64,000 nucleotides of DNA from Spirochaetia bacterium (GTDB lineage: Bacteria > Spirochaetota > Spirochaetia > CADAEX01). Of this stretch, positions 1-64,000 are shown piece after piece. Made by a program: the position numbers and the translations under genes. Every line of letters begins with the position of its first letter. Within the stretch, counting starts at the first letter, position 1. The DNA lies in assembly GCA_963668545.1 (NCBI GenBank), contig OY764868.1, positions 3,234,015-3,298,014 of the forward strand. The letters are read 5' to 3'. The notes under the pieces were generated by a model. That model was not told the origin of the DNA. It saw only the letters and a program-made list of their open reading frames with translations, and did no database searches.

Positions 1-110
1 AGTTTAAAGCCGAGTTCACTGATCAGCCTTTCAGATGTCAAAGCACCCTCTCTGCAGTTAAGCAGGACCTTGACTTCCAGTGGATGCAGGTTTTTGATGT
101 CCAGATCCAT
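1..110 (-). CDS. 5'-partial CDS; N-terminus (MDLDIKNLHPLEVKVLLNCREGALTSERLISELGFK) resembles the winged-helix N-terminus of archaeal/spirochete-type PheS; product uncertain
   Basis: Open minus-strand frame from the ATG at 110 to the window edge. GGAG is 6 nt upstream of the ATG on the minus strand. Confidence 0.3.
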   Translation of the reverse strand, partial: MDLDIKNLHPLEVKVLLNCREGALTSERLISELGFK

Positions 111-417
111 GTCTATCTCCTATCTAATTTTATTGCTCCGGTATATTCCCGGAAGACCCTCCGGAGGGAGGGCTGAAACCTCTGACCCAATTATCAGTTA
201 AAGGTTTCTTTAAGACCCTGTTAAGGGTACGGAAGCAGGTGTTCATTCAATGAACAGGAAAAAGCGCTTCCTGAAAATATGGAAAACAGGGCTGTACCTG
301 TTTAAAATCAAAAATATTCTGCCGGAATCAGCGTTATTCCGGCATCTGGAGAATTATTTCTCTTATGGATATTTTCTGTTCAAATTATGCATAAAAAAGG
401 GGAGAAATACTATATCT

Positions 418-1638
418 TTATGCAGAAAAACCCGGTACACATTTCTGTGCAACCGCCCTGAGAAAAAGCCCCACATCACTTACAATACCCACAGCCTGGC
501 TTGACCCCCTGTCTGCAAGCTTTGTAACAACAGCCGGATTAATATCAATGCAGACTGTTTTTACTTCGGACGGCATCATATTGCCTGTTCCGATAGCATG
601 CAGCATTGTTGAAAGCATGATAACCATGGATGCATTCTTTATTATATCAGCATACTGCTTCTGGGCATCTATCATATCTGTTACTGTTTCAGGAAGAGGA
701 CCGTCATCCCTTATGGAACCTGCAAGGCAGTAGGGAATTCCTGACTTTACAACTTCATACATAACCCCCCTGTCGAGGGCCCCGGCTTCAACTGCATTCG
801 CAATAGACCCGTATGTGTTTATCCTGTTTATAGTTCTCATATGGTTTTTGTGACCTTCGCGGGTAGGTTTTCCCGATTTCTGGCATACTCCAAGAGATGT
901 TCCGAAAAAAACAGATTCCATGTCATGTACTGCAATAGCATTTCCCGCAAGAAAACCGCCAATAAATCCTTCCTTTATAAGTGCGGCAAGGGCAGAGGCT
1001 CCCCCTGAGTGGACAACAACCGGCCCTGCAACAACAACAACCTTTTCCCCGTTCTCCTTCATTTTGAGAATTTCATCTGCTATCTTGGTGACTGTGCAGT
1101 CTGCCGACCTTTCAGAAGAGACATCTCCTGACATAAATCCGAAATCCTCCCCTTCCCTGTCTCTTGCAGGGGGAAATACCCTTACTGAATCGGAAAGACA
1201 CAGCACTTTGTCTCCCTTTTTCACATCCCTGAGCTTGATACATTCAAAGCTGTTTTCATAAAGCACAATTACAGCATCCATTCTCTGATTGTTAACAGGA
1301 TGCCACTTTTTCTCATGGTATACTTCTGTCCTGTGGTTGGTTGTTGAATAAAAATCTTCAGGAACACATTTATCCTTCTCCGCTGTCCTGAAAACAGCAT
1401 CGGGGGTATTTTTTTCATAGCAGCCGAGAGGAATCAGTTTTGAAGTCATTTCAGAAATTTTTTCCTCATTTTCAGCTAACAGATCTATCTCAAGATGTGA
1501 TTCCCTGGCATTTGTCTTTCCCACCTGAAAGCCTATTATCTCATAATCAGCGCCCTCTTCAATAATCATGTTGAGGATCTGCGCAAGCATTCCTGAGTCA
1601 ATAAGATGTCCGTCTGAAACAAATCTTCTCTTTTTCAT
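418..1638 (-). CDS. LOR/SDH-like, TIGR00300-family protein (ornithine cyclodeaminase / arginine-dihydrolase-type fold)
   Basis: 406-aa ORF. Conserved blocks GPVVVHSGG, AGSIRDDGPLPE and NMMPSEVKT recalled from the TIGR00300 family. Confidence 0.5.
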   Translation of the reverse strand: MKKRRFVSDGHLIDSGMLAQILNMIIEEGADYEIIGFQVGKTNARESHLEIDLLAENEEKISEMTSKLIPLGCYEKNTPDAVFRTAEKDKCVPEDFYSTTNHRTEVYHEKKWHPVNNQRMDAVIVLYENSFECIKLRDVKKGDKVLCLSDSVRVFPPARDREGEDFGFMSGDVSSERSADCTVTKIADEILKMKENGEKVVVVAGPVVVHSGGASALAALIKEGFIGGFLAGNAIAVHDMESVFFGTSLGVCQKSGKPTREGHKNHMRTINRINTYGSIANAVEAGALDRGVMYEVVKSGIPYCLAGSIRDDGPLPETVTDMIDAQKQYADIIKNASMVIMLSTMLHAIGTGNMMPSEVKTVCIDINPAVVTKLADRGSSQAVGIVSDVGLFLRAVAQKCVPGFSA

Positions 1639-1680
1639 ACAACTCCCCGGTTAATATCGCTGTCAAACAGCTTTGCAGTT

Positions 1681-3819
1681 TTATTTTTTTCTCATTATCC
1701 AGCATCTGTGGATTGTCCTGTTCCGGCTGAAATCAGCAGACACAGTTTTTTCGGTAATATCCTCTATTAAAAATTCATTTTGAAGTTTCTCATCCATTTT
1801 AAACTTTTTATAGTTATTAGAAAATATTATTTCACCCTTATTTGCAAGCCTTTTTCCTGCACTGACAAGCATTTCTGCGTGGTCCCTCTGTATATCAAAA
1901 TCATTTTCCCTGCTTTTGGAATTTGAAAATGTGGGGGGATCTATGAAAATAAGGTCGAATTTTTCTTTCCCCTTTTCAAGGTATTCAATTGAATCCTGTT
2001 TCTGGAAAAAAGTGTTCTCAAGAGAAATCCTGTTCAGCTGGAAATTTTTTATCCCCCATTCAAGGTACCCCGATGATGTATCCACACTGACAGTCCTTGA
2101 TGCACCGCCTGCTGCCGCATATACAGAAGCTGTGCATGTGTATGCAAAGAGGTTCAGAAAGCTTTTTCCTGAAGACTTTTCCCTGATTATGTTTCTGACA
2201 ATCCTGTGGTCCAGAAAAATTCCCGTATCAAGGTAATCCCTGAAATTCACATAAAAAGAGAGGCCCCCCTCATTCATGACCTCAAACTCTCCAGAGCTGT
2301 CAAGCCTGATATACTGGGATGAGGATCTCTGCCTCTTTCTCTGTCTGATAAAGATTTTATCCCTTTCAATATCCAGAACAGATGATAGTTTTTTGACCAT
2401 ATCCATAAGGCGCTTCTCAGCCTTTCCGGCAGGGATCTCTTTCGGAGGCTGGTATTCCTGCAGATATACAAACTGGTTTTCATAAAGGTCAACTGCGGCT
2501 GAATATTCAGGTATATCTGCATCGTATATGCGGAAACTGGAAACTCCCTCTTTTCCGGCCCATTTCCTTACAGTTTTAAGGTTTTTTCTCAAGCGGTTTT
2601 CAAAAACAACAGAACCTTTTGTATTGTCCTTCTCCTCCCTGCTCTCCTTCCTGTAACTGCTGTCAAGTTCAAATACTGAGGCAGTACATTTGATCGGGCC
2701 GTTGTATACAGTGTTGACCCGGGAAGGTTTGAGCCCGAATTTTCTAGAAAGCTCCCCTTCTCCTGTTATGACAGTTGCTTTCCATCCGTCAAATGATTCC
2801 CTGAGTATCTCCCCTGTCTGCCTGTACAGGTTTTTAAGTGCTTCGACCTCTCCAAGACGTTCCCCGTAGGGGGGATTGAACGCAATCAGCCCTTTCTTGC
2901 TCCTGTTTCTGTAGTTCTCAGGTAATTTGAGAATATCCCCCTGCTTTACTGTTATCCAGCGGGTGAGATTGAGGTTTTCAATATTGGCACGGGATGCCCT
3001 GACCGCTTTCATATTGAGGTCATAGCCGGTAAACCTGCATTTTGAGAGCATATCCATGGAGGATGCGTTCTCCGCTGTCTTTTTAAGGTTTTCCCATTCT
3101 TCTTCATTGAAAATGCTGAAATTCCTGAAACAGAAATAATCCCTTTTCAGGGAAGGGGCAATATTTGCAGCAATAAACGCGGCTTCAATCAGGAATGTAC
3201 CGCTTCCGCACATCGGATCGAGAAATGCAGAGCCATGAAGAGACATTTCATCCCAACCGCTTCGCAACAGTATACCGGCTGCAACATTTTCCTTTATGGG
3301 CGCCTCTGTCCTTTCTATCCTGTAGCCTCTCTGGTGAAGGCTGTTTCCTGACATATCAAGGCTTAAAACTGCCTGATCTTTTTCTGCAAAGAGGTTTATC
3401 CTGATATCAGGATGGTCCTTGCTTACGGAAGGTCTCTCTTCTGTCTTTTTTCTGAAATAGTCTGCTATTCCGTCCTTAACAAGGAGAGAGAGGTATGATG
3501 AATTCCGGAATTTCGAGGAAACAGTTGTTGTATCGATCAAAATACTCTTGTCAGGGGAAAACCATCGGTCCCATTCAGTTTCAAGGACTGCGTTGTAGAT
3601 ATCCTTCTCTTCTTCAGCCTCAAAAACTTTGAGCTGAAGAAGAAGCCTTCCCCCCAGCCTTGTCCAGAGGCAGACATTCATCCCCTCTTCAAAGGAAGCA
3701 TTAAAATATACTCCCCCCCTGCTTTCAGATGCAGTAAAAATACCCAGAGTCTCAAGTTCCCTGACAAGGAGATTTTCAAATCCCCCGGGGCAGGTCATAA
3801 AGTATCTGTATTCAGCCAT
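1681..3819 (-). CDS. rlmL: 23S rRNA (m2G2445/m7G2069) methyltransferase RlmKL
   Basis: 712 aa. N-terminal THUMP plus SAM-methyltransferase (DPMCGSGTFLIEAA, NPPYGERL), then a second C-terminal methyltransferase domain. Confidence 0.8.
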   Translation of the reverse strand: MAEYRYFMTCPGGFENLLVRELETLGIFTASESRGGVYFNASFEEGMNVCLWTRLGGRLLLQLKVFEAEEEKDIYNAVLETEWDRWFSPDKSILIDTTTVSSKFRNSSYLSLLVKDGIADYFRKKTEERPSVSKDHPDIRINLFAEKDQAVLSLDMSGNSLHQRGYRIERTEAPIKENVAAGILLRSGWDEMSLHGSAFLDPMCGSGTFLIEAAFIAANIAPSLKRDYFCFRNFSIFNEEEWENLKKTAENASSMDMLSKCRFTGYDLNMKAVRASRANIENLNLTRWITVKQGDILKLPENYRNRSKKGLIAFNPPYGERLGEVEALKNLYRQTGEILRESFDGWKATVITGEGELSRKFGLKPSRVNTVYNGPIKCTASVFELDSSYRKESREEKDNTKGSVVFENRLRKNLKTVRKWAGKEGVSSFRIYDADIPEYSAAVDLYENQFVYLQEYQPPKEIPAGKAEKRLMDMVKKLSSVLDIERDKIFIRQRKRQRSSSQYIRLDSSGEFEVMNEGGLSFYVNFRDYLDTGIFLDHRIVRNIIREKSSGKSFLNLFAYTCTASVYAAAGGASRTVSVDTSSGYLEWGIKNFQLNRISLENTFFQKQDSIEYLEKGKEKFDLIFIDPPTFSNSKSRENDFDIQRDHAEMLVSAGKRLANKGEIIFSNNYKKFKMDEKLQNEFLIEDITEKTVSADFSRNRTIHRCWIMRKK

Positions 3820-3849
3820 GTAAATTCTTCTTCATATCTATTGAAAGCA

Positions 3850-4959
3850 TCATACATTGAATCGGAAATGCATTATATCCCCGTCTTTCACAACATATTC
3901 CTTGCCTTCTATTCTCAGTTTACCGGCGCTTTTCACACTCTGCTCAGAACCGTACTGGAGCAGGTCATCATAGTGAAAAACTTCAGCCTTGATAAATCCC
4001 TTTTCAAAATCAGTATGTATTACAGCTGCAGCACGGGGAGCTTTGTCCCCCTCATGGAATGTCCATGCCCTTACCTCAGGTTCCCCTGCTGTAAAATAGG
4101 TTCGGAGGCCGAGAAGCTGATACCCTGCATGGATAAGCTTTACAAGCCCCGACTCTTCAAGACCGGCATCGCTCAGGAATTCATCCTTTTCTTCCTGTGT
4201 CTCGAAAGATGCAATCTCAGCCTCAAGCTTACCGCAGATTGCTATGGCCTGAGAACCTTCCTCTTCGGCGAGTTTCTGAACCTGTTCCACATAGCTGTTT
4301 CCGCTTACAACACTCTCCTCATCTACATTGCAGACATAAAGCTGCTTCTTCATTGTAATGAGGTGAAGGTCCCTGAGAAGAAGCATCTGGTCATCATTAA
4401 GATCAAGGGTCCTTGCAGGTTTTCCCTCACCCAGGACAGCTGTCAGCCTTTCAAGGAGTTCCATCAGCTGTTTCCCCTCTTTTGCAGATTCCTTGCTGAG
4501 GCTTTTCATCTGTTTTTCAGTTTTCACCCTTCTTTTCTCAACAGTTTCAAGATCTGCAAGAGCAAGCTCAATATTGATTGTCTCTATATCCGAGAGGGGG
4601 TCGATTGTTCCGCTGACATGTGTGATATCATCATCTTCAAAACATCTTACAACCTGGACAATAACACCCACCTGCCTTATATGTGAGAGGAATTTGTTTC
4701 CCAGTCCCTCACCCTTTGAAGCCCCTTTGACAAGCCCCGCAATATCAACAAATTCAACAACAGCAGGGACTGTTTTTTTAGGTGAATAGATTTCAGTGAT
4801 TTTATCAAGTCTTCTGTCAGGGACGCTTACCATCCCGACATTAGGTTCTATCGTACAAAAAGGATAATTGGCAGCTTCCGCAGGGGCGGAAGTGATTGCC
4901 TGAAAGATTGTGGATTTCCCTACATTGGGAAGCCCTACTATGCCGCAGTTAAGACCCAT
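3850..4959 (-). CDS. ychF: ribosome-binding ATPase YchF
   Basis: N-terminal GIVGLPNVGKST P-loop, 369 aa, and a C-terminal TGS-like region. Confidence 0.9.
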   Translation of the reverse strand: MGLNCGIVGLPNVGKSTIFQAITSAPAEAANYPFCTIEPNVGMVSVPDRRLDKITEIYSPKKTVPAVVEFVDIAGLVKGASKGEGLGNKFLSHIRQVGVIVQVVRCFEDDDITHVSGTIDPLSDIETINIELALADLETVEKRRVKTEKQMKSLSKESAKEGKQLMELLERLTAVLGEGKPARTLDLNDDQMLLLRDLHLITMKKQLYVCNVDEESVVSGNSYVEQVQKLAEEEGSQAIAICGKLEAEIASFETQEEKDEFLSDAGLEESGLVKLIHAGYQLLGLRTYFTAGEPEVRAWTFHEGDKAPRAAAVIHTDFEKGFIKAEVFHYDDLLQYGSEQSVKSAGKLRIEGKEYVVKDGDIMHFRFNV

Positions 4960-5077
4960 TTATTTAATTCTCCAGTTATTGTTTTTATAAGAATAATTCA
5001 AGTATATATCTTATTTTAACGAGTTTCTACAATTCAGGTATGCTATTAAAAGGAGGATAAAAGGTCAATATGGAGGA

Positions 5078-5590
5078 TTATTCCGTATTTTTCAGAATCA
5101 GCACTTCAGAAAAACCTTCACGTTTTTCAGGCAGTACAGTTCTTGCAGATAGGTTCGCAATAAGGCTTTCAGGGACCTTGTCAGATTCCTCCCGCTCCCT
5201 GTTTCTTTCCATGCATAATGAAAGATCTGTATTGACAAAAACCGCTGCAATGGATTTTTTCATTTTTGAGGCTGTATTTATATAATCAATTCTTGATTTC
5301 TCTGAAACACTGATATTGTCGATAAGAATTTTTTCACCATTGAAAAGAAGATGTTCAATTATCTTTTTTTCAATATATTTTACAAGAAGCTCTTCATTTT
5401 CACAGAACATATCCTCCGACCATTTCTCGTTAAAGCTGAACATTTCATAGAGGTGTTTCCGGATTTCCTTTCTGTTTATCCTTTTTCTTCCGGATTTTTT
5501 GAAATATTTTCTGGCAAAATGGGATTTCCCTGAACCGGGAAGTCCGCAGACAAGAATAATATCGTTTTTTCTCAGTTGTTCAATTGTCAT
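5078..5590 (-). CDS. P-loop (AAA_33/zeta-toxin-like) nucleotide/polynucleotide kinase family protein
   Basis: Walker A VCGLPGSGKSHFA at the N-terminus; 170 aa. Confidence 0.5.
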   Translation of the reverse strand: MTIEQLRKNDIILVCGLPGSGKSHFARKYFKKSGRKRINRKEIRKHLYEMFSFNEKWSEDMFCENEELLVKYIEKKIIEHLLFNGEKILIDNISVSEKSRIDYINTASKMKKSIAAVFVNTDLSLCMERNREREESDKVPESLIANLSARTVLPEKREGFSEVLILKNTE

Positions 5591-5706
5591 GAAAACTGCC
5601 TCCGTTATAATGCACTGTAATCAAGACGGAAAAAGCATGCTGCTACATTAATATCGGTATATAACAATTATTTCTGTACTGAACAGTTAATAAACAGGCT
5701 TTTTCA

Positions 5707-6840
5707 TTACTGGAGAAGAGATACCTTTCTCCCATTATCCCTGAGACAGTTCTGCATATAGCTGTTGTCAAGCTCAAGCTGGGATGAAATTTCCCTGAGC
5801 TGCTGTTCTGTGACAAGGTTCTGTTCTGCAAAGAGATACATGAGAGCTTTTTCAGCAATATACTCAACATTAAGTGCATTCATGTTAATTACATCGCCAT
5901 CCATATCATCCACATACTTTTTATGAAAAAGGCTGAAAAGCTCGGATTTTTTTATATCGCTTCTTATATTCAGGAGTTCATCCCTGAGCGGTCCGATATT
6001 CCCCTCTCCCGCTTTCTGTCCCAGAGGCTTCAGTATCAGGTATGTGTATTCCTTTCCGGGAAGATAATGGTGTTCATCACACCTTGTGCAGTAGTTGGGA
6101 TCAATAGAGCCCTCCCCTTCACTGTCCCCCCCGATTACAATAAGGGGATCAAAATAGAGTGCAGGGCATTCTTTTCCATCTATCATGTAATATCTGTAGG
6201 TATAGAATGAATCAATCATGCAGTCAGGATGTTCGCAGTATGCGGTAAGAGAAAACAGGTCAGTGCTGTTTTCAAGAAGAAGCTGGGCTGTGGAATTAAA
6301 AATATCTTTTCTGAAATTCAGTATCAGTGTAGGGAAAATAAATACAAGGCCCCTCTCTTCAGATTCCCTCTTGATTATATATGCAAGGCGTTCATCATAG
6401 AATGTAGCTTCATCAATTATCCATGTTCCGCATTCAGGGTTTTCCCTGATTACTTTTTCAAGGTCAAAGGAATCCCTTATCACAGCAATATTCTTCCCGC
6501 ACCTCTCAAAGCCGCCTCTGAACGCAAGTGCATCATCCGGGTAATCAGGAAAGCGTTTTTTATCAAGCATTGTCCGTACAAAAAAGACATTCCGCCTGTC
6601 AGCATCAAATAAAGTTGTCATTGCAGCAACCTGATATGATTTTTTCTTTATAACACGGGAATCTCTCCACACCCTGGAGGAATATTCTGTCTTGCCCGAT
6701 CCCATGGGACCTATCACAAGAATCCTCCTGCAGGGCTTTGAAAAATCAAAATGATTAAAGGAATGATGTATCTTGAGCTGGGGAAATCCCAGACTTTTCA
6801 TAAAACTGATATTTTCAATGCTGTTTACCATGAAAGACAT
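5707..6840 (-). CDS. thymidine-kinase-like protein with ~100-aa C-terminal extension
   Basis: VIGPMGSGKTE Walker A, IIDEATFYD (the TK 'IDEAQFF' block), and a Cys zinc-ribbon (CEHPDC...CTRCDEHHY) as in TK. At 377 aa it is about 180 aa longer than TK. Confidence 0.45.
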   Translation of the reverse strand: MSFMVNSIENISFMKSLGFPQLKIHHSFNHFDFSKPCRRILVIGPMGSGKTEYSSRVWRDSRVIKKKSYQVAAMTTLFDADRRNVFFVRTMLDKKRFPDYPDDALAFRGGFERCGKNIAVIRDSFDLEKVIRENPECGTWIIDEATFYDERLAYIIKRESEERGLVFIFPTLILNFRKDIFNSTAQLLLENSTDLFSLTAYCEHPDCMIDSFYTYRYYMIDGKECPALYFDPLIVIGGDSEGEGSIDPNYCTRCDEHHYLPGKEYTYLILKPLGQKAGEGNIGPLRDELLNIRSDIKKSELFSLFHKKYVDDMDGDVINMNALNVEYIAEKALMYLFAEQNLVTEQQLREISSQLELDNSYMQNCLRDNGRKVSLLQ

Positions 6841-7001
6841 TATAGCAAAACAATACGGATTTTACCTGATATTTTTAAAATAATTTAAATCTTGAACCTG
6901 CATGAATGACTGTCTTCAGCTGATTTTTTATTAAATAAGTGCAATAATGCTCACAATGTTTCCTGAAATTGAAATAAGAAACAGAATATGGAGCTTATTA
7001 T

Positions 7002-7511
7002 ATGAATATTATTCCTGATAATGTGGATGAGGTGGACTGGGGAAACTGGGTCCCGGAAGAAAAAGCCGTAATAGTATACATAAAGGTAAATAACAACCTC
7101 ATACTTATACATAAGAAAACAGGGCTTGGAGCAGGTAAGGTCAACGCGCCGGGGGGGCGTATTGAAAAGGGGGAAACTCCCGAAGAAGCAGCTGTGAGGG
7201 AATGCAGGGAGGAGATCGGGGTAACTCCCGTTGGAATCAAAAGGGGGGCAGAGCTTTCCTTTATTTTCAAGGACGGATATTCCCTTTTCGGGCATGTTTT
7301 TCTGGCTGAAGGATATGACGGTAATCTTAAGGAAACAGATGAAGCAGATCCCTTTTTATGTCCTCTCGACAAAATACCATATGAAAAAATGTGGGAAGAT
7401 GATATTTACTGGCTGCCTGAAGCTCTTGACGGGAATTTCACACAGGGCTGGTTTATATTTGATTCAGACAGGATGCTGAGCAAAAAAATTACTGTACACA
7501 GGGGAAAATAA
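7002..7511 (+). CDS. NUDIX hydrolase
   Basis: Nudix box GGRIEKGETPEEAAVRECREEIGV. Confidence 0.8.
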   Translation: MNIIPDNVDEVDWGNWVPEEKAVIVYIKVNNNLILIHKKTGLGAGKVNAPGGRIEKGETPEEAAVRECREEIGVTPVGIKRGAELSFIFKDGYSLFGHVFLAEGYDGNLKETDEADPFLCPLDKIPYEKMWEDDIYWLPEALDGNFTQGWFIFDSDRMLSKKITVHRGK

Positions 7512-7560
7512 TCAGTATTTTGACTATACTGTGATATAATCGACACACTTAAAAACTGAT

Positions 7561-8550
7561 ATGAAATACAAAGTTTTAATTGCTGATGACAGCGCAACAG
7601 TCAGACTTGTTCTCGAAAAAGCACTCGGGCAGTGGGGATACGAAGTAATATCGTGCAAGGATGGAGAAACAGCCCTCAGCTATCTTCTTTCAGATAATGC
7701 CCCCAGAATAGCAATCCTGGACTGGGTAATGCCCGGATTGAGCGGGGTGGATATCTGCAGACAGCTTAAAGGATGCGGAAAATTCATATACACAATACTT
7801 CTCACTTCAAAAACAGAAAGGGATGACCTTGAGCTTGCAATAGATTCAGGAGCCTATAATTTTCTCTCAAAACCTGTACCCCTCGGGGTTCTCCGTCGTT
7901 TTATCGATGTAGGGATGAGAATAATCGGGGATGAGGAAAAACTCAGAAGGCATGAAAGAAACATAAGAATAAAATGCTATAAAGCAATAGCAGATCTGGC
8001 CGAGACCAGGGACAATGAAACAGGGATGCACCTCAACAGAATAAGCAGATATTCAACAATACTTGCAGGAAAAATCGGGGCGGATGATGAATTTATTGAA
8101 AACATAAGCATCTTTTCCCCTCTCCATGATATAGGAAAGGTAGGTATCCCTGACGGTATACTTCTTGCACAGAGAAATATCAGCAGCACAGAATTCGAGC
8201 TGATTAAGAACCATACAGTCCTGGGGGACAGGATACTCAGACCGGTCCCCACAATGGAAATGGCAGCAGATATTGCCCGCTACCATCATGAGAAATGGGA
8301 TGGAACAGGATACCCTGACGGCCTGAAAGGGGAAGATATTCCTCTTGCAGCAAGAATTGTCGGGCTTGTCGATGTTTTTGATGCTCTCAGGAGCCACAGA
8401 CCCTATAAATCCGCATGGACCTATGAAAAAGCCAGAGACCATATTCTTAAAAACAGCGGCATACAGTTTGACCCTGATCTTGTGGATATTTTCATGCTTA
8501 TTGAGGATGAAATTGCAGAGGTCAGTGAAAAATATCTGGAACTATACTGA
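7561..8550 (+). CDS. response regulator with HD-GYP c-di-GMP phosphodiesterase domain (RpfG-like)
   Basis: N-terminal REC (ADDS...D54-like) and a C-terminal HD domain with the HHEKWDGTGYP motif. Confidence 0.85.
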   Translation: MKYKVLIADDSATVRLVLEKALGQWGYEVISCKDGETALSYLLSDNAPRIAILDWVMPGLSGVDICRQLKGCGKFIYTILLTSKTERDDLELAIDSGAYNFLSKPVPLGVLRRFIDVGMRIIGDEEKLRRHERNIRIKCYKAIADLAETRDNETGMHLNRISRYSTILAGKIGADDEFIENISIFSPLHDIGKVGIPDGILLAQRNISSTEFELIKNHTVLGDRILRPVPTMEMAADIARYHHEKWDGTGYPDGLKGEDIPLAARIVGLVDVFDALRSHRPYKSAWTYEKARDHILKNSGIQFDPDLVDIFMLIEDEIAEVSEKYLELY

Positions 8551-8896
8551 TACTCCCCATTAAAAAATGATTGACTATTAAACCTCACTGATATATATTT
8601 CATTATTACCGACTTTGCGGTCGGTTTTCAGAATTTTCATATTTCATAAATAGATTTCTGCTCGAAATAGTAAATAACATAATGAATTATTATTATTCTG
8701 CAGAAAACAGAAAAAAGGGATTCCAATTACGTCTCATCGTTAAAAAAGGGAAATATGGCCCAATATTCTCTTTATTTTTGCGATTGTTGTACCGGGAATA
8801 CTTTTAAAATTATTTTCCTGTTCAACAGAAAAGAATCTTTATACAGGACTTCTACCGACTATCTGGTCGGTATTTTAATAAAAAGCGAGGTAAATT

Positions 8897-9076
8897 ATGC
8901 TTGGATTATCAGATTTTTCAGTATTTCTCTCATACAGTCTGGTTTTTCTGCTTGCCCTTACCTGTATCACTTACGGGCTCCTGAAATGGAACAGGGAAGG
9001 TGAAATAAGTGAAGAGGAAATTCAGGAAGAAAAAACATGGCTCAGGGAAGAGCTGGAAATTGAGGAAAAGGTTTAG
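8897..9076 (+). CDS. small membrane protein, putative symporter-associated subunit (YhdT/DUF4212-like)
   Basis: 59-aa ORF just under the 60-aa cutoff of the ORF track. It has one TM helix, then an acidic tail. It ends 12 nt before the symporter start (GGAG RBS between them). Confidence 0.4.
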   Translation: MLGLSDFSVFLSYSLVFLLALTCITYGLLKWNREGEISEEEIQEEKTWLREELEIEEKV

Positions 9077-9087
9077 GAGAAATAATT

Positions 9088-10665
9088 ATGAACATGTTTT
9101 TACTTTCAACGCTGGTTATTATTTATCTTACTGTAATATCATATCTTGGTTACAGGGGTTACGTTGAAACAAAAAATGCGGCAGATTACATGGTCGGCGG
9201 CAGAAATATCCATCCATACATAATGGCAATGTCATACGGTGCGACCTTTATATCAACATCAGCAATAGTAGGTTTCGGCGGTACAGCAGCTCTTTTCGGC
9301 ATGAGCCTTTTATGGCTTACAGTTTTCAATATAGGTGCAGGTATTTTTATTGCTTTTATTTTCTACGGTAAAAAAACCAGAAGAATGGGGCTTAACCTTG
9401 ATGCACATACTTTTCCTGAATTTCTGGGAAAAAGGCTCGACAGTATATTTATACAGAGATTTGCAGGGATAATAATCTTTGTATTCATGCCGCTTTATGC
9501 AGCTGCTGTTCTTATAGGAGCCTCAAGAATAATTGAGGGGCTTCTGGGAGTCCCCTATCTCTACTCAATAACAGTATTTTCCATACTTGTAGCATTCTAT
9601 GTGATTATGGGAGGCCTCAAGGGAGTAATGTATACTGATGCTCTTCAGGGAAGCCTCATGTTTTTCGGCATGATTTTTCTCCTTTTCATTATCTATTTCA
9701 AACTCGGCGGCATCCTCGATGCTCATACATCGCTGACAGCACTGGCAGACAAAGTTCCTGACTCACTAAGGGCAATCGGGCACCAGGGATGGACAGCCTC
9801 TCCTGCTTCAGGAACACCTTTATGGTGGATTGTCTATTCATCACTTGTGCTGGGTGTCGGAATCGGAGTACTTGCACAGCCTCAGCTGGTTGTAAGATAT
9901 ATGACTGTTAAAAGCAACAAGGAGCTTAACAGGGCTGTAGCAATAGGAGGCCTCTTTATCCTCATGACAACAGGGACAGCATTTATAGTGGGAGCTCTTT
10001 CAAATGTCTATTTCTTCAGGGAATTCGGGGAGATTGCAATTCAGTATGCAAAAGGGAATTCTGATAAAATCATACCTCTTTTCATCAGGGAAGCAATGCC
10101 CTCCTGGTTCGGATATGTCTTCATGCTTGTTATACTTTCCGCAGGAATGTCCACACTGAGCTCCCAGTTTCATACAATAGGGACTGCAGCCGGGCGGGAC
10201 ATTATTATAGGAAAATCAACAAACAGGAACCAGGATGTCATTATAACAAAGGCAGGTATACTTGTCAGTATAATACTGACAGTTCTTCTTGGGATAAAAA
10301 TGGAACCCGGAATAATAGCAAGAGCAACTGCAATATTTTTCGGTCTCATGGCATCAAGTTTTCTGGCCCCGTACACAGCGGCTATCTACTGGAAAAAACT
10401 TACAAGGAAGGGGGCAATCGCAGGAATTATTTCAGGAGTATCCACTGCAGTCCTGATGTTTCTTTTCATGCATGGAAGTGAAGCAAAGGTTTTCGGAATT
10501 TCTCAAATGTTTTTCGGAAAAACAACTTTACTTGGAGGGGTCTGGCCCTTTGTTGACCCTCTTGTTATAGCACTGCCTGTTTCAGCCCTTTTCACAGTTG
10601 CTGTAAGCCTCTATACAGAGGTAGAAAACCCGGAAACAGTTGAAAAATCATTCAAAGGTGTTTAA
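9088..10665 (+). CDS. sodium:solute symporter (SSS family; PanF/PutP-like)
   Basis: 525 aa, ~13 TM segments, SSS-family blocks (GGR, YGATFIS...). Confidence 0.85.
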   Translation: MNMFLLSTLVIIYLTVISYLGYRGYVETKNAADYMVGGRNIHPYIMAMSYGATFISTSAIVGFGGTAALFGMSLLWLTVFNIGAGIFIAFIFYGKKTRRMGLNLDAHTFPEFLGKRLDSIFIQRFAGIIIFVFMPLYAAAVLIGASRIIEGLLGVPYLYSITVFSILVAFYVIMGGLKGVMYTDALQGSLMFFGMIFLLFIIYFKLGGILDAHTSLTALADKVPDSLRAIGHQGWTASPASGTPLWWIVYSSLVLGVGIGVLAQPQLVVRYMTVKSNKELNRAVAIGGLFILMTTGTAFIVGALSNVYFFREFGEIAIQYAKGNSDKIIPLFIREAMPSWFGYVFMLVILSAGMSTLSSQFHTIGTAAGRDIIIGKSTNRNQDVIITKAGILVSIILTVLLGIKMEPGIIARATAIFFGLMASSFLAPYTAAIYWKKLTRKGAIAGIISGVSTAVLMFLFMHGSEAKVFGISQMFFGKTTLLGGVWPFVDPLVIALPVSALFTVAVSLYTEVENPETVEKSFKGV

Positions 10666-10697
10666 CTGTCTTAAATATCCTATTGTAACTATCTTCA

Positions 10698-10731
10698 CAG
10701 CCGGGACTTTCTTAATCCCGGCTGTTTTTTA
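10698..10731 (+). terminator. Rho-independent terminator after symporter
   Basis: CAGCCGGGActttcttaaTCCCGGCTG followed by TTTTTT. Confidence 0.7.
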
Positions 10732-10869
10732 AAAATAACCTTTAAAAACAGTTTTTTTTACGCTAAAATACCTATAGATAGGCAAATCCTGCTTCCCCGG
10801 CTGAAAGAAACAGGAAACACTCTTCCGGAATTTGATATTTTCAGGAACGGTAGATACAGAGAGGTAATA

Positions 10870-11493
10870 ATGAAACAGACATTTAATAATCTGCCAGATG
10901 CCAAAAAAAACAGAATAATAAAGGCCTGTGTGGATGAATTCTGTGAAAACGGTTATGAAAAAAGCTCTACAGAACATATTATCAAAAGGGCCGGAATTTC
11001 AAAAGGGGGTCTTTATGAATATATTGATTCAAAAAAGGAACTCTATCTTTATATCGTAAACTACACATATGAAAAACTTTACAGCTATCTGAGGGAAAAA
11101 ATTAATCTTGAACATTCCCCTCTTCCTGAAGATATCCTGGACAGATTCAAAATTGTTTCAGACATTGCAATTGATTTCTATATTGATCACCCGGAATATG
11201 TAAAACTGATTGTCAAGACCTATAAAATTCATGATGTGGGAATTGAAAACAAGGTTAAAAACATTTTCACATCTGAATTCATGTCCATTTTCGGAACTAT
11301 TGAGGATGACTCAATCGAATATGATAAAGACAGGATATTTGATCTTCTCATGTGGCTTCTGCTGAAAACAAGATATGATTTTCTTGTCAGGCTGGATGCA
11401 GCCCACAATGCAGATGAAGTTAAAAAGGATTATCAGGAAAACTGGGAGTTCTTTTTTTCTGTTTTAAAACACGGTATTTATAAATCCACTTAA
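10870..11493 (+). CDS. TetR/AcrR family transcriptional regulator
   Basis: N-terminal HTH (TEHIIKRAGISKGGLYEY); 207 aa. Confidence 0.8.
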   Translation: MKQTFNNLPDAKKNRIIKACVDEFCENGYEKSSTEHIIKRAGISKGGLYEYIDSKKELYLYIVNYTYEKLYSYLREKINLEHSPLPEDILDRFKIVSDIAIDFYIDHPEYVKLIVKTYKIHDVGIENKVKNIFTSEFMSIFGTIEDDSIEYDKDRIFDLLMWLLLKTRYDFLVRLDAAHNADEVKKDYQENWEFFFSVLKHGIYKST

Positions 11494-11512
11494 GCACTGG
11501 TATGCAGATCTG

Positions 11513-11551
11513 TTGTAAAAAAACAGCAGCCTGAAGGCTGCTGTTCAATTT
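11513..11551. terminator. bidirectional terminator between convergent tetR and HAD genes
   Basis: AACAGCAGCCtgaaGGCTGCTGTT flanked by an A-run upstream and a T-rich tract downstream. Confidence 0.6.
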
Positions 11552-11576
11552 TCAGGACTGTTTCCCTGAAGCCTTT

Positions 11577-12365
11577 TTATATTTTCTGCAATATTTTATT
11601 ATCAGTATTGCAGGCAGAAAGCTTATCAAGAACAGGGAGAAGTCCTCTCAGATCCGATATTCTGTAATCAGGTTCAGGCCCCCTGTCTTGCGGAGAATTG
11701 AATTCATAATCGATAAGAACAGCACATCCGATACCTGAATCTTTTGCCCCCCTGATATCTTTTGAAGGGCTGTTTCCTATATACACAACATTTTCAGGTT
11801 CAACATTAGCTTTTCTGCAGGCATAGTTGAATATTTCAGGGTGGGGTTTTCTCCTCCCGAATGAGGCGGACATTACAACTGTGTCAAAATAATCAGTTAT
11901 TCCGTACTCGTTCATAGAATGGCCGACCTGCCCCCTGCTAAGCACATTGCTGATTATACCCATTCTGAAACCCTTTTTTCTTATCTCTTCAAGAACATCC
12001 CGGGTTTCCTCCCTGGCCCTCCGCTTGAAAAAGCCTGTATCGATAAGGAATGTGAGATCTTCTCCGATATTATCCAGAACACTCTGGCTGATTTTAATAT
12101 CATCAAGAATAAAATCTTTCCACAGTTCTTCAGGACTGAGCTCAATCAAACCGTCAAGCCGCCATTTTTTATACCGATTGAGACCATCAAGAACTTTCTC
12201 CCTGAACCTGTCATTTGTATATTCTGAAATCTCAGAAACACCTGATTCAATGAGAATTTCAGCCATTTTTCTGCAGGAAAGATCTACAGATGCCCTGTCT
12301 TTCGGGTAAATATCAAGGGTACCGCCGAAATCGAAAAAAACCATATCAATTTTCATTGTTTCCAT
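11577..12365 (-). CDS. HAD-superfamily hydrolase
   Basis: DFGGTLD motif I and C-terminal GDSxxD. The ORF track starts it at 12452, but a METMKID start at 12365/12356 with GGAG upstream avoids overlap with the upstream RpiR gene. Confidence 0.7.
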   Translation of the reverse strand: METMKIDMVFFDFGGTLDIYPKDRASVDLSCRKMAEILIESGVSEISEYTNDRFREKVLDGLNRYKKWRLDGLIELSPEELWKDFILDDIKISQSVLDNIGEDLTFLIDTGFFKRRAREETRDVLEEIRKKGFRMGIISNVLSRGQVGHSMNEYGITDYFDTVVMSASFGRRKPHPEIFNYACRKANVEPENVVYIGNSPSKDIRGAKDSGIGCAVLIDYEFNSPQDRGPEPDYRISDLRGLLPVLDKLSACNTDNKILQKI

Positions 12366-13218
12366 CTCCGCAATAGTTGAAATAATAATCCTGCCTGTAC
12401 TGTTCAAGGAGATCGAGTTTCTGATAAGCATCTGTTTCCAGTTTCTTTGCAACCCCGATCAGAAGAGCATTTGTTATAGCCATGGGGACAAGGGGGGAAT
12501 GGAAAGCCCCGTGAGGGCCTCTTTCTCCAAACAGAACATATTCACAGTCCTTTATTATTGCAGGGGTGAGTATATCTGTAACAAGAATAATCGGAACCCT
12601 GTTTCTTTTCATGACACTGGTAAACATTTTCAGATCATCGGAAATCCTGTTGAAATTATAGGCAACCGCAACATCACCCTCTTTCAGGGAAACCATCCCC
12701 TCAAGCAGATGGATGCCCCCCTCACGATGGAGCATTACATCAACCCCGAATCTGTTCAGCCTGAATGAAAGATGCCGCCCAAGCATTTCATTCGGGCCCA
12801 CCCCCATGACATGGACCCTTCTTGCGTTGCAGATAAGGTTTATTGTTCCGTGATATGAATTGTCATCAACAGTATTCACAGATTTCATCAGATAATAGAT
12901 TTCCTGTTCAGTTATGCTCTTGTAAGTCAGTTCCTCCCCTTTGAAATCATCAATAAGGTTTCTCACCCTGTTTCCCGGAGAAAATATTTCCTTATAGTTG
13001 GAAAATAGATTTTCCCGGAATTCAGGAAATCCCCTGAATCCCAGGTTTTTGGCAAATCTGACAATTGAAGCTTTACTTACATCAATCTCTTCAGCAATTC
13101 TTGAAAGCGGATAATATATCACCTCGGAAACATTTGTAAGAATAAAATCAGCAATCTTTTTCTGCTGCCTTGGAAAAGAATCATATCTGTTCTGTATTTC
13201 CTGATAACAATCCTTCAT
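12346..13218 (-). CDS. RpiR/MurR family transcriptional regulator (HTH + SIS domain)
   Basis: N-terminal HTH_6 (QKKIADFIL...) and a C-terminal SIS domain. Start shortened to MKDCYQ at 13218 (the ORF track gives 13281, which overlaps the ABC ATPase). Confidence 0.75.
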   Translation of the reverse strand: MKDCYQEIQNRYDSFPRQQKKIADFILTNVSEVIYYPLSRIAEEIDVSKASIVRFAKNLGFRGFPEFRENLFSNYKEIFSPGNRVRNLIDDFKGEELTYKSITEQEIYYLMKSVNTVDDNSYHGTINLICNARRVHVMGVGPNEMLGRHLSFRLNRFGVDVMLHREGGIHLLEGMVSLKEGDVAVAYNFNRISDDLKMFTSVMKRNRVPIILVTDILTPAIIKDCEYVLFGERGPHGAFHSPLVPMAITNALLIGVAKKLETDAYQKLDLLEQYRQDYYFNYCGDGNNEN

Positions 13219-13225
13219 CTGACAA

Positions 13226-14329
13226 CTATCCCCTGAAAGACTCAACTTTTTCACCGGTATCGGTTTTGTAAATATTACCACGCCTCACAGTAAGATCAAC
13301 CTTTTCCTCAACTTTATATTTCAGGTAATGTTCTTCAGGCCCCTTTACAATCATATCAAGTTTTCTGTTTACAGATTTAAGGTGAACCATTACTTCTGAA
13401 CCCATCGGCTGTATTGAATAGATAAAGAAATTACCCTTTTCAGATGAGCTGACTTCTATATCCTCCGGCCTTGCATTGACAGTAATCCCTGAAGAAGCAG
13501 AAGATTCAAGTTTTCCTGAAAAACTGATACTGCATTCAGGATCTGAATCAGGAACAAATGTTCTGCTGCCTGAAAGGCTTACTTTTACAAGGTTTGTTTC
13601 AGGGTTACCCATGAAGTCTGCAACGAAAAGATTTTCAGGGTCATGGTATACCTCGTAAGGTGTTCCAATCTGCTGAATTACCCCGTCCTTCATAACAACT
13701 ATCTTGTCTGAAAGTGCAAGAGCCTCCACCTGATCATGAGTTACATAAATTGAAGTTGCTTCAAGTTCTGTATGGAGCCTTTTAAGCTCAGACCTGAGCT
13801 TCATTCTCAGTTTTGCATCAAGGTTTGAAAGCGGTTCGTCAAAGAGAAGGATTCCAGGCTCATTGACAATCATTCTTGCAAGTGCAACTCTCTGCTGCTG
13901 TCCCCCTGAAAGCTCATGGGGATATCTCTTTTCAAGTGACTGGAGGTCCATTGCATCAATAACTCTCTGTATTTTTTTATTCTTATCTTCCTGGGGAATT
14001 TTAAGCTTCCTCAGGCCGAAACCGATATTTCCCTCTACAGTCATGTGAGGCCAGAGTGCATAGTTCTGGAATACAAGACCAAGGCCCCTGTTGCCTGCAG
14101 GAAGGTTAACTCCCCCTTTTTTTGAAAAGAGGCACTTGTCCCCTACCCATATATCTCCATCTTCAGGTGTTTCTAGACCTGAAAGACATCTGAGGGTTGT
14201 TGTCTTGCCGCAGCCGGAGGGGCCGAGGAAAGTAACAAATTCCCCCTTGTTTATTTCAAAATTTATCCCCTTTATAGCTGGGTTGCCGTTAAATATTTTT
14301 ACAAGATTACCAAATCTTATATAACTCAT
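13226..14329 (-). CDS. ABC transporter ATP-binding protein (PotA/FbpC/MalK-type with C-terminal TOBE-like domain)
   Basis: Walker A GPSGCGKTT, LSGGQQQRVALAR signature, Walker B LLFDEPLS. Confidence 0.9.
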   Translation of the reverse strand: MSYIRFGNLVKIFNGNPAIKGINFEINKGEFVTFLGPSGCGKTTTLRCLSGLETPEDGDIWVGDKCLFSKKGGVNLPAGNRGLGLVFQNYALWPHMTVEGNIGFGLRKLKIPQEDKNKKIQRVIDAMDLQSLEKRYPHELSGGQQQRVALARMIVNEPGILLFDEPLSNLDAKLRMKLRSELKRLHTELEATSIYVTHDQVEALALSDKIVVMKDGVIQQIGTPYEVYHDPENLFVADFMGNPETNLVKVSLSGSRTFVPDSDPECSISFSGKLESSASSGITVNARPEDIEVSSSEKGNFFIYSIQPMGSEVMVHLKSVNRKLDMIVKGPEEHYLKYKVEEKVDLTVRRGNIYKTDTGEKVESFRG

Positions 14330-14425
14330 TCCTATATCTCCTTCATAAACCTGTAATCTGGTATAATTACCCGGATGTTTTAAAACTGAAACAATATGCT
14401 CCGGGCCTTTGTCTCAACATTATCT

Positions 14426-16204
14426 CTAAAGTTCCACTTTTCCGCCGATCTTCGAGAGAATAAGGTGGCCTGAAATTACTATAAAAATAATCATAATCAT
14501 TACTCCGTAAGCATGCTGTACAAATCCCTGTTCAGAATACCTGAAAATTACGGATGTCATGAGAGTTGTCTTGGGGGTTACAAGGAGGATTACCAGGTCA
14601 AGAGTCCTCATTGTAGTTATAAAATTCAGGAGCATGGCTGAAAGCACCCCGCTTTTGGCAAGTGGAAAAATTATTTTCCTGAATCTTGTACCCCAGCCTA
14701 TACCATGAACAACAGCGACCTCTTCAAGAGATGGATCAATCTGATGCATTGCGGTAATACCTGCAGAAGAGGAAAACGGGAGATGTTTAACAAGGCTGAC
14801 AAGTACCAGAAGGGCGAAAGTACCGTAAAGGCTTGGAATAGGCCCTATCTGCTTGGCAAACATTGTCAGATAAATACCACCGAAAGCTACTCCCGGAATC
14901 AGATATGGTGCGAATGTCAGATTTTCAATAAGCTTGGACAGAATAGTTTTTCGCCCCTTTACTACAGTATATCCGATCAGAACACCGATAACACCGCTTA
15001 ATATCGCAACCACACCGGAAAGTCTCAGAGAATTCCATATTGCATCAAGGATTGAGGAATTCCTGAAAATACCCGGCTGCCCCATAGCTATATCTGTGCC
15101 GGCTTTACCGAACCAGTAATGGAGAGTGAAATTATCAAGGCTGTAGACCCCTTCATGAAGCATTAGTGTCTGAAGTCCGAGGAGAAGAAGCGGTCCGAAT
15201 ATGAAAACAGCTACGAACGAGAACATAAGGACAGTCATAGGGATTCTCCATTTGCCAAGTTCAATCTGCTTCTTGACAGATCCCTTTCCGCTGATTGTAA
15301 CATATCTTTTTCTGGTTCCGATAACCATCTGGTTAAGGATTACTACAAATGTTGTAGCAATAATAAGAATAAGTGCAAGAACATAGCCTTCCCCGTACAA
15401 CTGGTTATTCAGGGCAGAATATATTCTAGTGGAAAAAGTATAATATCTGATAGGAAGCCCCAGGAATGCCTGGGTTCCGAATTCCCCCAGCCCCTTGCTG
15501 AAGGTCAGAATAAACCCTGCACCGATAGCAGGAAGTACCATCGGGAGGGTTATTTTTACAAGTATCTCAGATTTCGAGGCCTTGAGCAGCTCTGCGCTTT
15601 CCTCAAGCCTCGAATCAATATTGGCAAGTGCGCCCCTCATCATAATGAAAAAATAAGGGACGTAATGAACACCAAGTGAAATGATTATAGGAATATACCC
15701 GTAAATTATCCACTGGGGAGGATTTATGCCGAAAACAGCATTAAGAAAGCCGGGTGCCCCGCCATACTGTTCACTCTTGAAAACCCCTATCCATGCCATG
15801 GCAACAGTCCATGACGGAACAATATACGGTATTATAAGAACAGATGAAAAAAATGTCTTATATGGTATATCGGTCCTGACTACAAGCCAGGCAAAAAGGG
15901 AGCCCATAATCAGGGCAATAGCGGTCATCCCCACTGCTATAGCAAGGCTGTTAAGCGCAGGCTGATAAAGCAGCGCTTTTGACAGTTCACTTGCAGCAGT
16001 ACGTTTCCAGTTAAAAAATGTAAAAGCGCCGGTTTCTGCCCCCCTAACCATTCTGGGCCCGTTTTCATCAAATACAAATGATTCGTAGCTCATAAACAGT
16101 ACAGGAGCGAGAACCAGGACAAGCAGCAGTGAAGCAATTATCCACCCCCACAGCACTTCCGGCTTCATATTTCTAAGATTCATTATTGATTGTTTAAACT
16201 GCAT
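14426..16204 (-). CDS. ABC transporter permease, fused two-domain (FbpB/ThiP-like)
   Basis: 592 aa with two tandem BPD_transp_1 permease domains. Confidence 0.85.
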   Translation of the reverse strand: MQFKQSIMNLRNMKPEVLWGWIIASLLLVLVLAPVLFMSYESFVFDENGPRMVRGAETGAFTFFNWKRTAASELSKALLYQPALNSLAIAVGMTAIALIMGSLFAWLVVRTDIPYKTFFSSVLIIPYIVPSWTVAMAWIGVFKSEQYGGAPGFLNAVFGINPPQWIIYGYIPIIISLGVHYVPYFFIMMRGALANIDSRLEESAELLKASKSEILVKITLPMVLPAIGAGFILTFSKGLGEFGTQAFLGLPIRYYTFSTRIYSALNNQLYGEGYVLALILIIATTFVVILNQMVIGTRKRYVTISGKGSVKKQIELGKWRIPMTVLMFSFVAVFIFGPLLLLGLQTLMLHEGVYSLDNFTLHYWFGKAGTDIAMGQPGIFRNSSILDAIWNSLRLSGVVAILSGVIGVLIGYTVVKGRKTILSKLIENLTFAPYLIPGVAFGGIYLTMFAKQIGPIPSLYGTFALLVLVSLVKHLPFSSSAGITAMHQIDPSLEEVAVVHGIGWGTRFRKIIFPLAKSGVLSAMLLNFITTMRTLDLVILLVTPKTTLMTSVIFRYSEQGFVQHAYGVMIMIIFIVISGHLILSKIGGKVEL

Positions 16205-16228
16205 CAGCTCTTTCCTCCCGGGATTATC

Positions 16229-17392
16229 TTATCGGGCCAGCCAGAAATCTCTTATCTTGAGACCATCATAGTAAACAAAATCCATATCAATGCCCCAGGC
16301 AAGTTTTGTCACATCTTCAAATGACCGGTCTGTAAGAGGTTTTACATCAGATCTTGCTGACCACTGTCCGGGTACATAGAAAGGTTTAAGCCCTTTGCCC
16401 CCTTCTGCATCGCCGAGCATATATCTGATAAGAAGTTTTGCTGCATTCGGATGGGGAGCTTTGTTAGCCATGAGGAGGTAGTTACCCTTGTAAATACCGA
16501 ATTTAGGGGCAACATCCCATGCAATACCGAGTTTCTGTCCCTTTTTGTTGTTTCTCACCTTTGATGATGCAACGCAGATTCCAAGAGGAGCATTCTGCTG
16601 ACCGGGAGCGCCGACTGCATCTGAAGCTGTACCGTCAGAATTTGTAAGAACAATCTGGTTTTTTATTATTCTGTCAATCCATTCATAACCTGCATTTTCA
16701 ATACCGGGTGAAAGAACAAGCTTTTTACCGAATTCCTTCTCATATGCGCTTGCCATATCATCAGAATGTTTTACTACCATCTGAAGGAAGTTCATATTTT
16801 CAGCAGCCTGCATAGGATCTTTCATCTGGAACCGGCCTTTCCATTCAGGTCTTGTAAAATCCCAGAGATTGTCTACTGGTGATGATGCATTGGTTTCTGT
16901 GTTGTAGAAAATAACTTTTGCTTCAACAGAATGGAGAAGTGCTGGTGATCTGTATGTTTCAGGAATAACTTCTTCAGTCTTTTTACCATCAATAAGGGTT
17001 GAAGGAACATAATTTTCAGCAAGTCCCTTCTTTAATATATCGTAAAAAATTGTTGTCTCATCAGCAAGCAGGAGAACATCCGCATTATAAAGCCCTGCAG
17101 CCTGTTCCCTTTTGAGTTTTTCAACCTGCTGAACTGTCGGAAGGTCTGAAGCCTCAACCTCAACACCAGGATAAAGTGTCTTGAATTCCTCAACTGCATC
17201 GAAAATTCTTGACGATAGAGCATAAATTATAACTTTACCCTCTTCTTTTGCAGCTTCATAAATTGCATCCCAGTCTTCTTCAACAACTGCAGCAGCTGCT
17301 GCTTCTTTTTTTACAGGTTCTTCTTTGCTTCCGCCGGCAAAAATCATACACGGGAGAACAAGAATCAATAAAATCAGAACCGTTCTTTTCAT
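16229..17392 (-). CDS. ABC transporter periplasmic substrate-binding protein (Fe3+/thiamine-type SBP family 1)
   Basis: Signal peptide MKRTVLILLILVLPCMIFAGGS; SBP_bac_1-like; operon with the permease and ATPase. Confidence 0.8.
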   Translation of the reverse strand: MKRTVLILLILVLPCMIFAGGSKEEPVKKEAAAAAVVEEDWDAIYEAAKEEGKVIIYALSSRIFDAVEEFKTLYPGVEVEASDLPTVQQVEKLKREQAAGLYNADVLLLADETTIFYDILKKGLAENYVPSTLIDGKKTEEVIPETYRSPALLHSVEAKVIFYNTETNASSPVDNLWDFTRPEWKGRFQMKDPMQAAENMNFLQMVVKHSDDMASAYEKEFGKKLVLSPGIENAGYEWIDRIIKNQIVLTNSDGTASDAVGAPGQQNAPLGICVASSKVRNNKKGQKLGIAWDVAPKFGIYKGNYLLMANKAPHPNAAKLLIRYMLGDAEGGKGLKPFYVPGQWSARSDVKPLTDRSFEDVTKLAWGIDMDFVYYDGLKIRDFWLAR

Positions 17393-17643
17393 AAAAATCC
17401 TCCATTATTTTTCTACACCTGTCTATCCCGCGGAATACAATGAATAAATACAGCTGCTGTATTACCCTGCTGTTAAACTGATTCAAAACATTTTATCACG
17501 GAATTATTACATAAGGTGCCCGGCAAACCCTGTTAAAAACAGAGTATGCCGGTAAAAAATATTAAAAAAATATTCTGGTTGATATTATTCTAAGTGCAGG
17601 TTGTTATTTTTGTCAATAAATATTTCATAAATTAATCAAAATT

Positions 17644-17704
17644 AAACATATGTTTCATTTTAAACATTATCAGTCGTTTTATGGATATTTATAAACATTT
17701 GTTT
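17644..17704. promoter_or_regulatory. pair of palindromic operator-like sites AAACATATGTTTCAT / AAACATTTGTTTCAT
   Basis: Two near-identical 15-mers, each a perfect or near-perfect palindrome, 49 nt apart in the AT-rich divergent intergenic region between the ABC operon and the Mut7-C gene. Confidence 0.35.
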
Positions 17705-17769
17705 CATATTAATCATCCTATTTAGAGTAAAATTGTGATTATTTTTAACCATGTTATATAATCTGATTA

Positions 17770-18501
17770 ATGGCTGTAATAAGATTTTATGAAGAACTTA
17801 ACGACTTCCTCCCTGAAGAAAGAAAAAAAATCCCCTTCAGCACAGCTGTCTCTCCGGGGCAGACAGTAAAGGACCTTGTTGAATCACATAATGTTCCCCA
17901 TACAGAGGTTGACCTTATTCTTGTAAACGGTGAAGCTGTTGATTTCAGTTACCGGGTAAAAAATACCGACAGAATATCGGTTTATCCAGTGTTTGAATCC
18001 TTCGATATAAGGGGGACAACAGTTCTTAGAGACAGACCGCTTAGAAATATAAAATTCATACTTGATGTGCATCTGGGGAAACTGGCACGCTATTTAAGAT
18101 TTTCAGGTTTTGACTCTCTTTACAGCAACAGCTATGAAGACAGGGTAATTGCCGGGATATCGGAAAAGGAAGGGAGGATTGTACTTACAAGGGACAGGGG
18201 GCTTCTGAAAAGAAAAAATGTAAAAAGGGGATACTGGATACGAAATGAGAATGCAAAGCAACAGTATCTGGAGGTTATAACAAGATTTCATCTGGAAGGT
18301 GAGGAAAGAGCTTTTTCCCGCTGCCCGGAATGCAACGGGTTGCTGGAAGCTGTTGAAAAAGAAGATATTACGGAAAGGCTGCAGAAAAGGACAGCCCTCT
18401 ATTATAATGCTTTTAAAATCTGCAGCAAATGCGGTAAAATATACTGGAAGGGAAAACATTATTACGATTTTTTAAACCGTATAAAAAAAATCAATACATA
18501 G
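17770..18501 (+). CDS. Mut7-C RNase-domain protein with N-terminal ubiquitin-like (MoaD/ThiS-like) domain
   Basis: N-terminal beta-grasp-like region, PIN-like Mut7-C domain and a terminal zinc ribbon (CPECNG...CSKCGK). Confidence 0.65.
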   Translation: MAVIRFYEELNDFLPEERKKIPFSTAVSPGQTVKDLVESHNVPHTEVDLILVNGEAVDFSYRVKNTDRISVYPVFESFDIRGTTVLRDRPLRNIKFILDVHLGKLARYLRFSGFDSLYSNSYEDRVIAGISEKEGRIVLTRDRGLLKRKNVKRGYWIRNENAKQQYLEVITRFHLEGEERAFSRCPECNGLLEAVEKEDITERLQKRTALYYNAFKICSKCGKIYWKGKHYYDFLNRIKKINT

Positions 18502-18669
18502 AACCCGGATCAGAAGAAGGACATCAGCCTCGGCAGCGAATCAGGGAATGGACAGGAGAATACTATCACAGGGAATCATATTTTAAAAAAAGGGATAATT
18601 CTTTTAACAGCAATTTTCCTGAACACTGCGTTTATATATTCATCAGATTTCAAATTCACTCACCTTACA

Positions 18670-21600
18670 ATGGAACAGGGTCTGTCCAGCAATCTGGCAT
18701 TCTGCCTTCAGCAGGATTCAAAGGGATTCATGTGGATAGGCACCCTTTCAGGGCTGAACAAATACAACGGAAACGAGGTTACAGTCTATTCCCCTGAAGT
18801 CAGTCAGGGGAGTATTACAAGTTCCCTGATATTCTCTGTCTATGAGGATTCAGAGAAAAGACTATGGATAGGGACTGACGGCGGGGGTCTTAACAGATAT
18901 ATACCGGAAACAGATAGTTTTATTTCATATACACATGATTCATTTGAACCTTTCAGCATAAGCAGCAACCAGGTTTATTCCATAATGGAAGACTCTGAAG
19001 GGACCCTCTGGATAGGAACAGACGGCGGGGGAATCAACAAGATGCTTGAAGAGGGTAAATTTCTCTCTTTCAGAAAATCCGGCCAGCCGGGAACAGGCCT
19101 TAAAAGCGATACAGTAAGGACACTCTATGAAGCTTCCTCAGGAATTATTCTTGCAGGAACAGAGAGGGGGGGATTAAGCGTAATAAGAAAGGGGGAAAGA
19201 GGCCGGATAATAATCAAGTCCTACACAAAAAATAAAAACAGCAGTTCCATCCCGTCCAACACTGTAAGATCAATTATTGAAGACTCTGAAAACAATATAT
19301 GGATAGGACTTCAGAACGGGGGTATTGCAAGGTTTGTTCCTGAAAAGGGAATATTCATCCCCCTGGTTATACCTTTCTTTGAAAATCAGGAATCAGTATC
19401 TGTCAGGGCCCTCTATGAAGATGGAAACAAAAACCTGTGGATAGGAACTGAAAAAGAGGGTATCTGTATTTACAGCCTCAGAAACAGGTACTGGAAGATT
19501 ATCAAAGCGGGAAATACAGACAGATTCACCCTCTCAAGCAATACTATCAGATCAATATATTCAGACAGAAATAATCTTATATGGATAGGAACAAGAGACG
19601 GGGGGGTAAATCTCTACAACCCTGAAGCCTCAAAATTCATGACACTCCAGGAAGAACCGCAGAAACAGGGGAATTCAGGGCGCCACCAGATAAGGGAAAT
19701 AATGGAAGACAGAAACAGGAATATCTGGTATGCCTCTGACGGCGGGGGTCTTTCCGTATACAGCAGACGAACAGGTGAAACAGTAAACTACAACCACGAA
19801 AACAGCGGGGGAAATCTTGGAAGCGACCAGTGCTATTCCCTTGCAGAGGATTCAGAAGGGATTATCTGGATAGGTACTGACGGCGGAGGGCTCTCATCCT
19901 ATGATCCCTCCTCAGGCAAATGGCTGAAGCGCTACATTTCCTCTGTCGGGAATACAATAGAAAGCAATACTGTCTGGGACATATATCACGACAGGGACGG
20001 GAATATGTGGATAGGGACAGAAGGGGGCGGTCTTTCCTTTTTCAACAGAAAGGAAAACATATTCACAACTTATAAATACGATCCCAAAGATATCAGCAGC
20101 CTCAACGGGAACTCTGTCAGGGATGTTATTGAAGACTCAAAAGGAAGAATATGGGTAGGTACATGGGACGGCGGGCTCAACCTTTTTGACAGGAAAACGG
20201 AAAAATTCACCCGTTTCATTTTTGACCCTGAATCAGATATAACAGTCAGCGACAACAGCGTCAACCTTATATTTGAGGACTCAGAGCAGAGAATATGGAT
20301 AGGGACAACAGGAGGGGGACTGAACCTCTTCAACGAAAGGGAAATGACCTTCACATCCTATGATTCAGAAGAGGGGCTTGCAGGAAGCAATGTACTGGGA
20401 ATAACGGAAGACAGGAACCGTAACCTGTGGATAACAACAAACAACGGGCTCAACATGCTTGAAACATCAACAGGAAGCATCTACACATTCAGCAGGGAAG
20501 ACGGTCTTTTAAGCAATGAGTTCACCCACAAGGCAGTATGTTCCTCTGCAGACGGGTATATATATGCGGGAGGAACAGGAGGTATAAATTTTTTCAACCC
20601 TGATGAAATAGAGACAGGTAAAAAACACCCTGAAATAGTCATGACAGAGCTAAGCATATTAAACCGGAAAATCGGGATAAACACTCTCATCAAGGGAAGG
20701 AGGATCCTGGAGAAATCAATAACAGAGACAGATAAAATTATACTGACACAGAACGACAAGCTGTTCACATTCCGCTACTCAATACTTGATTTCACCTCGC
20801 CGGGAAGAAACAGGTATTATACATTTCTTGAAGGGCATGACAGTGAATGGAAATTCAGGGGAAGTAAAAATTCTGTAACTTTTGATTCGCTCCCGCACGG
20901 CAACTATACACTCCATGTAAAGGGTAAAGACCATATAGGCAATGAAACAGCAAACATGCTCGAGATTGATATAAAAATTCTCCCGTATTTCTGGCAGACA
21001 CTGTATTTCAAAATCACAGCAGGCATTTCATTATCTGCAGCTGTTATAGCGTTAATCAGAAGAAGGACCATGGCACTTGAAAAACACAACAGGGAACTGA
21101 GAAAATTCTCCACACATATACTGGAAATAAGGGAAGAGGAAAGAAAAAAGGTGGCCAGGGAGGTGCATGATGAACTGGGGCAGCTTCTCACTGCTCTTAA
21201 AATTGATATTTTCAGATCAGAAGAAAATGACAAGCGTGAAAGCATGCTTTCCCTTGTCAACATGGCTCTTGAATCGGTAAAAAACCTCTCAACAAGGCTG
21301 AGGCCTAAAGCTCTTGATACCCTTTCATTTTCAGAAGCACTCCAGTGGCAGATTGTGGATTTTCAGAGAAGGACAGAGATAAAATGCTTTTCAGACATTG
21401 AAGAAACAGATACAGGCCCTGATCCGGAAACAGCTACTGTTATATTCAGGATATTCCAGGAAGCACTCACAAATATAATAAGACATTCAGGTGCTGACAG
21501 GGTTCAGATAATTTTCAGGAAAATTGACAACAACCTGTTTCTGAAAATAATGGACAACGGGAAAGGGATACCGGAAGATAAACTGCTGAGTACATCCTCA

Positions 21601-21777
21601 TTCGGAATAATTGGGATGAAGGAAAGAAGCAATATGCTTGGGGCAAAACTGAAGATCAGATCAGACATAAAAACACACGGGACAGATATAGAACTTTCTA
21701 TCCCGCTTGATAAAAAAGTCAAAAGGAAAAAAACATCTGTCAACAAAACATTATATGATACACTGGAAGACAGATGA
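18670..21777 (+). CDS. sensor histidine kinase with periplasmic two-component-regulator propeller repeats and Y_Y_Y domain (HisKA_3 + HATPase_c)
   Basis: About 12 WIGT..GGL propeller repeats, a TM segment, then HisKA_3 (HDELGQ) and an ATPase domain. 1035 aa. Confidence 0.85.
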   Translation: MEQGLSSNLAFCLQQDSKGFMWIGTLSGLNKYNGNEVTVYSPEVSQGSITSSLIFSVYEDSEKRLWIGTDGGGLNRYIPETDSFISYTHDSFEPFSISSNQVYSIMEDSEGTLWIGTDGGGINKMLEEGKFLSFRKSGQPGTGLKSDTVRTLYEASSGIILAGTERGGLSVIRKGERGRIIIKSYTKNKNSSSIPSNTVRSIIEDSENNIWIGLQNGGIARFVPEKGIFIPLVIPFFENQESVSVRALYEDGNKNLWIGTEKEGICIYSLRNRYWKIIKAGNTDRFTLSSNTIRSIYSDRNNLIWIGTRDGGVNLYNPEASKFMTLQEEPQKQGNSGRHQIREIMEDRNRNIWYASDGGGLSVYSRRTGETVNYNHENSGGNLGSDQCYSLAEDSEGIIWIGTDGGGLSSYDPSSGKWLKRYISSVGNTIESNTVWDIYHDRDGNMWIGTEGGGLSFFNRKENIFTTYKYDPKDISSLNGNSVRDVIEDSKGRIWVGTWDGGLNLFDRKTEKFTRFIFDPESDITVSDNSVNLIFEDSEQRIWIGTTGGGLNLFNEREMTFTSYDSEEGLAGSNVLGITEDRNRNLWITTNNGLNMLETSTGSIYTFSREDGLLSNEFTHKAVCSSADGYIYAGGTGGINFFNPDEIETGKKHPEIVMTELSILNRKIGINTLIKGRRILEKSITETDKIILTQNDKLFTFRYSILDFTSPGRNRYYTFLEGHDSEWKFRGSKNSVTFDSLPHGNYTLHVKGKDHIGNETANMLEIDIKILPYFWQTLYFKITAGISLSAAVIALIRRRTMALEKHNRELRKFSTHILEIREEERKKVAREVHDELGQLLTALKIDIFRSEENDKRESMLSLVNMALESVKNLSTRLRPKALDTLSFSEALQWQIVDFQRRTEIKCFSDIEETDTGPDPETATVIFRIFQEALTNIIRHSGADRVQIIFRKIDNNLFLKIMDNGKGIPEDKLLSTSSFGIIGMKERSNMLGAKLKIRSDIKTHGTDIELSIPLDKKVKRKKTSVNKTLYDTLEDR

Positions 21778-22418
21778 ATATACTTATAGCAGATGACCAT
21801 CCCCTGATCAGAAAGGGACTCATGCAGATACTGGCTGACAGCAGATATATAAGAAATGTATATGAAGCGGGAAACAGTACTGAAGTATTCAGGCAGCTTG
21901 AAAAGGAGAAAATTGATGTCCTTATCCTTGATATCTCAATGCCGGGAAAAGACGGTATCGAAATACTGAAGGATGTAAAGATACAGCATCCTGAAACAGC
22001 TGTTCTCATGCTGAGCATCCAGCCTGAAAACCAGTACGCAGTAAGGGCCTTTAAATACGGAGCATCGGGATGCCTTAACAAGGCATCTGCCCCCGAGGAG
22101 CTTCTCGAAGCCATCAAGAAGGTCCAGTCAGGCGGCAGGTACCTTAACGATGCAGTCAGTGAAATACTTCTCAATAATATAACAGATGAATCCGGCGGAG
22201 ACCTTCCTCACAGACAGCTTTCAGAAAGGGAATACCAGGTAATGCTTCAGCTTGCAAAAGGAAAAACCATAAGCGAGATATCTGAAAAGCTTAACCTCAG
22301 TATAAAAACTGTAAGCACCTACAGAACAAGACTCCTGGCTAAAATGAACCTTCACACAAACTCTGACCTGACCTACTATGCTATCAAGAACAACCTTATA
22401 AACAGCCTTCTTCAGTAA
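21774..22418 (+). CDS. NarL/LuxR-family response regulator
   Basis: REC domain plus a C-terminal LuxR HTH. The ATGA overlaps the kinase stop. Confidence 0.9.
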   Translation: MNILIADDHPLIRKGLMQILADSRYIRNVYEAGNSTEVFRQLEKEKIDVLILDISMPGKDGIEILKDVKIQHPETAVLMLSIQPENQYAVRAFKYGASGCLNKASAPEELLEAIKKVQSGGRYLNDAVSEILLNNITDESGGDLPHRQLSEREYQVMLQLAKGKTISEISEKLNLSIKTVSTYRTRLLAKMNLHTNSDLTYYAIKNNLINSLLQ

Positions 22419-22440
22419 ATAAGGCTGAATACAAAACAGT

Positions 22441-22470
22441 CCTGTAGGACTATTCCTACAGGGGAATTTT
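22441..22470 (+). terminator. terminator-like hairpin after response regulator
   Basis: CCTGTAGGactattCCTACAGG followed by GGAATTTT. Confidence 0.5.
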
Positions 22471-22529
22471 AAAAAAACCTACATACAACCGGAAAATTCC
22501 GTTTTACAATTATTATCAGGGTCAATAAC

Positions 22530-23582
22530 ATGAACAATCCTGAAGAATCACTTTTTATAAAAAATCCTGATGAAAGGACTCTCATTATAATAAAACAGCT
22601 GCTTGAAGAAAACAGTCTGACATATGAACCAGATATTGAAGAAACACTTCTTATAAATATTGAAGGGGAAGCGGCAGCAACAGGATCAATCTCCGGGAAT
22701 GTGCTTAAGTGCATAGCTGTCAACGATAAATTCAAAAACAGGAACCTTACAGGGAATCTCCTGACTCAGCTCATTTCAAGGGAATACCAGAAAGGAAATA
22801 CCGATCTCTTTCTTTTCACAAAACCGGGAAACAGGGAAATATTCAGGCAGCTGGGATTTTACCCTGTCCATGAAATCAGGGACAATGTTGTTCTTATGGA
22901 AAACAATCCCTCAGGGCTTACCGGGTATGTAGAGAGGCTGATAAGGGAAACTGAAGAAAAAAAGGCTGAAGGAAAAAGGATAGGCTGTATAGTCGTCAAC
23001 TGCAACCCTGTTACAAACGGGCACCTTTATCTTATAGAAAAAGCTTCATCAGAATCGGACATCCTCCACCTCTTTGTTGTAGAGGAAGACAGGTCTGTAT
23101 TCCCTTTTTCAGTAAGATACAATCTTGTCAGGGAAGCGACACAGCATATTAAAAACATTGTTCTTCACAGCGGTTCAAATTATATAATTTCCAATTCAAC
23201 CTTTCCCTCCTACTTCATTAAAGACACAAAAACAATTGTTGATCTCCATGCACGCCTTGATCTTGGTATATTTTCAGAAAAAATTGCACCTGCACTCGGT
23301 ATAAACAAAAGGTTTGCAGGGGATGAGCCTCTGTGCCCTGTAACATCCAACTACAACAGGTTCATGAGTGAAATACTTCCTTCAAAAGGAATTGAATTTG
23401 AAATAATAAAACGACTTGAGAATGAAGGAGAACCGGTAAGCGCTTCCCGTGTAAGAAATCTTCTTGTATCGGGAGATTATGAGGGCATAAAGAGGATAGT
23501 CCCTGAAGCAACATATAATTTTCTTGTTTCAGAAAAAGGAAACAGAATTAAAGAGATATTAGAACAGAGAAAGGGAAGATAA
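22530..23582 (+). CDS. citC: [citrate (pro-3S)-lyase] ligase CitC
   Basis: 350 aa with an N-terminal GNAT-like region and a C-terminal cytidylyltransferase-like region. Sits at the head of the citDEF cluster. Confidence 0.85.
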   Translation: MNNPEESLFIKNPDERTLIIIKQLLEENSLTYEPDIEETLLINIEGEAAATGSISGNVLKCIAVNDKFKNRNLTGNLLTQLISREYQKGNTDLFLFTKPGNREIFRQLGFYPVHEIRDNVVLMENNPSGLTGYVERLIRETEEKKAEGKRIGCIVVNCNPVTNGHLYLIEKASSESDILHLFVVEEDRSVFPFSVRYNLVREATQHIKNIVLHSGSNYIISNSTFPSYFIKDTKTIVDLHARLDLGIFSEKIAPALGINKRFAGDEPLCPVTSNYNRFMSEILPSKGIEFEIIKRLENEGEPVSASRVRNLLVSGDYEGIKRIVPEATYNFLVSEKGNRIKEILEQRKGR

Positions 23583-23875
23583 TGAAGATTGTAAAAACAG
23601 GGATGGCAGGAACACTTGAATCAAGCGATGTGATGATTACTGTCAGAGACAATAACGGAAAGGGGATTGAAATACACCTCCAGAGTATTGTTGAAAAACA
23701 GTTCGGAAACCAGATAAGAAAAGTTGTTCAGAATTTTCTTGAAAGGTTTTCAGTTGAAGAGGGGCTGATTCAAATCAATGACAGGGGAGCTCTCGACTGC
23801 ACAATTGAAGCACGTCTGGCCGCAGCAGTCTACAGGGCAGCGGGGAAATCAGATTATGACTGGGAGAATTTATAA
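23582..23875 (+). CDS. citD: citrate lyase acyl carrier protein (gamma subunit) CitD
   Basis: 97 aa, MKIVKTGMAGTLESSDVMI N-terminus typical of CitD; translationally coupled. Confidence 0.85.
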   Translation: MKIVKTGMAGTLESSDVMITVRDNNGKGIEIHLQSIVEKQFGNQIRKVVQNFLERFSVEEGLIQINDRGALDCTIEARLAAAVYRAAGKSDYDWENL

Positions 23876-24777
23876 TGGCTAAACTCAGAAGAACCATGCT
23901 CTATGTTCCCGGAAATAATGCGGGAATGATAAAGGATGCCCACATCTACAGATCAGATTCAGTAATGTTCGACCTTGAGGATGCAGTATCTGTGAATGAA
24001 AAAGATACTGCAAGATTTCTTGTTTTCAAGGCACTCAAGACACTGGACTATGAAGGAATTGAAACTGTTGTCAGGATTAATTCCATAGAAAGCGGTTTCG
24101 GAGAAGAGGATGTAAAAGCGATTGTAAGGGCTAAGCCGGATGTTATCAGGCTGCCGAAGACAGAGACAGCAGATGATATTCACGAAATAGAATCACTTAT
24201 TGAAAGGGAAGAAAAAAACTGCGGTTATGAAACCGGTACTGTTGCCCTTATGGCAGCTATTGAATCACCTCTGGGGGTCCTCAATGCCTATTCTATAGCG
24301 ACAGCAAGCAAAAGGCTGATCGGAATTGCCCTTGGAGCAGAGGACTATGTTACATGCCTCAAGACAACAAGATCTCCCGGAGGTACAGAACTTCTCTTTG
24401 CAAGAAGCCAGATCCTCAATGCTGCAAGAGCAGCAGGGATATATGCCCTTGATACTGTTTATTCAGACCTCAACAATGAAGAGGGTTTTATAAATGAAAT
24501 CAAGCACATCAAACAGCTCGGATTTGACGGGAAATCCATTATAACACCAAGACAGATTGAACCTGTCCACAGGATATTTGCCCCTACCGAAAAGGAGATT
24601 GAATACGCCAGAAAGACTATTGAGGGAATCAGGGAAGCTGAAAAGAAGAAGTCAGGTGTTATATCTGTTGACGGCAAAATGGTTGACAAACCATTTGTAG
24701 AACGGGCTGAAAGGATTCTGGAACTTGCAAAAGCTTCAGGCGTTCTCAAGGATGAAAAGGAAGGGGAAAATGACTGA
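23875..24777 (+). CDS. citE: citrate lyase beta subunit (citryl-CoA lyase) CitE
   Basis: HpcH/HpaI aldolase-like fold; 300 aa; coupled to citD and citF. Confidence 0.9.
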   Translation: MAKLRRTMLYVPGNNAGMIKDAHIYRSDSVMFDLEDAVSVNEKDTARFLVFKALKTLDYEGIETVVRINSIESGFGEEDVKAIVRAKPDVIRLPKTETADDIHEIESLIEREEKNCGYETGTVALMAAIESPLGVLNAYSIATASKRLIGIALGAEDYVTCLKTTRSPGGTELLFARSQILNAARAAGIYALDTVYSDLNNEEGFINEIKHIKQLGFDGKSIITPRQIEPVHRIFAPTEKEIEYARKTIEGIREAEKKKSGVISVDGKMVDKPFVERAERILELAKASGVLKDEKEGEND

Positions 24778-26308
24778 AAATGAACTGGGCAGGATGATCC
24801 CCAAGAAAATAGATCACATAGGAAAGCTTCTCCCGTTTGAAGGGGCATATTCCCACACCCCTCTGGTAAAAAAGGAGAAAGGGAACAGGGAACTTCCGAA
24901 ACTGAATAAACTCATAAATTCAATAGAAGAGGTTATTGTAAAAACAGGACTTAAGGACGGAATGACAATATCATTTCACCACCATTTCAGAAACGGAGAC
25001 AAGATTCTTCCCATGGTCATGAATGTGATATCTGAAATGGGGATAAAAGACCTTACAATAGCAGCAAGCTCACTAACATCTGCACACTCAGGTCTTGTTG
25101 AACATATTAAAAAGGGAACTGTAAAGCGGCTGATAACTTCAGGTATAAGGGGAAGGCTTGCAGAGGAAATATCAAACGGCCTTATGGATATACCTGTCCT
25201 TATCCACTCACACGGAGGAAGGGCAAGGGGAATAGAAACAGGCCAGATTAAAATTGATGTGGCTTTTCTGGGTGTTCCTTCATGCGATGTTTACGGAAAT
25301 GCAAACGGGTATACAGGAAAATCAGCCTGCGGATCTCTCGGATATGCCAGGGTGGATGCGGCCTATGCCGAAAAGGTTGTTCTTATTACTGATAATATTG
25401 TTGAATACCCGAACACTCCATTCAGCATACACCAGGACCAGGTTGATGCAATTGTTGTAGTGGATGAAGTTGGAGACCCCGAAGGGATTTCAACCGATGC
25501 AGTCAGAATTACAAAGAACCCCAGAGACCTTCTCCTTGCAGAGCTTGTTTCTGAAGTTGTAATCAACTCGGGATATTTTGAACCCGGATTCTCCATCCAG
25601 ACCGGGTCAGGGGGGGCTTCTGTAGCCACCACCCGTTTCCTTAGGCAGCACATGGAAAACAGGGATATAAAGGCAAGCTGGGCACTGGGAGGGATTTCAG
25701 GCCCGATGGTAAAACTGCATGAGGACGGCTTTATCAACAGGCTTCTTGATGTCCAGAGTTTTGATACTGAAGCTATAAGATCGATTGGAGCAAACAGATA
25801 TCATTCTGAAATAGATGCATCATATTATGCCAACCCGCTGAACAAGGGATGCGCTGTTAATAAACTTAACGTTGTAATACTAAGCGCCCTTGAGATTGAT
25901 ACAAACTTCAATGTCAATGTAATAACAGGATCTGATGGTGTTATCAGAGGAGCTTCCGGAGGGCATTCCGATACTGCTATCGGGTCAGGTCTTTCCATAA
26001 TAGTAGCACCCCTGATAAGGGGAAGGACCTCAACTGTAATTGATTCTGTACAGACTGTAATCACACCGGGATCCACAGTAGATGTACTTGTTACAGACAG
26101 GGGAATAGCAGTAAACCCGAGGCGCGAGGAAATAAAGGCAAGATTCATGAAAGCGGGACTTCCTGTCTATTCAATTACAGATCTCAAGGAAAAGGCTGAA
26201 AAAATTGTAGGTAAACCGGATCCCATAAAATTCAGGAAAAAAATTGTGGGGCTGGTTGAATACAGGGACGGAACAATAATTGATGTAATAAGGCAGGTTG
26301 AAAACTGA
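24770..26308 (+). CDS. citF: citrate lyase alpha subunit (citrate CoA-transferase) CitF
   Basis: About 510 aa with CitF-family blocks. The ATGACTGA overlap with the citE stop puts the start at 24770 rather than 24725. Confidence 0.9.
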   Translation: MTENELGRMIPKKIDHIGKLLPFEGAYSHTPLVKKEKGNRELPKLNKLINSIEEVIVKTGLKDGMTISFHHHFRNGDKILPMVMNVISEMGIKDLTIAASSLTSAHSGLVEHIKKGTVKRLITSGIRGRLAEEISNGLMDIPVLIHSHGGRARGIETGQIKIDVAFLGVPSCDVYGNANGYTGKSACGSLGYARVDAAYAEKVVLITDNIVEYPNTPFSIHQDQVDAIVVVDEVGDPEGISTDAVRITKNPRDLLLAELVSEVVINSGYFEPGFSIQTGSGGASVATTRFLRQHMENRDIKASWALGGISGPMVKLHEDGFINRLLDVQSFDTEAIRSIGANRYHSEIDASYYANPLNKGCAVNKLNVVILSALEIDTNFNVNVITGSDGVIRGASGGHSDTAIGSGLSIIVAPLIRGRTSTVIDSVQTVITPGSTVDVLVTDRGIAVNPRREEIKARFMKAGLPVYSITDLKEKAEKIVGKPDPIKFRKKIVGLVEYRDGTIIDVIRQVEN

Positions 26309-26324
26309 TCTGTTTTTAATAAAG

Positions 26325-26356
26325 GTTTCCTGCACTGCGCCAACAGTGCAGGAAAC
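26325..26356. terminator. 13-bp perfect-stem hairpin after citF
   Basis: GTTTCCTGCACTGcgccaaCAGTGCAGGAAAC. No clean T-run on the plus strand, so it may act as an attenuator or RNA-processing site. Confidence 0.4.
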
Positions 26357-26442
26357 AGAGAAACAGCCATTACAAATGGACTGTTTTCCCAAAGTATCTA
26401 TTTCTGATTATTCAGAAAAAAAATAAAGGAGTAAAGATCAAA

Positions 26443-27447
26443 ATGAGAAAAATCACTGCAATCATTACAATCATGCTGATTATTTCAGCATCTGCAGTTT
26501 TCGCCGGCGGATCCGGTGAAAAAGGTGAAGGCAAAGTTGTTTATCCCAAAGGCAACTTTGATTTTGTAGCGCCCAGTGGAGCAGGCGGCGGATGGGACCT
26601 TACAATCAGGACAACTGCAAAAGTCCTTAAAGACACAAAACTTGTAAAGGTACCAATGCCTGTAAGAAACAACCCGGGAGCAGGCGGATCTGTTCACCTT
26701 GCAAGTCTCCAGGAAATGAAAGGGACAGACAAGACAATCACAGTTTATTCACCACCTCTTATCCTTACAAACCTCTCAGGGACAACAAAATTAAGCTACA
26801 AGGATGTAACACCCCTTGCAAGGCTTATTGCAGACTATGCCGTATATGTTGTAAAGGCTGACTCACCATACAAAACAATGTCTGATGTTATGGATGCTCT
26901 CAAAAAAGATATAAAGAGCGTTAAAATCGGTGGTGCTTCCTCTGCAGGATCAATGGACCATATTCAGTTCCTTATCATGGCAAAAGCTTCAGGAATCAAA
27001 AATCTCAAAGAGGTTGATTATGTAAGTTTTGATGATTCAGGTGCTGCACAGGTTCTCGGAGGACATATCGACCTCTTTTCAACAGGGCTTTCAGAGGTCC
27101 TCGGACTTATCGAATCAGGAGACCTCAGGGCACTTGCACAGTCAGCTGACCACAGAGTTGGAGAAGGCATTGTAGGAGAAATCCAGACATGCAAGGAACA
27201 GGGAATCAATGCGACATTCGTAAACTGGAGAGGTATTTTCGGACCACCTGAAATGCCTGAGTATGCTGTTTCATACTGGAGAGATGTCTTTGCAAAAATG
27301 GTTAAAACAGATGAATGGGCAGCAGCAAGAAAGACAAACGGATGGGACGATGCCTATCTTGACGGACCCGACTTCGGAAAATTCCTCGAAGAAGTTAACG
27401 AAGATTACAAGGGTATTCTTTCCGATATAGGAATGCTTAAACAATAA
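26443..27447 (+). CDS. tctC: tripartite tricarboxylate transporter substrate-binding protein TctC
   Basis: Signal peptide; Bug/TctC family; 334 aa. Confidence 0.85.
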   Translation: MRKITAIITIMLIISASAVFAGGSGEKGEGKVVYPKGNFDFVAPSGAGGGWDLTIRTTAKVLKDTKLVKVPMPVRNNPGAGGSVHLASLQEMKGTDKTITVYSPPLILTNLSGTTKLSYKDVTPLARLIADYAVYVVKADSPYKTMSDVMDALKKDIKSVKIGGASSAGSMDHIQFLIMAKASGIKNLKEVDYVSFDDSGAAQVLGGHIDLFSTGLSEVLGLIESGDLRALAQSADHRVGEGIVGEIQTCKEQGINATFVNWRGIFGPPEMPEYAVSYWRDVFAKMVKTDEWAAARKTNGWDDAYLDGPDFGKFLEEVNEDYKGILSDIGMLKQ

Positions 27448-27460
27448 ATAAATAAAGATT

Positions 27461-27490
27461 GCCCCGGGTGTTGTTTCCGGGGCAGTTTTA
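27461..27490 (+). terminator. intra-operon attenuator/terminator after tctC
   Basis: GCCCCGGgtgttgtttCCGGGGC followed by AGTTTTA. Confidence 0.55.
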
Positions 27491-27493
27491 TAA

Positions 27494-27982
27494 ATGGAGA
27501 ATAACGTGAGTATATCACTTCTTACAGGGTTAGTAACTTTTATTTTAGGAATGAGCTACACACTGGCAGCAGTACACCTGCCTGCCGCATCAGTCGGAAG
27601 AGCAAATGAACCGAAGATTTTTCCCCTTGCTCTCGGAGCACTGATGATTATCCTGAGCATTTCCCTTATAGGACAGGAACTTGTTAAAAAGGGGCAAAAA
27701 GAAAAATCAACCGGTGACAATGCTGTTTTTAAATTCGACACTAATTTAAAGAATATTTCTTTAACTGTCTTAAACGCGCTTGTTTATTCTTTTCTCTTTG
27801 CAAAAGCTGGCTATGTAATTTCAACATTCCTTTTTACAGGACTCGAACTTGTGCTTTTCAGCGGAATCAAAAAATGGAAATCCTGCGCTGTAATTGCTCT
27901 CTCATTCAGTCTTGTAATATATATTCTATTCAACAAACTGCTGGGAGTATATCTGCCGGCAACTCCGTTCATCTGGATTTAG
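27494..27982 (+). CDS. tctB: tripartite tricarboxylate transporter small membrane subunit TctB
   Basis: 162 aa, 4 TM, between tctC and tctA. Confidence 0.6.
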   Translation: MENNVSISLLTGLVTFILGMSYTLAAVHLPAASVGRANEPKIFPLALGALMIILSISLIGQELVKKGQKEKSTGDNAVFKFDTNLKNISLTVLNALVYSFLFAKAGYVISTFLFTGLELVLFSGIKKWKSCAVIALSFSLVIYILFNKLLGVYLPATPFIWI

Positions 27983-27991
27983 GAGGTAATT

Positions 27992-29497
27992 GTGGAAAGT
28001 TTGTCACTTCTTTTACACGGTTTTACTGTAGCGCTTGAGCCGATGAACATCATGTGGGTTACGATCGGCGGTGTGCTGGGAACAGTAATAGGGATGCTTC
28101 CCGGACTCGGACCTGCAACAGGAGTTGCAGTATTATTACCACTGACATTTACAATGGGGCCGGTTGCCGCTCTCATCACAATGGGAGGGGTCTACTACGG
28201 GGCAATGTTCGGAGGATCCCGTGCATCCATTCTTATAAACACTCCCGGCGACGGGGCAGCTGTTGCAGCAACATTTGACGGATACCCCATGACACTGAAG
28301 GGTAAAGCGGAAGCTGCCCTTGCAATATCTGCAATAGCCTCTTTTATAGGCGGTGTACTGGCAACTGTAATAATGGTTTTTATTTCTGTTCCGGTTGCAA
28401 GATTTGCAATCAAGTTCGGCCCGGCAGAATACTTCCAGCTCTTTGTTTTCGCACTTGCAGCAACAGCTTCAATGACAGAGGGCAACAGGATAAAGGGTTT
28501 TATATCAATGACCCTGGGCCTGATGATAGCTACAATAGGGATAGACGGCCAGTCCGGGGTAAAAAGATTCACACTCGGAATACTTGAGCTTGAATCAGGG
28601 ATTGATTTCCTTATAGTAATTATTGCTGTCTATGCTCTTGGAGAGGTTTTCAAGAGTTTTAAAAACATTGCAGAGGGCAAAAAAAAGGTGCAGAAGGATT
28701 TCGGAAGGATCTGGATTTCCATGAAGGAATGGAAAAGATCTGTATGGCCTATCCTGAGGAGCTCTCCCCTGGGATTCTTTATAGGGGCCCTCCCCGGAGC
28801 AGGTGGTACCATGGCAGCCCTCATGGCATACAATAATGAAAAACAGATGTCAAAGCACCCTGAAGAGTTCGGTGAAGGGGCCATAGAAGGGGTTGCAGCG
28901 CCTGAAGCGGCAAACAATGCCGCATCTGTAGGTGCAATGATACCTATGCTTACACTCGGAATTCCCGGATCAGGTACTACAGCAGTAATGATGGGGGCAC
29001 TCCTCATGCTGGGTCTCCAGCCCGGGCCTCTCCTTTTCCAGCAGCAGTCAACAATAATATGGGGACTTATCGCCAGTATGTTTATAGGTAACATTATACT
29101 TGCTGTTGTAAATATCCCCCTTGCAGGTGCCCTTGTAAGGGTCCTGTCTGTACCTCCGAGGATACTCTACCCGATAGTTCTGGGGCTCTCATTTGTAGGT
29201 GCTTTCGCAATCAGCTACAGCGTTATGGATTTCTACCTCCTTATTCTTTTCGGAGTTATGGGATTTGTAATGGGCAAGGTTAATATTCCGGCTACACCAA
29301 TGATTCTTGCAGTTATTGTCGGAAACAATATGGAACAGTCTTTCAGGCGCGCCTACAAGATTGCTGACGGGGACCTGGGAATATTTTTCAGATCTCCCAT
29401 ATCACTGGTTCTTTTCATCCTTACAATAGTCTCAATACTGTATCCGTTTATTAAAGCGGCTGTTGTTAAAGGCAAAGCAAAAAAAACAGCTTCCTGA
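27992..29497 (+). CDS. tctA: tripartite tricarboxylate transporter large permease TctA
   Basis: 501 aa, about 12 TM, TctA-family motifs. GTG start with a GGAGG RBS. Confidence 0.85.
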   Translation: MESLSLLLHGFTVALEPMNIMWVTIGGVLGTVIGMLPGLGPATGVAVLLPLTFTMGPVAALITMGGVYYGAMFGGSRASILINTPGDGAAVAATFDGYPMTLKGKAEAALAISAIASFIGGVLATVIMVFISVPVARFAIKFGPAEYFQLFVFALAATASMTEGNRIKGFISMTLGLMIATIGIDGQSGVKRFTLGILELESGIDFLIVIIAVYALGEVFKSFKNIAEGKKKVQKDFGRIWISMKEWKRSVWPILRSSPLGFFIGALPGAGGTMAALMAYNNEKQMSKHPEEFGEGAIEGVAAPEAANNAASVGAMIPMLTLGIPGSGTTAVMMGALLMLGLQPGPLLFQQQSTIIWGLIASMFIGNIILAVVNIPLAGALVRVLSVPPRILYPIVLGLSFVGAFAISYSVMDFYLLILFGVMGFVMGKVNIPATPMILAVIVGNNMEQSFRRAYKIADGDLGIFFRSPISLVLFILTIVSILYPFIKAAVVKGKAKKTAS

Positions 29498-29534
29498 TTA
29501 AATAATGTGCATCAGACTTGTCAGGATTAACAAT

Positions 29535-29564
29535 TAAGGGGATTTAACAATCCCCTTTTTATTT
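29535..29564 (+). terminator. Rho-independent terminator after tctA
   Basis: AAGGGGATTtaacAATCCCCTT followed by TTTATTT. Confidence 0.7.
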
Positions 29565-29640
29565 GCATCAAAAGAATTTCATCTGGTATTATAATTTACA
29601 ATGCAGCTTTATTATTACTGAATAGAAAAAGGGAGCAGGA

Positions 29641-31038
29641 ATGGAGCTTAAGGAAATAACAACTACTCAGATATGCAGAGCAAGGGACCTCAGAATAGAA
29701 AAAACATCTGACTATTTAAAATGCGGTGCAGACGGAATAATCCTCTTTACCCTTAATATACCAGGGAGTATAAAGGATTCCCCCCTCTACAGAAAGGTTT
29801 TCAGGGCCGGAATCAGGGCAGTTACAGCTTCTTTCAGAAAGAATAAAATCGAATATTCAATCAGTGAGATTTCATTTCCAGAACAGGGTACTGGTCCCGA
29901 GGCATATATTACTTTCAGAAACCCCGATCTCATCTCTGTGAAAATGATCACATCCGGAATAGAAGAAAACCACCCTCTCGGCAGAATATATGATATTGAT
30001 ATATTTGACAAAAACCTTGATCAGATTAAATCAGGGAGGGAAATGAGAAAATGCTTTATATGTGAAAGGCCGGCATTTGAATGCGCAAGAAGCAGGAAAC
30101 ATCCCCTTTCCGAAGTTATAGAAAAAATAGATAAAGATGCAAAAGAATACTTCCATTCGCTGTTCTGGAGAATTGCATCAACTGCGGCAAGGGCAATGAT
30201 TACAGAGGTCCTGGCAACCCCCAAGCCGGGACTGGTTGACAGGGCCAATTCAGGTGCCCACTCGGATATGGATATTTTCACATTTGCAGACAGTACAACA
30301 GCACTTGTAAGGACATTCCATGACATGGCATTATGCGGATCCGGATACAGGGATCAACAGGAGGAGGAAGATCTTACAGGACTGCTTAACCCTTTGAGAA
30401 AAATCGGGCTTGAAGGGGAAAGGGAGATGTTCAGTATAACAGGGGGGGTAAACACTCAGAAAGGGCTGATCTTTTCCATCGGGATACTTTCTGGTGCTGC
30501 AGGATACCTGGCTTCAGAAAGCATGGAGAGAATAACAGCCGAAATTTTATGTGAAACAGGAAGCAGAATAGTAAGGGGAATAACAGAAAGGGATTTCAAA
30601 AAGACTGAAAACAGTTCATCTTCAATTACAAAAGGGGAAGAACTTTACAGAAAGCACGGGATAAAAGGGGCAAGGGGAGAAGCAGAAGGGGGCTTTAAAA
30701 CATCTCTCAGGGCATTATCAATTCTCAAGGAACATATCAGCATGGGAAGAGACTTCAACCAGTCGCTTGCAGATACACTTGCCCGCATAATATCAGAAAC
30801 AGTTGATACAAATATTCCCGGAAGAATTTCAATTGAGGCTCTTTCATATGCCGGGGAGAAGATGAGAAGCTTTTTGGATGATGGAGGGGTTTTCTCAGAC
30901 AGCGGAATGGAAAAACTGAATGCACTTGATTCAGACTTTACGGAAAAAAACATCAGCCCCGGCGGAAGCGCAGATATTCTTGCAACAGCTCTCTTCCTTT
31001 ACTTCCTGGAACAGAGACTTGAGAATTATGACAATTGA
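29641..31038 (+). CDS. citXG: fused CitX-CitG: apo-citrate lyase phosphoribosyl-dephospho-CoA transferase / triphosphoribosyl-dephospho-CoA synthase
   Basis: 465 aa. The C-terminal half has the CitG block ATPKPGLVDRANSGAHSDMD. The ~180-aa N-terminal half is CitX-sized. Confidence 0.75.
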   Translation: MELKEITTTQICRARDLRIEKTSDYLKCGADGIILFTLNIPGSIKDSPLYRKVFRAGIRAVTASFRKNKIEYSISEISFPEQGTGPEAYITFRNPDLISVKMITSGIEENHPLGRIYDIDIFDKNLDQIKSGREMRKCFICERPAFECARSRKHPLSEVIEKIDKDAKEYFHSLFWRIASTAARAMITEVLATPKPGLVDRANSGAHSDMDIFTFADSTTALVRTFHDMALCGSGYRDQQEEEDLTGLLNPLRKIGLEGEREMFSITGGVNTQKGLIFSIGILSGAAGYLASESMERITAEILCETGSRIVRGITERDFKKTENSSSSITKGEELYRKHGIKGARGEAEGGFKTSLRALSILKEHISMGRDFNQSLADTLARIISETVDTNIPGRISIEALSYAGEKMRSFLDDGGVFSDSGMEKLNALDSDFTEKNISPGGSADILATALFLYFLEQRLENYDN

Positions 31039-31783
31039 GGAACTTAACCAGTCTGTAAAAAACTGCTCACAATGCAGCCTGTCAGAAACAAGGACAAACG
31101 CTGTCTGCGGCGAAGGGAATCTGTATGCAAGAATCATGCTCATAGCCCAGGCGCCGGGAATAACCGAGGACAGGGAAGATAAAATGTTTACCGGACCCTC
31201 AGGTGTGGTTCTGGATGAACTTCTCGGGAATGCCGGAGTAGGCAGGGAAGAGATATACATGACAAATCTTGTTAAATGCATGCTCCCGAAAAACAGAAGG
31301 CCTAAACAGAAAGAGACAGAAACATGCACAACATTCCTGAAAGAGGAAATAAGAATAATAAATCCATATATACTGATTCCTCTCGGGTATTATGCGTCAA
31401 AATATATACTTAAAGAATACGCCCTTCTCGATCCTGAAAGACATGACTTAAATAAGATTTATGGTAAAATATTCTACAATGGAATAAAAAAAGTATTCCC
31501 CCTCCACCATCCTGCAGCTATTCTTCACAACAGCCTCTACAGGGAGGGGATAAGCAGGAGATACCTTAAAATGAAAGTTCTGAACAGAGACTGCAAATGG
31601 TATCAGGTCTGTCCCATGAAAAGATTCACAGATGAGGGAAAACTCAGCAGGAAATGGGTTGAGCTGTACTGCAGGGGTGACTGGGAAAGCTGTATACGCT
31701 ATCAGCTGGAGGAAAGGGGGGAATACCACCCTGACTGCATGCTTCCAGACGGAAGTATTGATAAAAAACTGCTTCGCTGCTAG
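31028..31783 (+). CDS. uracil-DNA glycosylase family 4 with ~70-aa Cys-rich C-terminal extension
   Basis: CSQCSL...GEGN...AQAPG...ED...FTGPSGVVLDELL matches the family-4 UDG signature. The C-terminal extension carries 7 Cys. Start at 31028 overlaps the citXG stop by 11 nt. Confidence 0.7.
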   Translation: MTIEELNQSVKNCSQCSLSETRTNAVCGEGNLYARIMLIAQAPGITEDREDKMFTGPSGVVLDELLGNAGVGREEIYMTNLVKCMLPKNRRPKQKETETCTTFLKEEIRIINPYILIPLGYYASKYILKEYALLDPERHDLNKIYGKIFYNGIKKVFPLHHPAAILHNSLYREGISRRYLKMKVLNRDCKWYQVCPMKRFTDEGKLSRKWVELYCRGDWESCIRYQLEERGEYHPDCMLPDGSIDKKLLRC

Positions 31784-31799
31784 TCAATGAAGAATCCAG

Positions 31800-32699
31800 C
31801 TACTGCTTGCTGTATCCCTTTGCCCATGCAAACATTATATTTATGAAGTTCTTCAGGTTGTCGGAAAAATATTTGTCAATATGATAAATCATATAGAATT
31901 TTCTGCTCAAATCTGAATCATCAATATGAAGGGCTGCAAGCTCACCTGTCTGGACCTCTTTTTCTACAACCTTTCTGGAAATAACAGCATAACCTGCGCC
32001 GTGCATGACCATGTTTTTCACAGCCTCTGTATCTGAAAGAATACATACAGTCTTGAATTTAATCTTGTTTCTTTTTGTAAACTGCTCAACAGTATCCATT
32101 GTTCCGCTCCCCTTTTCAAAAAGAATCATGGGAAGCCTGTCAAGCTCGGCAGGGTTTATCTTGCTGTGCCTGGCCAGTTCGGAATTGGGAGATGATATAA
32201 GGACAAAGTTTTCATTGAATATTTCGCGTGAAATTATTTTCGGATTTTTAACTTTATGGGAGACTATTCCGAAATCATTTTCCATCCTGACAGTTGTATT
32301 GATTACATTTTCGTTAGGCATCGCATAAACAGCCACCTTGATGTCAGGAAACTGGTTAAGAAAATCAGGCATGAAATCTGGAAGATAGTATGAACTGAAA
32401 CTGTTGATGGTATTTATTACAACATTCCCCTTCTTCTGCCGCTTATAGTCTCTTATGCTTTCCTCAATTCGGGCTTCAGATTCGAAAATATCAACAGCCA
32501 TGTTATAAATCATGACCCCGGCATCAGTGAGAACAAATCTTTTACCTGTCTTGTTGATAAGTGTAAGACCGGTTTTTTCCTGAAGGTCCTGCACCTGACG
32601 TGTTACTGAGGGCTGTGTAATATCAAGGTGTCCTGCAGCTTTGGTAAAGCTGCTGAATTTCGCTGTGTAATAAAATGATTTCAGATTATCTAGATTCAT
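31800..32699 (-). CDS. LysR family transcriptional regulator
   Basis: N-terminal HTH (FTKAAGHLDITQPSVTRQVQDLQE) plus a LysR substrate-binding domain. Confidence 0.85.
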   Translation of the reverse strand: MNLDNLKSFYYTAKFSSFTKAAGHLDITQPSVTRQVQDLQEKTGLTLINKTGKRFVLTDAGVMIYNMAVDIFESEARIEESIRDYKRQKKGNVVINTINSFSSYYLPDFMPDFLNQFPDIKVAVYAMPNENVINTTVRMENDFGIVSHKVKNPKIISREIFNENFVLISSPNSELARHSKINPAELDRLPMILFEKGSGTMDTVEQFTKRNKIKFKTVCILSDTEAVKNMVMHGAGYAVISRKVVEKEVQTGELAALHIDDSDLSRKFYMIYHIDKYFSDNLKNFINIMFAWAKGYSKQ

Positions 32700-33013
32700 A
32701 TATCGTTCTCACAATATTAATTTTCACACCCCCGAAATAATAATAAGGAGCTGTTTTCCCCACAGACGTGAATCTTAACCGGAATATCCATCCGGAGTGC
32801 GGCAGTTGCAGTTTGAAAATTGTATTTCAAAAAATATATTTATGCAACCAGACCCGGATTCCCGTATCTGCTTCATCTATATTATACAGTATTAAAAACA
32901 GTTTAGATATAACAAAAATCCGGGACTGCAGAATGGGAATATATATCCGCTATAATCTGAAGCGGAAGGAGGTTTCAGGCCGGCCCCAATCCGGCCCTTC
33001 ACCTTTAACAACA

Positions 33014-34162
33014 TCAGGCAAGAACAGGGACAATAGCGAGCAGGATACCTGCGGCTACAGCAGAGCCGATAACACCGCTCACATTAGGCCCCATTGCATG
33101 CATAAGGAGGAAGTTCTCAGGATTTGCCTCCTGACCAACTTTATTAACAATTCTGGCTGACATTGGAACAGCTGAAACTCCGGCAGCCCCGATAAGGGGA
33201 TTAATAGGATCCTTCCTGAATTTGTTCATCAGTTTGGCAAGGAGAACACCGGAAGCAGTCCCGATTGCAAATGCAATCAGCCCCAGGAGGAGGATAGCAA
33301 GGGTTTCAGGATTAAGAAATTTGTCAGCCTGAAGTTTGGAACCAACAGCAAGTCCAAGCATTATTGTAATAATATTTATAAGCTCATTTTTGGCTGTATT
33401 GGCAAGACGGTCTGTTACACCGCTTTCTTTCAGGATATTACCGAACATCAGACACCCGACCAGAGGTGTTGCTGTCGGGAGAAAGAGTATTGTTATAGAT
33501 AAAACAACAAGAGGGAAAAGTATTTTCTCGCGCTGGGACACTTCCCTGAGCTGCACCATTTTAATCTTCCGCTCTTTCTCTGTTGTAAGAAGTTTCATTA
33601 TAGGGGGCTGGATAATAGGGACAAGAGCCATATATGAGTATGCAGCTACTGCAATTGCCCCCAGATAACGCTCCGAAAACCGGCTGGCAAGAAAGATTGC
33701 GGTAGGCCCGTCCGCACCCCCTATTATACCGATCGATGCAGCATCAAAAAGGTTGAAGTCAATAAACGGAAGCTTTGAAAGCATTATTGCCCCGAATATT
33801 GTAAAGAAAATACCGAACTGTGCTGCCGCCCCGAGAATAAACATAGTAGGATTTGCTATAAGGGGACCGAAATCTGTCATTGCCCCGACACCCATGAATA
33901 TGAAAAGGGGGAACATACCTGATTCAATACCGAAATGATATATCTGACCGATAAATCCGTCAGGACCGGCTATCCCTGCAATAGGGATATTGGCCAGAAG
34001 CCCTCCGAAACCTATTGGGAGAAGAAGGAGAGGTTCAAAATTCTTTACAATAGCCAGAAAAACGAGAAGAAGGCTGATTGCTATCATAATTATTGTCTTT
34101 ATGTCAAAATTATAGATACCGCTTGACGCCCAGAAATTTTTTATCGCTTCAATAAATTCCAT
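33014..34162 (-). CDS. oadB: Na+-translocating oxaloacetate decarboxylase beta subunit
   Basis: 382 aa polytopic membrane protein of the OadB/GcdB/MmdB family. Confidence 0.85.
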
Positions 34163-34165
34163 AAG

Positions 34166-36034
34166 TTAAGCCTCAATAACCATCAGTGCATCACCGGTTT
34201 TTATCTGATCGCCGGTTCTTACATTGATATTTACTATTTCTCCGGGATTATAGGTTTTAACCTCTACTTCCATCTTCATGCTGTCAAGAATCAATACAAC
34301 ATCACCATCTGAGACCTCATCACCCTCTTTAACCCTGATATCAACAACTGAACCGGGCAGGGGGGACCTCAATACCCCGTCAAAATCATCAGAAGAGGTT
34401 TTTTCAGGCTTTGAAGCTCCCTTTTCCTCTTTTTTCCGGCCCTTCTTTTCAAGTTTCCCAGCTTTCTTTATTGCCTTGATATCAACATCAATAAGCTCAT
34501 CATTTACAATGGCTTTCTGGCCGTCCATCCTTATCCTGTACTCTTTCCCGTTTACATTGACAACATATTCATTGCTGCCTTTTTCTTCAGGCTGAACCGC
34601 TTCTGCCGCGCTGCCTGCGGCAGGGGTGCTTACCACCTTGAAAACCTTTTCCTCACCTTTACCATTCAGAAAATTAACACCTTTTTCGCCGCATACTGCT
34701 GCAATAAATACATTTTCTTCAGTTTCTTCAAGGTTTTCTTGCTTAAGCATCTCCATGGCAGAAGGGATTCCCTTGTTTTTGTCTTTATCATTGAGTTCAA
34801 GTACAGATCCGGAAAACTCTTCAAGATTCAGCTTTTCCTTTGCAATCTTAATAATTTCAGAATCAGGTTTTACCGGGGTTTTTCCGAAATAACCGAGAAT
34901 CATTTTACCGTATCCGTCTGCAATCCTTGCCCAGGGGCCGAAAAACTCATTGTTGAATGCCTGCTGAAAATAAAACTGGGAAACAGGAGTAACACTGGTT
35001 CCCCCCCCGCCGCAGGCAATAACCTCATTCATCCTGTCCATTACCTTTGTATATCTTTCCTCTTCAATACCCATGTCTCTCATCATGTTGGTATTTGCTG
35101 TAAGGGCGCCGCCCGGCATAGCAGAAGAGATAATATCCGGATCAGTTTTTCTTGCCTCTACAGGAAATACATAATCTGATAATGCCTTTTTAAGTGCGTT
35201 TTCCGCTTTCCTGACCTTTGCATAGTCAATATCAAGATAATAATCCGTACCTTTGAGAATATGTGCCATTGAAAGAACGTCAGGCTGTGCAGTCCCCCCC
35301 GATACAGGGGCAATGGAAAGGTCTACCTGGTCAGCTCCTGCTTCTACCGCTGCCATATATGAGGAAAGGCATGTCCCTGCAGAACTGTGGCTGTGATAAA
35401 CAATCTTTTTCTCATCGCCTATAAGCTTTCTTGCTTCTTTAATTGTTTCATGAACTGTTCTGGGTGTAGAAGTCCCTGCAGCATCCTTGAAACAGAGCGA
35501 TGTGAAAGGAATACCTTCGGCAAGGATTGTTTTTAAAATATTAATATAGAATTCCTTATCATGAAGACCTTTTACAGGTTCCGGAATATCCATCATTGTA
35601 ATACAGATTTCATGATTGAGCCCTGCACTGCTGATGCACTTTCCTGAATAAACAAGATTATTGACATCATTGAGAGCATCAAAATTTCTGATTGTTGTTA
35701 TACCGTGTTTTTTGAAAAGCTTAGCATGAAGGTCAATCACATCTGAAGACTGTGATTCAAGGCCTATTACATTGATACCCCTGGAAAGGGTCTGAAGGTT
35801 GACATCAGGACCTGCTATCTCACGGTATTTATCCATAATTTCGAAAGGATTTTCGTTGCAGTAAAATATCAGAGACTGAAACTGCGCTCCTCCCCCAACT
35901 TCAAAATGGCTGAAACCGGCTTCACATGCTGCTTCAAATGCCGGCAGTATGTCAGCTCCTTTTACCCTGCTTCCGAAATAAGACTGAAATCCGTCGCGGA
36001 AGGCAGTCACCATAAAATCAATCTTCTTTTTCAT
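34166..36034 (-). CDS. oadA: oxaloacetate decarboxylase alpha subunit (carboxyltransferase + biotinyl domain)
   Basis: N-terminal carboxyltransferase TIM barrel; C-terminal biotin carrier with AMKM-like EAMKMEV (LDSMKMEVEV). Confidence 0.9.
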   Translation of the reverse strand: MKKKIDFMVTAFRDGFQSYFGSRVKGADILPAFEAACEAGFSHFEVGGGAQFQSLIFYCNENPFEIMDKYREIAGPDVNLQTLSRGINVIGLESQSSDVIDLHAKLFKKHGITTIRNFDALNDVNNLVYSGKCISSAGLNHEICITMMDIPEPVKGLHDKEFYINILKTILAEGIPFTSLCFKDAAGTSTPRTVHETIKEARKLIGDEKKIVYHSHSSAGTCLSSYMAAVEAGADQVDLSIAPVSGGTAQPDVLSMAHILKGTDYYLDIDYAKVRKAENALKKALSDYVFPVEARKTDPDIISSAMPGGALTANTNMMRDMGIEEERYTKVMDRMNEVIACGGGGTSVTPVSQFYFQQAFNNEFFGPWARIADGYGKMILGYFGKTPVKPDSEIIKIAKEKLNLEEFSGSVLELNDKDKNKGIPSAMEMLKQENLEETEENVFIAAVCGEKGVNFLNGKGEEKVFKVVSTPAAGSAAEAVQPEEKGSNEYVVNVNGKEYRIRMDGQKAIVNDELIDVDIKAIKKAGKLEKKGRKKEEKGASKPEKTSSDDFDGVLRSPLPGSVVDIRVKEGDEVSDGDVVLILDSMKMEVEVKTYNPGEIVNINVRTGDQIKTGDALMVIEA

Positions 36035-36277
36035 TTATGAATCCTGTCCTTGTTATTTATTTCTGTGCCCCTTTATAAGAAGTAAATACCCTTTAAGGAT
36101 CTCAATATACTTCACAAAACAGCTGTTCTATTAAATCACACATTTAAGGATAGAACATCCGGGGGGGAATCTGCGCCTTGACAGCGCTTCCAGGGGGAAA
36201 AAACACCCTGTGATTATAAAAATACCCTGCAGGCGGAATCACCTTCAGGGCATTATAATTTTATCTTTTAATTCAGC

Positions 36278-36463
36278 TTAACCCATTGAATGTCTCAGGG
36301 CTGCAATTGCTATTGCAATATCCTTGTCTCTGTCGCTTTTTCTTCTGAATGAAAGTTTTCCTTCTTCAAACAGGGCCAGAAGCTTAACTGCTCCGATCAT
36401 AACAGCCAAAAGCAAGAATACTGTTACCATTCCGATAAGTGTTATTATTAATCCTACTGTCAT
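36278..36463 (-). CDS. oadG: oxaloacetate decarboxylase gamma subunit
   Basis: 61 aa with a single TM, OadG-like; directly upstream of oadA on the same strand. Confidence 0.65.
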   Translation of the reverse strand: MTVGLIITLIGMVTVFLLLAVMIGAVKLLALFEEGKLSFRRKSDRDKDIAIAIAALRHSMG

Positions 36464-36580
36464 CTCAAACCTCCAACCTGTTTTTATGTATTGTTATGAT
36501 ACATATATATAAATATTTTTGTATGGTTATCATGTATATTTGTATTATACGGCAGATTGTTTATCCGGTCAATAGATTAA

Positions 36581-36618
36581 ATCAGATAAAAATATCTTTT
36601 TTCATTTTTTTATCTGAT
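36581..36618. promoter_or_regulatory. 12-bp perfect inverted repeat ATCAGATAAAAA-N14-TTTTTATCTGAT between cobB and oadG
   Basis: Located about 120 nt upstream (minus-strand sense) of oadG. Could be an operator (LysR or other) or a weak cobB terminator. Confidence 0.35.
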
Positions 36619-36728
36619 CCCTGGATTGGCTGAAAAGCTTAAAAAATATTCCTGATTAAAAAGGTATTGAGTGAGGAAAGAGTTCTTAAAAGGTCAGGAA
36701 TGGCCAGAATTGATACAGATGCTGCTGC

Positions 36729-37463
36729 TTAACCGATATTTGCAGAAATATATCTGAAAACTTCTTCCAGTTCCCTGTATCTCAGAGCTGCATAGCTGTC
36801 AAGCGGGGTTTCCATATTATTCACAATAATAATTTCACCGCCGCTTCTGAGTGTATAGAGAGGAAATGATGCTGCAGGCTGGACAAGAAGTGTAGATCCG
36901 AGTACAAGCATCAGGTCCGCCTTTAACGATTCTTCAACTGCTTTTTCAAGAGCTGCCTCAGGAAGCATCTCGCCGAAAAAAACAACATCAGGCTTGATAT
37001 CATTACCGCATTCAGGACAGACAGGATATGTGCCGGTCCTTACAATTCTGCATACTTTTTCATATTCCATTTCCGTACCGCAGGAAACACACTTGTGAAC
37101 AGAAGGGGAACCGTGGACCTCTATGATATTTTCAGATCCCCCCTTCTGATGCAGAAGATCAATATTCTGGGTAATAACAGTTTTTACAATACCTTTTTTT
37201 TCAAGCCTTGCGAGCTCGGTATGGACAATGGAAGGTTCTTTTTCATCAAGGTTGTATATAAGGTCCCTGGACTTCTGATAATAATAGTTGGGATTATTTC
37301 TGAAATATCCTATGTCGAATATTTTTGAAGCATCCTCTTCCCTGTAAATACCGTTTTTTCCCCTGAAATCCCGGATCCCTGAGAGAGTTGAAACACCGGC
37401 CCCTGTAAAAACAACACAGTAATCAGAATTTATAAGCTTTTTTACCAGTCTTTCCATATACAC
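36729..37463 (-). CDS. cobB: NAD-dependent protein deacylase (Sir2 family, CobB)
   Basis: GAGVSTLSGIRDFRG, a Zn-ribbon (CxxC...CxxC) and the QNIDxLH block. Confidence 0.85.
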   Translation of the reverse strand: MYMERLVKKLINSDYCVVFTGAGVSTLSGIRDFRGKNGIYREEDASKIFDIGYFRNNPNYYYQKSRDLIYNLDEKEPSIVHTELARLEKKGIVKTVITQNIDLLHQKGGSENIIEVHGSPSVHKCVSCGTEMEYEKVCRIVRTGTYPVCPECGNDIKPDVVFFGEMLPEAALEKAVEESLKADLMLVLGSTLLVQPAASFPLYTLRSGGEIIIVNNMETPLDSYAALRYRELEEVFRYISANIG

Positions 37464-37493
37464 CCCGATTATCTTTCTGCCGGAGAAAAAACT

Positions 37494-38648
37494 TCAGCGG
37501 TAGTTATTCTCTGCAAACTTCTTGAATGTATAGAGAGAATCGCTGAAGTCTTTTCTGCCAAGTCCTATGCGGAAATATCTGTCATCATAACCGAACAGCT
37601 TTCCGGGCAGCATAAGAAGGTCAAACTCCCTGATCAGCTTATCAGAAGCACTGCTTGCTGAAACACCACCCCTGAAACAGGGGAATGCTACAGAGCCGCC
37701 TGAAGGTTCGTTCCACTGTACAATATCTTCAAGATCCTCAAAGACACAGATTGCATAATCAAGATTACCCCTTACAATGTCGCTGCTCCTGGTAATCAGG
37801 TATTCACGGTGCCGAAGAGCTATTCTGGCAACTTCCTCGGAAGGAGCGCTGTTGCAGATTGTTGTATAGTCCTTCATATGGGCAATTTTCCCGTAAAGCT
37901 CCCTGTTTTTAAGAGCAATCCAGCCTATCCTGAGACCGGGAAGGCCGAATGACTTGGAAAGACCGAAAAGGGAAACACTGTTTTCATATACTGTGCAGCA
38001 TGCAGGAAGAGGCTCGCGGTAATTATGCTCCAGGAGCCAGTACATCTCGTCTGAAAAGATAAAAATATCATGCTTTCTTGCTATTTCAATAATACTTCTG
38101 TATTCATCAAGTGAAGGGATAAATCCGGTGGGGTTGTGGGGAAAATTGATGAAAAGAGCTTTGAGCCCCTTTTCAGCCTCTTTTTCCAGAACATTTATAT
38201 CAATGGACCACTCCCCATCCCTGTTTTCAAGGTTCCACTTTACAAGATCGCATCCGAGGAAACCGGAAATTGATTCAAAAGACTGGTATATGGGGTTAAG
38301 AAACATTACCCTGTCTCCCTTTTCAAGCAGGGAGTTGAGGGTCAGGTATATACACTCTTCTGGAGCTGCGACAAATATTTCATCAGCGGAAAACCCGGAA
38401 TAAAGCTCTGAAATCTCCTGCCTGAGAGATTCCGAACCGTTTGATTCTGTATAGCCGAGATTCATATTCAGAAAATCGTTCCTTTCCTCATTATCAAGAA
38501 GATTGAGTATCCTGTTGAGCGACAGTGTCTCGCAGTCGGAACAGCTCAGCTGTTTTGAAACGGAAAATTCATATTCCGCAAAATATCTCTCAAGCCTGAA
38601 TGGTTCATATTTCATAACTCCCCCCGCAGTCATCTTCGTTTTTTTCAA
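37494..38648 (-). CDS. PLP-dependent aminotransferase class I/II
   Basis: NFPHNPTG block; SKSFGLPGLRIGW lysine region. Confidence 0.7.
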   Translation of the reverse strand: MKKTKMTAGGVMKYEPFRLERYFAEYEFSVSKQLSCSDCETLSLNRILNLLDNEERNDFLNMNLGYTESNGSESLRQEISELYSGFSADEIFVAAPEECIYLTLNSLLEKGDRVMFLNPIYQSFESISGFLGCDLVKWNLENRDGEWSIDINVLEKEAEKGLKALFINFPHNPTGFIPSLDEYRSIIEIARKHDIFIFSDEMYWLLEHNYREPLPACCTVYENSVSLFGLSKSFGLPGLRIGWIALKNRELYGKIAHMKDYTTICNSAPSEEVARIALRHREYLITRSSDIVRGNLDYAICVFEDLEDIVQWNEPSGGSVAFPCFRGGVSASSASDKLIREFDLLMLPGKLFGYDDRYFRIGLGRKDFSDSLYTFKKFAENNYR

Positions 38649-38754
38649 TAAAAAAGAGGAACAGACATGAAAATGTCTTTATGCCTGCCTATACACTATA
38701 TCCTTTAATCCTGTCTGTAAAATATTTTTTAAAAAAGCTGCTCATCTGCCTGAA

Positions 38755-39963
38755 TCAGAGAATGATTCTGCCGTACTTTCCGTCAAATCCATAGACAATA
38801 TCAAAGGAATTGTTTTTTATCCTTTTTATCCCCTCGCAAACCTCATCAGGGACCCCTTTCAGCTCAGGCATTTCATCACCGAGCCAGATTGAGCTTTCCC
38901 TCCCTGTCTGCATTATGATATTCATGTAGATATCAGCTGCCTTTTTTGTCCCTGCTCCGCATGAAAGGCTTTCAGCAATAACCTCAATCAGCGGAATCTG
39001 GTAGACAAACGGCTGAACATTTTTTTCAATTCCCCTGTAGAGAAATTCAGTCCTCTCCTTAACCCCTTTCACAAGAGGCTTTCCGCAGACAGGACAGATC
39101 TCAGGGGGATTATCAGTAAAAAAGACATCCTCTCCGTGATGCCCTTCCCTGTCGCCCCTGTGGCCTGTCAGATAATACCTTCCCTCGAAGGGGGGGAATT
39201 CAGCAGTTTTGACTATCTTTGAATTTTTAATTGAACTGAAAACTGCCTCGGTACCTGCCTCATCAGCCTCAATCTCTGTAAACTCCCTTCCCAGCCTGTT
39301 GAACGCTGCAGAATGGGCATCGCTTGATGAAATTACAGGTACAGATAATGCACCTGATACTGAGGACAGCATTTCTGGGTCGGCGCTCAGCCCCGACTCG
39401 ACAGCATCAATAAGGTTCTGGCATTCCCCCCATATCTCGTAAACAGAATCAACAGGGTTCTTTCCGCCGAGTATCCCGTCCGGAGTTACAACATGGGCAG
39501 GAATAAGAAGGGACGGTATTTTTTTCTTGAAATCGGAGAAAAACTGCTGCATCTCCCCGGCTGATTCAAACTTGACAAACGGGCGCCCTATTCCGAGCTT
39601 GCTTCCCTTTGACAGGAACATTTTCCTTGCTTCGGGAATGCTTTTCCTGTCCCTGAAAAGAATAACCATATGAAAGAGTTTTCTCTTTTTTTCATCCCTT
39701 GAGTAGGGAAGAGTAACAATCACCTCTGTCTGGGGAAAGAGATAGAGGTCCCGCCCCCCCCGGCTTATATTCCAGAGCTGCTTTTTCCCGTCAAATTCAA
39801 ACTCAGCATCAAGCTCGTTTTCCCATTTTTCAAGAAGTATGTCTCCGCTACCGTATATATCAATTCCCTTTGCCCCCATCACAAAACGGAGCCGTTCAAA
39901 ATCAACCTTTCCGCTGGCGCCGGCATAGGGGGAATGGGAATGCAAATCAACAACTAGATCCAT
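38755..39963 (-). CDS. PHP-domain protein of the endonuclease Q / TIGR00375 family
   Basis: N-terminal DLHSHSPYAG PHP motif; C-terminal CPVCGKPL zinc finger; 402 aa. Confidence 0.5.
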   Translation of the reverse strand: MDLVVDLHSHSPYAGASGKVDFERLRFVMGAKGIDIYGSGDILLEKWENELDAEFEFDGKKQLWNISRGGRDLYLFPQTEVIVTLPYSRDEKKRKLFHMVILFRDRKSIPEARKMFLSKGSKLGIGRPFVKFESAGEMQQFFSDFKKKIPSLLIPAHVVTPDGILGGKNPVDSVYEIWGECQNLIDAVESGLSADPEMLSSVSGALSVPVISSSDAHSAAFNRLGREFTEIEADEAGTEAVFSSIKNSKIVKTAEFPPFEGRYYLTGHRGDREGHHGEDVFFTDNPPEICPVCGKPLVKGVKERTEFLYRGIEKNVQPFVYQIPLIEVIAESLSCGAGTKKAADIYMNIIMQTGRESSIWLGDEMPELKGVPDEVCEGIKRIKNNSFDIVYGFDGKYGRIIL

Positions 39964-40093
39964 TAAAATATCCTTATACTAAAAACACTGGTGATAAGCG
40001 ATTATAGAATAAATCCCGGTAAGAGTAAAACATTCTTTTACCCCGGGGAGGGAATGGTACAACAGATGAAAATCTGCTAGATTTCTACTCGTC

Positions 40094-40984
40094 ATGAAGC
40101 AGAAATACAGAGCGGAAATATACCTTGCAGCTGCAACACTTATATGGGGAGCAACCTTTGTTATAATAAAGGAGGGGCTTAAAAGCTCATCCCCTGTTCT
40201 GTTTATCGGGATACGTTTCACAGCAGCATTTCTGATTATGCTTCTCTTCAACCTGAAATCATTCAGGAATGCATCAAAAGCAATGTGGAAGCATGCCTGT
40301 GTGCTGGGCCTTTTAAACTATGTGGCATATGCTGCCCAGACAATAGGGCTTGAATATACCACAGTTGCAAAATCAAGCCTTGTCACATACCTGTTTTCCG
40401 TCCTGACCCCCCCGCTCCAGTACCTTATTACAGGTAAAAAACCGACTGCGGGAAATATAACAGGCCTGCTTATAGTATTTGCAGGGATGATGATAATTAC
40501 GTCCCCTAAAGCTGAAGGGATAAACATTGGTGACATACTTACCCTTGCAAGCGCATTTTCCTATGCCTTCTATATAGTGTATATTGACGTCTATTCATCT
40601 GCCGGAGAGGCCGGCTTCCTGGTAACTGTACAGTTTCTTGTAACAGGGATGCTTGGGCTCGCTACAGCCCCTTTTGCGGAAGACATGTTTATCATTATTG
40701 ACTCAAACCTTGTTCTTTCAATTGCATATCTTTCAGTCCTTGGAAGCTGTGTTGCAATATACCTTATCAACAGGTTTCAGAAATATACTACCCCGACAAA
40801 GGCAGTTATTATTTACTCGCTTGAGCCCCTGTTCTCAGTCCTTCTTGGAATTATTATTCTGAACGAATCAAAGTCTGCAGCCAAATTTGCAGGAATGGGA
40901 CTGATAATCGGAGGTATTCTTGTATCTGAACTATGGGAAAAGGCAAAGGAGAGGAAAACAGCTGAGAGAAACTGCCATTCCTGA
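40094..40984 (+). CDS. DMT-superfamily (EamA) transporter
   Basis: 10 TM and two EamA repeats. Confidence 0.8.
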   Translation: MKQKYRAEIYLAAATLIWGATFVIIKEGLKSSSPVLFIGIRFTAAFLIMLLFNLKSFRNASKAMWKHACVLGLLNYVAYAAQTIGLEYTTVAKSSLVTYLFSVLTPPLQYLITGKKPTAGNITGLLIVFAGMMIITSPKAEGINIGDILTLASAFSYAFYIVYIDVYSSAGEAGFLVTVQFLVTGMLGLATAPFAEDMFIIIDSNLVLSIAYLSVLGSCVAIYLINRFQKYTTPTKAVIIYSLEPLFSVLLGIIILNESKSAAKFAGMGLIIGGILVSELWEKAKERKTAERNCHS

Positions 40985-40988
40985 AAGC

Positions 40989-41861
40989 CTACTTTCTTTT
41001 ATGGGTTTTGTTGCTGTACATTGCCGAATCAGCCTTTTTAAGTACTTCGTCAAGTGAAACAGGTTCCGTGACAGGGACATAGCCGCATGTGAAATCAAGC
41101 ATATATTCCTGAAGCTCATCCCTTACAGTTGAATTGAGCCGTTCGATAATATTACCTGCAATTTCAAGCTCAAGAGTATCAATTACAAGGACGAATTCAT
41201 CCCCTCCTATCCTGAAAAACTGGTCTGAAGCCCTCTTTAACCGTGTTACTATTTCCGCAAAATCCTTCAGAACAACATCCCCGGTCTCATGGCCGTTCCT
41301 GTCATTTATCTCCTTGAAACCGTCAAGGTCGATATAACAGAATGTCACAGGGTCGATTATCTCCTTATCTCCGTAAATCTGGAACAGCGCCCTCCTGTTG
41401 TACACCCCGGTAAGTGGGTCCATCAGGGAAGTCTGCTTAAGGCAGTTGAGGCTGTTTTCCTTGCGGGTGAGCATCCTGATAAAACCGAAGCATATAATAA
41501 GCACTGAAGCAAGTACAAGGTAATCGGAAACCATATCCTCCACCCTGTCAATAAATCCGTTCTCATTGAAAAAAACAAGCTCTTCAGCACCGTCCCAGAA
41601 ATAGGCCAATGAAAGAAGAAAAAGTCCTGCCGAAGCAAGATAGAAACGGAAATCCCTGGCAAGTATATATGCAGTAAAAAAAACAACATATGATATAATT
41701 ACAGATGTATAAATCTCGACAATATCCCTTGTTATTCCAAGGCTCTCCAGCAGGTAAATTACCAGAACCGAAAGTACCAGACCGGTACAGAAGGAGAGGT
41801 ATTTTCTGCTTTTCAGTGAAAAACGGTAATTCATATTTCTCAGAGAATCCCTGTCTGCCAT
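40989..41861 (-). CDS. membrane-anchored diguanylate cyclase (GGDEF)
   Basis: N-terminal TM region and a C-terminal GGDEF domain with an intact RIGGDEF motif. Confidence 0.8.
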   Translation of the reverse strand: MADRDSLRNMNYRFSLKSRKYLSFCTGLVLSVLVIYLLESLGITRDIVEIYTSVIISYVVFFTAYILARDFRFYLASAGLFLLSLAYFWDGAEELVFFNENGFIDRVEDMVSDYLVLASVLIICFGFIRMLTRKENSLNCLKQTSLMDPLTGVYNRRALFQIYGDKEIIDPVTFCYIDLDGFKEINDRNGHETGDVVLKDFAEIVTRLKRASDQFFRIGGDEFVLVIDTLELEIAGNIIERLNSTVRDELQEYMLDFTCGYVPVTEPVSLDEVLKKADSAMYSNKTHKRK

Positions 41862-41908
41862 AACTTATAATAACACAGGTCCTCTCATAAATACATTCTA
41901 TTTTCGGT

Positions 41909-44011
41909 TTGAATATTCTTGTCAATTGCCAGTATTCTGCTAAAATTAGGATCATCATGCTTAAAAATACCTACAGTAAAAGAACCTTCCGGGCTGCCTC
42001 TTTCCTGACTGCATCTATTGCTGTTTCAGGACTGATCTACCTGTTTTCACCTTTTATAGCTGGCAGTGAAGCTGCACTTAAATTCAGGATAGAAGATATC
42101 TCAGATATACTCTTTGCAGCAGCTGTCATCCTTCACCTTCTATGGATTCCGGCAATTCTTTTTTCCAGGAAAAAAATGAACAATGCGGCAGTTAAGTCAG
42201 CTGATTTTTTTATTTCAACAACACTCATGTTTTTTCTGTTCAACTATCTTTTTGCCGCGAATGCAGGTCTTGAATATGTCCAGAGATTTGCTGAAACCTC
42301 AGATGTCCTGAGCTTTGCCCCTGATACTTCAACGGAAAGACTCCTTACAGCACTTCTCTTTCTTCCCCTTCTGGCAGCAGATATATTTGCAGCTGTAAAA
42401 TTCGGAAAGAAAAAGATTTTTTCCCCTGATAACATGAATCTTCCCCTCACCCTGCTCTCGTCTCTCCTCTATGCTTTCTCATTTCCCTCTTTTCTGAATA
42501 TTGATGGCTGGGGATTTCTCATATTCATATCTTTCATTCCTCTCCTTACTGTGCTGAAAAACACTTCAGTCAGGAGGGGAATATTCTACGGAATAGTCTT
42601 CGGTATATTTCAGACAATGATAATAAATTACTGGCTTGCCACATTCAGCCTGGTATCACTCCAGTTTGTTACAGTCCTCTACACACTGCTTTTCACCTTT
42701 TTCATGTCTTTTGCAGTTTTCATCTATAAAAAATCAAGGGCAGGCTGGCTCCTCTTTCCTTTCGCCTGGATTGTTTTTGAATGGGCAAGATCATCAGGGT
42801 TCTCTGCATACCCGTGGTGCCTGACAGGATCTGCACTCTATAAATATCTTCCCTTTATCCAGATAGCCTCGGTTACAGGCATATGGGGAATATCATTCAC
42901 TGCTGTACTTATCAATACAGCCCTGACAGAAGCTCTCTACCCTGTAATCCGCCGCAGGAGAAAAAGGTCTGCAGCCCTTTATCCCCTCATCACTGCAGCT
43001 GTCATTACAGCAGCAGTAACACTGTTCGGAATATCTGAAATCAGCAGGGACAGAAAGATTGCAGCTGATAAAACCATCTCACTCTCTCTTATACAGCAGA
43101 ATTCAGACCCGAGAAAAACAAGCTATGAGGAAAGCTTTGAGGTCCTTAAAAAACTTACCGATGCAGCAAGAAGGGAAAAGGAAACCGATCTTGTAGTATG
43201 GTCGGAAACTGCCTATGTTCCCAACATCAGAAGATGGGGATCGATGGAGAGGGACTACAACGCTCTTACAAGGCTAACCCACAGCTTCCTTGACTACCAG
43301 AGGGAAGGGGGATTTTTTCTCCTAACCGGCAACGATGACTATGAAATCATCACAGATGAAAACGGGGATGTTTCCCGCAATGAGTATAATGCTTCTGTTT
43401 ATTTTTCAGACAGGGGAGAAAGGCTTGATACATACAGAAAAATAAAACTGGTACCTTTTACAGAATATTTCCCGTTCAGAAAACAGCTTCCATGGATGTA
43501 TGAAATACTTATGAAAATGGATGTCAATCTCTGGGAACCCGGGATAACAAGGACTGTTTTCAGACATCCGGAATTTTCATTTTCCACTCCCATATGCTTT
43601 GAAGACCTTTTCCCCGACTATGTAAGGGGCTTTGTCACCGGCGGGGCTGACATGATTATCAATATTTCAAACGACTACTGGTCCCTCACGGAAACAGAGG
43701 GGATGCAGCATTTCATAAACAGCCTTTTCAGGGCTGTGGAAAACAGACGGTATGTGGTAAGAAGCACGGCCTCAGGTCTGACCGGAGTAATAGACAGAAC
43801 GGGAAAGATTCAAAAGACTGTACCTTTTTATGAGCAGCATTACCTTAACGCGGAAATACCTGTCAGCATAAAAGTCAGCCGCAGCCTCACTTTCTACACC
43901 AGGCACGGCGACTGGTTCCCCTTCATTTCGCTGATTGTGTTTGCTTCATCTTTCCTGCTTATATCTGCCGGGAAAGCAGTAAAAAAACTGCACAGAAGAG
44001 GGGGGAGATAA
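41909..44011 (+). CDS. lnt: apolipoprotein N-acyltransferase Lnt with extended N-terminal membrane region
   Basis: C-terminal nitrilase/CN-hydrolase domain (E...K...C catalytic region) and polytopic N-terminus. At 700 aa (or 684 from M at 41957) it is longer than typical Lnt. Confidence 0.7.
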   Translation: MNILVNCQYSAKIRIIMLKNTYSKRTFRAASFLTASIAVSGLIYLFSPFIAGSEAALKFRIEDISDILFAAAVILHLLWIPAILFSRKKMNNAAVKSADFFISTTLMFFLFNYLFAANAGLEYVQRFAETSDVLSFAPDTSTERLLTALLFLPLLAADIFAAVKFGKKKIFSPDNMNLPLTLLSSLLYAFSFPSFLNIDGWGFLIFISFIPLLTVLKNTSVRRGIFYGIVFGIFQTMIINYWLATFSLVSLQFVTVLYTLLFTFFMSFAVFIYKKSRAGWLLFPFAWIVFEWARSSGFSAYPWCLTGSALYKYLPFIQIASVTGIWGISFTAVLINTALTEALYPVIRRRRKRSAALYPLITAAVITAAVTLFGISEISRDRKIAADKTISLSLIQQNSDPRKTSYEESFEVLKKLTDAARREKETDLVVWSETAYVPNIRRWGSMERDYNALTRLTHSFLDYQREGGFFLLTGNDDYEIITDENGDVSRNEYNASVYFSDRGERLDTYRKIKLVPFTEYFPFRKQLPWMYEILMKMDVNLWEPGITRTVFRHPEFSFSTPICFEDLFPDYVRGFVTGGADMIINISNDYWSLTETEGMQHFINSLFRAVENRRYVVRSTASGLTGVIDRTGKIQKTVPFYEQHYLNAEIPVSIKVSRSLTFYTRHGDWFPFISLIVFASSFLLISAGKAVKKLHRRGGR

Positions 44012-44451
44012 TGGACCATATTGAGATCCGTAAAATGAGAATAGAGGACTATGATGATGCCTTGAGGCTCTGGAAAGAGACAGAGGGGATGGGACTCAGG
44101 TCTCTTGATGATTCAAGGGAGGGAATATCAAAGTTTCTTGCAAGAAATCCTGATACATGTTTCATCTGCAGGGAAAAAGGTGAAGTGGCAGGAATAATAC
44201 TCTGCGGAAATGACGGTAGGCGGGGATATATATACCATACTGCAGTGAGCAGAAACAGCAGGAGAAAGGGGATAGGGACAAGGCTTGTTGATGCTGCTCT
44301 TGAGGGGCTTGACAGGGAAGGGATAAAAAAAGCAGCCCTTGTCGTGTTTGCAGATAATCAGGATGGGAACATGTTCTGGGAGAAATCAGGGTTTGCCAGA
44401 AGGGACGATCTTGTCTACAGGAACAGAAGTATTGATGAAAACAATGTCTAG
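44011..44451 (+). CDS. GNAT family N-acetyltransferase
   Basis: RRKGIGTRL acetyl-CoA binding motif. Confidence 0.8.
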   Translation: MDHIEIRKMRIEDYDDALRLWKETEGMGLRSLDDSREGISKFLARNPDTCFICREKGEVAGIILCGNDGRRGYIYHTAVSRNSRRKGIGTRLVDAALEGLDREGIKKAALVVFADNQDGNMFWEKSGFARRDDLVYRNRSIDENNV

Positions 44452-44463
44452 CAGCAGGGGAAA

Positions 44464-45375
44464 ATGAACAGCTTCTGCAGTATCAGGGCAAAACAGGCAC
44501 TCTACCATCACGGAAGGAAAAACCTCCCCTACTCAACAGATCTCAATCCCTATACAGGATGCAGCCACAGCTGTATCTACTGTTATGCACATGCCAGAAA
44601 GGTCCTCAGGGAAGGAAACAGCAGATGCAGGATAGAGTTCAAGGAGAATATTGCGGAAATTCTGGAAAGGGAACTGATGTCAAAGGACTTCAGCAGCAGG
44701 ATAATAAATATTGGAGGCTCTACAGACGCATACCAGGAATCTGAAAAGGAAACTGCTGTTATGAGAGATATACTCAGGCTTATGATAAAATACAGAGTCC
44801 CTGTAATAATAAGTACGAAATCAGACCTGATTACAAGGGACCTTGACCTCATAAAAGAGCTTTCCGGAAAAACCTATGTGAATATTGCATTTTCCCTCTC
44901 CACAATGGACAGGGAAGCTTCTTCCCTGTTTGAACCCGGCGCTTCTTCCCCTGAAAAAAGGATAAATGCTCTGAAAATATTTTCTGAAGCAGGGATCAAT
45001 TCGGCGCTCCACTTCTTTCCTGTAATCCCGCGTATTTCAGATACTGAAGAAATGATTCATCAGGTTGCTTCAGAAGCAGCTTCATCACTCTGCAGCTATA
45101 TTATGAGCGGTTTTCTCTACCTTACCGGCAATATCGGGGACCTCCTCTTCAGACAGCTTGAAATAAGAGCTCCTGAACTTAAAACAGTGATTGGAAATGC
45201 ATACCATAACGGAAGGGTCAGGGCTGATATTAAAAAGGATTTCTATTCAGTTATGAACAGATATTTATATAAATACAGCCTTGAGACTGATTTCAGAAAA
45301 TTCATTCCTGAAAGACTCATGAAAGAAAGATCAGCAAACACAATTAATCCGGCACAGCCGGAGCTCCCTTTTTGA
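44464..45375 (+). CDS. radical SAM protein, SplB-like (DNA repair photolyase family COG1533)
   Basis: CSHSCIYC (Cx3Cx2C) near the N-terminus; 303 aa. Confidence 0.6.
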   Translation: MNSFCSIRAKQALYHHGRKNLPYSTDLNPYTGCSHSCIYCYAHARKVLREGNSRCRIEFKENIAEILERELMSKDFSSRIINIGGSTDAYQESEKETAVMRDILRLMIKYRVPVIISTKSDLITRDLDLIKELSGKTYVNIAFSLSTMDREASSLFEPGASSPEKRINALKIFSEAGINSALHFFPVIPRISDTEEMIHQVASEAASSLCSYIMSGFLYLTGNIGDLLFRQLEIRAPELKTVIGNAYHNGRVRADIKKDFYSVMNRYLYKYSLETDFRKFIPERLMKERSANTINPAQPELPF

Positions 45376-45499
45376 TCATACTCTGAATGAGGGCCCTTCC
45401 TCCACTTGATAAATTATTGATATATATTTAATTTATCTATGCAGACAGCCGGACCTTTAATCAACAGGTCCTGAATACAGAAATCATCAGGGATTATTT

Positions 45500-46021
45500 A
45501 TGGAACAGAAACTTTACTTTACCTATAACGACATACACAGGACAATAAAAAAACTCTCAGTAGAAATATCAGAATCCGAATTCAAACCGGACCTCATGGT
45601 TGCAATAGGAACTGGAGGATTTATCCCTGCTAGGATAATGAAAACATTCCTCCACCTTCCCATCCTTACAGTGGGGGTCAAGTATTATGACAGCAACAAC
45701 AAGATCCAGAGCGAACCTGAAAAGATACAGTGGATTGATGAAGTTGAGAAAAGGCTGAAAGGGAAAAAGATACTTCTTGTTGACGAAGTTGATGATTCAA
45801 GGGCCACACTTGAATACTGCCTCAGGGAACTGCTGAAGCACGAACCGGAAGAAATTGCAGTTGCAGTTCTTCACAAAAAGGACAAAACCAAGGCCGGCGT
45901 TATCCCTGAGGAAATTACAAAGTACTATACAGGGGAAACAATTCCCGACTACTGGTGCTGCTACCCCTGGGACGCGGATGATATTGAAGAGCATGACAGG
46001 CAGAGCAGGGAAGAAGAATAA
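45500..46021 (+). CDS. phosphoribosyltransferase (purine PRTase-like)
   Basis: PRPP-binding motif ILLVDEVDDSRATL. Confidence 0.65.
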   Translation: MEQKLYFTYNDIHRTIKKLSVEISESEFKPDLMVAIGTGGFIPARIMKTFLHLPILTVGVKYYDSNNKIQSEPEKIQWIDEVEKRLKGKKILLVDEVDDSRATLEYCLRELLKHEPEEIAVAVLHKKDKTKAGVIPEEITKYYTGETIPDYWCCYPWDADDIEEHDRQSREEE

Positions 46022-46078
46022 ATTAAGTCAAACTGATGCTGAAAAACATGCTATGATTATGTTATCAGGGGGATATAC

Positions 46079-46399
46079 ATGACAGATATAAATCTCAGTT
46101 CAATTGAAGAAAGGGAAGTTGTAAAAGGGTTCAGGGGAAGATTTATACACTCGGAAAACATGACACATGCCTACTGGAACATTGACGGGGGAGCTTCCCT
46201 CCCTGAGCATGCGCATGTCCATGAACAGGTTGTAAACATTCTTGAGGGGAAATTCGAATTGACTGTCGGGGGCGAAAAAAAGATTATAGAGCCGGGCGAC
46301 ATAGTTGTAATACCTTCAAATATTCCCCATACAGGAAGGGCGATAACAGACTGCAGGATACTTGATGTGTTCTCGCCGGTAAGAGAGGATATGAAATAA
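46079..46399 (+). CDS. cupin domain protein
   Basis: Two-His cupin motifs (HAHVHEQ, PHTGR). Confidence 0.7.
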   Translation: MTDINLSSIEEREVVKGFRGRFIHSENMTHAYWNIDGGASLPEHAHVHEQVVNILEGKFELTVGGEKKIIEPGDIVVIPSNIPHTGRAITDCRILDVFSPVREDMK

Positions 46400-46477
46400 G
46401 GGTCCCCTCTTTTTTTCCAGCTTATCATGTAATACAGAAAACGTCCCATGTTCCTGCTTATCGTGAAATTCGTATCA

Positions 46478-47278
46478 TTATAAAGGGCTCTTAATCCTTT
46501 TAGATATCGGATCTGCAAGATTAATATAGATCATTGTAGTTTTAACAGATTTATGTCCAAGCAGCTCTTTTACAGTCTTAATATCAATACCTGATTCAAC
46601 AAGATGAGTTGCAAAGCAGTGCCTCAGGGTATGACATGTGGGGCTTTTCTGTATTTGGCTTTTGTTAAGAGCATTTTCGAATATCTTCTGAACAGTCCTC
46701 ACAGAATATTTTTTTCCGCTGATTGTCCTGAACAGGAATTCAGCCGCACTTCGCCCGCTTATAAGATTCCGGAGGTCCTCTTTATATTTTTCGGACAGCA
46801 GAGAAAACCGGTCCTTATTACCCTTTGAATCTCTTATCTTTACTGAAAGATTATTTAAATTTACATCCCTTATCTTTATCCTGCAAACCTCGCTAACACG
46901 CAGGCCGCTGCCGTAAAGAAGGGAGATCATAAGCTGATGTTTTTTATTGCTTATATTTTTCAGAATTTCAAGGATCTCTTCCCTTGTCAGAATATCAGGA
47001 AGCCTTTTTCTTGACCTTACCCTGTCAAGTTTATAAGGGCACGGCTTATCAAGAACAACAGAATAAAACAGCTTTACGGCAGACCACGCAAGCCGTCTCT
47101 GTTCGGGAGATTTTTCTTCAGTTTCAAGAAAGACCGCAATTCTTTTTTCAGGCACAAAATCTGTCCGCCTAGAGAATTCAATAAAATGCTTTAAATGACC
47201 TGAATAAATCCGTATTGTATTTCGGGAATAATTACGGTTTTTCATCTCTCTGACAAAATCATCAAGATAATTTTTCAT
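46478..47278 (-). CDS. tyrosine site-specific recombinase, putative integron-associated integrase (compact, Xer-like; apparently lacks IntI-specific insertion)
   Basis: Catalytic R127 (GLRVSE), K152/155 (SKGNKDR), H216-x-x-R219 (HTLRHCFATHL), H242 and Y251 (LGHKSVKTTMIY). Divergent from the plus-strand cassette array. Confidence 0.8.
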   Translation of the reverse strand: MKNYLDDFVREMKNRNYSRNTIRIYSGHLKHFIEFSRRTDFVPEKRIAVFLETEEKSPEQRRLAWSAVKLFYSVVLDKPCPYKLDRVRSRKRLPDILTREEILEILKNISNKKHQLMISLLYGSGLRVSEVCRIKIRDVNLNNLSVKIRDSKGNKDRFSLLSEKYKEDLRNLISGRSAAEFLFRTISGKKYSVRTVQKIFENALNKSQIQKSPTCHTLRHCFATHLVESGIDIKTVKELLGHKSVKTTMIYINLADPISKRIKSPL

Positions 47279-47604
47279 AAATCACGTCCTCCTTTATGTA
47301 TTAACAGGAGAAATGCAATTCTGCTTGAATTATCAGCAAACAAACCGTAAAATTATCATGCAATACAGATAAATGTAGTTCATCTGAAATAACTCGGGGC
47401 TAAGAAAATTTAATATAACTGGCTCCAGCGGTAGATCAGCAAAGAAGCGGTGTAGCTTATGGGATATTGTCATGGCACATGATTAACGACAAGAACCGCC
47501 CCGAGTTACATCAGATAACAAGAAATATATGCGGCATTTCATTTGGGCTTCGCCACAATGGCTTCGTCCCTCAGCCATCGTCATATATTTCTAAAACGTT
47601 ATGT
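47279..47604 (+). other. attI-like region with degenerate attC-like structure ending in GTTAT core (47598-47602)
   Basis: 11-bp inverted repeat TAACTCGGGGC (47388-47398) / GCCCCGAGTTA (47497-47507), then cagATAAC-AAGAAATATATG...CATATATTTCT-aaaacGTTAT homologous to downstream attC sites. Confidence 0.5.
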
Positions 47605-47682
47605 TCAATGCCCATTTTTTTTACATTTTTTGAACTCGCCCGTCCATGGGCTCGTAAGAGGAAATAATTAAGGTAAATATAA

Positions 47683-49404
47683 GTGTCGAAGAAACTAACA
47701 ATTGAGGAAATGCAAAATATTGCTAAAAGTCGTGGTGGCAAATGCATCTCAAAGAAATATATAAATAAAAATAGTAAATTGGAATGGGAATGCTCTGAAG
47801 GCCATAGATGGTTAGCAACTCCAGATTCAATTAAAAATACTGGTCGATGGTGCCCTATATGCGGAGGTTCTGCACCATTAACGTTAAAAGAAATACAATT
47901 AATTGCTAAAGAAAGAGGTGGGAAATGTCTTTCCGAAGAGTATATCAATGTCAAAACAACAATGAGATGGGAATGTTCAGAAGGTCACCACTGGGAGAAC
48001 ACTGCCGGAAAAATTAGACAAGGTCAATGGTGCCCTTATTGTGCCGGAAAGGCAAAATTGGATATTCAGGACTTGAAAAGATTAGCAGAAGAAAAAGGCG
48101 GTAAATGTCTTTCTGAAAAATATAAGAACAATAGTTCAAAATTGTTATGGCAATGTTCAGAAGGGCATGAATGGAAATCCAGTGCAAATAATATTAAAAA
48201 TGGTGCGTGGTGTCCCTTTTGTGCTAATCGTGCAAGAATTACAATTGAGTCTCTATCAGATATTGCCAATAAAAGAGGTGGAGAACTTTTATCAACAGAT
48301 ATCGGAAATAACAAAACAAAATTGCAGTGGCGGTGCAAATACGGTCACACATGGAAAGCCACACCAAATGCCATTAGTAGAGGTACATGGTGCCCAAAGT
48401 GCTCAGAGGGTTTAGGAGAAAGAGTTTGTAGGTATTTCTTTGAAACACTTTTTGCAAAGAAGTTTAATAAAGCTCATCCTGATTGGTTGGTTTCAGAAAG
48501 AGGAGCGTTGCTTGAATTGGATGGATACAATGAAAGATTAAAAATTGCGTTTGAACACCAAGGCGTCCAGCATTACAAATTTTTAAAAGTTTTCCATTCA
48601 TCTAATGAGGACTTTATTGATCAGCAGAACAGGGATGAGCTTAAAAAAGAAGTTTGTAAAAAAAGAGGCATACACTTAATTGAGGTTCCAGAGATTCCAG
48701 CATTATTACCGTTGGATAAAGTCAAAGACTTTATTATTGAAAAATTGCAGGATTTACAGATTCCATTCAAATATGAAAAAGCAATATCAATTGATTTGAA
48801 TATAGCATATTCATCAAGTAAAACCGAAGAATTCTATATTCGTCTCCAGAAAGCTGTTGAAGAAAAAGGAGGAATATTAATTTCCAACCGATATCTCGGA
48901 ACTTCGACTAAACTTAAGTTCAAATGTAAAGAAGGGCATATCTGGAAGACATCTCCTAATATGATTTTTAATGGACAATGGTGTCCAGAATGTGCTGGAA
49001 ATATTAAATATACCTTAGAACAAGTTCAGGATTTTGCAAAAGAGCGAGGAGGGAAATGTCTATCGACAGAATACAATAGAGCAAATGAAAAGCTTAAATG
49101 GAAATGTAATTTTGGACATACTTGGGAAGCATCACTAAGTAATGTTATAACTGCAAATCATTGGTGTCCTGTATGTCGCAAGATTGAAGAAGAGACAAGA
49201 TTTTATAATGAAGCGGTTGATTTAGCAAAGAAAAATCAAGGAACTTGCATTTCAAGAAAATATATAAATGCAAAAACAAAGCTCAAGTGGCGTTGTTCCA
49301 GTGGACATGAATGGGAAGCGCTACTCGGTAATATTCGACAAGGAACATGGTGTCCTTATTGTGCCAAGAAGCGGAGAAATAGTAATACAGATAATTTATC
49401 GTAA
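47683..49404 (+). CDS. cassette 1: protein with seven ~45-aa treble-clef zinc-ribbon repeats (DUF4379-like, W-C-x-GH-W...W-CP-x-C) flanking a central DUF559/PD-(D/E)xK-like nuclease-fold domain
   Basis: Repeats KCxSxxY...KLxWxCxxGHxWxxxxxxIxxGxWCPxC occur 4 times N-terminally and 3 times C-terminally. The central LELDGYNERLKIAFEHQGVQHY resembles the restriction-endonuclease-like DUF559 core. Confidence 0.6.
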   Translation: MSKKLTIEEMQNIAKSRGGKCISKKYINKNSKLEWECSEGHRWLATPDSIKNTGRWCPICGGSAPLTLKEIQLIAKERGGKCLSEEYINVKTTMRWECSEGHHWENTAGKIRQGQWCPYCAGKAKLDIQDLKRLAEEKGGKCLSEKYKNNSSKLLWQCSEGHEWKSSANNIKNGAWCPFCANRARITIESLSDIANKRGGELLSTDIGNNKTKLQWRCKYGHTWKATPNAISRGTWCPKCSEGLGERVCRYFFETLFAKKFNKAHPDWLVSERGALLELDGYNERLKIAFEHQGVQHYKFLKVFHSSNEDFIDQQNRDELKKEVCKKRGIHLIEVPEIPALLPLDKVKDFIIEKLQDLQIPFKYEKAISIDLNIAYSSSKTEEFYIRLQKAVEEKGGILISNRYLGTSTKLKFKCKEGHIWKTSPNMIFNGQWCPECAGNIKYTLEQVQDFAKERGGKCLSTEYNRANEKLKWKCNFGHTWEASLSNVITANHWCPVCRKIEEETRFYNEAVDLAKKNQGTCISRKYINAKTKLKWRCSSGHEWEALLGNIRQGTWCPYCAKKRRNSNTDNLS

Positions 49405-49410
49405 TACTGT

Positions 49411-49438
49411 CCAAAAGTACCGTCCGTGGTACTTTTGG
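49411..49438 (+). terminator. hairpin immediately after cassette-1 ORF
   Basis: CCAAAAGTACCgtccgtGGTACTTTTGG; occupies the same position as the CCAGACC hairpins preceding other attC sites. Confidence 0.4.
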
Positions 49439-49471
49439 AATCTTTACTACACCAAAAAAAATGGGCACTAA

Positions 49472-49616
49472 ACATAACAGCGAATATGCGGTTACGCTTC
49501 GCTTCACCCAAATTGCTTCTTTGATAAAAGCTGAAAAAAGTATGTTATACTTTTCCCAGCTTTTATCAAGCCCACAAGGGGCCGAAGCAACTTCGCATAT
49601 TCGCGAGACGTTATCG
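49472..49616 (+). repeat. attC site of cassette 1
   Basis: ATAAC-agcgaatatgcg ... cgcatattcgcgag-acGTTATCG inverted arms; GTT at 49610-49612. Confidence 0.6.
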
Positions 49617-50044
49617 TAAATGGCTCTGACATACAACTTCATTCATTATTTACTAAAATCTGTCTCAGCCTTTTTTCAGGGTTTTATATCTCTTTCACAG
49701 GTTTCAACTGCACTGGTTCATTCTTGTTTTTAGAACTTCTTGCTTTGCTTTATCATGACTCTTATTGGTTTAAGTTTTTATATTTTTGCAGTTTCACTTT
49801 TCTTCAGTTCTGATATTGATAAGCACTAAGGGCTGAGTCAGATTTTGTCCTGACCTACACTCTTTCGTTTCCTTCACGCCACATCCGAAAACAGCGTATA
49901 TCCGGCTCCGGCTTGTGGGATGTATTTTCAGGGTAAAACGTCCTTCGCCAAAAATGCCAGGACTTTTTGTGTTGCAGAGTAAATGCAGCAGGTGTATCAT
50001 TAATCAAAATAAAGCGGCTGGCATCTTCGGATATACGCGTGCCG
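49611..50044 (+). repeat. ORF-less repeated cassette, copy a (434 nt, includes its own ~165-nt attC 49885-50050)
   Basis: Runs from the TT after the previous GTT core to its own GTT core. Divergent copy (about 90% identical to copies b-f). Confidence 0.6.
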
Positions 50045-50478
50045 TTTTCGGAAATGGCTCTGACATACAACTTCATTCATTATTCACGAAAATCTGTCTC
50101 AGCCTTTTTTCATGGTTTTGTGTCTCTTTCACAGGTTTCAACTGCATTTTTTCAGTTCTGCTTTTACAACTTCTTGCTTTGATTTTTCATGACTCTTATT
50201 GGTTTAAGTTTCTATATTTTGCAGTTTTCACACTTTTTAAGTTTTGTTATCTATAAGCACAAAGGGCTGAGTCAGATTTTGTCCTGACCTACACTCGTTC
50301 GTTTCCTTCACGCCACATCCGAAAACAGCGTATATCCGGCTCCGGCTTGCGGGGTGTATTTCCAGGGTAAAGCGTCCTTCGCCAAAAATGCCAGGACTTT
50401 TTGTGTTGCAGAGTAAATGCAGCAGGTGTATCATTATTCAAAATAGAGCGGCTGGCATCTTCGGATATACGCGTGCCG
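50045..50478 (+). repeat. ORF-less repeated cassette, copy b
   Basis: Same unit; attC arms gaAAAC-agcgtatatccg ... cggatatacgcgtgcc-GTTTTcg. Confidence 0.6.
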
Positions 50479-50913
50479 TTTTCGGAAATGGCGCTGACAT
50501 ACAACTTCATTCATTATTCACGAAAATCTGTCTCAGCCTTTTTTCCTTGGTTTTGTGTCTCTTTCATCGGTTTCAACTGCACTTTTTCAGTTCTGCTTTA
50601 AGAACTTAATTCTTTGATTTTTCATGACTCTTATTGGTATAAGTTTTTATATTTTTGCAGTTTCACTTCTCTTCAGTTCCGATATTGATAAGCACAAAGG
50701 GCTGAGTCAGATTTTGTCCTGACCTACTCTCTTTCGTTTTCTTCACGCCACTTCCGAAAACAGCGTATATCCGGCTCCGGCTTGCGGGGTGTATTTCCAA
50801 GGTAAAGCGTCCTTCGCCAAAAATGCCAGGACTTTTTGTGTTGCAGAGTAAATGCAGCAGGTGTATCATTAATCAAAATAAAGCGGCTGACATCTTCGGA
50901 TATACGCGTGCCG
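50479..50913 (+). repeat. ORF-less repeated cassette, copy c (identical to copy f)
   Basis: The 435-nt unit is identical base-for-base to 59612-60046. Identity starts and stops at the GTT cores. Confidence 0.65.
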
Positions 50914-50937
50914 TTATTCGTAATTTTCAGGCAAGAT

Positions 50938-50967
50938 ATTGCCCGGACCTCCCGGACGACACGGGCA
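50938..50967 (+). promoter_or_regulatory. conserved GC-rich hairpin module at 5' end of cassette (variant GCCCGGacctcccggacgacaCGGGC)
   Basis: About 25 nt downstream of the GTT core. Related modules at 53804, 56800, 58078, 60077 and 63524. Confidence 0.45.
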
Positions 50968-51004
50968 AAAGATTTAAAAAATATTTATTTTGCAGGAGAA
51001 AAAA

Positions 51005-51787
51005 ATGTTTTATGAGGAAATAAATAAAAGAACATGGAATGCAGCTAAACAATATTTAATAAATTTGTGTAAAGAAAGTTCGCATTGGATTTTTAGAGGT
51101 CAGTCAAATCCGGATTGGGAAGTAACTTCAACAATAGAAAGAGAATTAAGATATAGTGACCAAGAAAATTCTTCGATAGAAAATAAATTAATATCCGAAT
51201 TCAAAAGGGCTGCTCCCAATTATTTAAATCAAAACCAGATTCCTGCAAAACTGGTTGAATGGATGGCCTTAATGCAACATTACGGAGCTCCAACTCGTTT
51301 AGTTGATTTTACTAAATCTCCATATATTGCAACATTCTTTGCTTTTGAAAATATCTTTGAAAATTACAAATATGTTACAGTATGGGCAGTAGAAAGCTAC
51401 AAATTGAAGCAATTAGCTAATGAAGTGTATATAGATGATGATGTTCCCCAATTAATGAAAAATAATAAATATTTGGTATATCCTATTGAACCTTTTATAA
51501 TGAATGAAAGATTCGAAAAACAACAAGGGACATTTTTAATTACAGGAAACATTAATCAATCACTAGCTACAAATTTTATCGAAATGGGCTTATTAGAAGA
51601 TATGGGAATTATTAAAAAAATTAATATTCCAAAAATAGAAAAAAATAGTGTTATTCAAGACTTAAATTTAATGAATATCAATCCTGTAACTCTTTTTCCT
51701 GGTTTAGATGGATATTCGCGATACATAAAAAAAATGACAGATGCAATTTATAAAAAAGATTTTACTTATTTTAAAAGAGGAAATTAA
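51005..51787 (+). CDS. cassette: FRG-domain protein
   Basis: HWIFRGQSNPDWEV motif (FRG). ATG at 51005 with a GGAG RBS (the ORF track's TTG at 50990 is inside the conserved hairpin module). Confidence 0.65.
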   Translation: MFYEEINKRTWNAAKQYLINLCKESSHWIFRGQSNPDWEVTSTIERELRYSDQENSSIENKLISEFKRAAPNYLNQNQIPAKLVEWMALMQHYGAPTRLVDFTKSPYIATFFAFENIFENYKYVTVWAVESYKLKQLANEVYIDDDVPQLMKNNKYLVYPIEPFIMNERFEKQQGTFLITGNINQSLATNFIEMGLLEDMGIIKKINIPKIEKNSVIQDLNLMNINPVTLFPGLDGYSRYIKKMTDAIYKKDFTYFKRGN

Positions 51788-51859
51788 AATATTGCGACAA
51801 GTTATAAACAATTCAGAACTGGCTCCGCCGGACGGTCTGAAGAAGAGCCTGAAAACTAC

Positions 51860-52028
51860 GCATAACAGAGAATACCCGGTTCAGGCATAAGTAGTAAAAG
51901 TATGGGGCTTAACTGCCGTTCACCCAAAATGTCGGGACTTTTGTTGTTGCGTGTGAAATCTGGTGGGTATATGATTAATGAAATATCTGGAGCATCCGAC
52001 ATCTTCGGGTATTCTCAGAACGTTATAA
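51860..52028 (+). repeat. attC site (long family 1) of FRG cassette
   Basis: cATAAC-agagaatacccg ... cgggtattctcag-aacGTTATAAG. Preceded by an imperfect CAGAAC...GGTCTG hairpin at 51817-51839. Confidence 0.6.
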
Positions 52029-52125
52029 GAAATTGCGCTAATTAAATCTAATATAGATATTATATTTACAATAATTACATATAAATATATTTGATATATA
52101 ATGGTTTAATAATAAAGGATGATAT

Positions 52126-52680
52126 ATGAAAAAAATTATAATAAGTTTGATATTTATAACAGTAGCTTTTTGTGCTTTTCCTCAAGAAGCGAATATGAGA
52201 TTTCAATCTCAAATAGCTAGATTATTTGCACTCTATATTCCAAGTGCCGATTACAGTGTTGATTGGAACGCTAATAATACTGGAGAAGTTCTCAATATAA
52301 AATTTCCTGAAGTGAAATCATCAACTTATAATAGAAATATAATACCTAATTTAACAATTCAAATTGAAAAGAAATACAAATCCTTTGATACAAAGAGTGA
52401 ATTGATAAGTTTGTTGAATGACATGGAAAAAAGTCATTTCAAAGCAATATCAACAGGTCAAAAAGTCGATGGAGTCAATTTACAATACTCTATTGAAACT
52501 TTTGTAGCCTGTCAAAGCTATAAAGATCTTAAGATAAACAATATGAACCATACAATTCTTATCATGCTTGGACAATATGAAGACATGGCTGCCAGAGTAA
52601 TATTTGATGCTACTGATGATATATTTGAAAACACTCTTGAAACTGCAAAAACCATAATAAATAGTATTATTCTTGATTAA
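52126..52680 (+). CDS. cassette: secreted hypothetical protein (signal peptide)
   Basis: MKKIIISLIFITVAFCAF signal peptide. AT-rich cassette with its own AT-rich 5' region. Confidence 0.55.
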   Translation: MKKIIISLIFITVAFCAFPQEANMRFQSQIARLFALYIPSADYSVDWNANNTGEVLNIKFPEVKSSTYNRNIIPNLTIQIEKKYKSFDTKSELISLLNDMEKSHFKAISTGQKVDGVNLQYSIETFVACQSYKDLKINNMNHTILIMLGQYEDMAARVIFDATDDIFENTLETAKTIINSIILD

Positions 52681-52745
52681 AGAATATATCAAAGTAAAAC
52701 TATGAGAAGTTTAAATAATGTTGTTAGTGAAGGTAGGCGCAACTA

Positions 52746-52910
52746 CTTATAACAAGAAATATATGATAAAAACTGAATTAGAATAAATATAAGCAAACAG
52801 TTTTTATCAAAATTGCCAGAATATTTTCTGTTTCAGGATAATTTCAGAAGGTGTATGATTATTTCATATGAAGCACTCTGGCAACTTCATATATTTCTGA
52901 AACGTTTTCG
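52746..52910 (+). repeat. attC site (family 2)
   Basis: cTTATAAC-aagaaatatatg ... tgccag...ctggca ... catatatttct-gaaacGTTTTCG. Confidence 0.6.
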
Positions 52911-53339
52911 GAAATGGCTCTGACTCACAACTTCATTCATTATTCACAAAAATCTGTCTCAGCCTTTTTTCCATGGTTTTGTGTCTCATTTCTCGGTTTC
53001 AACTGCACTTTTTCAGTTCTGCTTTTACAACTTCTTGCTTAGATTTTTCATGACTCTTATTGGTATAAGTTTTTATATTTTTGCAGTTTCACTTCTCACC
53101 AGTTTTGATATTGATAAGCACTAAGGGCTGAGTCAGATTTTGTCCTGACTTACACTCTTTCGTTTTCTTCACGCCACATCCGAAAACAGCGTATATCCGG
53201 CTCCGGCTTGTGGGATGTATTTTCAGGGTAAAACGTCCTTCGCCAAAAATGCCAGGACTTTTTGTGTTGCAGAGTAAATGCAGCAGGTGTATCATTAATC
53301 AAAATAAAGCGGCTGGCATCTTCGGATATACGCGTGCCG
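52905..53339 (+). repeat. ORF-less repeated cassette, copy d
   Basis: Same 434/435-nt unit as copies a-c. Confidence 0.6.
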
Positions 53340-53773
53340 TTTTCGGAAATGGCTCTGACATACAACTTCATTCATTATTCACGAAAATCTGTCTCAGCCT
53401 TTTTTCAAGGTTTTGTGTCTAATCCTTGGGTTTCAACTGCACTGGTTCAGTTCTGCTCTTATAACATTTTGCTTTGATTTTTCATGACGCTTATGGATAT
53501 AAGTTTTTATATTTTTGCAGTTTCACTTTTCTTCAGTTCTGATATCGATAAGCACAAAGGGCTGAGTCAGATTTTGTCCTGACCTACACTCTTTCGTTTC
53601 CTTCACGCCACATCCGAAAACAGCGTATATCCGGCTCCGGCTTGTGGGATGTATTTTCAGGGTAAAACGTCCTTCGCCAAAAATGCCAGGACTTTTTGTG
53701 TTGCAGAGTAAATACAGCAGGTGTATCATTAATCAAAATAAAGCGGCTGGCATCTTCGGATATACGCGTGCCG
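53340..53773 (+). repeat. ORF-less repeated cassette, copy e
   Basis: Same unit. Confidence 0.6.
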
Positions 53774-54072
53774 TTATAAGCAATGTTTCCGCTAAGAGGA
53801 GAACGCCCATACCTCCGCCGACGGGCGAAGATTTAAAATTTATGATAAATTCAAAATAAAATGAAAGTATCTATGTATTGAATGATACGAAAGAATATGT
53901 TTATCAGAAAGAACTAAAATGAAATCATAGATGGTAAAACTTGACTTTTTCGTGATTAATAGTGATAGTTTTGTGATATTTCTGATTTTATAATATTAAT
54001 CTATTGAACCAATAATATTGAATATATTCCTTGACAGAGATTTTTACTGTATCTATCATTATCTTAACAACT

Positions 54073-55020
54073 ATGGAATATAGAGACTATTATAAAATCC
54101 TTGGCCTATCCAAGGATGCAACAAAAGATGATATAAAAAAGGCATACCGCAAACTTGCGCGTAAGTATCATCCAGATATAAACCTCCATGATAAAAAAGC
54201 TACTACTATGTTTGCAGATATCAATGAAGCAAACGAAGTGTTAAGCAGCGACGAAAAACGCAGGAAATATGATGCTCTGGGTTCAGACTGGCAGCAGTAT
54301 CAAAGTACCGGCTCCCAGAGGGCCTCACAACCACAGGGATTCGATTGGACACAATACGGTAAAGGAGCAGGCACTCAATCGTATACAGTTACAGAGGACG
54401 ACTTGAACAATATGTTTGGAGAAGGCGGTTTTTCGGATTTTTTCCAAAGCTTTTTTTCGTCCAGCCAGGAAAGACCGGGCAGTTCGGCTAAAAATTACGC
54501 AAGAAAAGGGCAGGATTATCAGGCTGAATTATATCTCGAAATTGAAGAAGCCTATAAAAAAACTGTTAAGACACTCTCTATAAACAGACAAAATATCAAG
54601 ATCACCCTTGAACCTGGCGTCAGGGATAGCCAGGTCATTAGACTGAAGGGTAAGGGCGGCCTAGGAATTAATGGCGGAGCTAATGGTGATTTATTTATTA
54701 CCCTGAAAATAAAACCCCATCCTATCTATAAAAGGGAGGGAGATGATCTGATTATGGAACTTGGTGTGAGTGTTTACAAAGCCATGCTTGGCGGCGAACA
54801 AATTATTAAATTATTATCAGATTCAATAAAAGTGAAAATAGCTCCCGAGACCCAAAGAGGGACAACACTACGCATCAAAGGAAAAGGATTTCCTTTGTAC
54901 AGGATAAAAGATGAATTTGGAGATTTATATATAAAGCTGGTTCTGGATGTACCCAAAAAGCTGACTGTAAAAGAGAAGGAATTAATAATGGAACTGGCCA
55001 AAATTAGGGGAGAAATATAA
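54073..55020 (+). CDS. cbpA: cassette: curved-DNA-binding DnaJ-like co-chaperone CbpA (J domain + DnaJ C-terminal domains, no Zn finger)
   Basis: MEYRDYYKILGL...HPD J-domain at the N-terminus, Gly/Phe-rich linker and two DnaJ_C beta domains. ATG at 54073 (the ORF track's TTG at 54031 would add 14 aa). Confidence 0.8.
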   Translation: MEYRDYYKILGLSKDATKDDIKKAYRKLARKYHPDINLHDKKATTMFADINEANEVLSSDEKRRKYDALGSDWQQYQSTGSQRASQPQGFDWTQYGKGAGTQSYTVTEDDLNNMFGEGGFSDFFQSFFSSSQERPGSSAKNYARKGQDYQAELYLEIEEAYKKTVKTLSINRQNIKITLEPGVRDSQVIRLKGKGGLGINGGANGDLFITLKIKPHPIYKREGDDLIMELGVSVYKAMLGGEQIIKLLSDSIKVKIAPETQRGTTLRIKGKGFPLYRIKDEFGDLYIKLVLDVPKKLTVKEKELIMELAKIRGEI

Positions 55021-55022
55021 AC

Positions 55023-55379
55023 ATGACAAGTCAAATATATATCCCTATCCAGGACGTTTCCGATTTTTGTCACATTAATATTACTATACTAAGAGATTTT
55101 GCCGAATACGAACTCATCAATATTCAAGAGTATAAAAATACCGAATGTGTGAAGGCTGATGATCTTGAACATATCAAGCGGATTATAGATTTATACAAGA
55201 GTCTTGGAGTGAATAAGGAAGGCATAGAGGTAATCCTGAAAATGCGCGACCAAATCCTGGAATTACAGGACGAAATTACTATACTTAAACATAAACTCGA
55301 GCACCGTAGAAACGACGTCAAATTTCGCTTTATAGAATTACCCAAGCAAAAGGGTTTATTGATTGATTATGATGAATAA
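55023..55379 (+). CDS. cbpM: cassette: chaperone modulatory protein CbpM (MerR-like)
   Basis: 118 aa, begins 3 nt after the cbpA stop. MerR-like fold; this is the canonical cbpA-cbpM pairing. Confidence 0.65.
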   Translation: MTSQIYIPIQDVSDFCHINITILRDFAEYELINIQEYKNTECVKADDLEHIKRIIDLYKSLGVNKEGIEVILKMRDQILELQDEITILKHKLEHRRNDVKFRFIELPKQKGLLIDYDE

Positions 55380-55692
55380 TCATTTTCAATAAGGATTATA
55401 AATTTATCACAACAATAACTGCCTTATTTAAAAACTAAGTGATATTGGAGTTTGTCAAAGAATTAATGTTTCTTAGGGAACAAATTGGTATTTAAAGTTT
55501 CAGATTTTTAGATTACAACCATTGCTCAAACCACAACTATGCTTTCCTGTTTTTAGTTTTCTCAGAAGCTCCAGATTAATCGTGGTATAGATCGAGGTAT
55601 AGTCAAAAACATCATAAGAAATAATCAAGTCTGATGATGTAATATAAAACAATGAGCAAATTTGTATAACATACAGTATGGAAGAGAAGGGA

Positions 55693-55833
55693 CCAGACCT
55701 TGACTCCTCCGAGCGGTCTGGTCGAAGAGGCGGAAACACTGCTTATAACAGCGGCTATATGCTTCGCCCTTTCGGGCTCGGCCTACGGCACATTTGGCTG
55801 CGCCAAACGTCATATAACCGCAAAACGTTAGCC
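55693..55833 (+). repeat. CCAGACC hairpin + short attC (family 3) ending GTTAGCC
   Basis: CCAGACCttgactcctccgagcGGTCTGG, then cTTATAAC-agcggctatatg ... catataaccgc-aaaacGTTAGCC (canonical GTTRRRY). Confidence 0.6.
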
Positions 55834-55913
55834 ATAATGCTCGGCTTGCCTTTTTGACTCGCCATCCATAGCTCGATTTGTAAGTAATATTAAAAGTAGG
55901 GAGATATAGTTCA

Positions 55914-56558
55914 ATGAACCTTTATAAGCACAAAAAAATCTTTTTATCAATTTTTCTATCTGCAATATTTTGTTTTAATTCATTATCGTTAGTAGCTGAT
56001 GATTATTCACCTGAAATCCAAAAATATATGGATGATTTGTTAAAGTGGAGAAAGGAGGTTGCATTACCACCACTACCGAAATTAATAACTTTACCATCAG
56101 GAATTACTATTCCAGAATTCACATTGAAGACAGAGAAATACCCTGAAGTTTTTTGGGATGGAAATATGATGATTGGCGCAACTCCTTTTATTGTGCGAGT
56201 TTTAACTGAAAATGAGACAGAAATACTCATAAAAATTGCTTCAGATGCACTTACACAACACTATAACTCAAGATCAAAGAAATCCGATATGGGTTTTGAA
56301 AAAGCACATATAAATGATTTCTATGCTTTATCAATAGCTGAAGTATATAGACATTCTGGGTTATTCGGACCAACCATTGATGGAAGCACAACATTTGTAT
56401 TAATTATGAAAAAAGATGTAAATCCATCAAACCTTTTTCCAAATGAAAAGCTATATAAAAACTACATACCTTGGGCGCCTAGCGGCATACATTTCTTAGT
56501 AATTGAGCGATTTTCTGATGGTTCTTTTAAAGTCAATAACGAAGGAGCCGCCGGATAA
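55914..56558 (+). CDS. cassette: secreted hypothetical protein
   Basis: Signal peptide MNLYKHKKIFLSIFLSAIFCFNSLSLVA. Confidence 0.55.
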   Translation: MNLYKHKKIFLSIFLSAIFCFNSLSLVADDYSPEIQKYMDDLLKWRKEVALPPLPKLITLPSGITIPEFTLKTEKYPEVFWDGNMMIGATPFIVRVLTENETEILIKIASDALTQHYNSRSKKSDMGFEKAHINDFYALSIAEVYRHSGLFGPTIDGSTTFVLIMKKDVNPSNLFPNEKLYKNYIPWAPSGIHFLVIERFSDGSFKVNNEGAAG

Positions 56559-56611
56559 AAAAGTACATCCATATACTTTGTATATTTAGATAGAGGATAG
56601 CCGAGCACAAC

Positions 56612-56775
56612 GGCTAACAAGAAATATATTATTCAGGCTGGAGAAGTAAAAAAGAAAGTATACAGCCTTCATCCAAATTGCCAGAATGTTTTCTGTTGCA
56701 GAGTAATTTCAGCAGGTGTATGATTATTTCATATGAAGAAGTCTGGCAACTTCATATATTTCTGAAACGTTATCA
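56612..56775 (+). repeat. attC site (family 2)
   Basis: gCTAAC-aagaaatatatt ... catatatttct-gaaacGTTATCAG. Confidence 0.6.
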
Positions 56776-56799
56776 GAAATGTTCCCGCAAGAGGAAGAT

Positions 56800-56824
56800 C
56801 GCCCGGACCTCCGGCCGACGGGCG
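56800..56824 (+). promoter_or_regulatory. conserved GC hairpin module CGCCCGGacctccggccgaCGGGCG at cassette 5' end
   Basis: Identical or near-identical copies at 58078, 60077 and 63524; variants at 50938 and 53804. Confidence 0.45.
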
Positions 56825-56861
56825 AAGATAATTCAACAATAATGAAAAAGGAGATAATAAT

Positions 56862-57821
56862 TTGAAAAATGTATATTTAATAATACTATTATTGACAGTT
56901 AATACATTAGTTTCAGCAAATGACACATGGATTTATAACGCATATAGTGGTTCCCCAATAAAAATTAATGAGGATCATAATAAAATTGAATTAATCAATG
57001 AAACAATCACAGTTAAATTAGAAAAAGACTACTACTATATTGATGTTTTATTCAACTTTTACAATCATGGAAATGATGTAAATACAGTTATAGGTTTTCC
57101 TAAATTTTATTGGACCGGATTTCCATATGAAAAAGCAGATACTGAATTTATAGATTTTGAAACATTTGTTAATGGTAAAAAAGTTGATTCTAAAATTCAA
57201 AAAATACTAAAATATGATAAACTATCTGAATTTTTAACAAAAGAGGTATACATTCCTTCTAAGTCAAAAACAACAACTGAAATAAGATATAAGAGTAAAT
57301 ATGCAACCTATGGAGGAATGGGTCATAAATCTGTACCATATTTATATGGTACAGGTAAAACTTGGGCGAAAGAATCTTGGGATATAGATGTAAAAATAAT
57401 AAATAATAGCAACAAATGGATTAAGCGATTCCAATGTGATCAAAAAATCTATAAATTTTCAAATAAAAACAATGTTATTGATTTAATCTTTAAAGATGTG
57501 AATCCAAACGAATTTACAGAGTATTTTGAAATTGTATTAAAGAATAATTTTGATGAAATGTTTGATTTTTACTGGGATATTTATGGGGAAAAAAATATTA
57601 AACAAGATGAACTAACTTATTTAAATGATAATCAATTAAGACTTTATAGAAATGCATTCTTTGCAAAAGATGGTTATATTTTCAAATCAAAAGATTTGCA
57701 AAATTATTTTAAAAAATTTGATTGGTATAAAGAAAACAATGACTTTAATCCAGATGTTTTTTCAAATATAGAAAAAAATAATATTAAATTAATTTCAATA
57801 GAAGAAAAAAAACGTAAATAG
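56862..57821 (+). CDS. cassette: secreted YARHG-domain protein
   Basis: Signal peptide; C-terminal LRLYRNAFFAKDGYIFKSKDLQNYFKKFDWY matches the YARHG-domain pattern. Confidence 0.6.
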   Translation: MKNVYLIILLLTVNTLVSANDTWIYNAYSGSPIKINEDHNKIELINETITVKLEKDYYYIDVLFNFYNHGNDVNTVIGFPKFYWTGFPYEKADTEFIDFETFVNGKKVDSKIQKILKYDKLSEFLTKEVYIPSKSKTTTEIRYKSKYATYGGMGHKSVPYLYGTGKTWAKESWDIDVKIINNSNKWIKRFQCDQKIYKFSNKNNVIDLIFKDVNPNEFTEYFEIVLKNNFDEMFDFYWDIYGEKNIKQDELTYLNDNQLRLYRNAFFAKDGYIFKSKDLQNYFKKFDWYKENNDFNPDVFSNIEKNNIKLISIEEKKRK

Positions 57822-57837
57822 AATCTTTAAAAGAAAT

Positions 57838-58054
57838 CCAGACCTGGCTCCGCCGTACGGTCTGGAGAAGAGCGGGAACACATCTGATAACAGAGAATAC
57901 CACGGTTCAGGCATAAGTTGTAGAAGCTTTGGAATAAATGCCTTTCACCCAAAATGTCGGGTCTTTTTATTGTTGCGTGTGAAATCGGCCAGATATATGA
58001 TTTATTAAATATCTGGAGTACCCGACATCTTCGGGTATTCTCAGAACGTTATCG
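57838..58054 (+). repeat. CCAGACC hairpin + long attC (family 1)
   Basis: CCAGACCtggctccgccgtacGGTCTGG ... tGATAAC-agagaatacc ... cgggtattctcag-aacGTTATCG. Confidence 0.6.
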
Positions 58055-58165
58055 TAAATGCCCCCCAAGAGAAGATCGCCCGGACCTCCGGCCGACGGGC
58101 GATAAGATTATAATGATTATGAATTGAATTAGACTACAAAAAAGTAAAGAGGAGGATCTACAGAT

Positions 58166-59341
58166 ATGTCAGAGCAGTTCTCAAGAAGAAAAAAGGAAGA
58201 AAACCCCGTTATAGCGATTTGCTATGATTTTGATAAAACCCTTTCTCCTGACGATATGCAAGCTCAAGGATTTATACAGTCAGTTGGATATGATATAAAA
58301 ACTTTTTGGGAGAGATCAAATAAGCTTGCTACTGATAATGAAATGGATCAAAATCTAGCATATATGTATACAATGCTTCAAACATCAGTAGGGATGCAGT
58401 TAGTAACAAAAAAAGTGTTAAGGGAATATGGTGAAAAAGTTACTCTTTTCCCTGGAGTAGAAGATTGGTTCTCAAGAATAAGAGATTATGGCATTAAACG
58501 CGATGTTATAATTGAACATTATATAATTTCATCTGGTTTAAAAGAAATGATTGAAGGAACATCAGTTGCAAAAGAATTTGAAAAAATATATGCAAGTTCT
58601 TTTTATTTTGATGAATATGATATTGCAAAGTGGCCAGCTCAAGCAATAAATTATACAAATAAGACTCAGTTTTTATTCAGAATAGAAAAAGGTGTTTTGG
58701 ATATTAATGACCAAAGTGTAAATGATAGCTTTTCATCAGATAAAATTAGAGTGCCATTCAGAAATATAATTTATATTGGTGATAGTGACACTGATATCCC
58801 GTGTATGAAATTAGTTAATTCTTATGGGGGGCATTCAATAGGCGTATATAATGTTGAAACAAAGGATAAAACTAAAGTTTATAAAATGATGAGGGAAAAT
58901 AGAATTAAATATTTCTCTCCAGCTGATTATTCTGAAGATTCAGAATTGGACAAATTAATAAAAGCAATAATTGTAAGAACTGTTTCCAATGAGCAACTTG
59001 AAGTTTTTCATTCAAAAAATATTTTAGAACAAATTGATAATGACAAATCATATGATAAAAAGACTCAAGAACAAAATAAAGAAAGATTGAATGGTATTTT
59101 AGCACTTGAAAGCAGTCTTAGTTTTACGAATACTCATACCGTTATTGATAAGATTAAACATATTCAAGATTGGACAGATAAAGAAATAGAAATGTTATTA
59201 GAAATAGGAAATAAAAATAGTCAAGTATGGTATATATTAGGTGATTTAGACGTAAAGAATTTTTATAAAAGACTTATAGAATCACCAAATTGTAATAAAG
59301 AGACGGATAATGCAAAAGAAATTATAGAACAGATAGATTAA
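58166..59341 (+). CDS. cassette: HAD-like hydrolase with C-terminal extension
   Basis: CYDFDKTLSP (DxDxT motif I) and IYIGDSDTD (motif IV); 391 aa. Confidence 0.55.
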   Translation: MSEQFSRRKKEENPVIAICYDFDKTLSPDDMQAQGFIQSVGYDIKTFWERSNKLATDNEMDQNLAYMYTMLQTSVGMQLVTKKVLREYGEKVTLFPGVEDWFSRIRDYGIKRDVIIEHYIISSGLKEMIEGTSVAKEFEKIYASSFYFDEYDIAKWPAQAINYTNKTQFLFRIEKGVLDINDQSVNDSFSSDKIRVPFRNIIYIGDSDTDIPCMKLVNSYGGHSIGVYNVETKDKTKVYKMMRENRIKYFSPADYSEDSELDKLIKAIIVRTVSNEQLEVFHSKNILEQIDNDKSYDKKTQEQNKERLNGILALESSLSFTNTHTVIDKIKHIQDWTDKEIEMLLEIGNKNSQVWYILGDLDVKNFYKRLIESPNCNKETDNAKEIIEQID

Positions 59342-59399
59342 ACTAAGATTATCTAAAAATAATGTTATCTTGAAATATAATCGAGAGATAGATAAAAAG

Positions 59400-59617
59400 C
59401 CAGACCTTGACTCCGTCGTACGGCTTGGACAAGAGAGGGGGGCACATCCGATAACAGAGAATACCCGGTTCAGGCATAAGCAGTAAAAGTTTGGGGCTTA
59501 ACTGCCTTTCACCCAAAATGTCGGGCCTTTTTATGTTACAGGTGGAAACTGGTGGTTGTATGATTATTTTAATACGTGGAAGATCCGACATCTTCGGGTA
59601 TTCTCAGAACGTTTTCG
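59400..59617 (+). repeat. hairpin + long attC (family 1) ending GTTTTCG
   Basis: CCAGACCttgactccgtcgtacGGCTTGG ... cGATAAC-agagaatacccg ... cgggtattctcag-aacGTTTTCGG. Confidence 0.6.
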
Positions 59618-60046
59618 GAAATGGCGCTGACATACAACTTCATTCATTATTCACGAAAATCTGTCTCAGCCTTTTTTCCTTGGTTTTGTGTCTCTTTCAT
59701 CGGTTTCAACTGCACTTTTTCAGTTCTGCTTTAAGAACTTAATTCTTTGATTTTTCATGACTCTTATTGGTATAAGTTTTTATATTTTTGCAGTTTCACT
59801 TCTCTTCAGTTCCGATATTGATAAGCACAAAGGGCTGAGTCAGATTTTGTCCTGACCTACTCTCTTTCGTTTTCTTCACGCCACTTCCGAAAACAGCGTA
59901 TATCCGGCTCCGGCTTGCGGGGTGTATTTCCAAGGTAAAGCGTCCTTCGCCAAAAATGCCAGGACTTTTTGTGTTGCAGAGTAAATGCAGCAGGTGTATC
60001 ATTAATCAAAATAAAGCGGCTGACATCTTCGGATATACGCGTGCCG
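59612..60046 (+). repeat. ORF-less repeated cassette, copy f (identical to copy c)
   Basis: 435/435 identity to 50479-50913; the flanks differ on both sides. Confidence 0.65.
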
Positions 60047-60143
60047 TTATCAGCAATGTTCCCGCAAGAGAAAGATCGCCCGGACCTCCGGCCGACGGGC
60101 GAGGATTGTGAAAATAATTAGTTAAATTTCAAGGAAATTATTT

Positions 60144-60917
60144 ATGCGAGAAAATATAGAATATTGGATAGATCTTTTAGAAAGTGCCTATATTTTAACT
60201 CATGATATTGACAAAATAATACGGCCTATAAGAAATAACGATATAATAAAAAAAGTTTTGAATGCATATCTTTTTAAAGTGAATAGGACACTTGCAGGGA
60301 TCATTTTATTATATAAAAATAACTTTAATGAAGAAGGCCAAATATTAGTACGTACAATGTTTGAGCTACTATTGGATTTTAGTTTTTTTACAAATATTTT
60401 AAAAACAGAACCTGAAATAGCTGGTCGTCGTATTATAGATAGTCTCATAATTGAAAAAGCAAAGCAACTAAGGGCTTCTAATTATGACGGCGTCCCAGAA
60501 AACATAAAATTAGATATTGAAAAATGGGAGTCTGAAGTCAAGTCAAGATATTCAATTGATGATATCCGGAAATTACGTAGATATGGATTTTCAATGGTAT
60601 CAGTAGAAGAAAAAGCAAAATTAACTGGTCATGAAAGCATATATAATATTATGTATAGAAACTTTTCTCGTAATTCACATAACACTGATTTTATGGAAAG
60701 TTTTCTTCAAATACAAGCATATGAGGCAGATGGCTATGAAGAGCTTCAAGTTTCAAGAGATTCTATTGCGATGGAAACTACATTTATAACAATATACAAT
60801 ACCATTCAATCTTTAAATACGGTTTTTAAACTTTCTTTCAATGATCGAATCGAACAACTTAAAAGAAAGTTTGATATGCTAAAAAAGAATAATGATGAAA
60901 CAATTTCAGGAAATTAG
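60144..60917 (+). CDS. cassette gene 1 of 2: hypothetical protein (257 aa, no recognisable domain)
   Basis: Long ORF with a GGAA RBS region; first gene of the only long two-gene cassette. Confidence 0.5.
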   Translation: MRENIEYWIDLLESAYILTHDIDKIIRPIRNNDIIKKVLNAYLFKVNRTLAGIILLYKNNFNEEGQILVRTMFELLLDFSFFTNILKTEPEIAGRRIIDSLIIEKAKQLRASNYDGVPENIKLDIEKWESEVKSRYSIDDIRKLRRYGFSMVSVEEKAKLTGHESIYNIMYRNFSRNSHNTDFMESFLQIQAYEADGYEELQVSRDSIAMETTFITIYNTIQSLNTVFKLSFNDRIEQLKRKFDMLKKNNDETISGN

Positions 60918-60958
60918 ATCATTCAATATTTTAGGAATTATCAAGGAGTATATAACTC

Positions 60959-61819
60959 ATGCTTGTAATTAAAAATTATATTTTTTCCTATTTTAATAGT
61001 ATTTCATATGAAATATGGATTGGAGCTATAATTGGAGCAATTATTTCTGCTTTGTTTATGTTATTTTTTTCATTTTTAAAAGGAATAATATTTAAAATTA
61101 AAGAACAACTACCAGTTCGAAAAGTTGTTGGTGATTTTGCAAATGACGAACAAATATGTAGTATCTTTTTAAAAAACCTTTACTCACATAATTATGAATA
61201 TCTATCAAATGAACCCAATTTTTTCCCACCTTATACGAAAAATACTCAAAGAGAATGGCAGAATATTCCATTTGTAATTGCTAATTCAGATTTCCAAGCT
61301 GCTACGGATTTTACAAACATCCTTGGACAAATAGGAAAAAGAAAAAATATTATTTTTCGATCAATTGAAAATGAGTGGGATTTGTGGTCAGAAAACATAT
61401 TATCTATTGGAGGCAATTATAAAACTGAAAAAATATTTGAATTGTCAAATAATAAATACGTGGAAATCACAGAAAATAATTCTTTTAAATTTAATGACCA
61501 CAGTGAATTATTTTTTTCTAAAGATAATAATGATTTCGGACTGATATATAAAGCTACAAATCCAGCAACACAGAAAAAATGTTTTGTTATAATGGGTATT
61601 GGTGTAGAAGGAACAAAAGCTGCAAGCTATTATTTTAGAACAAACTTATCTCAAATTGGTAAAATGTTTGGTAAAAATGACTTTGCATTGTTAGTTAAGA
61701 TAAAAATTGGACAAGGTAGAGAAAATTCTAAATTAGCCTGGTATCTTCCCAATATTTCTTTAAGTTCAAAACTATGTCATCCATTGATTTGGAAAAGAAT
61801 ATTTTCAATAATTAAATAA
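60959..61819 (+). CDS. cassette gene 2 of 2: membrane-anchored hypothetical protein (N-terminal TM helix + ~240-aa cytoplasmic domain)
   Basis: IWIGAIIGAIISALFMLFFSFL TM. GGAG RBS 8 nt upstream. No attC between it and gene 1. Confidence 0.5.
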   Translation: MLVIKNYIFSYFNSISYEIWIGAIIGAIISALFMLFFSFLKGIIFKIKEQLPVRKVVGDFANDEQICSIFLKNLYSHNYEYLSNEPNFFPPYTKNTQREWQNIPFVIANSDFQAATDFTNILGQIGKRKNIIFRSIENEWDLWSENILSIGGNYKTEKIFELSNNKYVEITENNSFKFNDHSELFFSKDNNDFGLIYKATNPATQKKCFVIMGIGVEGTKAASYYFRTNLSQIGKMFGKNDFALLVKIKIGQGRENSKLAWYLPNISLSSKLCHPLIWKRIFSIIK

Positions 61820-61943
61820 GCAATTTAATCAATCACGGGATAGACAGTATAAAATTATTATTAAAAATAAAAAATTAAGTAGCTTTCAAAAAAATATTAT
61901 TAACATATTTTCCGTACAATTTTTTTATGTAGACAGAAAAGAT

Positions 61944-62155
61944 CCAGACCTTGACTCCGCCGTGCGGTCTGGTCGAAGAGTGGGAACACTTCAGATAACA
62001 AGAAATATATGATTCAAGCTGGAAAAGAGTAAATGACAGAAAACAGCTTTCATCCAAATTGCCAGAACGTTTTCTATTTCTGTATAGTTGCAGCAGGTGT
62101 AAGATTATTTCATATAGAGCGGTCTGGCAACTACATATATTTCTGAAACGTTATT
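61944..62155 (+). repeat. CCAGACC hairpin + attC (family 2)
   Basis: CCAGACCttgactccgccgtgcGGTCTGG ... caGATAAC-aagaaatatatg ... ttgccag/ctggcaa ... catatatttct-gaaacGTTATTTG. Confidence 0.6.
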
Positions 62156-62171
62156 TGCAAGGCTAAAATTG

Positions 62172-63508
62172 TCCAACCAGGACATGGGTAACGATTTAAC
62201 TTCAGGACATAGGTAACACTTTTACAGGAATCTTTCCGAAACCTTTAATAAAAAAGGGAGGAAAGAAATGCCCTGGAAGGAGACTTATGTTATGGATCAA
62301 AGAAAAGAATTCGTACTGGAAGCAATGGATCCTCTCTGCAATTTTACTAAGCTTTGTAGTAAATACGGCATTTCAACTAAGACAGGATATAAGTGGAAAA
62401 GCCGTTTTATACAAGAAGGTTTTGCAGGCCTTTTTGATCAGTCGAAAAGACCTGATAATTCACCAACTCAAATAGATGAAGAGACGATACTTGAGATAAT
62501 AAAATTAAAAATAAAGAAAAAACACTGGGGGCCAAAGAAAATAAGAGAGATTTACAGGCAAAAACATCCTGATGAAATAATACCATGTCTTACCAGTGTC
62601 GAAAGAATATTAAGAAAAGCAGGTCTTATTAAAAAACGAAAGCGGAATCGGACAGGCAGTGGAATTAGACTTCAAACAAATGCTGTAGCTGAAAAGCCTA
62701 ATGATGTATGGACAGTAGATTTTAAAGGTTGGTGGTATACCCAAGATAAAGAAAAAGTGAATCCGTTAACTGTAAGAGATGATTTTTCAAAATACATTTT
62801 ATGCATAAAAGCTCTTGATAAAGGGGATACAGCTTCTGTAAAGGCTGAATTTGAGGTTCTTTTTAAAAGATTTGGACTTCCTAAAGTCATTCGATCAGAT
62901 AATGGACCTCCCTTTGCATCAAGAATGAGTCTTCTAGGCTTAACAAAGCTTTCAGTCTGGTGGATGGCTTTAGGTATTCAATTAGATAGAATTGAACCAG
63001 GTAAACCTCAGCAAAATGGAAGCCATGAACGAATGCACCTTGATATGAAAAATGAACTTGAAAGCTGTATCGAAGGAAATATTCTGCTGCACCAGAAAGA
63101 GTTTGACAGGTGGCGTAAAGAGTTCAATAACGAGAGGCCTCATGAAGCTTTAGGAATGAAAACTCCTGCTATGGTTTATACTGCATCAGAAAATAAATAT
63201 GACGGAATCATTGAGGACTTGGAATATCCCGGAACATTCAGGACACGGTTGGTAAATAACAGGGGTTATATAAGCATTAAAAGACGAATGTTCTTTATTG
63301 GTAATCCTTTCATGGGTTATTATGTAGGTATAAGACCGCAAAAGGACTGACAGCAGAATGTCTGGTTCGGTGATTATTTTTTAGGATCTTTGGATATGGA
63401 TACAGGATTATTACAGCCTGAGTCTATTGTGAAATTTAATAAGGGCAATTTAAGAAAACCGTTACCCATGTCTTGAAGGGGGACTGTTACCTATGTCCTG
63501 AAGTTGGA
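62172..63508 (+). mobile_element. IS481-family-like insertion sequence inserted about 20 nt downstream of an attC core, inside the conserved 5' module of the next cassette
   Basis: Ends TGTCCAACCAGGACATGGGTAAC (left) and GTTACCTATGTCCTGAAGTTGGAC (right, reverse-complementary). Each end carries two tandem copies of a ~17-nt CAGGACATRGGTAAC motif. Confidence 0.65.
62268..63350 (+). CDS. IS481-family transposase (HTH + rve DDE integrase core)
   Basis: N-terminal HTH; DVWTVDFKGW ... D ... E rve catalytic core; 360 aa single ORF. Confidence 0.75.
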   Translation: MPWKETYVMDQRKEFVLEAMDPLCNFTKLCSKYGISTKTGYKWKSRFIQEGFAGLFDQSKRPDNSPTQIDEETILEIIKLKIKKKHWGPKKIREIYRQKHPDEIIPCLTSVERILRKAGLIKKRKRNRTGSGIRLQTNAVAEKPNDVWTVDFKGWWYTQDKEKVNPLTVRDDFSKYILCIKALDKGDTASVKAEFEVLFKRFGLPKVIRSDNGPPFASRMSLLGLTKLSVWWMALGIQLDRIEPGKPQQNGSHERMHLDMKNELESCIEGNILLHQKEFDRWRKEFNNERPHEALGMKTPAMVYTASENKYDGIIEDLEYPGTFRTRLVNNRGYISIKRRMFFIGNPFMGYYVGIRPQKD

Positions 63509-63523
63509 CCCGCCAAGAGGAAG

Positions 63524-63548
63524 ACGCCCGGACCTCCGGCCTACGGGC
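63524..63548 (+). promoter_or_regulatory. conserved GC hairpin module (CGCCCGGacctccggcctaCGGGCG)
   Basis: Same module as at 56800, 58078 and 60077, here immediately after the IS right end. Confidence 0.45.
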
Positions 63549-63609
63549 GAAGAAAAAATGTAATTTAAAACAGAATTCGCTTTTTAGAGATGAATAATAA
63601 GGAAGATAA

Positions 63610-64000
63610 ATGATAATAAAAATAGCTTATTTCTCCGGAACTGGATGTACACAATTTGTCGCTGAATCATTCAAGAATGAAATTGAAGCTAGAAATCACT
63701 CTGCTCAAATGATTAGAATTGGTAAGGACATTTCAAATAGTAAGAAGGATTACGATTTACTAATTATATGTTATGCAGTCCATGCATGTAATGCGCCAAA
63801 GCCAGTTCTTGATTGGGTTAATAATAACGAAGAATCAGATAATGTTCCAACAGCCATTATTTCTGTTTCGGGAGGAGGAGAAGTAACCCCAAATTTAGCA
63901 TGTCGTTTATTATTGAAGAAGAAATTAACTAAGAAGAATTATTCAGTATTTTATGAAAAGATGATAGTAATGCCGTCAAATTGGATAGTTCCAACAAAAC
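63610..64000 (+). CDS. cassette: flavodoxin-like protein (3'-partial, runs off window)
   Basis: MIIKIAYFSGTGCTQ flavodoxin signature (S/T-x-T-G-x-T) at the N-terminus. Confidence 0.6.
   Translation, partial: MIIKIAYFSGTGCTQFVAESFKNEIEARNHSAQMIRIGKDISNSKKDYDLLIICYAVHACNAPKPVLDWVNNNEESDNVPTAIISVSGGGEVTPNLACRLLLKKKLTKKNYSVFYEKMIVMPSNWIVPTK

Follow-up and report, generated by a model that had tools for sequence, protein, structure and literature searches.

What accounts for a gene-less segment of 434 nt that recurs six times within 10.4 kb of a chromosomal integron-like array of an uncultured spirochaete? A preliminary description of the 64-kb stretch of DNA analysed here (the window) had placed six such units, each with about 270 nt of cargo followed by an attC of about 165 nt, and we found all six at exactly those coordinates, as units of 434 or 435 nt (nhmmer E-values 1e-157 to 1e-161), and no seventh copy in the window:

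49611-50044, plus strand: copy a, 434 nt, which starts TTATCGT and not TTTTCGG
50045-50478, plus strand: copy b, 434 nt, in tandem with a and c
50479-50913, plus strand: copy c, 435 nt, 100% identical to f
52905-53339, plus strand: copy d, 435 nt
53340-53773, plus strand: copy e, 434 nt, in tandem with d
59612-60046, plus strand: copy f, 435 nt, 100% identical to c and about 9 kb further along the array

Some 276 nt of cargo precede the inverse core CGAAAAC (unit columns 277-283), in agreement with the division proposed earlier, and the core G/TTTTCG, with the slash marking the crossover, lies at the junction. Each unit is a complete non-coding cassette of the array, bounded by G/TT crossover points and equipped with its own attC. 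Apart from c and f the copies are 91.7-93.8% identical to each other; a and d have attC sites that are 100% identical and cargo that differs by 11%. The previously noted identity of c and f over 435 nt was confirmed: it extends 2 nt leftward (CG) and 4 nt rightward (TTAT), all of them conserved core positions, beyond which the flanks are unrelated. Gene conversion between the paralogous copies could be an alternative origin of this identity, because the homology would end at the same points.

The array starts at an attI-like G/TT junction, with a divergently oriented tyrosine recombinase gene some 100 nt away:

46478-47278, minus strand: tyrosine recombinase of the array, 266 aa, closest to integron integrases and without the IntI-specific segment
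47325-47380, plus strand: platform with a Pc-like promoter TTGAAT-17-TAAAAT (47325-47353) directed into the array, and an attI-like crossover ...ATGTAG/TT (G at 47378)

This junction (...TGTAG/TT) is conserved, in that related genomes are alike up to it and different beyond it, and the first cassettes that follow differ among eight related loci. IntI is the best structural and family match of the recombinase (132 bits to VchIntIA, PDB 2A3V; 205 bits to TIGR02249 of NCBIfam) and, as with IntI, the gene diverges from the array with attI and a Pc-like promoter in between. However, at 266 aa it is shorter than IntI (about 320 aa), only 21 residues replace residues 182-245 of VchIntIA (the IntI-specific insertion region), and its 205 bits fall under the TIGR02249 cut-off of 265 and nearly equal its score against archaeal XerA (200 bits). 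The platform is atypical in combining a recombinase devoid of the IntI-specific segment with attC sites of about 165 nt. IS481-family transposases are also present within the arrays of these spirochaetes.

At least four related genomes have the family, at differing positions in their arrays, with full copies in L001 (6490-6059), L006 (9899-9467) and L007 (9519-9086) and a truncated one in L008 (720-375); in L006 the gene-less element is the first cassette and adjoins attI. These additional copies strengthen the original assignment of the units as cassettes with a crossover at G/TT, which holds. Cargo identity between genomes is 81-96%, against 47-72% at third-codon positions of the adjacent recombinase gene; by this sequence comparison the cargo is much more conserved between genomes than neutral sites.

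No conserved reading frame runs through the six copies together with the three further full and one truncated copies of the relatives. Stops occur in all six frames, the indels between copies are not multiples of three (with 1-nt indels at three places), and gene calling returned no gene in any copy. The longest ORF within the unit, of 68 aa (204 bp), lies on the minus strand mostly inside the attC and has no homologue among 5.8 billion proteins; the 434-nt element itself has none in any searched database. A 42-codon ATG frame reported right after the core does belong to copy d (52914-53042), whereas the ATGGCG frame of c and f has 37 codons; the sequence that follows the T6 run measures 8, 9 or 10 nt depending on the copy, and the ATG frames differ accordingly. 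No frame survives comparison across genomes, and therefore the initial characterization of the cargo as ORF-less holds, as does that of its substitutions as not synonymous-biased (synonymous fraction 0.06-0.32 over six frames). The cargo might instead be what is left of a small gene that has lost its frame and that may have lain on the minus strand, as happens in toxin-antitoxin cassettes: a plus-strand frame stays open over some 79 codons in a, b and e, albeit with one stop in b and e and two in a, the plus strand (T 43.5%, A 20%) mirrors the antisense of the A-rich genes of the array, and columns 71-175 show a weak three-base periodicity of substitutions (24:16:10). We consider such decay very improbable, given that every frame of every copy has stops, the synonymous fraction is not above chance, the frame-breaking indels are not alike between copies and no translation has a homologue. 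Moreover, a pseudogene is not expected to remain 81-96% identical across genomes with saturated neutral sites, or to contain a long inverted repeat.

The attC sites, each delimited by an attC HMM match and, for all except that of copy f, by sequence reading, are as follows:

49886-50050, plus strand: attC of copy a, inverse core CGAAAAC to core G/TTTTCG, 165 nt
50320-50484, plus strand: attC of copy b
50755-50919, plus strand: attC of copy c, with an R box that pairs with the L box (GTATATCCG/CGGATATAC)
53181-53345, plus strand: attC of copy d
53615-53779, plus strand: attC of copy e
59888-60052, plus strand: attC of copy f

With canonical attC sites (59-base elements; Vibrio cholerae repeats) they share the inverse core RYYYAAC, the core G/TTRRRY and the G/TT crossover, paired, covarying R and L boxes, an attC sequence that is family-specific and conserved within one host lineage, and a cassette start complementary to its own inverse core. 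The usual length of an attC is roughly 57-141 nt; the sites of the spirochaete array, at about 165 nt, go beyond this and have an unpaired insertion of about 49 nt in the left arm. Furthermore, pairing here runs about 13 nt past the core into the cassette as a 9-bp cassette-specific outer box that pairs only with the cassette's own start. Thus, the first 20 or so nucleotides of the unit pair with its own last 20 or so before the attC, the start matching its own trailer at 6.7/9 Watson-Crick pairs and that of the array neighbour at 3.6/9 (p = 1e-4). Reconstruction of 21 circle junctions shows compensatory change in 24 of 37 outer-box pairs, with a covariation score of 0.578 as opposed to 0.19 in shuffles, none of 500 of which reached 0.578. 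A covarying outer box was found in all cassettes of these arrays. The first ~20 nt of the cassette, including the post-core ATG, are a conserved paired flank of the recombination site and not a start codon. The attC of copy c on its own folds no better than shuffled sequences (z = -1.55 for the bottom and -0.71 for the top strand).

In the gene-less element pairing extends about 100 nt more. At its conserved ends the cargo carries the arms of a 19/20 inverted repeat, 154 nt apart, together with weaker helices, and the repeat delimits a 194-bp segment; its core (no strand assigned) lies at:

49655-49846: copy a, arms AAAATCTGTCTCAGCC (49655-49670) and GGCTGAGTCAGATTTT (49831-49846)
50089-50280: copy b, arms 50089-50104 and 50265-50280
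50523-50715: copy c, arms 50523-50538 and 50700-50715
52949-53141: copy d, arms 52949-52964 and 53126-53141
53384-53575: copy e, arms 53384-53399 and 53560-53575
59656-59848: copy f, arms 59656-59671 and 59833-59848

A small GTCAG-N8-CTGAC hairpin reported earlier is present in all six copies and, at 0 mismatches, nowhere else in the 64 kb, though its coordinates were a few nucleotides off (50271-50288 rather than 50264-50285), and it is one piece of this far longer inverted repeat. The cargo is predicted to fold end to end (z = -5.65 as DNA; as RNA, -5.5 for the plus and -7.4 for the minus strand), and the inner cargo of copy c alone has z = -4.35 as single-stranded DNA. The cargo inverted repeat continues the attC stem, and therefore the whole unit is predicted to fold as one rod; the circularly permuted unit gives a continuous rod through the attC (z = -4.3 and -4.6) of about 360 nt, whose far loop is only some 75 nt of T-rich variable sequence. 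With the outer box and the cargo repeat both paired, the excised strand or a tandem context can thus be predicted to fold into a single rod. Within the arms, variable columns make up 16/86 of the paired and 38/84 of the unpaired positions (odds ratio 0.28, p = 2.6e-4), a test with some circularity, as these very sequences were used to predict the structure. The near-invariance of the arms could stem from a recent common ancestor or from horizontal transfer instead of selection for pairing, and their conservation in sequence, beyond complementarity, would also be compatible with a protein-binding site or an RNA.

The preliminary description had favored an RNA or a structural or regulatory element as the cargo; the results support the structural half of this proposal. 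If the cargo is a small-RNA gene, its transcript would be a structured RNA that acts in trans or as an antisense, for which there is precedent in a cassette-borne sRNA (PMC6557892), and the very stable predicted fold, the conserved sequence blocks and six one-sided changes that retain G-U or A-U pairs on the plus strand are in its favor. Against this, the covariation analysis suggested at the outset yielded no compensatory change in the 67 pairs of the cargo stem and a score the same as that of shuffles, no Rfam family matched at the gathering threshold or at E <= 5, homopolymer runs vary in length, and there is neither a terminator-like site in or after the cargo nor a convincing conserved promoter. 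The two strands of the cargo also fold equally well, which is expected of a DNA palindrome and not of a strand-specific RNA. A small RNA appears improbable on these grounds.

The internal 19/20 repeat and the IS481-family transposases might suggest a MITE or another transposon-derived repeat that chanced into the array, or the repeat might have been duplicated by an assembly artefact. However, the unit is bounded by integron cores and not by the inverted repeat; terminal inverted repeats at the unit ends and target-site duplications, raised earlier as signs of such an element, are absent, and no copy lies outside cassettes in the window or in 13 related loci (about 220 kb in all). The occurrence of the 434-nt unit in independent assemblies argues against an artefact. 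We regard origins of this kind as scarcely credible.

A promoter cassette deserves more weight. The cargo could contain a sense promoter for the next cassette (candidate ATGACT-18-TATATT, with a transcription start around unit column 183), in which case multiple copies would re-energise transcription down the long array. Most of 29 gene-less Vibrio cassettes displayed sense promoter activity (PMC11014356), as did two ORF-less cassettes of Treponema (PMC6557892), and these provide a prior. A scan flagged the candidate in five copies, the -10-like TATATT is found in most copies and ATGACT lies 18 nt upstream in 6/9, a TATATT/AATATT hexamer occupies one place in 9/9 aligned copies with T-rich sequence upstream of TATATT, and the blocks of copies end in c, e and f, each followed by an ORF cassette (every other cassette of the array has a sense ORF in the table drawn from the attC map). 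Nevertheless, the candidate falls within the most variable part of the unit, and L001, L007 and L008 have lost either the -35 or its spacing. The scan gave 38 promoter-like sites versus 27.9 +/- 4.8 in shuffled sequences, a slight excess only, and in-silico calls fail to predict activity (PMC11014356). Each attC of the array already has a TTGCNN-17-TAT(G/C)AT motif, better conserved than the cargo candidate, and a separate promoter cassette therefore seems unnecessary. The conserved inverted repeat would also be left unexplained. On balance, we view a promoter function as possible but rather unlikely.

The best reading of the 434-nt unit, to which we would give an even chance, is a cargo-less hairpin cassette driven by recombination. 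The selected feature would be a hairpin at the DNA level with no product, and the cassette would persist and multiply as a good substrate of the array's recombinase, in a cycle of one-strand excision, replicative resolution with the donor copy kept, and re-insertion. The cassette may also affect its neighbors, via spacing, the promoter-like motif in the attC or RNA structure within the transcript of the array, but such side effects are not needed for this reading. Such spread would be selfish, and the element would be the integron counterpart of a MITE.

Among known systems, the gene-less cassettes of Vibrio superintegrons (Blanco et al. 2024, PMC11014356) and of Treponema integrons (Tansirichaiya et al. 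2019, PMC6557892), the latter from the same phylum, Spirochaetota, are likewise short, each come with an attC of their own, contain no ORF longer than about 70 aa, and lie among ORF cassettes of a sedentary chromosomal array. With a longest ORF of 68 aa (204 bp) the spirochaete unit falls within the operational definition of this class, and it is a new family within it. It differs from those cassettes in lacking sequence similarity to anything in the searched collections, in a promoter that is only a poorly conserved candidate, in a conserved feature that consists of a long inverted repeat extending the attC stem, and in its six copies in 10.4 kb, from a family common to several genomes. sRNA-Xcc1, a trans-acting small RNA that Xanthomonas campestris encodes in an ORF-less integron cassette (cited in PMC6557892), likewise comes from a non-coding cassette with predicted stable secondary structure; in contrast, the spirochaete cassette has no Rfam match, covariation, strand asymmetry or promoter/terminator pair. 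Like MITEs and REP/BIME palindromic repeats it is short, non-coding, multi-copy, hairpin-forming and reliant on an enzyme whose gene lies elsewhere, and by analogy it may be functionally akin to such non-autonomous parasites. Unlike them, it has no terminal inverted repeats or target duplication, is confined to the cassette array, and would be moved not by a transposase but by site-specific recombination at attC cores.

Repeat search, alignment and a script agree in placing six units, each 434 or 435 nt long (copies a-f), at positions 49611, 50045, 50479, 52905, 53340 and 59612 of the window, and a profile built from these six recovered no additional full copy within it. Copies c and f match at every one of their 435 nt, as the preliminary description had held; a further 2 nt on the left and 4 nt on the right also agree, these being conserved core positions, before the flanks become unrelated, so that identity stops within 2-4 conserved nt of the G|TT crossover point. 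The other pairs share 91.7-93.8% identity. Counting unit columns from the TT after the upstream G, all six copies carry the inverse core CGAAAAC at columns 277-283 and the core G|TTTTCG at the junction, in agreement with the consensus RYYYAAC / GTTRRRY. We defined the cassettes of the array with an iterated attC profile; within the window it recovered 12 long attC sites at full length and one partial match (49474-49516). Besides the repeated unit, each cassette contains a sense-strand ORF of 121-402 amino acids, with the exception of two further gene-less families. The attC map and the cassette table with its ORF-bearing neighbors therefore bear out the original interpretation of the unit as a cassette. 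As expected of independent mobility, the same cassette lies beside different neighbors in four loci fetched from related genomes (L001, L006, where it is in first position, L007 and L008). The element thus behaves as an integron cassette in every respect that could be tested, and the initial observation is confirmed and its reading essentially right. The element also has neither an annotated gene nor an ORF >210 bp, which is how gene-less cassettes have been defined (PMC11014356).

We compared the 26 nt at the start of each cassette with the 26 nt that terminate at the inverse core of that cassette, and did likewise using the start of the cassette that follows it in the array. The cassette's own ends pair, giving the R box, a short bubble and then a 9-bp outer box whose sequence varies by cassette (e.g. 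TTTTCGGCC/GGCCGAAAA and TTCGTCCCT/AGGGACGAA; window 56770-56790 with about 57860-57885). Own ends form 6.7 of 9 Watson-Crick pairs in the outer box, versus 3.6 of 9 with the neighbor's start (Wilcoxon p = 1e-4, n = 23); given this much weaker pairing with the neighbor, the helix is complete only in the excised circle. Folding the alignment (A5) of 21 rebuilt circle junctions yielded four helices, namely the outer box, R box, L box and inner stem, with compensatory changes in 24 of the 37 pairs (8 of 9 in the outer box) and a covariation score of 0.578; shuffles gave 0.19, none of the 500 attaining 0.578, and slid controls at most 0.16. The paired R and L boxes of an attC hairpin are accordingly present by covariation across the 21 junctions; for the attC of the 434-nt element by itself the fold energy is not significant (z = -1.55 and -0.71). 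This covariation implies that the first and last ~20 nt of what had been described as "cargo" belong to the recombination site.

Of the 35 distinct attC sites from the window and L001-L008, 30 also display a sense-oriented, promoter-like motif, TTGCNN-N17-TAT(G/C)AT, in the region of the terminal loop (e.g. 49972-50000). Its 17-nt spacing is constant, and four of the five remaining sites are near-matches. It could supply every cassette with a promoter, or be no more than conserved attC sequence. A purine-rich AGAGAAGA motif flanks the attC on both sides.

The coding potential of the element was assessed by adding three more full copies (L001, L006 and L007) and one truncated copy (L008) from the related genomes, in none of which is a gene called. 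The stretch between GCC and GGTTTT measures 8, 9 or 10 nt depending on the copy, L001 has one added base at alignment column 176, and both L001 and L006 lack one base at column 255. The synonymous fraction of the differences is 0.06-0.32 over all six frames in both ungapped blocks, and stops occur in every frame. The longest ORF within the unit (65-68 amino acids, minus strand) lies mostly within the attC, with all its differences non-synonymous, and the 68-residue version has no homolog among 5.8 billion clustered proteins. Three other frames were considered as coding and rejected: a plus-strand ORF beginning MTLIG is disrupted in L001 by a +1 insertion, a 12-residue ORF on the minus strand is missing from L007, and the ATG frame that follows the core is broken by indels or has lost its start in other copies. 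With frame-shifting indels, stops throughout and no frame kept across the copies, the claim that the unit holds no conserved ORF stands, and the conserved translatable ORF of a small-protein or type I toxin cassette is likewise missing. A decayed gene is formally possible, with little to support it. The ATG right after the core, previously taken as the start of a frame, proves to belong to the paired flank of the recombination site; TTAxxxxxAAT(G) is the start of nearly all cassettes in these arrays.

Inside the outer box, a conserved 5' block of the element (columns 41-104) is complementary to a conserved 3' block (columns 180-246). The core of this complementarity is an inverted repeat matching at 19 of 20 positions (AAAATCTGTCTCAGCCTTT / AAAGGGCTGAGTCAGATTTT; columns 46-65 and 220-239), with arms 154 nt apart and shorter helices on both sides. 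The small GTCAG-N8-CTGAC hairpin noted earlier is part of its 3' arm; it does occur once per copy and nowhere else in the 64 kb at zero mismatch, the position of the example having been a few bases off. The cargo folds end to end (z = -5.5 as plus-strand RNA, -7.4 as minus-strand RNA and -5.65 as DNA), with z = -4.35 once the generic 22-nt ends are removed. Circular permutation of the unit, which yields what is also the natural sequence over the b/c junction, unites the stem of the cargo with that of the attC in one rod of ~360 of the 434 nt (z = -4.3 and -4.6). Both strands fold about equally well in 8 of 8 full-length copies. Within the arms, 16 of 86 paired columns are variable versus 38 of 84 unpaired ones (p = 2.6e-4), in a test that is partly circular. 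None of the 67 pairs of the cargo stem shows compensatory change, so that covariation speaks neither for nor against this stem. We considered whether the cargo might be a second, inverted attC, and rejected this as the attC HMM has no match in it on either strand.

These features allow the alternatives to be weighed. The preliminary description would have been overturned by a known IS or MITE with terminal inverted repeats and target-site duplications; here the inverted repeat is internal rather than at the unit ends, it is not bordered by direct repeats and all the copies are cassettes, leaving a MITE formally possible with little support. That the folded unit is a small-RNA gene of the sRNA-Xcc1 type is possible but unlikely, as an Rfam match, covariation and strand bias are all lacking. 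Rfam gave no match in the whole window at the gathering threshold, and the four weak matches at E <= 5 (E 0.31-2.5) all center on the preceding attC (49517-49677), with none inside the cargo proper; thus, neither a curated RNA family nor covariation (0 of 67 pairs) marks a cassette sRNA. A strand-specific RNA was also sought by G-U asymmetry and none was found, nor were tRNA or tmRNA genes. The strongest prior from the literature belongs to the reading of the element as a sense promoter cassette, promoter activity having been shown for gene-less cassettes of Vibrio (PMC11014356) and two of Treponema (PMC6557892). In this element that reading depends on ATGACT-18-TATATT, a candidate promoter that lies in the variable region, is weakly conserved, was called by its consensus match (9 of 12 positions) and is lost in 3 of 9 copies; in-silico promoter calls are reported to be unreliable (PMC11014356). 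The ~75 nt outside the rod, with a plus-strand T content of 50%, are the most variable part of the unit.

The array adjoins a recombinase gene:

46478-47278, minus strand: tyrosine recombinase of 266 amino acids, with Phage_integrase (PF00589) and SAM-like domains

Among protein families it matches the integron integrase model TIGR02249 best, at 205 bits, under the cut-off of 265 and split in two stretches. Aligned with its closest solved relative, VchIntIA (2A3V), the recombinase has 21 residues against VchIntIA 182-245, ~43 fewer, in the region where the IntI-specific insertion lies. This insertion is thought necessary for attC recognition, and its location reportedly goes back to Messier and Roy 2001. 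IntegronFinder defines an integrase by PF00589 together with the IntI-specific region near patch III, represented by the intI_Cterm profile (PMC4889954). PF00589 is present in our recombinase and the IntI-specific region is missing in the alignment with VchIntIA; hence, the array is not simply to be filed under canonical integrons, and the protein would not be an IntI under that definition.

Its homologs (P0001-P0120) constitute a large family of 265-266 amino acids in Spirochaetota, adjoining variable arrays at a conserved chromosomal site. Array sequence is present beside the recombinase gene in L001-L004 and L006-L009, with almost none in L010-L012; related assemblies are ENA ERZ21878204, ERZ21878286 and ERZ21869602. 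L001-L004 and L006-L008 have a common chromosomal side with Lnt, a phosphoribosyltransferase and a cupin followed by the recombinase, and L001-L004 and L006 also have a radical SAM gene there; the shorter L009 and L012 show the same side as far as they are covered. Past the recombinase the arrays are wholly different from locus to locus. The window, L001-L004 and L006-L008 (eight sequences) can be aligned over ~100 nt past the start codon of the recombinase, as far as ...TGTAG|TT, with divergence setting in at the TT, which is the behavior of an attI with a G|TT crossover. A conserved promoter-like site facing the array, TTGAAT-17-TAAAAT, is a candidate cassette promoter, and the attI and this candidate promoter beside a divergent recombinase gene reproduce the arrangement of canonical integrons.

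The cargo of the window copies is 89-96% identical to that in L006, 84-92% to L001 and 81-88% to L007, against third-codon identities of the neighboring recombinase gene of 52%, 72% and 47%, respectively. This disparity indicates that the element is far younger than the host lineages, far more constrained than neutral sequence, or both. Divergence among the window copies is as large as that from copies of other genomes; c and f are nearest to the L006 copy (96%), which occupies the normal entry point as first cassette at attI. Among the host lineages the element circulates as a cassette. The attC of copies a (49886-50050) and d (53181-53345) is 100% identical while their cargo is 88.7% identical, and there are two attC haplotypes differing at four linked positions (T/C, A/G, T/C, A/G). 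An identical attC joined to cargo 11% apart means that parts of the unit have been reassorted or converted, and the pattern points to probable reassortment or gene conversion between copies. The L008 copy (720-375, minus strand) is truncated, more divergent and without the 5' arm; there, an internal GGTTTCAAC of the element has the left half of a different attC (CAGATAACAGCGAATATGCGG) fused to it, which suggests possible recombination at a secondary GTT site. No copy occurs in L009-L014, more distant recombinase relatives that include Spirochaeta isovalerica. Exact and degenerate DNA patterns of the cargo blocks found no true relative in genome_contigs, metagenome_contigs or viral_contigs, their sole match, L005 (a Thermodesulfobacteriota SAG), being rejected as chance as it lacks nhmmer similarity. 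BLASTN of the whole unit against plasmid and phage collections returned nothing, so that neither the genome, metagenome, viral, plasmid and phage collections nor Rfam holds a relative of the cargo.

Several other components of these arrays were mapped alongside the element:

47379-47598: first array cassette, gene-less, 220 nt; its attC is short (~85 nt) and of another type
L003 9903-9521 and L007 9903-9521, 9085-8714 and 8713-8335, minus strand: second gene-less family, 372-379 nt, starting TTATCGTAAATGACAGGCC
50914-50985, 53774-53833, 56770-56829, 58049-58100 and 60047-60106, and also in L001 and L002 cassettes: ~60-nt leader
62268-63350, and L007 4358-5566 and 6252-7460, L009 5808-7016: IS481-family transposase genes

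The 220-nt cassette, whose ends pair over ~24 bp, is also first in L004. The 372-379-nt family has inverted repeats of its own (CTTCATGGC/GCCATGAAG), and in L007 its three copies together with the 434-nt element make up 1.7 kb free of genes. The long rod, tried as a rule for all gene-less cassettes here, holds partly: the inner z is -2.4 for the gene-less family X and -0.08 for the 220-nt cassette, placing the end of the stem of the latter at about 24 bp. The ~60-nt 5' leader (AATGTTCCCGCAAGAGAAGATCGCCCGGACCTCCGGCCGACGGGCGAAGAT) is common to many unrelated ORF cassettes and contains a GC-rich hairpin before the ribosome-binding site. The transposase genes lie inside or at the end of arrays in several genomes. 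The cassette cargo is rich in defense-type domains, with CapR/DUF4379 and FRG in the window (47683-49404 and 50990-51787) and ThsB-TIR, GmrSD, HamA, OLD/AAA and restriction-modification genes in the related loci L001-L007; by its predicted domains, the array looks like a defense island built by cassette capture.

The 434-nt element is a non-coding, independently mobile cassette family, the conserved part of which is a long inverted repeat continuing its attC. We infer that the hairpin is the selected feature, and that this is a cargo-less, recombination-proficient cassette persisting as such. Replicative resolution that keeps the donor copy is the established model of integron recombination; single-strand excision with such resolution, followed by re-insertion of the excised cassette, would result in duplication. 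A more inclusive proposal, which we regard as possible yet rather doubtful when all its parts are taken jointly, is that Spirochaetota possess a distinct, undescribed integron-like branch, with a 266-aa recombinase devoid of the IntI-specific insertion and a ~165-nt attC having a third, cassette-specific outer box fully paired only in the circle, in which the 434-nt element would be a minimal parasite consisting of the elongated recombination hairpin alone, and the first recognizable family of "non-autonomous selfish cassettes".

Gene-less cassettes account for a considerable part of integron arrays, and what they do is understood only in part. Being clean, conserved and multi-copy, this family is suited as a test case of the idea that some cassettes without cargo are kept for a structure that recombines well. 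If this is true, cassette arrays harbor parasites of their own, and adaptive content need not be what copy number, tandem blocks and array length reflect. We rate the interest of the platform features higher than that of the cassette itself: what operates this bona fide cassette array appears to be a recombinase lacking the IntI-specific domain, which, together with the extra covarying attC helix, would broaden the definition used by integron-finding software, and the platform would offer a natural system for the study of folded-attC recognition. The attC sites here differ from those of canonical integrons in their length of ~165 nt and in carrying a covarying helix past the crossover point. 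Set against the known systems, the element is a new family of the known gene-less cassette kind, situated in an atypical platform.

Follow-up and report, generated by a model that had tools for sequence, protein, structure and literature searches.

The cassette array and its recombinase

The window, i.e. the whole 64,000-nt stretch of the Spirochaetia contig OY764868.1 that was analysed, carries a gene for an IntI-related tyrosine recombinase and, divergent from it, an array of gene cassettes (Table 1). The best NCBIfam match of the recombinase is the integron integrase model TIGR02249, whose cutoff of 265 bits is not reached (205 bits). The protein aligns end to end with XerA, whereas its alignment with the Vibrio integrase VchIntIA (2a3v) falls into two pieces, with 21 residues facing 64 of the Vibrio chain (residues 182–245). 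Judged by this score and the short segment, an IntI-type integrase with an I2 domain was not found at the locus. Homologues of the recombinase adjoin arrays at four further loci (L078, L009, L033 and L058).

The array itself was resolved into 15 mapped junctions with attC sites, which are imperfect palindromes that run from RYYYAAC to GTTRRRY and contain L boxes. A simple R/L-box finder recovered 13 of these 15, with one false positive in 64 kb. As in classical attC sites (59-base elements), an R'' box ending in AAC, an R' box GTTRRRY, L boxes and a variable loop can be recognized. The crossover at GTT is likewise classical, so that a circular cassette completes its own R' box with its first bases, as are the adjacent, divergent recombinase gene and the occurrence of cassettes common to several genomes as discrete units.

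Table 1. Positions of the recombinase gene and of the cassette features within the window (hp2, 5' hairpin; hp1, 3' hairpin).
Feature	Positions	Strand	Remarks
IntI-related tyrosine recombinase, 266 aa	46478..47278	-	divergent from array; without IntI-specific I2 region
First large cassette, type-B hp2 GCCC-GTCCAT-GGGC	47635..47654	+	partner hp1 at 49411-49438
FRG cassette, right arm	50913..50932	+	first 20 nt from G of GTT; 18/24 match to reverse complement of 51843-51866
FRG cassette, hp2, diverged TGCCCG..CGGGCA	50940..50967	+	
FRG cassette, hp1 (3' partner)	51813..51840	+	followed by AGAAGAG and left arm 51847-51866
cbpAM cassette, right arm	53773..53792	+	19/24 match to own 3' arm; identity with L009 starts here, beside intI
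cbpAM cassette, hp2, diverged	53804..53827	+	
cbpAM cassette, hp1	55693..55721	+	followed by TCGAAGAG and left arm 55730-55749
Cassette 55827-56769, type-B-like hp2, weak stem	55858..55875	+	partner hp1 at 56560-56579
YARHG cassette, right arm	56769..56788	+	complementary to own 3' arm
YARHG cassette, hp2, canonical	56800..56824	+	
YARHG cassette, hp1	57837..57866	+	followed by GAAGAG and left arm 57872-57891
HAD cassette, right arm	58048..58067	+	complementary to own 3' arm
HAD cassette, hp2, canonical	58077..58101	+	
HAD cassette, hp1	59400..59428	+	followed by ACAAGAGA and left arm 59436-59455
Two-gene cassette, right arm	60046..60065	+	complementary to own 3' arm
Two-gene cassette, hp2, canonical	60077..60101	+	
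Two-gene cassette, hp1	61943..61972	+	followed by TCGAAGAG and left arm 61980-61999
Flavodoxin cassette start, GTT and arm remnant, IS-cut	62150..62170	+	
IS481-like element	62171..63509	+	at right-arm end, 15 nt upstream of intact hp2
Flavodoxin cassette, hp2, one mismatch	63525..63549	+	cassette 3' end outside window

A hairpin shared by six cassettes

In the usual description, integron cassettes consist of a gene and an attC site and have nothing else in common. In this array, six cassettes share a GC-rich hairpin near their 5' ends, CGCCCGG-ACCTCCGGCCGA-CGGGCG with 12 nt between the two stem strands (hp2). Four copies are near-identical, with CGCCCGGACCTCCGGCCGACGGGCG being exact in the YARHG, HAD and two-gene cassettes and altered by one mismatch in the flavodoxin cassette. 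The two diverged copies belong to the cbpAM cassette (CGCCCATACCTCCGCCGACGGGCG) and to the FRG cassette, in which the two stem changes, C>T and G>A, compensate each other. Shuffled sequences gave an expectation of 0.00 copies (100 shuffles).

A preliminary description of this DNA had reported six such hairpins about 25–30 nt past the crossover, and all six were recovered. In five of them, hp2 starts 27–31 nt after the G of GTTRRRY, while the sixth is parted from its GTT by the IS481-like element. Likewise, the one junction said to lack the module in spite of its attC family was found at 52022, where the upstream attC belongs to the same family as that at 58048. The insertion of the IS481-like element inside the module has to be revised, as the element lies 20–21 nt after the G of GTT and leaves the hairpin intact. 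A 95.6% identical copy of this element at locus L098 is found at the equal distance from another GTT.

Matched arms and hairpins at both cassette ends

hp2 has a counterpart: two hairpins and two complementary arms form a matched set, half of it at either end of the cassette. On the top strand, a cassette starts with the crossover G|TT and a 20-nt right arm. A linker rich in purines (AAGAGRA..) leads to hp2, which is followed by one or more genes, a second hairpin (hp1) and another purine-rich linker (..AAGAAG). A 20-nt left arm with ..AAC (R'') at its end then adjoins the cassette's own attC site. Each cassette's initial 20 nt are the reverse complement of an equally long segment ending at its own R'' box. 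hp1 is related to hp2, is of the same type within a given cassette and closes every complete module-bearing cassette about 25 nt before the attC site. Since first regular-expression calls of the hp1 types missed variants, these were re-examined by eye and with a general hairpin search. Neither hp1 nor the left arm at the cassette's 3' end featured in the preliminary description.

The complementarity is specific to the individual cassette. The two ends of one cassette match at 11.5 of 13 positions, compared with 7.5 of 13 for ends facing each other across an attC site in the array and 6.2 of 13 for random sequence. Among 180 modules defined by the hairpin pattern, 101 have an arm partner of at least 16/20, invariably with hp1 just upstream of it (101/101); shuffled arms yielded 0/180 even at a threshold of 15 or more.

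The position of the hairpins is set by the crossover and not by the open reading frame (ORF). The spacing between GTT and hp2 is 29–31 nt (sd 0.6) and that between hp1 and R'' has a median of 25 nt (interquartile range 24–25), whereas hp2 precedes the ORF start by anything from 5 to 250 nt (sd 47) and hp1 lies between -58 and +311 nt from the stop codon. In related genomes, 184 of 188 pattern-defined hp2 copies occur 29–32 nt after a GTT. Moreover, a cassette has one such pair whatever its number of genes: several genes are present in 54 of 104 type-A cassettes, with internal copies in none. A by-eye check for mutual complementarity of hp1 and hp2 found none, and a pseudoknot of the CCTCC loop with an AAGAGG linker was dropped, because the linkers do not conserve GAGG.

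Ownership, mobility and distribution

The assignment of the module to the downstream cassette, as originally proposed, is borne out by the own-end complementarity and by cross-genome identity that begins exactly at GTT. The alternative that it forms part of an extended attC site comes close to the present reading, insofar as the module would be an outer part of an enlarged recombination site in the circular cassette; this site would be built on the cassette's own attC and not on the upstream one, given that the 5' arm pairs with the 3' arm of the same cassette rather than with that of the neighbour. In addition, the type of hairpin does not depend on which attC family lies upstream and is distributed as a mosaic relative to these families.

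Two module-bearing cassettes recur, hairpins included, in other genomes at more than 99% identity with boundaries at GTT. The whole HAD cassette (58048-59613) is 99.5% identical to its counterpart in L038. The window from 53773 onwards matches L009 at 99.9%, starting at a GTT about 80 nt off the intI start. Such module-bearing cassettes travel as units, and the sequence comparisons indicate that the cassettes are discrete mobile elements recombining at G|TT, including at a putative attI beside the integrase gene. Some cassettes handled by integrases of the same family have arms without hairpins, and the latter are hence not obligatory for mobility.

The layout of arms and hairpins was found in at least about 190 cassettes from more than ten Spirochaetia genomes. 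In OY759746.1, where cassettes were defined by arm-pair detection because the R/L-box finder failed on the shorter L boxes, the array spans about 328 kb, and all 132 copies among the matches listed fall on one strand of 38 out of 41 consecutive tiles, many of them near-identical. As no copy was detected in positions 1–47300 of the window (about 47 kb) or in about 43 kb of non-array flanks, the module is restricted to arrays, and a generic dispersed repeat of the REP/BIME kind is not supported by the matches listed. The genome scan also matched GC-rich genomes of Actinobacteria, Chloroflexi and similar taxa; these matches lacked a cassette context and were rejected as chance, as were matches of a loose two-gap pattern to unrelated coding DNA on viral contigs. 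The type-A related arrays were located via the hairpin pattern itself, which biases their ascertainment; the loci located via the integrase exhibit arms and type-B hairpins only. The layout is kept across arrays whose integrases are just 34–45% identical.

Covariation, loops and strand preference

In the 20-bp arm helix, three to four Watson–Crick pair types occur at most positions, in a set that was chosen by arm complementarity and for which the own-end matches and the pattern-defined modules serve as independent checks. One mismatch, at arm position 11, is near-invariant (72/80); it is A.C if the top strand is read, but G.T, a wobble pair, if the bottom strand is. The arms fold better as bottom strand in 39 versus 7 (type A) and 22 versus 8 cases (type B). 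Both the mismatch and the folding preference agree with the strand that is used in integron recombination. For the hairpins alone, folding energies gave a small bottom-strand preference for type A, with sequences that are non-independent, and none for type B, and the mismatch-type test comprised five informative mismatches only.

hp1 covaries in both stems. Type-A hp2, on the other hand, is conserved by sequence rather than by covariation and is near-invariant even at unpaired positions, which fits recognition by a factor, either as DNA or as RNA. The hairpin loops keep a strand-specific TCC (GGA on the bottom strand). Cassettes other than type A have more than 30 different stems; in these cassettes, hairpins with a TCC loop are present at 20 of 63 5' ends and 27 of 63 3' ends, compared with 0.2–0.8% in shuffled sequences. 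A GGA loop on the coding strand was encountered in 0 of 80 hairpins. CsrA-type binding hairpins were ruled out on this basis, because the coding-strand loops read TCC and GGA is antisense only. GNA triloops are hyperstable; a bottom-strand C-GGA-G apex of this kind would suit type A and fails for the type-B loops AGGA and AGGAC.

The conserved loops could be read by a sequence-specific accessory or host protein, for which the hairpins would be loading sites on the folded single strand, one on each side of attC, with no need for structural stabilization. They would then resemble the accessory sites of other tyrosine-recombinase systems or the subterminal hairpins of IS200/IS605 and REP elements. 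Loop sequence and strand are conserved at freely varying stems, and the near-invariance of type-A hp2, the symmetric placement about 25–30 nt from R'' and R' and the identical type of hp1 and hp2 in a given cassette would be expected as well. A candidate protein was not found, however, and some mobile cassettes do without the hairpins. We regard such a loading function as quite unlikely in itself, although it overlaps the explanation preferred below instead of excluding it.

Arms and hairpins might also be functionless remnants of cassette formation or of an ancestral long palindromic element that were spread by duplication. This could account for the many near-identical copies in OY759746.1, for the mosaic of hairpin types and for ORF-less cassettes, which contain a single continuous long helix in place of the hairpins. 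Yet, the compensatory changes in arms and hp1 and the retention of one loop on more than 30 stems indicate selection for structure, and the layout persists among strongly diverged integrases. An origin as mere hitch-hiker is therefore considered very unlikely.

Readings at the level of gene expression

The preliminary description had interpreted the hairpin as a 5' expression module, i.e. a promoter, a translational element or a co-regulatory site. While its cassette ownership and the distinction from a generic repeat were supported, this interpretation was not: no promoter-like or terminator-like site overlaps the module, its spacing follows the crossover and not the start codon, and it occurs per cassette and not per gene. 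A mobile promoter or intrinsic terminator at the cassette 5' end is favored solely by the location upstream of genes and is extremely improbable. No sigma-70 promoter (-35/-10 with a spacing of 16–18 nt) overlaps any module copy, no hairpin with a T tract was found on type-A hp1 or hp2 on either strand, and the GC-rich module is devoid of AT-rich hexamers. Across the array, promoter-like sites are in weak excess (87 versus 70.8 in shuffles, sd 9.5) and terminator-like sites are rarer than in shuffles (4 versus 8.4).

A role in RNA processing, stability or insulation is less improbable. The type-A and type-B hairpins are confined to ORF-carrying cassettes and, wherever they occur, flank the coding part. 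ORF and hairpins share the same strand in 133 of 141 type-A and type-B cassettes, so that a link to expression is possible. The arms may pair across the gene in a putative polycistronic array transcript and the resulting stalk be cut by a double-strand RNase, with hp2 guarding the 5' end and hp1 the 3' end of the mRNA. Alternatively, the hairpins might shield the ribosome-binding site (RBS) from the attC structure, or their UCC/CCUCC loops might pair with RBSs. Folding as RNA predicts the same three-part structure as described below, and the type-A hp2 loop ACCTCC is identical to the anti-Shine–Dalgarno core of the 16S rRNA tail. However, the loop varies (TCC, CCT, TTC, TCT, TTT), which weakens a strict anti-Shine–Dalgarno reading. 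The conserved arm mismatch would be A.C in the sense RNA and is G.T on the opposite strand, and the spacing disregards start and stop codons. Furthermore, in the sole family with a reversed ORF, both hairpins stay in their orientation relative to attC. Taken together, a function at the RNA level appears rather unlikely.

Stalks that flank 16S rRNA and occur in T7 early mRNAs are formed by complementary sequences and cut by a double-strand RNase. With these RNase III stalks, the cassettes share complementary flanks and end hairpins, a likeness of mechanism only; they differ in that the arm mismatch disfavors the sense strand.

A putative composite recombination site

We prefer to regard the module as the right-hand hairpin of a cassette-borne bipartite structure that serves as an accessory of the recombination site in single-stranded DNA, an assignment to which we give about an even chance. 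By sequence logic, in an excised and circularized cassette the arms would lengthen the attC stem by about 13 bp past the R box and place hp1 and hp2 symmetrically at the base of the extended stem. The predicted fold of the circular junction comprises a hairpin, a linker, the long arm-extended attC hairpin, a second linker and a second hairpin, together roughly 270 nt. Alternatively, the arms may pair across the gene in the integrated cassette, which would bring the two flanking attC sites together; arm pairing could then be an address that unites the two attC sites around one cassette. In either case, the enlarged multi-helix site would function as single-stranded DNA when the IntI-related recombinase next to the array carries out recombination, for example by stabilizing or marking the folded attC of an individual cassette. 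Conceivably, the TCC loops (GGA on the bottom strand) serve as recognition or positioning elements.

In classical integrons, I2 reads extrahelical bases of the attC sites (PMC4792948). For a recombinase without this region, different site determinants are plausible. The Spirochaetia arrays could thus represent a distinct integron lineage, in which an I2-less integrase relies on a composite multi-helix site instead. Arm pairing, the G.T wobble and the two bottom-strand GGA-loop hairpins may provide folding, strand choice or partner choice, and the integrase may never have had I2 or may have lost it. This proposal is tentative and clearly less likely than not. If true, it would offer an alternative, possibly intermediate, answer to the question of "which came first, I2 or attC" (PMC4792948).

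Irrespective of its function, this cassette lineage bears about 100 extra conserved, structured nucleotides that are split over the two ends and make sense only as a circle. The arms are a simple means to pair both ends of a cassette and to define cassettes in very large arrays. Should the structure act in recombination, the cassette boundaries and attC models of annotation tools would be too narrow for such arrays, single-stranded DNA sites could exceed a single hairpin, an I2-less IntI-related enzyme might handle folded sites in another way, and an open evolutionary question would become directly testable.

Relation to known systems

Unlike in classical integrons, the end complementarity of these cassettes continues past the R box of 7 bp for about another 13 bp and includes a conserved mismatch, a purine-rich linker and a TCC-loop hairpin are present on each side, and the recombinase lacks I2. 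A search of the integron literature found no description of end arms or flanking hairpins. The closest proposal concerns the DUF1874 motif, a multistem structure in consecutive intergenic regions that Weinberg et al. (2017, PMC5737381) put forward as an unusual attC, which would make it a single-stranded DNA fold of greater complexity than one plain hairpin. Runs of the DUF1874 motif have no integrase at the likely 5' end (PMC5737381); the present array, in contrast, adjoins a recombinase gene, and the mobility of its cassettes is documented. No covariance model of Rfam 15, including DUF1874 and the Transposase-resistance/attC motif, matched positions 45000–64000 at E<=1.

IS200/IS605 and REP elements possess subterminal hairpins that have the same orientation at both ends and are read on one strand as folded single-stranded DNA. 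The resemblance is limited to the same-orientation hairpin at both ends of a mobile unit; an HUH transposase was not found with these arrays, whose units end at attC, beside a tyrosine recombinase.

Like the VCRs of sedentary chromosomal integrons in Vibrio, the modules are near-identical repeats between unrelated genes in very large arrays. In VCR-type systems, the repeat is attC itself. The module described here differs in lying outside the R boxes, inside the neighboring cassette and independent of the attC family. The cultured relative Spirochaeta isovalerica has a recombinase that is 63% identical to the one in the window.

Array layout and module copies in the window

Positions 46000-64000 of the window were inspected directly, and 15 cassette junctions were placed by their GTTRRRY cores. 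The array begins beside a minus-strand tyrosine-recombinase gene and continues on the plus strand up to the window end. The GC-rich hairpin module at the 5' end of cassettes (hp2), previously described from six places, was recovered at all of them as three exact, one single-mismatch and two diverged copies (see table), and no exact or one-mismatch copies are expected in shuffles. The junction correctly described as lacking the module is that at 52022, where the upstream attC is of the family that also precedes 58048.

The attC sites of the window (e.g. 57885-58054) possess a one-sided R/L spacer, with 1 nt after R'' vs 5 nt before R', and a perfect L-box stem of 9-12 bp with no obvious extrahelical bases, an anatomy unlike that of classical attC sites. 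Beside the recombinase gene lies an attI-like motif, CAGATAAATGTAG/TT, which is common to the related Marispirochaeta stretch L009 (cagataagagtaG/TT).

Features of the cassette array (window coordinates)
Feature	Position	Strand	Basis
Recombinase gene, 266 aa	46478-47278	-	
Region of attI-like motif	47366-47598		
Tiny ORF-less first cassette, ~220 bp	47378-47598		by eye only
hp2, exact CGCCCGGACCTCCGGCCGACGGGCG	56800, 58077, 60077	+	pattern search
hp2, one mismatch	63525	+	pattern search
hp2, diverged copy	53804-53827	+	
hp2, diverged copy, compensatory stem change TGCCCG..CGGGCA	50940-50967	+	
ORF-less cassette, 434-435 bp, six copies	49610-50913 (3), 52904-53773 (2), 59611-60046 (1)		
Promoter-like sequence in attC loop	52813-52842, 62059-62088	+	10/12 matches
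IS481-like element	62171-63509		

A second hairpin and complementary arms

When the 75 nt before each R'' were set beside the 75 nt after each R', a second hairpin (hp1) was found just before the own attC in all five complete module-bearing cassettes (CCAGACC-ttgaCTCCGCCGtgc-GGTCTGG, followed by the purine-rich linker GAAGAG), while this flank comparison revealed none in window cassettes without the module. Furthermore, every cassette opens with a right arm of ~20 nt (GTT and the next 17 nt) whose reverse complement recurs as the left arm, the ~20 nt that end at the cassette's own R'' with ..AAC. An end-by-end comparison matrix showed these arms to be cassette-specific, e.g. GTTATCGtaAaTGCCCCCC vs GTTATCGgaTgTGCCCCCC. 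The top-strand order is G/TT, right arm, AAGAGRA linker, hp2, gene(s), hp1, AAGAAG linker, left arm and attC. When the two ends of the YARHG cassette were joined, 3' to 5', as they would be in the excised circle, the predicted fold was hp1, an unpaired linker, a long arm-extended attC hairpin, another unpaired linker and hp2, with the bottom strand predicted to be slightly more stable.

The tiny first cassette, which would be the sixteenth, has arms of its own and a degenerate hp1-like sequence. The ends of the 434-435-bp ORF-less cassette form a further 16-bp helix beyond the arms (GGGCTGAGTCAGATTTT / AAAATCTGTCTCAGCC), so that a single very long hairpin would result on circularisation.

The layout was then examined in 188 modules defined by pattern, a start set independent of how cassettes were found. 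A GTT lies 29-32 nt upstream of the module in 184 of these, the four exceptions being the IS-interrupted window copy, a copy with ATT for GTT, one with a longer arm and an odd case in a Treponemataceae MAG. For 101 of 180 modules a downstream arm partner matching at 16 or more of 20 positions was detected (shuffled arms: none at 15 or more), in all 101 cases with hp1 immediately upstream of it. hp2 follows GTT by 29-31 nt (sd 0.6) and hp1 precedes R'' by a median of 25 nt (interquartile range 24-25), whereas hp2 precedes the first start codon by 5-250 nt (sd 47) and hp1 lies -58 to +311 nt from the stop codon. Hence, both hairpins are placed relative to the recombination site and not to the gene. 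Each cassette has one hairpin pair: 54 of 104 type-A cassettes, i.e. those whose hp2 belongs to the class containing the module, carry at least two genes, and internal copies occur in none.

At the outer arm positions, the two ends of one cassette match at 11.5/13, as opposed to 7.5/13 for the left arm of a cassette and the right arm of the next one across the attC (random 6.2/13), which argues that the arm helix belongs to a single cassette; 25% of the across-attC matches are high because neighbouring cassettes share an arm family. Conceivably, the arm helix forms in the excised circle. Alternatively, when the array DNA is single-stranded, the arms may pair over the intervening gene, so that the attC sites on either side would be drawn together.

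Cassette boundary and mobility

The stretch 58048-59613, exactly from GTT to the next GTT, is 99.5% identical to a stretch of a Spirochaetia MAG (L038) in which the neighbours differ. Similarly, 53773-54637 is 99.9% identical to the Marispirochaeta stretch L009, with the identity beginning at the G of GTT. There, ~80 nt separate this cassette from the start of a gene for an integrase that is 41% identical to that of the window, and the junction reads ...cagataagagtaG/TTATAAGC. As cross-genome identity starts at GTT, the module moves inside the cassette, with crossover at GTT. The module was thus rightly assigned to the downstream cassette, and a check for a boundary downstream of it placed the boundary at GTT, upstream of the module.

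The IS481-like element was previously thought to interrupt the module itself. It is instead inserted at the arm/linker boundary, 20-21 nt past the G of GTT, with its far end 15 nt upstream of the intact hairpin. A 95.6% identical copy in another related genome (L098, ~820-2162) occupies the same position relative to GTT beside a different attC, which suggests a target preference for the arm/linker boundary. A further integrase-anchored array (L123, 1-5700) harbours three identical IS110-family transposase genes in alternation with a 249-aa ORF.

Occurrence in other genomes

A single scan of the genome collection with a tightened module pattern returned at least 115 stretches. Among those listed, true matches belong to Spirochaetia MAGs and a few small contigs binned elsewhere; matches in GC-rich phyla have no cassette context at all and were dismissed as chance. 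Among the matches listed, the Spirochaetia chromosome OY759746.1 accounts for 38 of 41 consecutive 8-kb tiles (1,856,001-2,184,000), and the 304 kb examined contain 132 type-A hp2 copies, all on one strand. Its cassette array apparently spans ~328 kb of the 3.93-Mb chromosome. In one tile examined the layout recurs, and hp1 differs there by compensatory changes (CCAAGCC/GGCTTGG). A partial integrase-like ORF is located within this array (L037, 1761-2291).

The preliminary description had considered that the module might be a generic genomic repeat. A pattern search found no copies in the remaining 47 kb of the window, and those listed from OY759746.1 occupy consecutive array tiles; this confinement to arrays argues against a dispersed repeat. 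A tandem group of three or four hp2-like hairpins, among them CGTCCGGGCCTCCGGCCGACGGACG and CGCCCGGACCTCCGGCCGACGGGCG, occurs outside the normal cassette layout in the Treponemataceae MAG (L070, ~5200-5520, minus strand), in GC-rich non-coding DNA beside a degenerate attC-like site and with no Rfam match.

Structure conservation and hairpin variants

Watson-Crick pairs make up 92% of the 20-pair arm helix across 80 non-redundant type-A cassettes, and most positions are represented by three or four pair types; this set was chosen on arm complementarity, for which the window matrix and the arm-partner test on the 188 modules are the independent checks. One arm position is nearly always mismatched: in 72/80 a left-arm C faces a right-arm A, which gives A.C on the top strand and G.T when the bottom strand is read. 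Folding of the arms is favoured for the bottom strand in both type A (39 v 7) and the other TCC-loop class, type B (22 v 8).

The outer stem of hp1 has many compensatory variants, and its inner 3-bp stem occurs as GGC/GCC, GCC/GGC, AAC/GTT, GAC/GTC, ATC/GAT or CCC/GGG around a mostly TCC loop. Type-A hp2 is kept in sequence, with rare compensatory changes (TGCCCG/CGGGCA, GTGCCCG/CGGGCAC). Among cassettes detected by their arms only, type B has freely varying stems that close on CA-TCCW-TG or CC-GTCCT-GG at both ends, and in ORF-less cassettes the helix simply runs on past the linkers. TCC-loop hairpins are present at 20/63 5' ends and 27/63 3' ends of non-type-A cassettes (shuffles 0.2-0.8%), with more than 30 distinct stems; a GGA loop never occurs on the top strand among the hairpins of these 63 cassettes. 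The hairpin type is the same at both ends of a cassette and independent of its own and the upstream attC family.

Some type-B hp1 apices on the bottom strand (GUACAAGGAUGUAC; L110 ~4234 and others) match the CsrA SELEX consensus RUACARGGAUGU. This may be coincidence, the coding-strand loop being UCC.

Recombination site, RNA or expression

The proposed role of the module in expression gained no support: type-A hairpins bear no promoter-like or terminator-like sites on either strand, and the module is placed by the recombination site rather than the gene. Shuffled sequence contains more terminator-like sites than the array does. One attC family has, in its variable loop, a promoter-like sequence (TTGCCA-18-GATAAT / TATAGT) directed into the downstream cassette; similar sequence in other attC families is also seen, and it could be AT-rich noise.

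We give about even chances to the reading in which the module forms one half of a two-part extension, conserved in structure, of the recombination site that its own cassette carries. The evidence favours a recombination-linked role on account of the crossover-fixed register, the single pair per cassette, the bottom-strand arm wobble and the attC-relative orientation that the hairpins keep in the only reversed-ORF family (three copies). The case is not conclusive, as the hairpins have little or no strand preference of their own and A/B hairpins are restricted to ORF-carrying cassettes. The arms could instead be an RNA processing stalk and the hairpins could protect mRNA ends. This would fit the anatomy equally well, except that an RNA stalk would carry the conserved arm mismatch as A.C, and we consider it rather unlikely.

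Rfam gave no family matches at E<=1 in window 45000-64000, the DUF1874 motif included. This multistem element of consecutive intergenic regions, a suspected unusual attC (PMC5737381), is the closest published idea to the Spirochaetia structure. No description of the bipartite hairpin/arm structure was found in the literature searched.

The array recombinase

The recombinase is IntI-related, its best family match being the integron integrase, below the curated cutoff. It aligns with XerA end to end, and with the Vibrio integron integrase VchIntIA (2a3v) in two pieces, having 21 residues where the latter has 64 (chain 182-245), which is where the IntI-specific I2 helix lies. According to PMC4792948, I2 reads the extrahelical bases of attC, and the same paper raises the problem of how either of the two could have evolved in the absence of the other. 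Speculatively, the atypical site makes up for the absent I2 domain. The recombinase is a member of an extensive family, chiefly spirochaetal, of ~265-aa proteins, whose arrays would probably be called attC clusters without integrase by tools that demand the I2 signature. In the culturable Spirochaeta isovalerica, which encodes a recombinase 63% identical to that of the window, the contig breaks off 380 nt from intI.

At loci reached through related integrases (45-55% identity), type-A hairpins are absent, nearly every cassette has arms with the same AAT/ACT mismatch, and about half of the cassettes carry type-B hairpins. Hence, arms seem to be shared generally by the arrays associated with this integrase family, the module being one widespread hairpin variant.
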